Assembly: GCF_037042905.1 (NCBI RefSeq)
Contig: NC_087251.1
Coordinates: 16,306,001-16,370,000 of the forward strand
Length of the DNA stretch: 64,000 bases
Origin: Lytechinus pictus
Lineage: Eukaryota
Reading direction: 5' to 3'
Below, piece by piece: positions 1 to 64,000 of this stretch (positions are counted from its first letter, which is position 1; each line of letters starts with the position of its first letter). The translations under genes were made by a program, and so were the position numbers. The notes under the pieces are model-generated. The model did no database searches. It was not told the DNA's origin and saw nothing but the letters and a program-made list of their open reading frames with translations.

Positions 1-607
1 ACATTAAAGTACTCAATATATTACTTGATAATCCAAATTATATTATATTTAACTTTTTCAATATACTCCATACTACAAAATTGACGAGACAGAATATTCG
101 AGAGTCTGATACCCAAATCCAGTTTGGGTAACATAACATATTACACATACTCTTTTAAAAAAATTCGAATTGACATAGGTCATGATTGATTTACGTAATG
201 ATCTGCATAATGAAACAAGTAAATGAGAGTGAAAACGCGATTAGATAGCCCATGGCTGGATTTCCTATCCTATACAGGATTTATTTTACAATCTACAATT
301 GCCCGATGTCCTAAACTGTAAAAATGAATAACTTAACAAATGACAACTGAGACTTAACACGAGACACAGAAAGACAAACGCGAGTTCTCACAGAAAATTG
401 ATGTCAAAAACAATGTGCCAAAGGGACGTTATATGTTCTGGTCCATTTGTGATACTTAAAAAAAATCAACAAGTATGACTAAAAACTATCATTAACCCAA
501 TGAAAGAGAAATTTGGGGAATGATATATTCAGCTTTTCATATCAACGCACTCCTTAATCGCCCCATCTGCTATATATCGACTTAGTTTCCATCATAGAAC
601 CTATCGG

Positions 608-861
608 CAGGGCCCTGGGAAGCGAGGGTCCGGGGGTGCTGAAGCACCCACACGATTTTTCTGGGGGTGTTACGTATGACATTCATCATAGGCCGCACCC
701 CTAGAAATCAGAATGGTATGCTGAAGTATACAATTTTACCAAAATCATCTTCATCTTGGAAGGAAAATTAATTTTTCTCGTAATTTTTTTTTTCTTTTTG
801 CTTGTTAATAAAAAAAAAGCGGCACACCCTCTTTTAAAAAAAAATCGTCCCTAAGCCCCTG
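608..861. mobile_element. hAT-type MITE (G/C-string family)
   Basis: Termini CAGGGCCCTGGGA...TCCCTAAGCCCCTG form an imperfect inverted repeat. Perfect 8-bp TSD CCTATCGG at 600-607 and 862-869. No coding capacity. Confidence 0.8.
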
Positions 862-3800
862 CCTATCGGCCATTACTGCCAGATGATATGTTATATCTCT
901 GTTCATCCAAGAATAGCATGGATTCTATACGATAGTCATCGGGTGGGGTTGCTTTCGAAAAAAAAACCATAATAAACATTTGCAGGAAAAGGAACAAACA
1001 TTATTGCTGGAAAAGTGCGACCTAAATTACCATTTCCTAAACCAATGTCACACCTGCGTCCAAACCCGTGGCTAGGGTTTGCAACAGTACGAACTTAAGA
1101 GTGTTTGTATTATCAAGATTATCATGAGTACATGAATTTTGTCTGTGGGTTTGTAAGAATCTACAATCTCCTCGTTAATCTTCAGAATGAGGAAGAAATG
1201 TAAAGGGTTTCGAATTGAGTCGAGTACGATGGAAGATTATGAAGAAGACACATGCTTGTTTCGTTATAAACATTACTCATTGATGAACAGAAACTGTTTT
1301 TTACCTCGTGACGCAAGTTGGTCATAAGTTCATTTATTTCGGTCACTACCGCACTCACTATTTCAAACGGACTTACATGGATGATGTAAGGAAAATAGTT
1401 TATCTTAAAGATACATTATACATAGACGAAACTGTGATATACTAGTAGTATGACTTAATAAGCCCTTATTTTTAGAGATGACAAAGTAAAATGAGATTCG
1501 TTTAAAAAAATGAAATGAAAACGCGTTTAGTGTAAGTAAAGATAAAAGTGGAAATTGTTTTGAATAACAACTCCCCGTGCCCCGTGGGGGTACTCCCGAC
1601 AGGAATGGGGGGGTATATAAAGCCGCACAGAAATGAACCCGACAATTTTTTAAGGGTCAGATTGGTGGGATAATTAGAATAGTACCCAGTATTTTGATTT
1701 GCCGTTTCTGTTCTTTCTCAACGTTATCATGGTTATTGCCAAGAAATAGCTATTGCAATAGGCTATAGGCCTAGTCAATGATTTTCATGGATATCTTTCT
1801 GAAAAGTCTCTCATTAAATCAGTACAATATATACCTCACAAGGTGAGTATGCTCCTTCCGAATGGGACGAAAATGTTACATTTGTTTATGTTTTCACCGG
1901 ATTGTATTTAATGATAATTATAATGCATTAATCTATTTTTTATGAAATCAAAATACATTAGGTCGGTTTGGAGAGGATGCTTAAGAAGCAATCACAGGCG
2001 TGTTTGGATGTCACACTGCATGTCTGGAATGATGATATTATGCGACAAAAGATTGACACGAGTATTTTATCCACGGTTCATAACAACCAAAAATAGAGAT
2101 ACTGCAAGAGTTTTTAGCCTTATTCTATGACCGCGCCCATTTTTGGTTGAGAATTAAAGGATCATAAATTTCTTTCAAGCATGATGAATGCCGAGATTCG
2201 ATTTTTTTTCTTTCTCGATTATTGTCATTAAAGAACAATCAAAGGTCATTCATAAGTTATATCCGCTGTATTTGAAACTCGATTGTGTACGACTGAAATA
2301 TTATTCGAACAATATCTAATTGGTAAATGTCGAATCGACAACCCCAACTTTTTATTTTTGTTTATTGTGACTTGTTCTTATGGTAATTTATACTTCGTTA
2401 ATGCCCTTCCCCTCCTCGAGTTGCTTCGTTGAGTTTACATGATTGTATATTCAGAAATTACTACTAGTTTTGTTGTAATGATAAGCATTCATGCACTATA
2501 GCTGGGTTGAGTTTATCACCAAAATCAGAAAACATTTTCTTTCACATCTTGACAATTCAAAATACAAATTGCTGTCAAATGAGAAAATGGGTACAGAGCA
2601 GATTTTTTTTATATAGTTACAACACCGCGGAAACACTATCACGTTCACAAAAATAAAATCAGGTGCGAGATCACTTTATCTCCTCAAAATATGAACTTCC
2701 TGACAGTCTAAAAACCAAACTAAAGCGCAACCTTCAACCCACTTTGTCATTATCATGATTTTGTGTATGGCTGATGGGAAAGAAGTCCTAGATTAACACT
2801 TGCTATAATATCAACAGAAACCTGTGGATCGGCACTTCAGGATAAACAAGGGACTTTCCTGCTTTTCAGCTTTAATGCAGTGCAGAGATACAATCAGTTT
2901 GAATAAATACATCTAGGTGTGCATTAAAATGGAAATAATATGGTCATTATTAGGAGGCCCACCCCCTCATAATGAAATGGGAAGAACATAATTTCCTCAT
3001 GTAGGTCAATGTTTTTACTGATGAACTTGGTGTGATATGTAGAACCAAAAATAGTCTTGATGATGTGCTCATTCTTATGAAAAATGAAATCATGACATAT
3101 TTCTTATTTAGTGATGTTCATATGTATTTAAATGATGTTTCTATGGTTTAAATCGTCTTTACATGAAAAATATTGAATCAGTGATTGGGTATTGATCAAC
3201 AGAATTGAAACATTGAAGATAATGGAAATCGATAAACGAGTTCTATAGCAACTTTTAATTATTCACTTCCAACTATTTGCAAAAATTAATATAAATGCAC
3301 GAAATTCATGAGTAACTTCACTTAGGGGCCATCATTTACATACCATATTGCAAAATGTGTGATTTCATCAATTCTTCTTTTCTAGAATCTGAATCACATG
3401 ACAAAAATTGCACCAATTGCAAAACGTGTATTGCTTCTACAGATTGCTAAAATAGCTACAAATAACAATATGATTTGCAGCATTGTGTAACGTGTAATTA
3501 GGCCTACGTTCGAAATTCTATGATAGATTTATCAATTAATATAATAATATGAAATACCAAAGCGGAGAAGCAATTTTTACATTTCAAGCTACCATTATAA
3601 ATGTCAAGCTCGAATTGAGGCTGTACTGCAAGCATGGCGTCTTAAATGATACTCGAACAGCATACCTTTTATCATGAATGGCGGTATGGATCCAAAACAA
3701 ATAATTGGCTAAAAGCTATCACAAGACCTGTCATTTACTGTAAATGATTATAATTTGCTGTAACGCAGTCGACTTGCAAGAAACTTAGTGTAATTACTTA

Positions 3801-4367
3801 GAATTTCATTTTACACATCTGTCATAAACGAATAGTAAAACACTTTGTTTTTGTTTGTGTGATATCTTAATTAAGAATGACCTGATATTGTATATAATGT
3901 ACTTTTTTTTCAAATAAAAATGTATCAACATCTAATAAAGATATGAAATAGTTACAATACCACGAGGGTAAAAAAAATCACCGATTCAACTTTATGTGAT
4001 AAGACAGATGTATTGTTATTTTACTAAATAAACCAATAGAACTGCTTTCTAGGCATAATGTATTGGAAATAGTTTGCACACGTTTTGACATAGTTAGGAC
4101 TCGATCAAATACCTCCTAATATCAATTAAAATAGGCATGACGTAACATCACGAATCAAGGATGAAAATGGATATTCGCATCATGCAGTATGGCAGTTTAT
4201 TCAACAAAATCTTTCACCCCCCTAAAAAAAATGCATTTTCATGCGCAAGAGAACAATATATAATATTAAAACGACATTCTACATAGTACAAATTGACAAA
4301 GCCGTATAGCCATGGCTTTTTTCCAGCAGCCTCCTCAATGCACATCTTTAAAAAAAGAAAAAGGTAT

Positions 4368-6088
4368 CTAGTTCAACTCTGTATAGTCTGTCGAGTCAGT
4401 ATCACCGGTATCGTTAGCGTTGTTAAAATTTTCATCGGGTATTGACGAATACGCCTTGTCCATCATACTGTTTGCAGTAGACGCAGAGGCATGGGAGATA
4501 TCCCCTACCTGCGACCCACTTGCTTGACTTGATACCGATGCACGCGGATCTTTCATACTCATATACCCATCGTCGTGCCTAGATGACAACGAATTCGGAA
4601 AATTAGTCAAGAAAATGCTAGCTGCTGGCGAGATTTCCTCGCTGTTAGTCCTTTGCCGCCTGGGACGGTCGTAGTGTTGGGAAGTACTGCTATTGCTGCT
4701 GCTGACATTGCCCGTAGTCAAGGGCCTATTGTTCCTTGGGACTTCGTAGTATACCTTCAAGTCACCATGGGCACCCGAGAATGGATTAGTACCCGGGTTG
4801 CTCACACTGCGCCAGAGATGTTTCCGCTGGCGTCTTGATGGTACCAGGTCTGGGTGCAATTCAGAGTCTATGTGAATGCTGGTGTGCTTGGTACTAGCGC
4901 GATTGCTTCCCAGTGGCCGTAGCATTGGGAAGGAATCTACCTTCGGCTCTTCGCTGATACTCCCTTGGCGACTGATAGATATAAGAGCCGCCGTTGAACC
5001 ATTAGCCTGGCTCATACCTCCGCAAGACTCGCTGGTACTAGGTTGCCGACGGATGCCACTTGTAGTAGTGATGTCATGAGGTGCCGATTCACTCGCTGTT
5101 AGCATTCTGTCCCTAAAACTACCCTCTCCATTCCCAGACTGACCATTGCATCGATTTGCAGGAGACGTTGATTTCCCGTTCGTTGCACTTAGACTGCGAA
5201 ACATGGCACGATCAACGCGTCGTACTTTCCCGACACGCCACACACCGTCTGTGTTGTTAAGCGTCATGTACTCACGTTGTGATATCTGTGATCCATCGAG
5301 ATCAATATACCCATCTGGACCTACCAGCATGGAACTTAGCTGAAGCTGACCAAATGTTTTCCGCTCCGCCTCCAGTCGCCGAATCTTCCTTTTCAGATAA
5401 CACACGTAAACTGCTAGAATGGTAATGATAACAAAAGAAAACATTCCAATAATAATGGCAACTGTAAGGTAGTTACCACCTCGTGTCGGAGATTTCAGGT
5501 TTTGTCCAGTTGTTGGTTCCGTCTGAACTCCTGAAACAGTATGGTCATTTATGAAATTACTTACAACATCTACATTGTGATCTGATCTTGATATTTGCTG
5601 CAACTGGGGACCATAGGTGGTACACATTATCCCTGGTGGAACCGTAGAAGTTAGTCTCGCTGGAGTTCGGCGGACGCAGGAGTTGTTACGGAGAACCAAT
5701 CCAGCTGGCATCCCGTAGGCTTCGTTGCCCTCACCTGATGAATACCCATACACCAGAACAGAAAACGAATTGTACCCGCTGTATCTGTCTTCCAGGAAGT
5801 ACACTCCTGAAGGGTTGTGCACAAGACTGTGTTGCTTTATACAAAACTTTCTCTTCAGCATTTCCTCTGTCGTGTGAGAAGCATTTAAAAAGTTATCCTC
5901 CGGGAAGTGAAATATGCCATGAAAAAGGCTTGATTTTGCATTGCAGTCGATGACGATATTGATGTTATTAGTAAGTTCGGGGCCACTGGCGACAGAGATA
6001 GAAGGAATAAGAGCCTCACTTACGAATTGCTCAATCCCAGGGACAAGCATCATAAAGGGATCAGCTCCTGTTCCATCTACATTTCCTC
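4368..6088 (-). CDS. Terminal exon of an IgGFc-binding-domain type I membrane protein (end of domain, stalk, TM helix at ~5394-5472, 341-aa cytoplasmic tail)
   Basis: 561-aa ORF that extends upstream to the acceptor ttttctacgcag|GA GGA AAT. A phase-1 join with the previous exon gives MQFSKG-GNVDGTGADPFMMLVP. Domain-end motif VYGY...AYGMPAG; hydrophobic YLTVAIIIGMFSFVIITILAVYVCYL followed by KRKIRR; stop TAG at 4368. Confidence 0.9.
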
Positions 6089-6469
6089 CTGCGTAGAAAA
6101 GAAAAAAAATAGAATGAATTAATCAAAATCAGACTTATATTAATACTTTCAAAATTGTATTGCAAAAAAATGTACCCACAAAGCATGAGCGTCATACCAA
6201 TTTCAAATTAATGATACATTAACAAACATTTAACGAATAAATGCTGATCACGGTGATATAATATATATTGTCAAATTGTAGGTAATTATCATCTCCTGAC
6301 CCAGAAAACAACCTTTCGAATCATTGTCATCCTTTGAGAAATATTGTATTTTAGATATTTTTGCCATAAAGTAAGGACTCGTATCTTCTTACGTGCATAT
6401 TTCCAATCATGATGTTTCCATAACAATCAGTTTATCTCATTATACCGATGTCCCAATGTCTTTCCATAC

Positions 6470-7348
6470 CTTTACTAAACTGCATGACAAGGATGGGACT
6501 GTTGGCAACAATAGCTGTACTCGAATTCGATCCCACGTCCAGTTCCCTAAATTGCCCAGCGTTCAGTATGAAGTAAGAATCGGTTGTCGTTGTCCTCACG
6601 ACGGTCAAGTTCCTTGCTGCAATGACCCGGAAACGATCCCCGTGTGACCTTCCTTTCAGGGGTGACGTGATGAACTCCTTTTCCCAACTGCTGACGGGTG
6701 GAAGCTGCTCAACGAGGTGGTCGCAATACCGGTTATTCTTCGGCACATTGGCACATTTATTTCCTGACAAGACGGCAATGGGTTTATTTGATACAATGTG
6801 CGTACCGGTAAGGTCATAATCTTGATCAAGGCAGTGGAGAGTTTGAAGCTTCGTCAGTGGTACTTCTCTTCCCGAGTAAATAATTTGTCCATTGCAGACA
6901 GCATAGTTGTTAGGACGGAAGTTTATCCTGATGCGGGTATCATGGTCGGTACTGATCACCATGAACTGGGAGCCACGATCGTCTCTCTTGATGCGGGTTG
7001 CTAACTCGTAGGTTACGACATAATATTCGTAGCCGAGAGCGTCCGTCGGAAGAGCTAGGAAGGAATCCATGGAGTTGCCTCTATCAATGCCGTACACGCT
7101 CACCTCATGGTCTGCCTTGACAACGATGGCTTCTGATCCTGCAATTGCAGCGTTCATAAGGTCCAATGACTGGACTGGTTGGTAAGGGGTGATGTTTAAC
7201 GTGTAATTGCCTTGTTTGGTATAGATGACCACCGAGGTGCTCCGTCTTGAACCAACGATGTAGATATGAGGGCTGACATCAGGCATCATCGCTTCCAGGA
7301 AACCAATCACAAACTCTGTTCCCATGTGATCTCGGACGGCACAAGGAT
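6470..7348 (-). CDS. Internal exon encoding an IgGFc-binding protein N-terminal (FCGBP-like) domain
   Basis: Acceptor ttcttgacag|AT CCT TGT and donor AAA G|gtatgg. Family motifs GTEFVIGF, VSVYG, DSFLALPTDALGYEYYVV, DLTGTHIVSNKPIAVLSGNKCANVP, CDHLVEQLPPVSSW, DRFRVIAA, PILVMQFSKG. Confidence 0.92.
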
Positions 7349-8543
7349 CTGTCAAGAACAATGAAATTATAAACCAGTGACAGTTTCAAAGATAGTTATA
7401 CTGTAGAAAACAATCGTTTGTAGTGTAAGCCAATATAATGTACATGTAGGCCTATATGTACAAAATTATGCATGATTCCTCTTTTATGTTAAGATATGAC
7501 AAGATATGTAATTACCTCCCCACCCCACATACACACTTAATACTTGTCGACTTTTTGTTATCATGTAAACCACACTGAATGCAAGACAATTCCTCGAAAC
7601 CGTTCAAATTCTTCGATTTTCATCTTAACACATACATGACACAACGGGTTAGAAAGTACAACGTCCTTAATTGTTTTTTTTTTTCATTCTAAACTGCTTT
7701 GTGACAACCTTTCGTACCACGTGACTGCATTAACAAAACGATCTTTAACAAAGCCTGATTGAATTTATCCCCTTCTGTCGGGACTTATGATTTCCGTTCA
7801 TAAGTGACTAATCACATGGTTATTGCTTTTCTTTCAATCACCGTAGCACCTGAAATGCCATCGACATCATCACACCGTTGCGGTGTATACGACCCACCTG
7901 ACCACCAGTTGTGGCTTTTCTCTCCCCTTTTGCCCTTGGTCATCCCATGGATTTACGTCAGAATGGAAGCTGTCCCGCATTCAAATTAATTTTCATGAAT
8001 TGATATTCTGATATTTCACGAAATAGGAAAAGTGAAAAATAAGTAAGTTTTCTAAAAGGAAAAGAAGAGATGAGAGGACGATGCAGGGTTGATGTAGGGG
8101 TATATATTAGCGAATAGTTATACCAAAAAGTGCAACATTAAAAAGTTACTGTTTCTCTTGTGATCCGGATGAAAATTGCTCGTTATTTGCTCATATATAC
8201 TGTATTTATTCATAGTATTGTGCATTCTATTTAGTGCTTAGCCAAATCTGATTCCAAGTATATAAAAACACGAAGCACTTTGTAAAAGCCTTTGATCAAA
8301 GACTTTCTTTTGCTGAATGATCAACCATATAAAATTGCTCTTATATATTTATGAAGAAAAATTCAAAATGAATGGTTGAATCGTTTCTAGATTGGATTTT
8401 ATCCCAATCCGATAAGCTTAAGAGAGTCCCTTGAGTTCTTCCAACTCAATTAATTCTCTTCAAGTATATTTCATATTCAAATGAATAAAGAACATCCGTA
8501 TTTTTAATCTTTGTTATAACCAATAATAATAATCAATCGTTTT

Positions 8544-8836
8544 CACTAGCGTACCTACGGGGGGGGGGGCAGTCTGCCCCCCCCCCCCTGACGAGCCACG
8601 ACCCATGCAAAGGACGTATCCCTGCCCCCCTGACGAGCTTGAAGACCTTTTTTTTTTTTTTTTGCTTGTCAATTTGTTTTCTGTAACGAAATCATTTATT
8701 TGTGATTGAAGACCTTTATTTATTTATCTTTTTTTTGCTTGTCAATTTTTTTTCTGTTACGAAATCCGTTATTTGTGATTGAAGACCTTTTTTTTTTTTG
8801 CCCCCCCCCCTATGGAAAATCCTAGGTACGCCACTG
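8544..8836. mobile_element. hAT-type MITE with G/C strings and internal T-rich direct repeats
   Basis: TIRs CACTAGCGTACCTA / TAGGTACGCCACTG. 8-bp TSD ATCGTTTT / ATCGCTTT (7/8). Three internal TTGAAGACCTTT units. Confidence 0.8.
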
Positions 8837-8882
8837 ATCGCTTTGAAGTATTAAATAGAACATCAATATAAAGTGGTAGGGG

Positions 8883-8999
8883 CAGTAGCGTACCGTGAAC
8901 CGCAGGAGACAAAGCATTGGGGGGGGGGGCAGTGCATTGTCTGTGAACAATGCTTTGCCCCCCAATGCTTTGTCTCCTCCGAGTCACGGTACGCTACTG
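8883..8999. mobile_element. 117-bp hairpin hAT-type MITE
   Basis: TIR CAGTAGCGTACCGTGA / TCACGGTACGCTACTG, and the element is almost entirely palindromic. Perfect 8-bp TSD GGTAGGGG at 8875-8882 and 9000-9007. Confidence 0.88.
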
Positions 9000-11338
9000 G
9001 GTAGGGGCATGCTTCAATGTAGAATCCCTTTATTATTTTGTAAAGAGTTGCGACATACAGGCATATTGCATTTCTGGCTCCAAAACGCCATTCGATTGAT
9101 TCGAATGATTACTTTCTTTAAAGATAAGCTTGCAAGATTCCGTACAGTGGATACAAAATAGCACTTATGTCATGAGTATAGATATATTCTTCAACGGAGT
9201 TAATTTTGCCCTCAGTGGGGACGTACCCGCCAAATACTTGCATATGAGAGGGCGCGATGGAAATGGGTAAGATTGCGACCCCCTTGTCAACCCTTACCAC
9301 GCTCCCAACGCTGTTTTCTTTGACGTAGGAACATTAATACATCCTTTCCGTTTCGAGGCCACGATGGTAATGAATTGGGGAAGTACTTGTATTTCCCCCT
9401 CTTTAAATCATTGGTATATGGATAATACCCCATTGCCCATGCATGAGGGGATTTTAATCCTTAGCATGTAATGGTTCTTATATACAGGACATCCATATCA
9501 TAACCAAACCAGCTGGGTTGTATTCTAAGTGAACTTAGATCCTCATTACATCACAATTAATTGAATATCCGTTGTATATATATCCAAAGTTAACAATCCA
9601 CCGTTGCACTTGGCAGTGATATCCAATCTTAATTGTTCTAAGTTGCCATATCGATCAACTACTTTCCGGTGTCGTCAAATTATTGTTTACGCAATCGTAA
9701 GGTTAAGGGAAGATCCGACTTCATGCAGTAATTGTTAAATGAGCAATAAACTTTGCAGATATACCATAACAGGATAATTTCTTCATTCTAAAATGAAGTG
9801 TGGCATCTTTAATTTATCGGTAACTTGCCTATCGATACTGGGTATGATTAAGTTGAGTCTGACACAGCTCTAATGAAAAGCTTCCGTACTTTTTCATTTT
9901 CCTCGAATTCCTGTCACGACTCACCAACACAACTGACATTATATAAGAAACCTCTCTATATAGCATGGTATATCTACTGCACTGACAGAGCTTTGAATTC
10001 ATGGTATGGATTATAAATGTTCTATTCAAGTTTTGTTATAAAATATCTTAGATGAAAAATATTTAGTCATGGAATTAATATAACTTTGAGGGGCTATCAG
10101 AACATAGTATAGTTAGGCAAAATGTACCTAGTACGGGTAGGCAAACTGTACCTGGTAACTGAAAATGTTATACCGCAAATGATAACTCTCAATATATTAT
10201 AATTATCATATTTTGGCCTCCTGCATATCATAGATTTAATGTATTAAAAATGTTAAGTTTTGTGTTTTTTTAATCAGCTTTTATCAGGCCTTTCACTGTA
10301 CTTATCATTTTTTTAATACTTTCCTGTTATTATTGCTACTGATGCTGCTGTAGTATAAAGGGTAGGCTCTTATGTTTGGTTTGTACTTTTCAACCTTGTG
10401 TCTATCGACAGACCCTGATGTAATACAGACACTTTTTATAAAATTCAAAAAATGAAATTTTCACTGAATCATTGCAAGGAGGGGCTGCATGGACTAAACT
10501 CGTATACAGGAACGTTTGCTCGCTCAAAAATCAAAATATTGCACGGAAACAGTCGCTAAACTCTGACCAGAACCGATAAAGCAGACTTCCCTTCCTTAAA
10601 AGAAGTGACGCTGTTGAAATCATCCAGTCTAGCTAGCTGCAGTCACAGGGTGCATACAGGGTCCTGGATTCAGGGTTCTGAAAGGTATATCCGATAAAGG
10701 GCTTTTAAGAGAGGAGTCAAAACAAGCACGCTTCCTCTAATGGTGCAACGACCTGGCATCCAAACCAGAAACAAACATATACTCAAGCATTTGTGATAAC
10801 CACAATATTTCAATGATATATCATCGAAGAATTTCTCATGCAAACCTGTGAAGAATCTCATAAGTCTCTATGTAATTCCTACGGACTTAATAAATACCAT
10901 TTTTGAAATGTAATATTGTTACAGTGTTAAATAGTTTCCATTCCAACATAATTATGTCATCGTCAGTCAAAAAGAACAGTTAAACTTAAAATGTTAAATA
11001 GAAAGAGAACAAATTGTCAGAAATTATAGATTAGAATATTGAATGTGCTATACAGTTAGGAAAACCTGTATTAACATTTTCAGTCATTGCAATTTGAGTT
11101 AATCAACATTTCTTTATTTTGGTCAATATATGATACTCTGGATCAAAAGAATAAACTATTCTTGAAGAGCAGTTCAATTATGCATGGTAAATAAGTTGCC
11201 ACGAGAACAATAAGTTAAACTCTGAAGTTTGATTTTGCAGTTGATGTAGATAATCTTTCCATCTTCATATACTGCATAGAGTATATTTCACATCCGTAAC
11301 AGTATTCTTTAACCTTCTTCGAGAATCTGTGTAAAAAA

Positions 11339-11850
11339 AGGGTTACTCCGGCCTGAAATCACCATGAAATTAATTGAAGAGGTAAATTTATTTGAAAAAG
11401 ATAATAAATACTCAAGTTTCATGGATAGGATCAAAATAATGAAGTTATGACATTCGGTAATCCAATTATGCATAACTCCAATTAAACATATGATATGCCT
11501 GTCATGAATTTGCAGCGATTTCGAATTTCATTGCATGAAATTATAATTTGAATATTCTGCTCCAAGAATTTGAATTCCAGATTGATTCCTCCAATAATGT
11601 GTAAGATCGCAAACGCTGTACATTACATAATGGAAGATAAAACAAGAAAATGGAAGTGGGGGATATGACTTTATCAGTTCACTCATTGCATGTACGTAAG
11701 AAATTCATTTCAACTGTTTATTTATTTATTTTTTTTTATTTATTTACAAATATGTCATATCTGATGACTTTCATAACTTTGTTCTTTTCAATTGAACTTC
11801 GATGATTTTATTCTCCTTCAGGGATATGCTTTTAGAACTTTAACTTCATT
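11339..11850. mobile_element. Degenerate copy of the TTAA-flanked MITE family
   Basis: Starts AAGGGTTACTCCGGCCTGAAA and shares internal words (GTGGGGGATATGAC, ATAACTT) with the 42217 and 60457 copies. Right end eroded; coordinates approximate. Confidence 0.4.
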
Positions 11851-12720
11851 TATCCAAATCGTGTTACTGACGGAATGACATTGGGTGTCATTGTTCGTTA
11901 AGACATGTAAGATGGGAGCGGTCTCTCCCCTGATCGCCGGTCATAGCACTTTCTAATGTTAGGATTATCTAATTTACTTAATTATTTAGTTACATCTTGA
12001 TGTTACGTAAGGAAAGTGTAGTAACTTTGGCATTATCCTAAATCTATTTCAATCTATTCCTTTCCATTCCATTTTTTTTTTCATTTTACCTCTAAGGACG
12101 GCAACTGCACACCGACTTTTTAAAACCACCATAAAAAGAAATGTAGCCCTGATTATTAGGATTTTAGTATGATATTTTTTGTATACCCCGCACTTTAAAC
12201 CCATTTTGTTTCAGCATTTTGTGATGGACACATAATTTGGCAATGAACATCTGGGAGTTAACACGTTTAATGATATCACAAATACTAAACCAAACCACAC
12301 CATTTAGTTTCGAGCTAGTTCTGAATCATCCCAACCACCATTTTGCATCCTTTTTCCTCTCTTTCTCGTTCACGAAATGCAATGTTATCACAACCAAAGA
12401 GCAATCACTCCATAAGAGTGTCGAATGCTAAAACCTCGAAATACCCAAAGAGTTCAAGTAAAAGAGACATACACTTGATAAATTATTCATTTCAATTCCC
12501 AAGGGAAAAGATATTTAGTTATAGGTTAAAAATTATCCGAAATGTAAAATGGATTTGTGCCTTAATTAAGAATGATTTGATATCAGATATTCTGAAGAAA
12601 TTACTCTCCAATTGTTGTTTCAAGTCTGTTTTGGTCACTGATTTCCACTATTGGTGATTTTGGGGTTACATGTATGAATCTGTGATGATGTACGTCTCTC
12701 TGCGTGAGAGGGTTTGTGAA

Positions 12721-12862
12721 GGAGGTACCGTGGCCGAGTGCTCTAAGAAGCTGATTACACAGAACGTCCAGGGTTCAATACACGACAGTTCAGTATGCCC
12801 TACATTGCAAAGCATTTCATCTAACGTGACTTTTTTTTTCTCACATCAGTTAAATAAAATGA
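12721..12862 (+). mobile_element. tRNA-derived SINE, degenerate
   Basis: GGAGGTACCGTGGCCGAGTGCTCTAAG (A-box-like) and GGTTCAATAC (B-box-like); similar to the copy at 43234. Confidence 0.55.
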
Positions 12863-15800
12863 TTTAGTAATTTTTCAACCACAGACACCACATTGAGCAT
12901 ATGTTTATGTTAGATGTCTATGCGAAACATTCGAGAATGGATGAAGGGAATCAGAAACGTATACAAGGATGTTTATTGTCTTAAATGCAGACATTGTTAC
13001 GCAACTAGATGACTGTTCGGACAAAAAAATCACGACATGCTACAAATCTACAATCAATGTTATTGTGAAACGTGTCTTGGTGTGTCCTCTGCCATATCCG
13101 ATCACTTTATCCTAGCCTCGGAAACCCCGATCAAGGTAGCGTTTTGGTTTTACCTTAATTCACCTTCACGACTTGCCTGAGCTTCTGAACACAATACACC
13201 GACTTCCTCCAACTCCGGATACATTACCTAGGAGATCCAGTCCGTTAAGGAGAGAGATTATCTCTTGCCCTCAGAGAATCGTGTACTGCTTTAAGACGAA
13301 TCGCAGACAGGACAGAAGGAAAGGGTATGAGCATACTCATGCAGAAGCCCTCAGATTTGAATGTGGTATTCAGTCTAATTTAAAAGCCTATTTTCATTTA
13401 AATGTGAAGATCGTGAATAATTAGATTTGGGGCATTTGTCTATTCACAAAGGTGCTGACGTATGGAATTTATCTTAAAATACACCCAAAGACACTTCATT
13501 AATTAACGATCAACAAAAGCAAGGGCTTCCAGAAGATGAAAACAAACTTAATCGTCTGTTGGTCCATAGGTCAAGTGGTTGGCCGTTAAGACCTGTTGAT
13601 GAAATAGACATGGACAAATTCAAGCCTTTCAAACTAAATTGTTTGCCAAATTTTCATAAGATATGACTTAATGTTTTTCTTAATCTGGAGGAGAGACACC
13701 AAGCTTGCATTTATATAAGACATTAATTGATATATTTTCTAGTAGTCAATCATCCCTATTTCCTGAAGAAAAAGAAAATTATATCAATCGACCGGCGTCA
13801 ATGATAAAATTTAGTCTATGCACCGAATGATATGCAGTGATGAGTCTGACCATCTAGCAACAAGCTCGTAAAAGAGTAAGGTTGAAATTTCGTCACCCTC
13901 CTGACTCTTATCTTTAGTGTATCGATGTATCCTATTGTTGTCACGACCAGGAAGTCATTCGTCTCGAGCTGCTGAAGCAATGTCAGTGGTGTATCCGACC
14001 TGACGCATTCTGTTGTTTAATTGTCCTTACTGCACAGACAACATGAAGGACGGAATGATTCGAGAGGCCAATGCCATATCCGATCCACCGTGGTAATGTT
14101 GTAATGAACAGTCTATCGTTTTATTGCGATCAGGGTCTCTTTATCGATTGACATTGTAGATTATTTTTATTTTGCGGCCATCCTGACCGTAAAAGTGCAG
14201 TTAAGATGCCCTAGCCATAGCAATTGTTAAGCTAATTTTGTTTCATGGGTCATTCATTTTGGAAGTGGTGATAGCCAGGTGATGTATTGTTTTAATCCTG
14301 AGGTCAGTGTGGTCTTCCATTGTCCTCTATGATTTTGTTAAAATCAATTATGAAATTCTTTTTTTAATCGATTACAAAGGCCATTCAAACATAGGGAGTG
14401 AAAACGAGTTTATTAAAATCATTGTGATCGTGATTATTGGCAGTCAGCTAATGATTTATTTTAATAAAACATCTCTTAAATCGTTCCTCTTCTGGCATGA
14501 GTTGTAATTATCGCAAGGATGATGCATGAGCTATAACCGATGTTCTTTCAGAGTTTTCTTCTTTTAATGGCTCCTTGTTAATATATCGACATATTCCCTC
14601 TTGATAAATTTGCGCCAACAAGTTTTCACGTTGACAAATCATATGCTGTATATCTAAAAAGAAATAATATAGGTCACGTATGGGTTGTGCCCAGTGTCAT
14701 TATATCTTAACTGATACCGAGGTAATCAATTGAACATAAATATCCTGTCACCTGGATGGTGGTCTACACTTTTTTTGTCGTGGAATTACTTTTTATGCTG
14801 GTCTTCGTTAACGAAGTCTTCCTTGATATATAGGGATACATTGTGTCTATACTTCAGAGTAGGCTCTCTAAGCACTCTGTATAAGTGATTCTGTTAAGCT
14901 TAGTCTCTAGGCAGAAACACGACACTGTTTAGATGTAGAATATAGGCTTACAAGCTAAAAAGTTTTTGTAAGTGTTATACAACTATAGCGGATGGCTTGT
15001 GTATGTTGTTATTGGATTTACCTTTAATGTTGGTTTGAGAATTTACACATCCCTTTTGGTTATGGCTACTCAATGCAGTTCATGGATTTGACCTATCCTT
15101 TGAATGCAATACTCATCTTTAAATGGAACATTCTTTAAGGCAAGAATAAAATGTTCTCTCTTGACAAGCAACAAAATACATATTTTGGCTATGAATATAC
15201 TCTCAACCTGAGAATAATCCCGTCAGAGAGGAAAGAGTAAAAAAAATATATATATATTTCTACATTTCTCCCGACAACGAAATTTCTAAAACTGCAGGAC
15301 TCTAGCCAAGATAGGCATTCTATGGATCACAAGATCTCCCCTTTGCTGCTATGGCAAAGCCAACATGTGTTTGTTGCTGTTTTCTATGTAAATAACCGTG
15401 TAGCTTCCTCTAGCAATCACCGATGTACTGCAACATACGTTCAAAAGAACACCAAGCACAAGGGAGGTTTATCTTCTTGGGCCCTGACAACGGACAGAGA
15501 AATCATTCCCAATTTACAAAATATTCAATAAAACTTATCAAAATACCTCAAATTGCAATGGAAACTTAAATAATGCCTGTGATAAATTAAAAAAAAACCA
15601 TGGTACCAAAAACACCCCCATTCCGACCACTAAGCAAGTATTTGATATCTACGAATGCCAAGTTTCACTCGACAAAGCTCGTGCAAGCCGAGACTCGGGT
15701 TTTTTCTTCTTGTCATGACGTACACTAGGGTTTTGCGGTTCATCTTAAGGTGATTTAGCTCGTTTAAATCTACTAACAGTCAAATTGGAACCCTCAAATT

Positions 15801-16370
15801 ATTATCTAACACTAACTGAAGGCAATACGTGGCAACACTAATTGCGAGTCTAGACAACAAAAACACGCTTATTTCTAATTACAGTATCACTAGGTTAAAC
15901 CTGATAACTTTGAAACACAAGATGTGATTTCAGGTAATCCTGATGTATAATTCTAGGTGTCGTGCTCACAATATAAATACATGGAGAGTTTTCATTAAAC
16001 TATGGTAGCTCCTTGACAGGCTTGATTTAAATCGTATGTCCATTCTATTTTCTCGACGTCGAAAGGAAGGTGGGTTAAATTTTTCACTTCCCCGACAACA
16101 TATATAAACTTGGCAAGGGCTCTGCAAACAGTTGATTCTTTCATTCTGATAAAGCATATCACAAAGCAAAAATGTTGCAGTACTCAAGATGAGGGATGGC
16201 AACGTAAAGGCAGCTGTTTGAAATATATGTTCTGTGCTAGTTTTGATGACTCGAGTTAGCAATATTGTCTTCATCTTCATGCGTTGCTTGCTCATCCTTC
16301 CATTGTAACACATACCATATTTTTCAAGGAATGACAGATACAATATTTGATCAAATCGGTGTTACAAAAC

Positions 16371-16700
16371 TGAATTTGAATTTTAAATTTGAATTTATTG
16401 GTTTATTCAACCTCTAATTTATCAATATTTCAAAGGACAAAGTGAAATACAATTCAATACTCTCACACTTTTCTCGCCCAACAAATCCAAACCTTTAAGG
16501 GTGACAGCGTCTACAGACCTTGGAAGAAAGAGTGATGTAAGAACAAAAGGCGAGCTGTGACTTCAAGGTTTAAGCATCATCAACAGTGACAAAAGCTATA
16601 GCCCACAGCGGTAGGACAGTTTGGCGGATTTCCAAGCTTAATTCCTTCTAGGTTAACTCTGATAAATACCAAATTACAAAAAACGAATTCACTTCTAAAA
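16371..16700 (-). mobile_element. LINE (CR1/L2/Crack-like) 3' end remnant
   Basis: The minus strand ends in AATAAA plus a degenerate (ATTCAA)n tail, preceded by a residual EGIKAWKS reading that resembles the G-K-WN C-terminal motif. Approximate limits. Confidence 0.3.
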
Positions 16701-17748
16701 TTTGGCGGGAAAAGGGGTGACACGGCACCAACTTACAGCTACCCGGTACCAACTATACTCTCACATAATGTATGGAGGAAATGCTAATTAAAATACACGA
16801 CAGGGAAATTGTAACGGGTTAAAAGATGTATACAGTAGGCACTTGTCATGATTCCTATGGTAGACTTATAAAGACAGATGTGGTAGAGAATAATTACAAA
16901 ACATATTAATTTATGTATAAAGTTAAGTTTAGATTATGAAAATACAGGTATCCAATATGACTTGAGTCTATACTTTCCAGTAGATACGGTTACAACCTTC
17001 GTGAATATCATGTATGATACTGCGAAGATTCTTTGCATCAGTTTCTGATTTACACGAATGTAAAAGGAAACGGCTCCTTAATACAAACGGTTAAGGCAGT
17101 GTGAGCACGGATGTTTGCAGAAACCTACGGGAACTGCAACATTAAAAGAGTCTTTCCATTGCCTTCCATTGCAGTTCATCTGCTGACTCAACACATCGAC
17201 ACTTTTTACCGCAAGTGATTGGTATGGTTTTCTCATGTTAAAGCTCACAGTGACTTTTCTTAACCATGAGAAGGGTTTTACCGTTCACGTAACTTGGAAC
17301 GCCACCGATTCTTTAGCAGTGGTGACGTTGCCTAATACATCCACAGGAGCCGCACATGCGATACGGTTGATGAACGTGAGTTGGCTAGTGTCCAACTCTG
17401 GGGTGAGCATCGCTGTCTTCTGAAGATTGCAGCACAGCAGCACAGAATCTCATTCTCAGCACAGTCCTTGGACTATATCTTTCAGTGCAGTCCTTAGAAT
17501 ATATATCTTTCTTTGGTTACAGATCAGGCTACATGTATTAAACGAATATGCAAGAGGAGTCCAGGTTCTGGTGATAAGGATTAAGACTAGTCATAGATGG
17601 ATATGCAGAATCATATCGTTGTTGTTGAGGTATCCACAAAGTAGCAAGACACCAATTAATGAACTTTGGAGAATACCAAATGACTGTGGTATCAGACAGA
17701 CGTTTGCGAATATAAGTATGTAATGCACATCTATATTCTGGTTAAGAA

Positions 17749-17888
17749 CATAGGCGGGGGGTCCTGTCCCCCCAAAAAAAATTGTTGATAACCTTTTTTC
17801 TTTTTTTTTGCTTGTCAATTTTTTTACCTGTATCCATCCCAAAATTTCAGGTGGACCCCCCTAAATTTTTTGACTTCCGACGCGAATG
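17749..17888. mobile_element. Short hAT-type G-string MITE
   Basis: Termini CATAGGCG...CGCGAATG. Perfect 8-bp TSD GTTAAGAA at 17741-17748 and 17889-17896. Confidence 0.75.
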
Positions 17889-18852
17889 GTTAAGAAGAAC
17901 TATAAAACATATTTACGCAACACAACAAACAACTAAATAAAGTAATAAACTGCATAAAAGCAAAACCAAATATTCAAAATAATTATGCCCTATGATAAGC
18001 CTGACTTCACTTTATTTTCGTTGTATTGTATCATAACACTTTTGCTTTTTTATGTTTTGTTTATGGCAAAATAAAGAAATTCTCGGATCGGATTAAGTTG
18101 CATAGTGCAGTCCCATACCGAAATCCCGGGTTGTTCTGTTGGAGCATTTGTGTATTTTTTTTAAATTCACGTTCAATCAGCGTTGGTCTTGAAATTATTA
18201 CCTAAACATTCTACCTAAACGAACGCATTTTTTTTTCTTTTCCCACAAATGAACTTGAGCCTTACTAAGGTAGAACACGTTGTGAAGGAAGTGTGTGTAC
18301 AGATGGTGAACATTAACTGGCAGAACTCCAATTCCTTCCATTTCCCTTACATTCGTGGAGGGGGGCAAACCGGAGGTGTGCAATAGAAGCCCGTGATCAC
18401 GATAGGGGTGAAAATGTAACATACTTTGGACATGTAGGTATTCTTAACTTTTTAGACCTTCTCTTGTTTGACCTTCATTTATCTACAGCTGAATATGTTT
18501 AGAGGATATCTTGTAATTAGCCTATCCCTAGCATGACGGTTTCGGTTTCAGTTTCAAGTCCAACTTGTCGCGTCAAAATTCATATGTACAATAATTTCAT
18601 TTTATTTTATTCTAATTCATCTAACAATAAACAAAGATATTATTCATGGTAGATTTAATCATTACAAATGTAGCAGTAAAAAGATAGGGGAGATTGTTTT
18701 ATATGCATATAAACCGTATTATACAATTCGGACTCCTTTTGATAGTAATTTTACAGTTATACTGCGCTGCAAAAGCTCATGATATGGTTGAAATAGTTCA
18801 TTGAAAAAAATATGTACTTTAATTTTTTAGCTAAAGAAATATTTAAGATGAC

Positions 18853-18990
18853 AAATTCAATTCAATTCAATTTATTGACCATTAAAAATACATCAAAATA
18901 TTTACAAAAATAACATGATACAAACAAACTAATTACTGATTCTAAAGGCAATATATATTCAGGAGTTAAGAGAACCACATGCAATTTTTC
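18853..18990 (-). mobile_element. LINE 3' tail remnant
   Basis: Plus strand (AATTC)3 AATTTATT reads as AATAAA + (TTGAA)n on the minus strand, the simple-repeat tail typical of CR1/L2-group elements. Confidence 0.35.
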
Positions 18991-21900
18991 ACTGAGAGAA
19001 TATCCACACAATCTGAGTTATAAAAACAGTAGGCCGTATCTCAGGGAATTCGCGTTAAAAAACGATGTAATTAAGATACGTTCATTTGGTTTGAGTTCAA
19101 TTCAATTATTGTTTAAAATATTCAAAATTAAGATACATAATGATTAGTTTAGTGAAGAATTGGTCAGTCGAATGGATTTCCCAAATAGCTTATTCTTGTT
19201 GTGCCATCCAATAATGACAAAAAATATTAAATAAAGATATGCATGTACAAATATTGTTTCATGACAGAGTTTGGGCCAAAATGAGTTGCAAGAAATACAT
19301 AATTTTTTTTCTTTAAAAATCAAACTTTCATTGACAGTGTAATTAATCATTGTGATTAATAGTCCAATTCATTTAATACTCATACAGACCATCACCCCTT
19401 CAAAGAGATAAAAGGGGGAGACTGACAGATAAAGAGGGATAGAGAGAGAGAAAAAAACCAAATCATTGAACCAGAAGAAGTGTGGAAGTCATAGGGTGAC
19501 ACAAACATATACACACCCACACAAACATAAAAATAACGGGCAATATATCGCATGAAATCGAGTTTGAGGGGTGAGTGTGCGTGTGTGAGTGACAAAGAGT
19601 GATGGTTTGTGGGAAGACATGACTGTTTGTGTGGGAACGGGTGTCAGTGTGCCAGTGTGCGGGTGTGTTAGGCATGGTCACTTACTACCACTTACACACA
19701 AACACGAGAATATACAGTGAACAGAAGACGTCCTCGTTTGCGCACTAATACAATGGTGCAAATCATATGATTTTGCATATAGAGGTAAAGTAAACAAAAT
19801 AATAATAAATTCAGAAATATATAAGATGTCCTTTATTGAATATAAAATTTCATATGGTCCTTGGTTAATCAGTTTCTTACTTACTTGAGTTAAGTCTTCA
19901 ATACTTTTTTTCTGAAAATAAGTATTGTCCTTGATTCACATCTAAACTTTTGTTGGATGAGGGTGTGGTGTGTATAGGAAGTGGGTTTGGTGGAGAGGGG
20001 GGGGGGGGCGACCGATTGAAGGGAGATAGATTAATAAAGTATTACTTTTGGTTCTTTTCCACTCGTAAGAATTTTCATATTCATTGAATAAAAGATTCTT
20101 AAAAAATATCAAACAATAAGAATAAATTGAGATTATATAACATATACAATTTTCGCATTTCTGAAGTAGGTCAGGCTGTTTTGTGGATTTGTTTCTTACA
20201 GCATGCCATACTAGGATATTGCATAATTTTTAATCACCATACAAATTCCAAAGGAGCACAATATTCTATTAAAAAATGCACGCATTACTGAAACTTTCCT
20301 TCAAATTCTGGTTCTTTCGCAGTGATAAATCTGATAACAAATATTATTTACTAACAGATGTTTTTTTCCCCTCGATCCTGATATACACGTGCCTCGACGT
20401 GCGTCTAATGAGGTATCGGCAAACATTGCATAAAGGCAAAACAGCGACACAGCACTTTTGATTCATAACCCAGCCGTCCTCTACCGCGAAAAGCGAGGTA
20501 TCCGAAAATTGAATCGAATGAGAAATTGAATGTGATTAGCTGAGAGGAATGATTGATTAAGATTGCCTGTCAATGAGATCATTGCAAGTACAGACACACT
20601 ATCATTTCATTGAGAACTTCAGTCATGCTCGCGTGTCAATATCTCAATTGATTCCTCAGCGTTCATCTTTCGTGCTTCGAAAGATCATTTATAAAAAGAA
20701 AATCTACAATATACGCTTTTAGACTATAAAAAGAATCAACATCATATTAGTGAGAATACTGAACTTTTTCATTCGCAAAATTTTAGTTCGGAATAAATCA
20801 AATCCAAGAACATAATAACATTATAAAGTTGATAACATTAGAAAACAATCATTTGATTTAATGACCTAATCTATTTGTGGATCATCTATTACAATCGTTT
20901 CATATATTAAATCCAATTTGAGACATTTGGAGTGGGTTTAACCCTCTCCTTTTCCCCATCCATGGAATTTAAGACAATCCGTTCAATTAAAATATTTTTA
21001 AATCTTAGTTGCATGAAGTGACTCCTTCCGCTCCTGAAAATATTGTAGGTAAAGTTATGAAAAGTAGTATAAAGCAACCATAATATATACCGACCGATAT
21101 AATTCTCAACAACCAAAGCCAAGGTAAACATGCAACTTAATCTCTTATTATTTTGAAGGAAATTATATATTTTGAAAGCAACAAAACAGATCTAATCAAA
21201 TACGATCCTAAAAGATTATTTTTTGGGTCATAGTGGTAGAAAGTAAACCATATATAACGTCATTTGAGCAAAGTGCTAATTTCCATAATGTCCCTGTTTT
21301 TTTAAAGGTATTTTGAAGAGATAAATTTAAACGAACAAAGTTGTCAACCAGAGAGTGCTCCCATTGCATGTAGCAAAAGTTATTGAATTTTCATCTTTCA
21401 CACATCGTACAATGTAAACAAAAGGATTTAGTAAACTTTACCCAATATTGGTTTGAAAGGAAACATGCATGTTTGTTGGGTGAAATATTAGGTAAAAGTC
21501 TGTCCCATAGGGATGTTATCACCCAAAGTTTAGTAAAAATTTACACAGCACTTTTAACCCAATATTGATTAACCTCTTTTTTTTTAATAAAGTACAAGGG
21601 TTAACGACCAAAGTTTACACTCTCTAATTAACTATGTTGAAGACAAAGACTTTTACCTTATTCTTTAGATGTCAATGTTTGGTTTGGTCTGTCAAATTTG
21701 AGTTCTCCATGAATATTATTAGTAGTTTGTCCGACCCAAGAGGAAGCGGGAAACCCTGGGTCGCCGGTTTCACTTTTAACCCTGCACTTGCATCCCCTTA
21801 ACCATTAACTCCTGTTATATCGATCGTTTATTACGTCGCAAAATTAAGGGGCTGACGTTATTGAGATATTAGTAGAATGGGCGGCAGGTTTCAAAGCTAT

Positions 21901-23197
21901 AATTAACAAAAACAATATTTTATATGCGATACACATCCAAATGAACGCATGAATTAGTTTGCCAGATTCTACTTTCCTGTACTTAGATCCCTAATTTGTA
22001 AGCATATACGTGTATCTGGCCTTCGTACGTTGTCCTTTAGTACCCTATGACTTATTGACACGCCATACAACCAGCAATTGTATTCAAGATATGTATTCTT
22101 ATTGAAATGAATGTAAGGTGGAAATAAAAAAGGAAAAACTCAAAGAAGAAAAAATTTACATCTAAATTTCAAGCTAAGACGTCCCTGCCACTGATGATGG
22201 CTGGGCCCACAGATATTTGGCGTTATTAGTATATATAACTTTATGGCTGGGCCATGGCAATGTTTGGTCTTTAATTGGTTGTCCGTGGCCTTTCATTCAG
22301 CCCATGCTATTGTTTGTCCGACCGGAGCCAATTGCAAAAAGAGTTGTCTTTGAACCCAACTCAAGGAATCGAGCGCAAACCTTATGTACCCAATTTTGAT
22401 TGGTTTAAAATCAAGTTGCGATCGATGTTCAGAGTTGTGTTTGATCTCATCTCCTTATGCAATGAGCCTCTGATGACACACTGTCTAGTCTGAAATTTCC
22501 TTTCGAATTACTGTAATCGGACTTTTCTTGTAGACTCTTTTCTTGTAGCGATTCTTTATAATAACACCGTTCCTTTAAGAATTATTCAATCATGATCCAC
22601 CCTTGAGTTTTTGTTTTATCTGATTGACCTTAATTACTACCTATTGATTAAAATTTGTTTCATGCATAGCATGAAAATTTAACAACTTGTTTCTGTCGTC
22701 TAGGATGTGCATATACAGTATTTACTAATATAATTATTGCGAGTGTCCAATAGGTCATGTTTATGGTATGAGTGTGTGCGAATGTGTGTATTAACATCAT
22801 ACAAACCAAAATTTGCATTGATACGACCCCCTTCCCACCCTCCTCCTTCTCTTATTCTTCCTCTCTCTATCCCCCTCTCTATACCTTTTATTCTCATGAT
22901 GAGAGTTTTAAACTCGAGACTTTAAAGTTGACATTATCTCATGGAGAGTAATTTGATTTCAACAAGGCTATGTTTAAAAGAAACCCATGAATAGTGGATA
23001 TTGCCTTATGTGACAATATCCTGTTATATTTCCGATAACCCTGTCCTGCGCTGCCCGAATTCTTTAAAGGGAAGAGAAGTCATTATTGGTGCAAGCTGTG
23101 TTAAGAAAGTAGATTGAATAAATAATGTCGCTTAGAATATAACCTATCAGTAAAACTCAATGATCCCGAATGTACAAATATGTCGCATATTGGATAA

Positions 23198-23447
23198 CAT
23201 GGCCGTACGCATTGAGGGAGGGGGCAAGGGGCAGTTGCCTCCCGGAAATTTTGACAACTTACTTTTTTACTGAAAATTTCTACAAAATTCACCAAAAGTA
23301 TGCACGAAATCCTTCTATTTCACTTTACAAAATGCAAAAGCGCCAAAATGACAAGCCTGGTTGCTTCGCTCCCTCGCTATAGAGTTTATTTTTTTGAAAA
23401 AGTTTACGCCCCCCCCCCCCAGCAAAAAAATTCTGCGTACGGCTATA
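23198..23447. mobile_element. hAT-type G-string MITE
   Basis: TIR CATGGCCGTACGCA / TGCGTACGGCTATA. 8-bp TSD TTGGATAA / TTGGAGAA (7/8). Internal C12 string. Confidence 0.78.
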
Positions 23448-25364
23448 TTGGAGAATGTTCATGTCCGATAGGTTTGGGAACTAATACCTACGAATCTTCG
23501 ATGAATTATAATCAATCGAACTTCAGTATTCGTTTGAATTACAAACAATAAAACAATATATGAAAAAGATGGGTCCATCTGTAATGATTTTTACTATAGA
23601 TTTTGTTTTTAATTCTGGTAAACAATCTCCTTGAACTCATCAGCATAATACATTCTTAACATTTGTTCCAAAATATAGAATAGTTTTTAAGGAGGGTGTG
23701 TCACAAGTTTATTCTTTACCCTCGCATTAAAATGTTGTTGAAAGTTATTCACACAATTATAACTTCTGTAAACAACATGTGTGTGTTATAATCAGATTAA
23801 GCCTTCCTATTACCATCTATAGTAATGGAATAAAAAAATTCTGAAACTCAAATATATTTGCGATTTAGAAGTATTTAATGAAACCATATCGTGAAGGTTT
23901 TTTTTTCTTATTTTTAAATTTTGTCTAGCGTCCTCTTGAAGGATGTTAACATTAGAGCTTCCGTAGTTGTCAACTTGTCAATGTCCTTTGCGTTGTCTTG
24001 TGTTGCATCGTTCCATTGTCAAAACTGTGACTTTTTTCTCCTCCATAAATGGATCACTATCCTGTAATTTTTATCATATTGCCATGGTTTCCGATCGGGA
24101 AGACATTAAGTGATGGGCATATTAAAGGTTAGATTGTTACACCTCATTCCCATTGTCGTACGATCCGTTACGAACAGCACCATTGGCCTTTCGTAACTGA
24201 TCGCGAACATGTATGAACTATTCAATACGATTGCCTCGACTGAACTGATACGATGTTATACGTTCTGATACGATCATTACGATTACTTCACGATTAAAAC
24301 CACCGTTTCAATCGTGACAGTTCGAACTACATGTAAGTATTAAGGTCAGGTATTTCATATGATTGTTACTTTGGTACCACGGAGAATTTTGTACATACGA
24401 ACAATCACAAAATAAACAGTTTCAATATTTTCGCTAGTTTAGGAAAGATGAGCGATCATGAGTTTGTAGTCATAAAGTTTAATAAATGTATGATGACGAG
24501 ATTGTCTATATGCATGAGTGATTTAATAACAAATTGCATAAAAGGATATTTGTTTATCCCCATATATTTACCTTAAAACTAAGTTTTTACAACAGTGTGT
24601 CTTTTGAGGCTGATTTGCTCTCATTTCTCTACTCTTTGTCTTTATGATTTGTTATGTTTTACTCAATGTCGAAACTGACAAATACTGTTCGTTATAAGTG
24701 AGAATCAACCTTAACCTGAATTTAAATTCTTTGAAAAACCGTTTTAAGTTAAAAATTATTCAATAAGATGATGAAACAGCTTCTCTCTATATAAATAGAC
24801 CCAAAAAATCTAATTATTGAGTGGAGTGCAACCTACTATATCAAAATGATCTGTGATAAATGACAAAACTTTTGAATTCAAAGCCAAAGAAAGTTCAACG
24901 TTTATCGTATAAGAAACCCCTTCCAAGTTACGTCCTTTAAAAACTAGGCAGCACTGGCTGACATGTCGCATTTCTCGTAGAATGAGGGCAATTCATGTCT
25001 GACAGCATAATTCTATGTTTGCAATTAGCGCCCACTAGTCTTCCTTGGATAATCTTGACTTGCAGTAGTCTCCCGAATAACGATGGAAATAGCAATTTGG
25101 CGGAAGAAACTTTAACAGCAAATTATGGACATTGGCAATCAACGCATAGAGAACGTACCCGCTGAATGCAAAATCAACCGCTTTAACGTCGGAAACGTCA
25201 AATTCTCCAATATGGCAATAAAAAGATACTATATGGTTTCTTCTAGTATATAGTTTTATTAGAACGATTATTCGCAATAACTTTTTTTTTTACAAAAAAG
25301 AGAAATCTGCCCTTGCAGTATTATTAGCAGAAGATACACCAAAAAGGGGGAATGTTTAAAGTAC

Positions 25365-25544
25365 TAGTAGTAGTGACTGTGGCAAAAGAAGCGACAGTGG
25401 TAGCGGTCATGGTGGTGGTGGTGGTAGACGTGTAGCATCATCAGAATCAATAGCAGTCGGCAGAAGTAACAGTAGTGTTAACTTGTGTTGTAGTAGTGGT
25501 AGTGATAAATGTAATAGAAGTAGTAGTAATGGTAGTAGTAGTAA

Positions 25545-25600
<56 letters not shown>

Positions 25601-25663
25601 TAGCAGCAGTAGCAGTAGCAGCAATAGTAGTATATAGTAGTAGTAGTAGTAGTAGTAGTAGTC

Positions 25664-25707
<44 letters not shown>

Positions 25708-25740
25708 GGTGGTGACGGTGGTACCGTAGAAGTAGTTGAA
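25365..25740. repeat. Compound (TAG)n microsatellite with (GGT)n and (GCA) variants
   Basis: Long pure AGT runs at ~25545-25600 and ~25636-25698 with degenerate flanks. Confidence 0.97.
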
Positions 25741-26299
25741 GTAATAACAGGCCTATATAAGCAGCAATAAAAACAGCAGTCATCGCCATAACTGTAGCAT
25801 GAACATTCGTGAATATTTCGTCATTATACATTGAGTCGTGGAGTGTGAGACTGTGGGTGAGTGTAATTAAATTTTCACTAATGTTATCATATTGCATTCA
25901 TTATATAAGAACTACAACTCCAACATGAACACACCCAATATAAAGTTTATGTAAACACGCCATCGATTAGAGACAAAATGACACTTGACCAAAACGGAAC
26001 ACCTATAGATAACATTGTAATCATGAAGATGATATAGGTCTATGTTACCAGTGAATGAACTTCCATTCTATTATGACCAGCATGTGTCTATAACTTGCTG
26101 TGGATGATACCTAATACCAAAATATAGTCCTAGTCAGATCCGTTGTTTGTTCGTGACATGATTTATATTCAGTTATCTAAATATAGGCCTATCTTCCATG
26201 AATTAACAAATACATGACATTACTGAAATTAATAATTCAAAAGATGGTTTAACTGTTATGGGTAATGAAAAATTGTCTCCTTACCACTGGGGACTCCTG

Positions 26300-27365
26300 A
26301 CACGAAGCCGAAAACAGCAAATCCAAGGAAGGCAATATACCAGCAATAATTCCAAGATGGTGGGCAGGAAATATATCCAGAGTACTGCATGGTGATTTAT
26401 GAAGAGTACTTTTGGCGAAAACAGGAAAAAAAATATAGCACTATGTTAGACCTGACTCGAAGCCTTCTCAGATGTTGAAGGTTGGGGATATTACTGTCTA
26501 ACAACACGTAACATGGCTGACTCGTGTCTTTTGGACTTATCTCCTAGTTGCAACTGCGCGTGTTTGGGTATCGCAGTGAGTCCACTTCATCAAGCGTCAG
26601 GTCTGGTTGAACTAATCTCTAATATGAAAATAATTAACAAAGACAGCAGGTTGCAATTTGTACATTCCCAAAACGAAGATTAACTCTCTTGTTACGTTAC
26701 ACCTTTGTTGTCACGCTGACTAAACTTGCTTTGAAAATTTCATATTCTTCATGATATATGTGCTAAAACTACTGATCAGGTCCTTTTGAATGCAAGGCTG
26801 ATTAAATTTCTTTTTTGACTATCACTTATTGTCACTTGAGAGTTCATTGCTTCATTTAATGTGTTTTGCCAACAAGCACGTGTTATAACAAACTTATCGA
26901 TTATTAGATTTAAAGTTCCTCCATTTTCTTTAGATGGCATTTCAGGTGTACAATTATCAATCCAGTGTCAGAACAACCTGATCCACAAAATTTTCAGTAA
27001 ATATCCAGCACTTATTGATCTATTGATCTGTTCTGTGGTCCTCTGTCTGGAAACCTATGGGGCTTATCCAACAGTAGCAAAAGGTATAGGCAAAGATTCC
27101 AAGTTCATATTCTAGTCATTGTTGACTTTCTCTGCAGTTGAGTCCCACCTGTACTGTGGCTTCTGCTACTGACTCAGTGCGGCCTGCTGTTGCCTCTGCT
27201 GCTAGCCCTACTCTGTGGGTTGTTTGAGGGCTGTTCCCATCGCTAATCGAGGTGGACACGGAGGGGGGCTATGACATCCGTGCCTTGCTAACTCAATTTG
27301 AGAGACATCCTCGAGAAAGCCTTATTCCTAAAGAGCTCACATCCGCCGCGCGCGCCGCGGAAGTA
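26300..27365 (-). mobile_element. Possible decayed 5' region (UTR/ORF1) of a LINE
   Basis: GC-rich head on the minus strand (CTTCCGCGGCGCGCGCGGCGGATGTGAGCTC) followed by ~1 kb of coding-like, stop-interrupted sequence. No firm domain motif. Confidence 0.25.
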
Positions 27366-29312
27366 TGCCTGTGCTATCTCAGCAAGAAACGTGCTGAACT
27401 TCGTGATAACGCGCGCGCATGCTGTGAATATCAGAAGGTGAACTTTGATAACTTGTTAGTTTGTCATGTTTGTAGAATTACCCTATACACACAAAGAAGT
27501 TTAGGGTCGATTATTAGCCAGGAATTAGCATTGAAAATCATGTCTAACGGGCACACTAAAAGGTATCATGGGATAAAAAATGTTTTCTCATCACGATAAC
27601 ACGGAAAATTTTACAGGGATTCAACACAAAATTTTGCAATCGATTTTACAATCATTTGAACAAAGTGATCAACGTAATTAATTACAAATAAAATTGTTTT
27701 ATCACTTGCTATGCTTGGTTTTACCTCCTATACAGACATTCACATCGATTCAAATTTTTATACAATGGAATTATTTTTCAGAAAGAAGTCTCCACTTTAC
27801 TCAAAATTGCCAAGTGTTCAATTTGAAAGAAAGTTATTACGTTTCGAGTCAAATAACCCCAACCTCATAGAGTTTGTTTAAGATTTATCAAAGTGTGACC
27901 CAACGTAAAATACATTTGGATGCAACAAAAAGAAATAAAAATCATTGTCTTCCCGACGTATTTATGTCCCCAAAATATGTTTGGGATAAAAACATTGTAG
28001 AAATTTAAGGAAAATGTTTATTCAGTGAAGATATTCTTGCCACTGTTATTAGAATGATTTGCCACAAAAACGTCTTATTTACCAAATAAAAGCTTATTGG
28101 CAGTTCGAATTTTTTGTCAAGTGATATGTAAACATTACTAAATGAGAATGTGCTATACTCTGATGATACAAGTCCTATAAATAGTCATTTGTGTTGGTAT
28201 ATCCCGATGGTTTGCTCATGCCTTACGATAAAGAACAGTTGTCTTCAGGCAACACTTGAACAAGAACTCACATGATCTTCCTTTTTTATAATTAGACACG
28301 GGAAGGGAAATAGGACTAATCACTTCTCGCGTGATTATGCTCATTTCGTCAATAAATATTTTCAACATTCATAAAAAAAAGTTTTTATTTTGGATTATAT
28401 AGGTTTTTTTTAGGTAAACGGTTATCTTGCTAATACTTGATTGTGTTTGGAAACAGGAGAAGTATATAATGCAGAAGCGTAACGTTTACACAGTTTAAAA
28501 AGGAAGATGTCATAATTCAAATTCAATGTTAATGATGGCCATGGCGAAGACATTGGTGAAATAATATAAACGAATTGAAATCAATAATGTATTTTTTCAG
28601 AGGTTCCGAAAGGTTTAAGTATTGATGCATAAAATATTCAAATAATAATTTAAAACGTCCGCTAATGGTTTCTTGTCTTCTGTTGAAATCACTTTAATTT
28701 GAGGTAAACCGATTTCTTTAGGGAAAAAGCGGCTACATAACTTAAATAAGCATACACGTCCTTTCTCTAATATGTGTTCTTGGTCGGTAAAGCATAGCTT
28801 ATCAAAAAGTTTAGACATTGAAAATAAGAACCATCAACATAAAGTTACGTTGAAACATTGTAAGTGAATGGATTATAATTCTTCTCTCTTTGTCTTCATA
28901 CATTTTCCTAATTATAATTTTAACTGGTTGTATGCTTAAGTTGTCAATTTTTTTTTGCTATACTATTTACAAGAATGTTTTGAATAGGAGACTGGACCCT
29001 ACAAAATCTGTTTTTTTTAGTAGTCTCCTCCATTTCCATCCGCTTTGAATTATGATTTTGACTTTAATTTTTCTATGTATAAATTGCTATAGTTTTATGG
29101 CATATTATCTGTACATGAAAATGTACGAAACCAATTTGTAATGTTGGAAATTGAAATAAGCGAAATGGAGTGAGTAATTGGATATTCATTTTTTAGTCAT
29201 TGCATTTCACCTCTGTTCATGTTTACCATTTATATATATTTTTATTATACTGTCGTTGAACAGTTTGTGATATTTTTACTATGTATCGTTACTTTAACTG
29301 TATTTTGCTATA

Positions 29313-30131
29313 CAGTGCGTCCCACAAAAAACGAAACCGAGATTTATCGATGATTTATCATAACTTAATCACAAATACAATAGACAAGTGACCTACCATT
29401 GTAAAGCTTAGAATCTCCTCTTTCATCTGAAATTACTTAGATTATTTCTCATTCACGCATGAGTGAGCAAAAACAATTTGAAGAGGGGATACCAAAAAGT
29501 CTTTGGCGGGCTGTATCTGGGTTTCAAAAAGAAAACCAAATTTCTAAAAAGTTCAATATCTGCTCTTTAATTTGATACCTCAATTCCAGAAAATGGTCAA
29601 GAAATAAGAAAGTTCTGGTTATTTGAAATAAGGCTTGAATTTCAATAATTTCATAAAATGAAGAGGTTTTACAGGCTAGCGTTCAAACTCACTCAACACT
29701 CCGTTTTGTTGACGATCAGCCATGCATGAAGTCTTTTGTTAACCATGCGACAGCTTCTGTGGGAAACCGGTGAAAAAACGTTTATTTAATGAAATTATGG
29801 AAATACAAGCATTGTTTCGAGGGAACGTAACTTTTTTACTTCTTGACCATTTTTTGTGATTAAGGTATCAAATTAAAGAGCAGATATTGAACTTTTTGAG
29901 CATGTGATTTTCTTTTTGAAATTCAGATACCCCCCGCCAAATTAGTTTTTGGTATCCTTTCTTCAAATTGTTTTTGCTCACTCATGCGTGAATGAGGAAT
30001 AATCTAAGTAATATCAGATGAAAGAGGAGATTCCAAGCTTTACATTGGTAGGTCATTTGTCTATTGTATTTGTGATTAAGTTATGATAAATCATAGCTAA
30101 ATCTCGGTTTCGTTTTTTCTGGGACGCACTG
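29313..30131. mobile_element. Tc1/mariner-type non-autonomous foldback element with ~350-bp TIRs
   Basis: TA|CAGTGCGTCCCACAAAAAACGAAACCGAGATTTA ... TAAATCTCGGTTTCGTTTTTTCTGGGACGCACTG|CA. The arms align as inverted repeats over about 350 bp; right TA mutated to CA. Confidence 0.9.
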
Positions 30132-32149
30132 CATTTTGTTGAACGGAAATGAATAAAATCTAGATCTAAATCTTAAAAAAATGTAAATAATAATCGAATC
30201 GAACTAACGATGTAGAACAATAATATTCCACAAAAACACAATGAACTATTAGTCCCCTTCGTCTTATCGGAAATAGGGGTGGTTATACTTAAATACATCA
30301 AGTGGAGAGGGGAGGAGGTGTATAGGAAATAGCTTGCAGGAGGTCTTCCGTTTCTATCAACTTGCTTGGTGAAAGTTATAAATAGATTGAGATGGGAAGA
30401 TGAACAATGAGAGACGTAAGTAATCATCGACCAATATCATGAATACATTGTTCACAATTATGTGAAAACAAATTTTGATATCATGTCATGATCTGAAAAA
30501 TCACATTCATATAAGTTTTCTTTGACAATAAAGCGTGAATAATTTGCATGTAGAATCATATGATTACCATAAATGCTAAACAATTCCGGCATGGCCATAT
30601 AAAACGAAATCTTTTCGCGCGTGTAGACAGGGTAATTCATGTTGTTTATACAAGAGACAAATTGTCAAACTTTACTAACTCGCATTTTGACATGTCATAA
30701 TCTTCCAAAAGACGAGACAAAATCAGACATAAGAACGATGTCTTCCGGGGGAACATGTTCTTAATTTGTCCATTTTCTTTCGAGACTTGAAATGGCAGCA
30801 ACTTTATTACCCCTCGGATTTGTTAAATGTGTCAAGGGTCTGTGGTTAGGAAAGGATTGACAATGCATGGAGACAACACTTATAAGCGCTTTATAAAAGA
30901 GTACAATTTAAAAAACCTGGTTTGAAAGTTATTGAAACTCCAACAATAATTCAAAACCATCGTTGGTGCCAGGCTTTACGATTGATCATGACCTTCAACC
31001 AACCTTCCCTGTTTTACAGGTGAGCAAGAATTAATCGTTTTATTTCATTTATACTTGGCTTTTTTATCGAAATTAGGTCATGTTCATGTATGATTGGTTA
31101 GATTAATAGGTTCGTAGAATCTACCATTTGTTACAACAAGGAGGTGTAATCCGATGTAACGTTATTGGTATTATGTAACATGACGAGAGTGTGACTAATG
31201 TAGGCCTTCATTCCGTGACTAATGCATTCCGTAATAGGGGAATTTTTCATGCGTGTAGGTATGTGAATGGCGAGCTGGATTGCGCTTGGTCAAATTATTG
31301 GGTTTGTTCGTTGACGGGGAAGGGCGTCACTATTGGATCTTCATGATTATTGATGGTGCAAATATTATATCTTCACTATTGTTTACAGTATGTTTTTATC
31401 TCTTCAACTTATTTATTGCTTATGTATCTAGTGCTTACAAACATTTTTTTATCTATCGAAGATTCGAAGTATTATAAATTACCATTATTGTTCTCAAGAG
31501 CTGCTTTGTTTTACCATCGATGGTATTCTATATATCTTATTTTTCATATAGTAGCGATAATGATGAATTTGTTTTAAGGCCACTACGATCAGGTTTCATC
31601 CGTATAATCTAGGTATCCGCTTTTATAAATTTTCAGACTCTTAATGCATTTATAATATAGCATTATATTTTTGCAAATACTCATTGTGAAATGTATAAAG
31701 TTGATAATTGATATAAGTGATTTCATGGCAGCGCTTTCCTTTCTTGTCGCGTGCGCTGCAGCGGTTTGACCCGCCTGATAGAAGAAGTCAATGAACTTAA
31801 CCAACTTGGTTTCTTGATCAGGCTCCCGCGTCTATTACTCAAGATCTGCTCCACATATCCTCTTATCAGTTCTGACGATGCAGCACCTTTATGGAAAGAA
31901 CATCAAATTTAATTTTGTATGATATCAAAATGGAAATGTCCAGACACATTTACTCACACATGAACCTCCATAATGCAACTTAGGCATATCATGAGATTTG
32001 TTTTAATGTAAATAACTCCTTAAAGTTCATTCAAGAACGTCTAAAATTTTGTCATCTGAAAAGAAGTTTCAGAAGCTTAACTTTATTTTGATTGGCTGAG
32101 ATACGTATTATGTTTGACTGTTTATATGCAATCTGTCCGATAATGGTGA

Positions 32150-32637
32150 AAATTTGAAAGAAACCGGACAAGCAATAAGAAAGTTATGACTGTTTTAAAA
32201 TTGAGATCCCTAAATCTATGTAAATTTCAAATTGGCAACTGGTTAAATAAATCATAACAAGTGGGAAGGGCTACTTTCCCGTTTGCCATGTATACTTGAT
32301 TTATAGGATTTTTTTTTTTTTTTTTTGTAATCCAAATATAACCAATGTAGCATAGTGCTTTATATCCTCATTAAAGAAATATGTATAGTTCAAAATAAAA
32401 AACGACAATTTAAAAATTTTATAAATTGGAGTAAATGGTAGAGTAGTCCTTGCCTTATGACATCACCAATTCGGCCAATTTGAAGTCTCCATGGGTGTAG
32501 CGATTACCAATTTTTACAACTAAAAAAATCACAACTTTCTCATAGTTTGTCCGATTTTGTCAAAACTGTCATCCATGTACTTGTCTGATTTTTCTTCTTC
32601 CAATAAAACAGCTTTTAATTTGGGTGGATTTCCCTTT
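32150..32637. mobile_element. Degenerate TTAA-type MITE
   Basis: Subterminal inverted words CCGGACAAGCAATAAGAAAGTTATGA / CACAACTTTCTCATAGTTTGTCCG and right end GGGTGGATTTCCCTTT. Left end eroded. Confidence 0.45.
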
Positions 32638-35600
32638 GATACATTGTTTCTAAGCGCTGCATTACCCCAGTTGTACCTTAAGAGCATTAAAGGAATCCCT
32701 TAAGTGCTCGAGAGTTTGAGCCCCGGACATTATGGTTCAAAATCATGAGATGCATTATTGAGCCACAATTCCGATTTACTCACCTTTTATATATTTTTAT
32801 GGTGTTAATAACGACGAATGTTTTTTTTAAGAAGAAGACAGTGGAAACGGTATGAAATTTATGCAGAAAATTAAAGTAGTGACTCTCTTCGCAATATAGG
32901 TTGCTTCAATAATATCCCGGACTTTGAATGTTTAGGTATATTGCACTAATGTACAACCTGACATTACTTTGAATATGGTGTTAGAAATCGAAGAGTCAAT
33001 TTTGTTGGTGCAAGCAGGATTTCACCAATGCGTGCAAGCATGGAGTCCATACGAAAATCTGCAGAATGGAAATCATATTCCACATTTGAATTATTTATTC
33101 AACGCTGTTTATTTTCCAGAGAGAAAAAGTAGCGATTGAAATGAATAAATGGGTGGATAAAAAACACAAGATAAAATCACGTATTTAAAATCTCAATGAT
33201 CTTACGTAACACTAGACAACATAACGGAACACACAAAAGGCAACTAGTTAAGTAGATGTTTCCGTCAATTATAGAACATAATACAACTGGCTGAGGCTTC
33301 CAGTCAAATTTTTCCATTATATGTATTGTGTAACGCTTTCGAGATTTATTGCAATGCTGCACCAGTATGATCTCACATTATTTTGTTTGGATAACCGGAT
33401 ACATATCTTATTTACATAACAATATACAGACCTACAAATATAATATCTTTGATATTTAAATGGAAAATATAAGAATGTAATTTGCCTTTGGATAATCTTA
33501 TCGTGGGGTTTTAGAGACACTGCAGCGTAATCGCGGTGGTTGCGGGTTATGGAGCCCGCACCCCTTCCAGGATATGCCTTCCTTCTTTATTCACTATTAT
33601 ATTTTTATATTTTTCAATATCAAGGTTTTCATCAAATTTCTATAGTAATATTGGCATGCCTAATTAATGGTGAGATATCTCCCCTATTAAGAAAAGCGTT
33701 CAATTACATCTTTTCCCAATAGGAAGGAGGAAAAAAACTTAATTGTGACCATGGGAAGTTTTCTTTATTATATAAAGATATTCCATTTACTGCCACAAAA
33801 TGACCAATGATAATGAAACTTTTAATTGAATACCAGTAAATGTGCAGATTTCGCTTTGAGGTTCCGTAGATATTGTGTCGTTGGTAGCCGACTGAATAAT
33901 AAATTGTAACAAAACAAAGAGACACATGGTGAATCGTGATAATTACTTTAGTTAACGTTTATCAGCTATAATTTTTTTTCACAATAATCAGAAATGGAAA
34001 ATTATGTCTTCCATCTTGATCATGTCCAAAAAGTAAACCTTAATATAAAAAAATCCATTAAAATGAAAACCAGGTTTGAGAAATAGTATTTGAGTTGTGG
34101 AAACTTGCTGAGAAAACTATTACGATTACTATACTACCTGATGTTGTTTTGAAAAAAAAAGGTTTACAAGTTGGACAGCTTCCACACAACACTGACCTTG
34201 TTTAGGAAAACGGAAACGCAGAGTGGAAATAAACAATATACAGCTGACGTATATTTTGTCGAAAAAGAGGCTGCTCCTTTCAACTCGCAGCTTGCCCTAG
34301 GATAGTTCACTTTGTCAGCCTTGATAAAATTTTGTAGGAAAAAAATAGTGAATTTAACGGGAAGAGAATCAAGCAAAACACACACACACGCGCGCAAACA
34401 CACACGCGTACCCCACCCACCTCATAAACACACACACACACCCTCACATACCCCTATATATGTATACACATGTTATCAAGTACATAATATGCTCCACTAG
34501 AAAATAAAATTGAAATGACCAAAGGCAAGTAAGAGAGACCATATCAAACATAATAAAATAAATATAGTTCAAAGCGTAAGAAAAAAATGAAAAAAGAGAG
34601 AAGAGTATTGATGCAAAAGATATTGTGGGATGAAAAAAAAAGAAAAACAATAATGTATGTTATAAGGACTATCTTCTGATAGTATAGAGGTAAACACATC
34701 GTAAATAGCCAAATAGAATAAGACTCAACATTTGGAAAGATTTATTTGATACTGATTGATAAAGTGCAAACTGTTTTACCAATTTTCAAAATAATATACA
34801 TGTATTATATGTTTGATATTATTCTCAATTATGTTCATGTTAAAAGGGATCAGTAACAGTATAAATATGAATAAGAAGTAGAAGAACAAAAACTCCAACA
34901 TCGAGAATACAAAAAAATCGTATTAGCTAACCTCCAAAATCTAGAACAATTTACCTTTTGAAAATTGTAATTCGATATATATTTCTGATTGCGCATGCAT
35001 GACGTCTACCGAACTAGAAGACTTTCATTTTAGTTGTGATATGAACGATAAGTTAAGATATGAGTTTTTGTTACACCTATTATTCCCTCTAGATCACCGT
35101 GTTACATTTGTTCCAATTCTCCAGATGTAATCTGACAACATGGTCTCTTCCTTTACCCTACCTTTGCCGAAAGCAATACAAGTTTTGGATCAAGGGTTCA
35201 TCGTTCTATAGAATGCAGAAAATCTTAAAGTCATAAGCATTTAAAGTTTATAATAATAAAGATATACATTTTTGTATATCTCATATATCGCATAATATTG
35301 TAGTGACAGATTAGAGAAGATACTTTCAGCTACCGGAACCCGTATAATCTCGTAATTGCTTAGATATTCATTTATTTAACTATCAATTCATTAATTTATT
35401 CATTAACGTATCCATTCGTCCATTAGTTCATAATTTTTATTTAAGTAATTCATTGTATTTCTATTTATTCATAAATTATCTATCATTTACCGATTATCAA
35501 TCATTGTTTGTATCCAATTGTTATCTCCTGGTTTACTTATTCATCAATCCAAGTACAGATATTTTTATTAACAAAATAGATTCATGTATTTCTCAATCAG

Positions 35601-36012
35601 TGTATTTTCATCCATTTACTTAATTACTTTCTTTATGTGATTAATAAAGTTTTACATAAACGCAATTACTATTTCATTATCATTCATTTAAAGCCAGCAT
35701 CCAGTTGTATACTATTTTTATTACAGTTACCTTTTACCAATTACCACCCCATGCTATTTTCATTAATTTTTCTGGGGAAATATTCGCACGCTAGTCGCCA
35801 TAAATGGTAAACTTATTATTTGTGCAGTGAAGTCATTAACAACTTTTAATTTTGTTTACGTTCCCTTGCGATCATGTATGACATTTGCCGTCGAGCAAAG
35901 CGATGTTTCTACCCCGATTACAATTATCGAAAAACATATGTCGTAAAGTATAGAAGATTATTCAAAGAATGGAGGTAGAAGGCAGATGTCGAGTCACATA
36001 AATTGAACATAG

Positions 36013-36060
36013 CAAACCTTGAGGACGACAAGATCACACTTGTCGAAACGTCGAGATTGG
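36013..36060 (+). ncRNA. Minimal type I hammerhead ribozyme motif (Penelope-associated variant), probably decayed
   Basis: TTGAGGA-C-GACAAG(atcaca)CTTGTC-GAAACGTC: core boxes, a perfect 6-bp helix II and a minimal palindromic ACGT helix III. Helix I is imperfect. Confidence 0.55.
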
Positions 36061-36165
36061 ATGGTCCTTTTCAGGACCAACACTTGCCCAAGAAAGTTAC
36101 ATGGTTTACCGTGAAACCTACTACACTATTCTTCTTCGCCATGGAAACCTTCAGAAGTTAAACAA
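36013..36165 (+). mobile_element. Penelope-like element terminal repeat (pLTR) remnant
   Basis: Hammerhead motif, a second hairpin GGTCCT-tttc-AGGACC, and a CGCCATGGAAACCTTCA end resembling PLE termini. Confidence 0.5.
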
Positions 36166-37377
36166 ATTGTGCCAGCAGATTCATCTCCTTTAATCAAACC
36201 AATTGCGATCAAAGAGAATACACACACACACCCACCCCCCCACACACACATATATATATATACCTATCATCCTAGCAAAGCGACGTTTCGCCTCAAGTAA
36301 ACTTTGCAGATTTGAAAGACCGAGCACTGTCAGCAATAAACATTGAAATTACATCATAAAAAACGAAACCTGTCTTCCATAATATTACCCGCGTGAATCC
36401 GATCAAAGTTTCCCCTCTTTCCTAGGATGTAACAACCCCATTAACAGCCCCCAATCACCTGCAAGATACACCTCTCTCCTTTATATCAAAGTTCTTCATG
36501 TATGGGAGATAAAATTCCACACACCCCGATGCCCATGGAGGGGGCGGGGGTGCTGACAGACCCCATTTCCCCTTTTCGTCCTAGATTTGGGTTTTAGGGG
36601 CATTCTGGAGTCACCTGAAGGAAGTCGTATTCTTGGCTCGGTCGATACACTAAAGATAACAAAAGACACGGTCAATATGACCTAGACGGTGTTGCCTTAC
36701 AGTTGAGGACATCTACAACATCCACTCCTAACACCTAGGATTAGTCCCATGTGCAACATTCATGATGTCATTTTATCTATCTATTTTTGTGCTTCTTCCT
36801 CCCTTCATTATGGTTCATGGTTCAATTATTTTGTTCTGAAGGCTTGGCTCTTACATTTGTATTTCTTGACATTCAAGGAAAATATTTTACTAGTACATTG
36901 TATTTGAATATTTTTTATATTGCTAATAAATAAATGATGATAAATGATAAAATATGCAACTTTAAGTGCGCAAGTATGTGTTAATGAGTCCCTTTTCTTT
37001 ATATTCATTTCAACACTCTGATATTTTGACATACCATAATGTATTACTCCCCCCTCCCGTAAATCATGTCTTAAATTACTATATCTGCATGAACATATAT
37101 ATATATAATCAATGAACGAATCTTTGATACACAGAGAAGCTGTATATGAACCAAAATGTCACTTGCCATAAAAAGTGCCATTAAAACATTAAAATGCAGA
37201 ATAATTCTTTTAAGGCACATATTGTCATAAATTGTTTAAGCTACATGAGAAAAAAATGATAGAATGAATTAAACGAAATCAAAGATCATTCAAACTTCTA
37301 TGATTGCCTGTGCAATGCATCAGTAATGTCAATGAGACTATTACACGGATGGAATGGAAAATGTTAAATGAAAGAAG

Positions 37378-37950
37378 TCAATTCAAATGTTCATTTAAAT
37401 TCAATTCATTTATTCAACAATCAAAAGTGTAATCAAAACAAGATAAAGGATTCATAAAATAACACACAAAAACAAACAAAACCAGAGCAAATAGTACATA
37501 CTATGGTTCGGAGACCAAGGGGTCACCATAAGACATGAAAACATTACACATATCAAATTTAAGGAGAATAAAAATTCACGTTATTTATAATAAAACAAAA
37601 TAAAATGTTATATGGTTACATCAAAAGATTACAAAATTGATAAAAGTGACAATCTTAAATTAAATTTAAATAAAATTTAACACTCCTGCAGCAAAAAAAG
37701 GGAATATGATGGAGGGGGCACTAATGTATAATTCAAGATAACATGCATATCAGTAAGCGGAAAATAATATTTTCCTGCATAATAACCTAAACCTTGATAA
37801 AGTTGAACTTTTTTATCGTTTGGAATTCCATTCCACAGCTTAGGGAAGTAAGTCTTAAATGAATTGAAAGCAATAGAAGTTTGAAGTCCTTTCATAAAGC
37901 CAATGTTTCTGAAACGTTGAAGAATGTATATTAAAGTTATTCACAATTTT
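37378..37950 (-). mobile_element. LINE (CR1/L2/Crack-like) 3' end
   Basis: The minus strand encodes FNSFKTYFPKLWNGIPND (PKLWN ORF2 C-terminal motif), followed by a T-rich UTR, AATAAA and (TTGAA)-like tail. Confidence 0.55.
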
Positions 37951-38035
37951 CAACATTGAATGGTCTTGTAAAATGGTCCCCTGATGTTCAGCTACACCCC
38001 ATGGCTAATGCCTTGATATGAAAATGATATCATTA

Positions 38036-38185
38036 TCATCTTGGTGTAGCGGTTCTGATTCTCGCCTTGCATTGAGGTCGTTAGGTCAAATATCTCCGCG
38101 GCACTGACATTCGTCGTTAGACATCGCTTTCCCACGGGTGTCAGAATATGGGTACCCGCGGTATAGAATAATCCTTATATAGGGA
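38036..38185 (+). mobile_element. SURF1-like tRNA SINE, degenerate
   Basis: TGGTGTAGCGGTTCTGATTCTCGCCTT tRNA-like head and ATGGGTACCCG core, shared with the 57825-58105 copy. Confidence 0.5.
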
Positions 38186-40963
38186 GTAGAGAGTGTACAT
38201 TCACTGTTTGCGGGAGAGCCAAAATCGGATGACCAACATGACGAAGATATTTAGAAATATTGTTCCGATGTGACAAGTTTTACATAAAAGTTTATCATTT
38301 GAACAATTTTGATAAAGGTATTGAACTTGAACTTGATCTATAGTATGTGCAATGCAGTATACAAGACGAATTGGAAGGCACCACAAAACCATTGCACTTG
38401 GCATAAGAATACAATGAAAAATATGAAATTGTCCATTTTCGTGGAAAAAATCCTTTGTTATAATTTGGCGCGCTTCAAAATTTTGTAAATTTTTTCACCC
38501 CCCCCCCCTATTCGAAACCTTAGATCGACGCCCCTGATTGCAGATACCCTCGTGAATGATCCAACTCTGCGCATACTAATTAAGCATCTGTTTACATATT
38601 AATCTAAACTCTCTTTGCCATCTTTGTTGAATGTCAGCTTCCCAAGTACATATGCCAGCGACCCTGCCGAGACCTTTTCGCTACAAACTAGCCCTTTACC
38701 ATGTTTACCTGTCGTCGTCCTACAAATAAACTGACGGAAAACAAAAATTAGAAGTGGTGTGCGCGTGATACGTGTAGTATACTGCATTCTGTATTTAGAT
38801 TCTCTCTTTAGGCGGATAAGGCAAGAGATAGTTACAGGATTTACTTGTTTATGCATATTTGGGTTAAAAGTGCCCATCCCTAATCGATAAGGTTTACCAT
38901 AACTTCCTCATAACTGGGGTGGATATATATTTATTTTCTTTTCAAACGATCATGATACATGGGACTTGGAAAGTGGCAGTAAATAGGTTTATCTTCCATC
39001 ATTTCAATTTCAAAACGTACCTCAAACTATCTTTGTAATCATCAAATGAACTGCAACAAAATATAGAAATTGTCTTTAGGCCTACACGTTAATATTTTAA
39101 GTTTACCTTACTCTTTGAAAGACTCATCCCTGAAGGGCTAATAATGTGTTGGTGGGATTGAAATATGTTATTTGAATCAGATTCTATGAAAAAGAGACAT
39201 ATTGCCTTGTCGAATCATCTCATGATTGAATCTTAACGCAAAATGTCACTGCAAAAACTGCATAATTGTTGTTTGTCGCTGTTGCTGAAATCAATGAAAA
39301 AAATAACAACAAAACCTTTAATGTCAGTTGTATTCTTCTCCCCCCCCCCCCCAAAAAAAAAAAATCCGATGTCCCTTTATCATGTAAGATCTTATATATT
39401 CTTGGGTTTGTAACATTGCTTTTTAATTGATTAGAAATGTGTTTCAATTTCAATTGGTTAATTCAATTATCTAGAGACCTAATTACAATGTTATGCCTAT
39501 TCTACCTTGATGAAATGGAAAAAATATAAATGAATAAATAAAACGAGACTTTGAGTTTAGATTGTAAACGAAAATTCTTACATTTCGATTGTCAAATGAA
39601 TTCGGATATTGCTCTTACTTTGGAGTGTATGAATCTGTGCTGATGCTTGTTGAAAGTGCAAGTCGGGGAAACATTCCGTCTTCAATACAACTTTTCAGGA
39701 ACAAATTATTATGACATGGACCTATGGCGATTTCTGTGTTTCTTTGTGGGCATCCACCAATAGCGCAGTGTGACGATTTGCCATCGTTACCACCGTTGTC
39801 ATCGTGTGCATAACAAAAAAAATGATTGCAAACGGCCTTTCGATCAATGAGGGGGCAGTGCCCGTGGAGGTCATGGGCAATGGCTACAGCCTATCTGACA
39901 CAAGTAATCAACTTTCATATCCTGCGAATCAAGTCGAAAAAAATTGTACAATTTCCGGAACTATGTTCATGCTAATCGCCTGCCAACATGCATAATGAGC
40001 ACAGCACGAAGTCCTACCCCGCCATGTGTAATTCGGGGGGTGATATTGGATACAGAATTTGGAGGAAAGGTGGGAAATGTAAAGATTATGTTATCTTCAG
40101 TCTATGCACATTTCAATCTTGATTTTTTTTTCTTTAGTGAAAATGCATTGTTCATTTAGCGTTCATGTGCGGTGTCACGTATCTCAATGTGCCATGAGAC
40201 CAGCTTCGATGAAAGATTTAATTTGCAACCAGAACGAAAGCATGACTTTCATCTTCAAATGGTCTTAAATTGCCTCAAATATTCGATCCTTGTTGAACGA
40301 TTGATCAAAAGTTTTGTGATGAAAAGTGTAATTAATTTCTCATACCAGTCACCGTAATCTTCTTTTTTTTTTTGGGGGGGGGGACTGAAGCCCCCTCCAA
40401 AAAAAATCGCTCAAGCCCCCCCCCCCCCCAAATGTTCGACCACAAAGAAAAATATACATATATACATGTGGGTTTTATATGCGTATAATGCGGTATTCCG
40501 TTCATATCGTCAAGTGCTCTAAAATCAAAGATTTTACTAATCAAATTCGAATTTTTTCCCGCTCGGTCGCTAAATGCTCCATCGCAAAATAACATCTAAA
40601 TGCAGAATACATTAAAGCTCTCTTAAAGTGCGAGTATAGGAAGTCAATAATCTCCTCCAAAATAGTTAACTGCCTTGCGACTTTTTTTTCAAATTAACCT
40701 CCCTATATACATCACCTGGACTTCACCCTCCACGAATATAAATACTAATTCCATAAAATTGAAGTTTTAACTCTTAACCTGTCCGTTGTCCAAAGCGCTC
40801 CGAAATGTTTGTTATTCTATAGGATCTTAGAAAATGGCTCTGTCGCTATATACTCCTATCCCTGATTGAGGCTAAACATATTTAAAATGTAGGAGTGTGT
40901 ATCCATGTTCCAGATGGCGAGAAGGGGAAACACACCGAAAAATTTACAATTTTATAGGTTTAA

Positions 40964-53176: not shown

Positions 53177-54346
53177 CTTAAATTAATATAACAAAAAGAG
53201 AAACCAAAATTTTAAAAAATACTACAGCGGGAATATTAACTACGAAATATATTGCCATAGTTAGTCTACGATACATGCACTCTATGATTAAGGAAGAAAA
53301 AAAGAAAAATCCAACAACCAAAATACATTTCCTTTGTACCCTACTTTAATATTGTGGATGTATTTATTCGCATAAGCAATTCTGCCCTTAATTACTGTTT
53401 CCACAATTATTATACTACAAAAGGAAGCAAATTTGCACACCATTTTTTATATTTTGGTTGTAAGGTGCAAATTTGCTCCACAAAATAAACTAATTTAAAA
53501 ACTGAGTCTTTCTTATTGATTGAAATCAATCTAAAACAAATATGGAAACCAGCGACGACATAAGCTTGACTGCGTCTTACACACTGTTTCTCGGCCTTTT
53601 TTTAAACACAAGGCCAACTTTCATCATTGAAGACTGAATATGATCTATTTAATGGGGATTTTCAATACAGCATAAAAGCGTTATCTAAAACACCAAGCAC
53701 GTTATTAAAGCCTGTCACTGTAACAACTATTGTTTCAACTTTTAAACAATTGCCACAATGCGTAGTCTTTGCATTAGACGTATTACTGACGTTTCGCATA
53801 ACAGCATCAGACTCGAAAAGACAAAGACAAACCCTGCAGCCTCGTAGTAGTATTGCTATTTCATGAATCGAAAATGACCAAGTGTTGCACACACACTCAT
53901 ACACCCGCATAAACCCTCACACTCCCACACACATATACCTTATTTTACGTGACTAGCCAATTACGTTCTCAATTTGAATTATGTGCTCACCATTTTTATT
54001 GGGGCGGGGCTTGATGCCCGATAAACCCTCCCCGTGAGTTCAAGTTTACTATTTGGTACAACTTTTGTTGTATGTAGGAAGCGATCAAACGATTGATCAG
54101 ACAACAAAGTTTCATTGTAATATTTTCTTCGATGCACGTTCACTTTTGCTTTCGACAATTTCGACACATAAAAAGTCAAAACTTTTTTTCTATCTCCCTG
54201 CATTGTTGAAATCTTCGTCCAGTATTTCCTCGTTTTTATTCAGACTATATCAGTTTGGCCTAACATCGGTAACATATTCATTGATATTAGAGCCTCGAAG
54301 TTTAGGTGTATACTATTGCCCTATCGCCCTTATGTATGCCACTCAC

Positions 54347-54497
54347 CCTGTAACGCTTGAGTTCCCACTTGGAAGGCTGTGCTTGTACTTTCAAACTTCT
54401 CCTGTGAGGTTTTGTCTGCATTAAATCTACTGATGTCTACCGATACCGATGCAGAGGCGATCTTGTAATGTCCCCCAAAGCTCAAGCTGTCCGAATT
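54347..54497 (-). CDS. Apextrin-like protein, coding exon 5 (MACPF TMH2 region)
   Basis: ccatttaaaag|AAT TCG ... CAG G|gtgagt; NSDSLSFGGHYKIASASVSVDISRF...FQVGTQALQ; phase 0-1. Confidence 0.85.
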
Positions 54498-55276
54498 CTT
54501 TTAAATGGGGGAGTGAAAAGAGATTTTGGTTTACTCATCGTTGAAGTTTCAATATCATGATGTGTGTATTACAGTACAAAAAATAATACATGTAATGGAG
54601 GGAATTAGTACGAATATACGCACGAAGTACGTATATATAACAGCCGAGAGCGTTTGGGCTGCTTCAAAGGCAACGAGGGTGTGTGTGAGGGTGGGTGGGG
54701 GGTGTGTTTAATTATTATGATACCTGAACAAAATGATGTATTGTATGTTTTATGAGATAAAAATTACGGATCATTGTCATTTGATAATCCAACCTCATCT
54801 CAAAACCATGATCGGTCCATAGAATCAGTCATTAGTTCCAGCCATTAGCCATTTACTGCTTTTTTAGCTAAAAAGTGACCTTTCTGGTGATATACTTTTC
54901 GACAATCATTTGAATTTGATCCATATCATCGTAAATCATGATACTGTACACAGACGCTTATTTCACAATAGCGCTCAGTAACAGAAATCAATTTAAGCAA
55001 AAGGGGTCCTGTCCCAAGATGATACCCTGTGAGAATCCACATATTAATATCATGAATGGATGCCACAAATAATTTTTGTTTAAGAGTTATTATTTTCTAT
55101 TACTGGTGTAGCTTGTTTCCTGTTATTAAACATTTTGAAGAAACATGTAAACCATGAATATGTTGATGGTGACTAGTTTAGAGTGATTCCTTTTTTTAAG
55201 ACAGTAGATTTTAGCCACCAAAAATGTTTGGAGAATGTTTGAAGAGTGAGGGAACATATAAAAAAGAAAAATCTAC

Positions 55277-55366
55277 CTGCTTTGACGCCTGTTTGATAAA
55301 GGATGATGTGGTTGTACGATTCGTTGAACCGGAACGCATTCCCGCATCCAGCTCCATCACAACGTG
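55277..55366 (-). CDS. Apextrin-like protein, coding exon 4 (MACPF signature)
   Basis: tcatag|CAC GTT ... AAG CAG|gtagat; 90 nt; completes WGT-HVVMELDAG. Confidence 0.9.
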
Positions 55367-55701
55367 CTATGATACAAGAAAGTAAGTGTATGAATAAACA
55401 AAATGCTCAATTCCATACGCCTAGAATATTTGTAATAGTTTTCTGTATGTTAGTTGTGATAGAATGAATAAAGAATTTTGACAAATAATTTGCAACGAAA
55501 ACATTTTCCTCGTATTCGACCTAACTTTATTCATTGATCATAATTTCTACTTTTTAGTCATTCATCTTTTCAGTAATCTACTTCTTATCCTTTTATATAC
55601 TAATTTATTCATTTTAATCTTGATACCACTGCTCTTTCTTTTCAAACGGACTATACGAATAGAAAAAAAAAATAATATTTAGGATTCATTTCCCAACTTA
55701 C

Positions 55702-55919
55702 CGTTCCCCATCTATCAATGAAGTCCATGTATTTCTTCGTATTGGCTTCGTATGTAGCAGGTAGATCACAGACGGCAGCGTAGAAACTGCGGGTAATATC
55801 AAAGCCATCGGCTTTAGCCAGTTCTGACATGTACCTGATATTCCCGAAGTTTGTTATTGTCTCCTTGGTGAAATACACATTGCCTCCACTCTCTTGGTCT
55901 TTTGCAATTTTCTTATAAT
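55702..55919 (-). CDS. Apextrin-like protein, coding exon 3 (MACPF)
   Basis: ctacag|AT TAT ... GGA ACG|gtaagt; DYKKI...SFYAAVCDLPATY...YMDFIDRWGT. Confidence 0.93.
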
Positions 55920-55948
55920 CTGTAGCACATAAAAAGACTCATTATTGT

Positions 55949-56079
55949 GCCTGTTTCACAAAGGACGTACAATTATGATAACTTTAGATCTATGGTAACT
56001 ACCATGGTAACAAAGTTCAGCAGCCAATCAAAATTAAGATATCCATTGTAGTTATCATGATCGTCTTTATGAGACAGAC
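55949..56079. mobile_element. Small intronic MITE (Harbinger-like ends)
   Basis: GCCTGTTTCACAAAG / CTTTATGAGACAGAC inverted ends; internal CTACCATGGTAAC and AGCCAATCA. Confidence 0.5.
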
Positions 56080-56562
56080 ATTATTTGACTTCGTAACTCC
56101 AATAGTGCAGTTCAAACCGAATTTCTTAGGTCCACCTTAACCAGATAGGGCAAGTAAAGACCATTTTGTTATTTTAAAACATTCTTTTCAAAATCTTAAC
56201 GTTCATCATTCTATTCTGTAAAGCCTGGTCCATAATCTTCGAACGTTTCCTCATATAAGTGTCTCAATCATATATCCATTGAAAGGTTTTTTTTTCTTCT
56301 TTCAGACCAGTGTGTTATGTTCGTTTAAACCACTGTTACCAGTATCATTCTGCACTGATTGTTCATTATGAATTGAATTTTTTATGATTGTGTTCCCGAA
56401 TAAACATACTGTCATGACTACAGGTCCGGCTGTAGGCTCATATTTGTGTTTAACCACGAACCTCCCAACTCATTGTTTTAACTCTAGAAGACACTGAGAA
56501 GTTCCTACATCATAAATCGTTTATAAACCAAGTGAAAATAAGCAAAGTTATGTATTCCTTAC

Positions 56563-56610
56563 CATGGCTGCCAGCAAATTTGACCGAAGCAAAGACGACG
56601 TTCAAACTGG
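56563..56610 (-). CDS. Apextrin-like protein, coding exon 2 (48-nt exon, MACPF TMH1 region)
   Basis: cacctaacag|CC AGT ... CAT G|gtaagg; ASLNVVFASVKFAGSH; phase 1-1. Confidence 0.85.
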
Positions 56611-57217
56611 CTGTTAGGTGACAAATTTGGGGAAAAGTACATTAATCAGATTAATTTGACCAAAGATCGTGTGGGAGGGTTCACAAAAAAGTCAGATAAT
56701 TTTTTAATACTTCTTTTGCTTCTTCCTCCTTCTGTTCTTTTTCTTCTTCCTTTTTCCTTTTCTCGATTTCCTCCAGTCCTGGAGAAATATGGGATACATT
56801 GGGTTCGCAAGAAAAGCAGTTTATTAGAAATATGGCAAAGGGACAAGTAGGCCTCGGGACAAGTGCATAAGCTTTGTTCTGGAAGAGGATGGGTTACGAG
56901 ACATCTTCAGTATTGCGAATTGCTATCAGAACACAAACAATGTCTATACGCCGCCACCACCAATGACCCGTCGTACAAAAAAATGTGAACGATACAAACA
57001 CATACTTTTCATACTCAGCAATGCATTTACTCCGGATTGAAAGAAAGCTATCAATTAATTGTTAACTTGCTTTATTTTCATAATACCAAGGAAGTTTTCT
57101 TTCTTTGCTCTTATCCTTTTAATGTTTGGCTCTCTATGAATCAAGAACAACATTTTTTACCGAAAGTTATTTGTACCAAATACGAGATCGCAAGAGCATT
57201 TTGTTTCCTTAACTCAC

Positions 57218-57593
57218 CCGATTCCTGCACCAAGTTGCTGAGAGAGTTTGCGTAGCTTTTCGCTCCAGAAAAGATCGATTGTACATCTGTTGTGTATTCA
57301 GTGTCTCGTGGCACGTACTCCACCTCGTCCGGCACGCTGAACCGGTTGTCTTTTGTTTTCTTATTTTGACGGTACGTGAGCTCTAAGATCTTCCTAGTCC
57401 CATGGAGTCCAGGATCGGCTCCACCAAGGTTCGTAGAGTCACCTTCTGGGTTCCCCATCACTAGGTTGTACCCGACTCCGATGTAGTCCATGCTATTTGG
57501 AACAACAGGTGTTACTGCGGCGCTGTCGACTGCGGCTACGAGCATGGTGGCCAAGAAGACCAGCACACAACGGCCTGCAGTGTGGCTTGCCAT
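57218..57593 (-). CDS. Apextrin-like protein, coding exon 1 (signal peptide plus MACPF N-terminus)
   Basis: AAAG-ATG-G start; signal-like MASHTAGRCVLVFLATMLVAAVDSA; YIGVGYNLVMGNPEG..GGADPGL and FSVPDEV motifs; donor TCG G|gtgagt. The acceptor at 57630 implies an upstream non-coding exon. Confidence 0.93.
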
Positions 57594-57824
57594 CTTTAGT
57601 TGACTGAGAATGGTACTGAGAAGTTTAAATCTGCAAGAACAATCAACGCCAAATGCCATTGTGGAAGTTGAAATGTAATATAACACATTATAAAAACGGT
57701 GTACATTTTCATGTTCACTACTAACATGGATCCTATTAGGATCTCCAGTGCTTGGGACCCTTTAGGTATGCATCACTACAGATCTCAGGTTATCTTCGCT
57801 TGGAGAATTACCAGAGACACACAT

Positions 57825-58105
57825 AATGATAATAATAATAGCCGGATTTATAAAGCACTTTTTGCTTGATGATACAAAGCGCTGTTATTATTACCCCGGC
57901 TTTAGCTGCGCTGTCAATAGGCGCTCAAGACAAATTCGAGACATTTCTTCCTGCCGGGTACCCATTCACCTCACCTGGGTTGAATGCAGCACAGCGTAGG
58001 TAAATTTCTTGCTCAAGGAAAACACGTCATTGCTGAGAATCGAACCAAAGTCCCTCAGAACAAGAGACAAGAGTCATAGCCACTAGACAACGACGCCTCT
58101 TTAAG
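57825..58105 (-). mobile_element. Full-length SURF1-like tRNA SINE
   Basis: Minus strand: A box TGTCTAGTGG, B box GGTTCGATTCTC, CCTTGAGCAAG..ACCCAGGTG..ATGGGTACCCGGCAGG core, (ATT)n tail. Flanking 9-bp direct repeat GACACACAT at 57816-57824 and 58106-58114. Confidence 0.85.
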
Positions 58106-58344
58106 GACACACATTGCACATGACACGATTCTTGATTACCTTTCATTAAACAATTGAGCATTTAAATTCTTTGAATTATTTGCTTGATTCACCTCCCATA
58201 TTATACGATATTCGTACTCAGATCGATGCTGACAGTTTTCTCTTTAACAAATATATTGTTTACATTATAAAGTAATGGACTTTCATACCAGGTTGTTTCT
58301 TTGTATGCTAGTTTAATTATATTGTGCACCAAAGTAATATACCA

Positions 58345-58560
58345 GGGTGTCCCACAAAAGATGGAGCAGTGGGTTTAAAGTACTTTGCCTTTAGTCTCTA
58401 ATTCTTATTTTTACCGTTGGCTAAACCATTTTTAACGAAGAAAATGATGCCAAGATCATGGAATTTGGTTTAATTCTTTTTCAAATACATACATTTTAAA
58501 GTAAGATATTTTCAACCGAACGTTGTACTTTTTTTCGGTACCCCGTTGCATTCTTCACAA
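58345..58560. mobile_element. Tc1/mariner-type MITE fragment
   Basis: Begins CAGGGTGTCCCACAAAA; no intact opposite end seen. Confidence 0.35.
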
Positions 58561-59814
58561 ATGCAAAAAGTGAATTCTCAGCAGTCGGTACTTTCATAGC
58601 ATAGGATTAAATACTTAAGTTTGATGAGTATAAAGATAATCTTATCACAAACGTTTGTTTCCTTCATTGCTTCGTTTATCGAAAACATGACTTTGAAAAG
58701 GTCTAACACACCATCACATGTTTTATGAATCTTATCAAAAGTTTTCTTAATATTAAGAACTAATTATCTGGTTTACTTTAGCAATAAAGGAAACCATGAA
58801 AAGAAGCCCATTTATCATAGACTTTGGTTTATATATTCTTACATCTTCTCATTCATCTCACATTTCAATAGAACAATCATCAACCCCCTGGCGAATGTAA
58901 TTATTATTTGATTGTTCGCTCAGCTCTGACGTGTGTCACGACATCTTCAATCTACATGTATAAAAACATGTATTCAATGATCGGTCCCGTTATTGCTGGT
59001 AAACATGTTTTTCACCTTGATTCTCATGAACCCTATAGGTCAGCAGCCTCGCCATCCCATAATATGTTCTTATATAATTATTGCCATTAATCTTGTATTA
59101 ACGATATCCAATAAAAGATATCAAATTTCTACACACCCTACACTGTTGACATATCAAAACTGTGAACATGTTTGGTTCGTTTTGATCTTTTATGCTTGAA
59201 ATACTTATTTTTTTAAGCTTTGAAACTTTAGAATTTAAGTCTTATTGTTAGTCTTAGAATAGCATATTGTCCACAGCGAAACCATATTGTGAGACCACAT
59301 TCTTGGATGCATTTCTGTAATTTTTCTCTCCTCTCCCTTCTCTATCCCCATCTCTCAACATCTCTGTTTCTCTCTCAGCAAAACGATTTATTTCTTAAAG
59401 AATTATTGTTGATAAAGATTGTAATATATCCATCAGAATCAACTGAAATAAACTATCCATTTGTCAGTAGTCATGATAGTTTACATCGGGCATTGTTACG
59501 AAAAATGGGCCTGTGGAAAATGCAAAGTTTGTGGATCTTATGTCACCCTTTACATTTAATATCAGCTTTTGCATTAGAAGACGAAGGCCATCTATTTCCC
59601 CCATCATTATTGGTTGCACTTTTGTTGAACCATAGCCTCATCACGAATGTCAGTATTTAATAGAGACCCACTTTAGTTTGAACCCAATCCAACGGAACAA
59701 TCATCGACTTCATACATCATTGTACTGACATGCATTCACGTAATTATTTGAAGATATTGATGAATATAACAACAAAATACGCCAAAGCAGATCATCGTCT
59801 GCTGCCGATGTATT

Positions 59815-59995
59815 CAATCGCCACAAAGCTGTCTGGTCGGGGTTTTTTATAACGCATTCTTTCTCCCATGCAATGTCTGATTGCTATACTGACACCCTCG
59901 GCGTTGTCGGCGGTGCCGCGGTCATGACGGAAGCCTGGAATTTGTTGGGTGAGGCCAAATCACGTGCTGGGAATTAGCACCCCTGGGAAATACTT
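59815..59995 (-). promoter_or_regulatory. Candidate promoter of the apextrin-like gene
   Basis: Minus-strand TATAAAA at 59845-59851, local CpG enrichment, E-box CACGTG at 59961-59966 and two partial kB-like words (GGGAATTAGC, GGGAAATACT). Motif evidence only. Confidence 0.3.
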
Positions 59996-60230
59996 GCACC
60001 CCTGCACACACCCTCACTCTACCTCACACACGAACACACATACCCTCCTTTTTACGCCTAAATCAAGTAAACGACACACTAACTAGACGGCTTTTCCAAT
60101 CATGGATCAGCCCTATGTTTTTTATTTCTCTTTCTCTTTCTCTCACTCTTTCCCTCTGTGTAAAAAAGATGTCCGTGTGTAAGGCTATGATGGAGTGCTG
60201 TTTTTAATTACGTGTGGGTTTGTCTGAATG

Positions 60231-60326
60231 CACTGTAAAAAATGAAGTGCTAATTTAGCACTTATATACAGTGCTTGTATAGTGACTGCACTACGAGTGC
60301 TGATTTTCTAGTTCAAATTTAAACTA
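60231..60326. mobile_element. CACTA/EnSpm-like element end, truncated
   Basis: CACTGTAAAAAA terminus followed by the palindromic AAGTGCTAATTTAGCACTT; interrupted by a microsatellite. Confidence 0.45.

Positions 60327-60381
<55 letters not shown>
60327..60381. repeat. (TG)n(TA)n compound microsatellite
   Basis: Direct reading. Confidence 0.97.
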
Positions 60382-60384
<3 letters not shown>

Positions 60385-60456
60385 TCCCCAGACTCTTTCT
60401 ATAACACAGAAAATCTTTTGTCAAAAGCCCTTCATAACAAAGCAGCCGAATCTTAA

Positions 60457-61050
60457 AGGGCTGCTTCAGACTGAAGATATTCATATTTTGATAAACAGAG
60501 TAAAACTCACAGAGCAATATGTCGAAAACTTGATCTAAATCGGATAACAAATAAGTTATTAGATTTTAAAAATTTGCATTATTCCAGTGGAACAGTTCTA
60601 GGCATGTCATTATGAATATTTATTAGGTGGGCTGGTGATGTCATATCCCCACTTGTTATTTTTTTTTTAAATGTAATTAGGTTTATTTAAAAAAATTCTA
60701 CCAAGAAATAAAACTATTGGATTGACAACTAATTATGTGCATTAGTCATTTATTTACACAACTAATTTTATCATAATGGAGACAAATCATTTATAGATTG
60801 TATGAAAAAAATGAAACAATTATGATTTCATGTAATAACATTAAAAAAAAGTGGGGATATGACATCATCAGCCCACCTAATGAATATCCATGAGGATGTG
60901 CATATATAAGTTTTCACAAAATATTGATTAACTTTAGAATTCAATAACTTCGTTATTTTTTAACCGGTTTTGATGATATTTTCACCATTTTGCTTTGTGA
61001 ATTTTACTCTATTTATTCAGATATAAATATTTTCAGCCCGGACCATCCCT
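60457..61050. mobile_element. TTAA-flanked (Kolobok-like) MITE
   Basis: TTAA|AGGGCTGCTTCAGACTGAA ... TTCAGCCCGGACCATCCCT|TTCA; long TIRs including inverted GTGGGGATATGACATCATCAGCCCACCTAAT; same family as 42217-42760. Confidence 0.85.
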
Positions 61051-61203
61051 TTCACACAATCCCTACGATTCGATTTGATTCGAAAAAAGACACCAGTATT
61101 ACCTGCAACCTTCATTTTCTTTTATATTTCTTTATTTTATTATTTTTGTTCATTTTCTTTCCTTTTATTCAATATTTGTCGGTGAAACTTATTAGGAACA
61201 TAT

Positions 61204-62001
61204 GAAGAGCTCACTTGTAAAGGGGGTTGGGTCCATTTTTCATCACATTTGATTTTTATGTCTCAATGTATACATTTTTAGGAGCTCTATAAGATGATAC
61301 CAAAGAAAAGTTGAAATTCCTATCAAAAAGTGAACTAAAATGGCAAAGAAAAATCACTTTTTTTTTAAACGGGTAAGGTCTATTTCAGTTTAGTTGCAAA
61401 AGGGATTAGATCCACACAGATTTTTTGGGAAAAGAATATCTCAAAAATATGAAGACAGGTAAATTTCTTTTATACCCAATTTTATGTTCTCATCCAGTTT
61501 TGCATAAGAATATTGCAATATGGGAGAATTAAAAAAATGATTTTCTTGGAGTGGACCTAACCCCTTTTGCAACCAAAATCTTCTGAAGAACTTATTTGTC
61601 AAAAGGGGTTAGGTCAATTTTTCATTTATTTTATTGTTTTCTGTCTCTAAACCTCAAAATTTTTTGTCACTCTGATGATACCAAAGAAAATTTGAAATTC
61701 AAATGAAAACGTGAATGAAAGTGGCAAAGAAAAATCAATTTTTTTAATCAAAAGAGATTGGATTCATTTCAGTTTGCTTGCAAAAGGGGTTAAGTCCACA
61801 ATGATATTGAAAAAAAATATTTAGAAAAAAATTGAAGACATGTAGATTTCTTTTACACCCTATTTTATGTCCACATGATAGGGTAGTACATCCAGACAAT
61901 TTAGTTTCTCATAAGAATATTGCAATAAGTGAGCATAAAAAACATGGTTTTTCTCGGAATGGTCCAAAGTGGACCTAACCCCCTTTGCAACTAAACTCTT
62001 C
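61204..62001. mobile_element. Tandem dimer of a ~400-bp MITE (ATAT flanks, possibly Sola-like)
   Basis: Units 61204-61583 and 61585-62001, each bounded by GAAGA..TTG.AAA.GGGGTT.GGTC inverted ends; outer flanks ATAT|...|ATAT. Confidence 0.75.
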
Positions 62002-62984
62002 ATATACAGAACTATATTAATGATTCTAATCAATACAAGCAAAAATTAAAATAATTTTTTTAAGTTCTTACAAACATCACAATTTATAAATACATATTTT
62101 ACATAATTGACTCGTAGAGCCGTTAGCTTAAGGTGAGTACTGTAGACAATTAAATTCTATATACGCTTCTAAATAGTTGAGCAATATAAGCATTTGCTAT
62201 CTTCACAAAAAAATGCTTATATATATGTAGTAACGGGGGCCACATTTTTTTAAAACAAAGTGTGGGGATGAGGCCCAGCCCGTCGGTTCTGCGACCCCTG
62301 AGATAGAAGTAAAGATTTCATAACAGTGAGAAAGCCGAACACGTTTTATTATACGTGCAACGAGGAAGGAGAAAAAACAAGTGTATTTTTCCGTTACTGA
62401 CGGACAATATTTCATAAAATCATTAATTATCTAGTAGGATAGAATTATTTCCCATTAATTACTTTGTGATTTTCGCAAGCATTCTATTCAATAATAATGT
62501 GAAACTTTAAAAAGATTCGTTGATATTTAATCATTAATTAATCGGAAATGTCCGTCCGTGATATTGATTTTTTAGTGTTTTTGCTCATTAACCTCGAAAA
62601 TATTTTGCCACCAAAGCACAAAACTTAAGAATTTCCTTTATGCTCACTCTTAAACTGATCAAACTCACTTAATTTTTTTCCTTTCAAAATTGCATTCCAG
62701 CTTATACAATTTTTCTAATTCGTCCTTAAAAGAATTAAGTTCACGAAATTTACATTCTAATTCGTCGTATAAAATATGGTTTGACAAATTCCTTAAATAT
62801 ACTACAAGTAGCACTCTGCGACTTAAAAAATATAATTTAACATCGGACTTTTAGTTCTCGACAATGACAAGCTTGATTACACATTTTAATAGGTCGATGG
62901 AAATGATGGACAACATGTTAGAATGAAAGGCGAAACACATAACGAATAAATGAAATAAATATTTTACCAAAAAATAATTCAGTG

Positions 62985-64000
62985 ACGATTGTCATAATAT
63001 GTCTCTTTTAAAGGAAATAATTCACCCACTTGCTAATCCTCTTAGTCACATTTTAAACAAATAATTATCACAAGGTTTTTTTCCTCACTAATTCAAAATC
63101 GCCAAAGTCAAACCAATTTTCAAAAAAGACAATCCTCATGAAGTTAGTAATTATCTCCCCATTTTTCTCCTCCCAACTATATAAATAATATTTAAAAAAA
63201 TAGTATATAACAGACTTTATAAATTCATTCACAAACACAATCTGCTAAATTCTAATCAATATGGCTCAGGAAAAAATACTAAACAATCTATGATAGCAAA
63301 CACCATTGCTAACAAAGAACTTGTCTTTAGTAAGGCATTCGGTACACTTAATCACGATATTTTGCTTTCAAAACTTAATTATTGTGTACGAGGTCAATCC
63401 CTCTTATGGTTTCAAGATTATTTAAGAAATACGTCACATTTGATGGCTATGAAATACTTAACAATCTATGATAACAAACACCATCGCTAACAAAGAACGT
63501 GTCTTTAGTAAGGCATTCGGTACACTTATAAATCACGATATTTTACTTTCAAAACTTAATTATTATGGTGTTCGAGGTCAATCCCACTTTTGGTTTCAAG
63601 ATTAAGAAATTGAAATAATACGTCACATTTGATGGTTATGACTCTGATTCACTTTTAGGTCATTGTGGTGTCCATCAAGGCTCCATTTTGGGCCCACTAT
63701 TATTTCTAATATATGTCAATGACATTATTAATATATCATCCATTTTATCTTTTCTGTTATTCGCTGACGACACAAATATTTTTTTCTTCTCACAAAAATC
63801 TCACTTCCTTAAACAACACATTAAATCATGAAATAGATAAAGTATCACAGTGGTTTAAAGCTAAACAAATTATCTTTGAATATCACAAAAAAGACTCTTT
63901 ATATATATCTAAAACATCATTCTCATATTTCTGATACTCAAATTCACTTACAGATTGACGAAACGGCACGTCATTAGAACGGAACACTCACTCTAAACTT
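62985..64000 (+). mobile_element. Decayed LINE reverse transcriptase (CR1/L2/Crack group), running off the window
   Basis: Motifs LANPLSHILN, FKIAKVKPIFKKD..EVSNY, SKAFGTLNHDILLSKL, GVHQGSILGPLLFLIYVND, LFADDT, WFKA, with stops and frameshifts. Confidence 0.93.

What the first reader, a model, noticed from the sequence alone, without database searches (positions are those of the whole stretch)
4368..7348. IgGFc-binding domain used as the ectodomain of a tyrosine-motif signalling receptor
Seen: the spliced exons give at least 866 aa, comprising an IgGFc-binding N-terminal domain, a Thr-rich stalk, one TM helix and a 341-aa Ser-rich, apparently non-catalytic tail. Known: this domain is best characterised in secreted mucus proteins such as FCGBP (followed by VWD/TIL repeats). 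Inference: here it is the ligand-binding head of a kinase-less surface receptor, an architecture I do not recognise as characterised. It may be an innate immune or adhesion receptor.
Basis: partly seen in the sequence, partly recalled or inferred. Interest (0 to 1): 0.75.

Follow-up and report, generated by a model that had tools for sequence, protein, structure and literature searches.

The report
Echinoderm skeletal-cell membrane protein, FCGBP-like head
This is a real, transcribed sea-urchin gene for a single-pass membrane protein with an FCGBP-type outer domain and a long, strongly conserved, enzyme-free inner tail; its relatives in other echinoderms are found in skeleton-forming cells and inside the skeleton, which points to skeleton building rather than immunity.

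Summary
Observation confirmed and extended. The window is Lytechinus pictus. The gene, LOC129265457, lies on the minus strand. Spliced transcript contigs confirm the 6470/6088 junction and one unbroken exon through the TM helix and tail. They also join exon 7348 to a signal-peptide exon about 19 kb upstream (26390-26285) that RefSeq misses. The full protein is 901 aa: signal peptide, a ~425-aa all-beta IgGFc_binding module (Pfam E 1e-59; AF2 pLDDT 82), a 68-aa disordered stalk, a TM helix (536-560) and a 341-aa disordered tail with no Pfam domain.

The gene is single-copy, and orthologues occur in all five echinoderm classes. The tail has no homologue outside echinoderms, yet it is as conserved as the folded head. 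Invariant motifs are DGYxxLDG[ST]Q-x4-R[DE]YMxLN (YxxL-x9-YxxL), RSxS and a C-terminal [DE]YTEL.

The S. purpuratus orthologue is Sp-Hypp_313 (Glean3_00752), found in the spicule-matrix proteome and listed as PMC-expressed. The Patiria orthologue is in the sea-star skeletal proteome. All mapped peptides are ectodomain. This favours a skeletogenic-cell surface protein over an immune receptor. Tyrosine signalling is plausible but untested, and the strict ITAM consensus is not met. TM-anchored IgGFc-N proteins with short tails also exist in amphioxus and Lingula. The same stretch was noted elsewhere in this scan (s1-294577).

The parts
26285..26390 (-). Coding exon 1: ATG at 26390 (context caccATGc, in-frame TAA 9 nt upstream), signal peptide (about aa 1-32), phase-1 donor G|GTAAGG after 26285. 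Missing from the RefSeq model.
   Evidence: Found by script and read. The 30-nt loose end of the spliced contigs at 7349 matches uniquely at 26286-26315. The N-terminus is nearly identical to S. purpuratus P0127 and similar to Diadema P0004.
7349..26284 (-). Intron 1, about 18.9 kb. It contains a (TAT)n-type microsatellite that shows up as a poly-Tyr pseudo-ORF at 25478-25897.
6470..7348 (-). Coding exon 2 (aa 36-329): N-terminal beta-sandwich and the first two thirds of the IgGFc_binding module.
6089..6469 (-). Intron 2, 381 nt, GT..AG.
   Evidence: Skipped by contigs in X1 and X15 and by one raw RNA read in X23.
4368..6088 (-). Coding exon 3 (aa 329-901 plus stop at 4370-4368): end of the ectodomain, stalk, TM and the whole tail. 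It continues into a 3' UTR of at least 3.5 kb.
5673..7325 (-). Folded ectodomain (aa 44-467, spans intron 2). The Pfam IgGFc_binding hit covers aa 130-375 (7067..5949).
   Evidence: Pfam. AF2 model pLDDT 81.7, pTM 0.82, ordered over 1-424 of P0001. TM-score 0.70-0.75 to AFDB IgGFc-binding-N clusters over about 420 residues. Coordinates.
5469..5672 (-). Disordered, poorly conserved stalk (aa 468-535). Candidate shedding site.
   Evidence: pLDDT below 50. 53% identity to Diadema and unalignable in other classes.
5394..5468 (-). Transmembrane helix (aa 536-560).
   Evidence: Hydropathy peak 2.7. Conserved in all orthologues.
4371..5393 (-). Cytoplasmic tail (aa 561-901): 341 aa, disordered, no domain.
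   Evidence: AF2 pLDDT 43, pTM 0.13, only a juxtamembrane helix. No Pfam hit. Homologues only in echinoderms. Single copy in the genome.
5259..5315 (-). Invariant juxtamembrane double-tyrosine motif DGYIDL-x9-YMTL (Y589, Y602).
   Evidence: Invariant in all five echinoderm classes.
4794..4811 (-). RSVSNP. The RSxS core is invariant. The full RSxSxP pattern at this aligned position is seen in echinoids, asteroids and holothurians.
4554..4574 (-). DDGYMSM (a YxxM motif), conserved in every class except crinoids.
4371..4397 (-). C-terminal DSTDYTELN. [DE]YTEL followed by one last residue is invariant.

Best explanation
The locus is a three-coding-exon, single-copy gene (L. pictus LOC129265457; orthologue of S. 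purpuratus LOC100889419 = Sp-Hypp_313 = Glean3_00752) for a 901-aa type I membrane glycoprotein found in all echinoderm classes.

Shown: the exon structure and splicing; a signal-peptide-like N-terminus, the TM helix and hence the predicted topology; the head is one compact IgGFc-binding-N (FCGBP N-terminal) fold unit; the tail is disordered and has no catalytic domain, yet is as conserved as the head; the tail is restricted to echinoderms.

Shown for orthologues, from the literature: ectodomain peptides occur inside cleaned biomineral of sea urchin (spicule) and sea star. The S. purpuratus gene is on the PMC-expressed list and is T4-induced together with skeletogenic effector genes.

Inferred mechanism: the protein sits on the membrane of skeleton-forming cells with its beta-rich head facing the mineralisation or matrix space. 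There it binds a matrix, glycan or mineral-associated ligand; that ligand cannot be IgG. The flexible stalk allows proteolytic shedding, so the head becomes occluded in calcite. The tail acts as a platform of short linear motifs: YxxL-x9-YxxL next to the membrane, RSxS(xP), YxxM and a C-terminal YTEL. These would recruit phospho-dependent adaptors (SH2 or 14-3-3 type) and/or the clathrin sorting machinery, linking what the head binds to intracellular signalling or trafficking.
For: Gene model. Species and RefSeq identity. Domain and fold. Tail disordered and without a domain. Orthologues in echinoids, asteroids, ophiuroids, holothurians and crinoids, with invariant motifs. An exhaustive HMMER search with the tail found only 5 clusters, all from this echinoderm family. 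The tail is single copy although the genome has at least 27 other IgGFc-N loci. Identity to Diadema is 63% (head), 53% (stalk) and 74% (tail), so the disordered stalk serves as an internal control for drift. Skeletal link: Patiria PMI_013990 peptides LYIIGASAR and SFITSPLFGR map to the ectodomain of P0006. S. purpuratus Glean3_00752 / Sp-Hypp_313 peptides DYDLTGTHIVADKPIAVLSGNK and GSQFMVISTDHNTR map to the ectodomain of P0127. LOC100889419 is listed as 'Spicule Proteome' and 'PMC Expressed' and is the most T4-induced spicule-proteome gene. Mann et al. 2010 interpret TM proteins found in spicules as shed ectodomains.
Against: No expression or localisation data exist for the L. pictus gene itself; two 2026 RNA-seq runs gave only 2 and 6 reads. 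Spicule-proteome membership rests on 3 peptides at low abundance, and such proteomes contain bystanders. The PMC-expressed status is taken second-hand from a supplement that cites Rafiq et al. 2014. No phosphorylation, ligand or shedding data exist. The strict ITAM pattern is not met. No solved structure or characterised homologue defines what the IgGFc-N module binds.
Confidence: 0.55

Rival explanations
1. One reading: an innate-immune or phagocytic receptor of coelomocytes. The YxxL-x9-YxxL pair works as an ITAM/hemITAM-like switch that recruits a Syk-family kinase after the FCGBP-like head binds a microbe or opsonin.
For: A double YxxL with 9-residue spacing and a DGYxxL core, as in hemITAMs, is invariant across echinoderms. 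From general knowledge, the FCGBP family is linked to mucosal defence. The domain family is expanded in the genome, with at least 27 loci.
Against: This gene is single-copy, has 1:1 orthologues across about 500 Myr, and evolves slowly. From general knowledge, typical sea-urchin immune receptor families do not behave this way. The strict ITAM regex is not met, since the acidic residue is at -2 rather than -3. The only expression and protein evidence for orthologues is skeletal or PMC. The presence of a Syk-type kinase was not tested here.
Confidence: 0.12
2. A constitutively cycling endocytic or cargo receptor. The YxxL motifs are AP-2 type YxxPhi sorting signals, helped in echinoids by an NPF motif for EH-domain proteins. 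The protein carries a bound extracellular ligand or mineral precursor into or out of the cell, without phosphotyrosine signalling.
For: All three invariant tyrosines sit in YxxL contexts. NPF is present in echinoids. From general knowledge, skeletogenic cells rely heavily on endocytosis and vesicle traffic for calcium delivery.
Against: A sorting signal needs only 4-6 residues. Here about 25 contiguous residues around the tyrosines, and many further blocks over 341 aa, are conserved, which implies more partners than the sorting machinery. NPF is absent outside echinoids.
Confidence: 0.2
3. Essentially a matrix-protein precursor. The TM segment only delivers the head to the mineralisation front, where it is cleaved and built into the skeleton. 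The tail has no signalling role.
For: All five mapped MS peptides are ectodomain peptides. The stalk is disordered and variable, which suits cleavage. Mann et al. give the same reading for TM proteins in spicules.
Against: The tail is conserved more strongly than the head within echinoids (74% against 63%) and about equally across classes. That cannot be explained if the tail were dispensable.
Confidence: 0.1

Closest known systems
Sp-Hypp_313 / Glean3_00752 / LOC100889419 (S. purpuratus) and PMI_013990 (Patiria miniata): uncharacterised entries in echinoderm skeletal proteomes
   Same: Direct orthologues, with 91-93% identity for S. purpuratus. Same signal peptide, head, TM, tail and motifs.
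   Different: Nothing structural. They were only listed ('Ser-rich; transmembrane', 'uncharacterized'), and neither the domain nor the tail motifs were analysed.
FCGBP (IgGFc-binding protein) and invertebrate 'IgGFc-binding protein-like' mucin-type proteins
   Same: They share the N-terminal IgGFc_binding module by sequence (Pfam 202 bits) and by predicted fold.
   Different: FCGBP is secreted and continues with VWD/C8/TIL repeats (general knowledge). Here no such domains are present; instead there is a stalk, a TM helix and a 341-aa cytoplasmic tail. Echinoderms have no IgG, so the ligand must differ.
Membrane-anchored IgGFc-N proteins of amphioxus and Lingula (e.g. P0145, P0149, P0154, P0168), and the ophiuroid two-module protein P0014
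   Same: IgGFc-N head followed by one predicted TM helix.
   Different: Their tails are only 9-83 aa and are unrelated in sequence. None was found by the exhaustive tail search. All are predictions only.
Adhesion GPCRs with IgGFc-N ectodomains
   Same: The same module serves as the outward-facing part of a signalling membrane protein.
   Different: Those proteins have a GAIN/GPS domain and seven TM helices. This protein has one TM helix and a disordered tail.
ITAM/hemITAM receptors (e.g. Draper/CED-1-type phagocytic receptors, CLEC-2/Dectin-1 hemITAM); recalled from general knowledge
   Same: A kinase-less single-pass receptor with a conserved YxxL-x9-YxxL pair and a DGYxxL core.
   Different: The strict consensus is not met and there is no tri-acidic stretch. 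The ectodomain is unrelated. No evidence exists for phosphorylation or Syk recruitment. The resemblance concerns a possible mode of action, not family membership.

Membership tests
IgGFc_binding (PF17517 / FCGBP N-terminal domain) superfamily | Pfam HMM score above the gathering threshold | tested here: met
   202 bits against a cut-off of 25.6, E 1.4e-59. The first exon alone gives 180 bits.
IgGFc_binding (PF17517 / FCGBP N-terminal domain) superfamily | Same fold as other family members | tested here: met
   The AF2 model (pLDDT 82) matches AFDB IgGFc-binding-N clusters with TM 0.70-0.75 over about 420 residues, probability 1.0. No solved structure is available.
IgGFc_binding (PF17517 / FCGBP N-terminal domain) superfamily | Binding of IgG Fc | not testable with these tools
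   Biochemical property. Echinoderms lack IgG (general knowledge).
FCGBP / gel-forming mucin-like secreted proteins | VWD-C8-TIL repeat units after the N-terminal domain, and a secreted protein | tested here: not met
   No VWD, C8 or TIL hits. A TM helix and a cytoplasmic tail are present.
Echinoderm Sp-Hypp_313 orthogroup | Collinear full-length homology that includes the echinoderm-specific tail and its invariant motifs, in a single-copy gene | tested here: met
Echinoderm skeletal (biomineral-occluded) proteome | Peptides recovered from cleaned skeletal elements | tested here: inconclusive
   Met for the S. purpuratus and Patiria orthologues. No data for L. pictus.
ITAM-bearing receptors | [DE]xxYxx[LI]-x6-12-Yxx[LI] in the cytoplasmic tail | tested here: not met
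   The strict pattern is absent in all 11 orthologues. The loose pattern Yxx[LI]-x9-Yxx[LI] is present in all (alignment).
ITAM-bearing receptors | Tyrosine phosphorylation and recruitment of a tandem-SH2 (Syk-type) kinase | not testable with these tools
   Needs phosphoproteomics or pull-downs.
hemITAM receptors | Single DEDGYxxL motif with a tri-acidic stretch, on a C-type lectin type II receptor | tested here: not met
   Only the DGYxxL core is present and is preceded by G-P/A/F/M. The topology is type I and the head is not a C-type lectin.
Catalytic receptors (receptor kinases, phosphatases, cyclases) | An enzymatic domain in the cytoplasmic part | tested here: not met
   No Pfam domain in 12 orthologous tails. 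The tail is predicted disordered.
Adhesion GPCRs with an IgGFc-N head | GAIN/GPS domain plus 7tm_2 | tested here: not met
   One TM helix only and no GPS or 7tm_2 hit. Compare P0017.

The most novel reading that the evidence does not exclude
Echinoderms evolved their own immunoreceptor-style signalling module for skeleton formation. An FCGBP-N head senses matrix or mineral at the surface of skeletogenic cells. On clustering, the invariant DGYxxL-x9-YxxL pair is phosphorylated and recruits tandem-SH2 kinases or adaptors, with 14-3-3 and PI3K-type sites further down the tail. This would control spicule growth through a previously unrecognised, phylum-specific receptor pathway in biomineralisation.
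Probability: 0.2. Interest if true: 0.8.

Novelty: new variant of a known kind. Interest (0 to 1): 0.5.

Why it matters
Many matrix proteins and transcription factors are known for echinoderm skeletogenesis, but few cell-surface receptors that connect the mineralisation space to the cell interior. This protein is conserved in every echinoderm class. It is physically recovered from skeletons of two classes and is reported as enriched in skeletogenic cells. Its 341-aa tail has a conservation pattern that strongly implies several binding partners. L. pictus is a genetically tractable urchin, so the protein is a concrete, testable candidate for such a receptor. The work also corrects the RefSeq model, which lacks the signal-peptide exon. 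Finally, it shows that the FCGBP N-terminal module, whose ligand and structure are unknown, is used repeatedly as a membrane-protein ectodomain in invertebrates.

Tried and rejected
- Foldseek against the PDB and Swiss-Prot AFDB gave only generic beta-sandwich matches with TM about 0.1.
- VIA-align matched only the first 96 residues, to TM1070-like sandwiches with Z 11.3. That says nothing about function.
- A PDB sequence search with the family profile found nothing.
- The ESM Atlas feature search with the tail gave no usable hit.
- tblastn with the Diadema N-terminus did not find exon 1. It was found by a script for ATG, a hydrophobic stretch and a phase-1 donor, then confirmed by contigs.
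- tRNA and bacterial promoter/terminator scans are irrelevant for this eukaryotic locus.
- Literature searches for IgGFc-binding with sea urchin, transmembrane, primary mesenchyme or skeletogenic, and for LOC129265457, SPU_000752 and Hypp_313, found no study of the protein.
- A check for a sea-urchin Syk kinase in the literature was inconclusive.
- The idea of a catalytic or folded tail domain was rejected.
- A close paralogue sharing the tail was rejected.
Full report
**1. What is in the sequence.**
The window is from Lytechinus pictus. The exon at 4371-6086 (minus strand) is 100% identical to RefSeq 'uncharacterized protein LOC129265457' (P0001, 858 aa). Two long minus-strand ORFs, 7361-6432 and 6053-4368, stand out at 45-52% GC against about 30-36% background. 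They are joined by a canonical phase-1 intron: donor after 6470, acceptor before 6088.

Reads and contigs were laid on 2000-7999. Spliced contigs from two studies (X1, 3979 nt; X15, 6162 nt) and one raw RNA read skip exactly this 381-nt intron. They run without further splicing through the TM segment, the tail and the stop codon into a 3' UTR of at least 3.5 kb. In the stranded raw-read runs the first mate lies on the plus strand, as expected for a minus-strand mRNA.

**2. A missed first exon.**
Exon 2 begins at an acceptor (7348) and has no signal peptide, and the RefSeq model simply starts at an internal Met. A script searching for an ATG, a hydrophobic stretch and a phase-1 donor found 26390-26285, with donor GTAAGG. 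The loose end that both spliced contigs carry beyond 7349 is the reverse complement of the last 30 nt of that exon and occurs only once in the window. The encoded N-terminus, MQYSGYIS..., is almost identical to the S. purpuratus orthologue and similar to the Diadema one. An in-frame TAA lies 9 nt upstream of the ATG.

The complete CDS is 2706 nt and encodes 901 aa:
- signal peptide, about aa 1-32;
- ectodomain to aa 535;
- TM helix, aa 536-560;
- tail, aa 561-901 (341 aa, 16.4% Ser, 8 Tyr).

**3. The head.**
Pfam finds only IgGFc_binding, with E 1.4e-59. An AlphaFold2 model built on 28 homologues is confident (pLDDT 81.7, pTM 0.82). It shows one all-beta unit over residues 1-424 of P0001, followed by a disordered 68-aa stalk. 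The whole ordered part superposes on AFDB 'IgGFc-binding protein N-terminal' clusters with TM 0.70-0.75. No solved structure exists for this module. Only the first about 96 residues resemble a known small sandwich, 1nc7, with Z 11.3. There are no VWD, C8 or TIL domains, so this is not an FCGBP-type mucin.

**4. The tail.**
No Pfam family matches any of 12 orthologous tails. AlphaFold2 predicts disorder (pLDDT 43, pTM 0.13) apart from a juxtamembrane helix. An exhaustive HMMER search of 1.84 billion representative proteins with the tail found only five clusters, all from this echinoderm family. The L. pictus genome holds the tail only once.

The tail is nevertheless as conserved as the folded head:

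| Comparison with L. pictus | Head | Stalk | Tail |
|---|---|---|---|
| Diadema | 63% | 53% | 74% |
| Other echinoderm classes | 38-47% | not alignable | 31-45% |

(All values.) The equally disordered stalk drifts freely and so serves as an internal control.

Residues invariant across all five classes form these motifs: DGY[IM]xLDG[ST]Q-x4-R[DE]YM[TSP]LN (two YxxL motifs nine residues apart), an RSxS core, and a C-terminal [DE]YTEL plus one residue. DDGYMSM, YY.VP[KR] and YDRPR are conserved in every class except crinoids. The strict ITAM pattern with an acidic residue at -3 is not met. The looser double YxxL and the DGYxxL core are met. The pattern indicates many constrained short linear motifs. 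Whether they are phosphotyrosine docking sites, sorting signals or both cannot be decided from sequence.

**5. Distribution.**
Full-length orthologues with the same order of parts occur in:
- echinoids: Lytechinus, Strongylocentrotus, Diadema;
- asteroids: Asterias, Acanthaster, Patiria;
- ophiuroids: Amphiura-like;
- holothurians: the Apostichopus cluster;
- crinoids: Anneissia, Antedon.

The genome has at least 27 other IgGFc-N loci at 25-39% identity, so the domain is widely used, but this gene has no close paralogue.

Outside echinoderms, IgGFc-N heads on a single predicted TM helix exist in amphioxus and Lingula, with tails of only 9-83 aa. The module also heads adhesion GPCRs. 'IgGFc-N as a membrane-protein ectodomain' is therefore not unique. 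The long conserved tail is the echinoderm-specific feature.

**6. What the orthologues are known for.**
No paper studies the protein, but it appears in data tables.
- Flores and Livingston 2017 (PMC5460417) list Patiria PMI_013990 in the sea-star skeletal proteome. They give XP_003728419 (LOC100889419) as its S. purpuratus counterpart, present in test and spine. The peptides LYIIGASAR and SFITSPLFGR lie in the ectodomain of the Patiria orthologue.
- The supplements of Mann et al. 2010 (PMC2909932) carry GSQFMVISTDHNTR and DYDLTGTHIVADKPIAVLSGNK, assigned to Glean3_00752 = Sp-Hypp_313. That entry is described as 'Ser-rich; transmembrane', with spicule '+' and test '(+)'. Both peptides lie in the ectodomain of P0127.
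- A 2023 study (PMC10250714) lists LOC100889419 under both 'Spicule Proteome' and 'PMC Expressed' (after Rafiq et al. 2014). It reports it as the most thyroxine-induced spicule-proteome gene.
- Mann et al. note that a third of spicule proteins are TM proteins represented only by ectodomain peptides, probably shed by metalloproteases.

**7. Interpretation.**
The best-supported reading is a surface protein of skeleton-forming cells. Its FCGBP-N head faces, and partly ends up in, the biomineral. Its tail couples it to intracellular partners. The immune-receptor idea rests only on motif resemblance and the family name. It fits poorly with single-copy, slow evolution and with the skeletal data. A pure matrix-precursor role does not explain the conservation of the tail. 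A pure sorting role does not explain how much of the tail is conserved.

The link to skeletogenesis is indirect for L. pictus itself, because the two raw RNA runs that were laid showed almost no reads. None of the proposed molecular interactions has been tested.

**8. Verdict.**
This is a new variant of a known kind, namely a known extracellular module on a single-pass membrane protein with a phylum-specific, motif-rich tail. Interest is moderate.

The same stretch was also noted elsewhere in this scan as an array of SH2-docking motifs (s1-294577). That note is not independent evidence.

Noticed in passing
window 26285-26390 (minus strand): The RefSeq model of LOC129265457 (858 aa) is truncated at the N-terminus. 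It starts at internal Met44 and lacks the signal-peptide exon, which spliced contigs and the S. purpuratus and Diadema orthologues support.
   Followed up: yes
window about 70-4367 (minus strand): Very long 3' UTR. The X15 contig continues about 1160 nt below position 2000. A separate X1 contig covers 2000-3787 and extends about 1930 nt further down, but is not joined to the coding contig across about 3790-3980.
   Followed up: partly
window 25478-25897: The poly-Tyr/His 'ORF' is a trinucleotide microsatellite inside intron 1, not a gene.
   Followed up: no
window 57141-57686 (minus strand): A 181-aa ORF that contains a signal-peptide-like stretch (MASHTAGRCVLVFLATMLVAAVDSAA...) followed by a Gly/Asn-rich segment. 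No Pfam hit even at E 10. It may be the first exon of a neighbouring secreted-protein gene.
   Followed up: partly
G000 genome-wide (e.g. C11:14.4-16.6 Mb, C1:16.5 Mb, C21, C3): At least 27 further loci encode IgGFc-N modules at 25-39% identity, several clustered on contig C11. The domain family is expanded in L. pictus.
   Followed up: partly
P0017 and P0014 (Amphiura filiformis): One brittle-star protein has two IgGFc-N modules followed by GPS and 7tm_2, making it an adhesion GPCR. Another has two IgGFc-N modules followed by one TM helix and a 54-aa tail.
   Followed up: partly
P0145, P0146, P0149, P0153, P0154, P0160-P0164 (Branchiostoma), P0168 (Lingula): Predicted single-pass, membrane-anchored IgGFc-N proteins with short tails of 9-83 aa in a cephalochordate and a brachiopod. 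All are annotated only as 'IgGFc-binding protein-like' or 'FCGBP'.
   Followed up: partly
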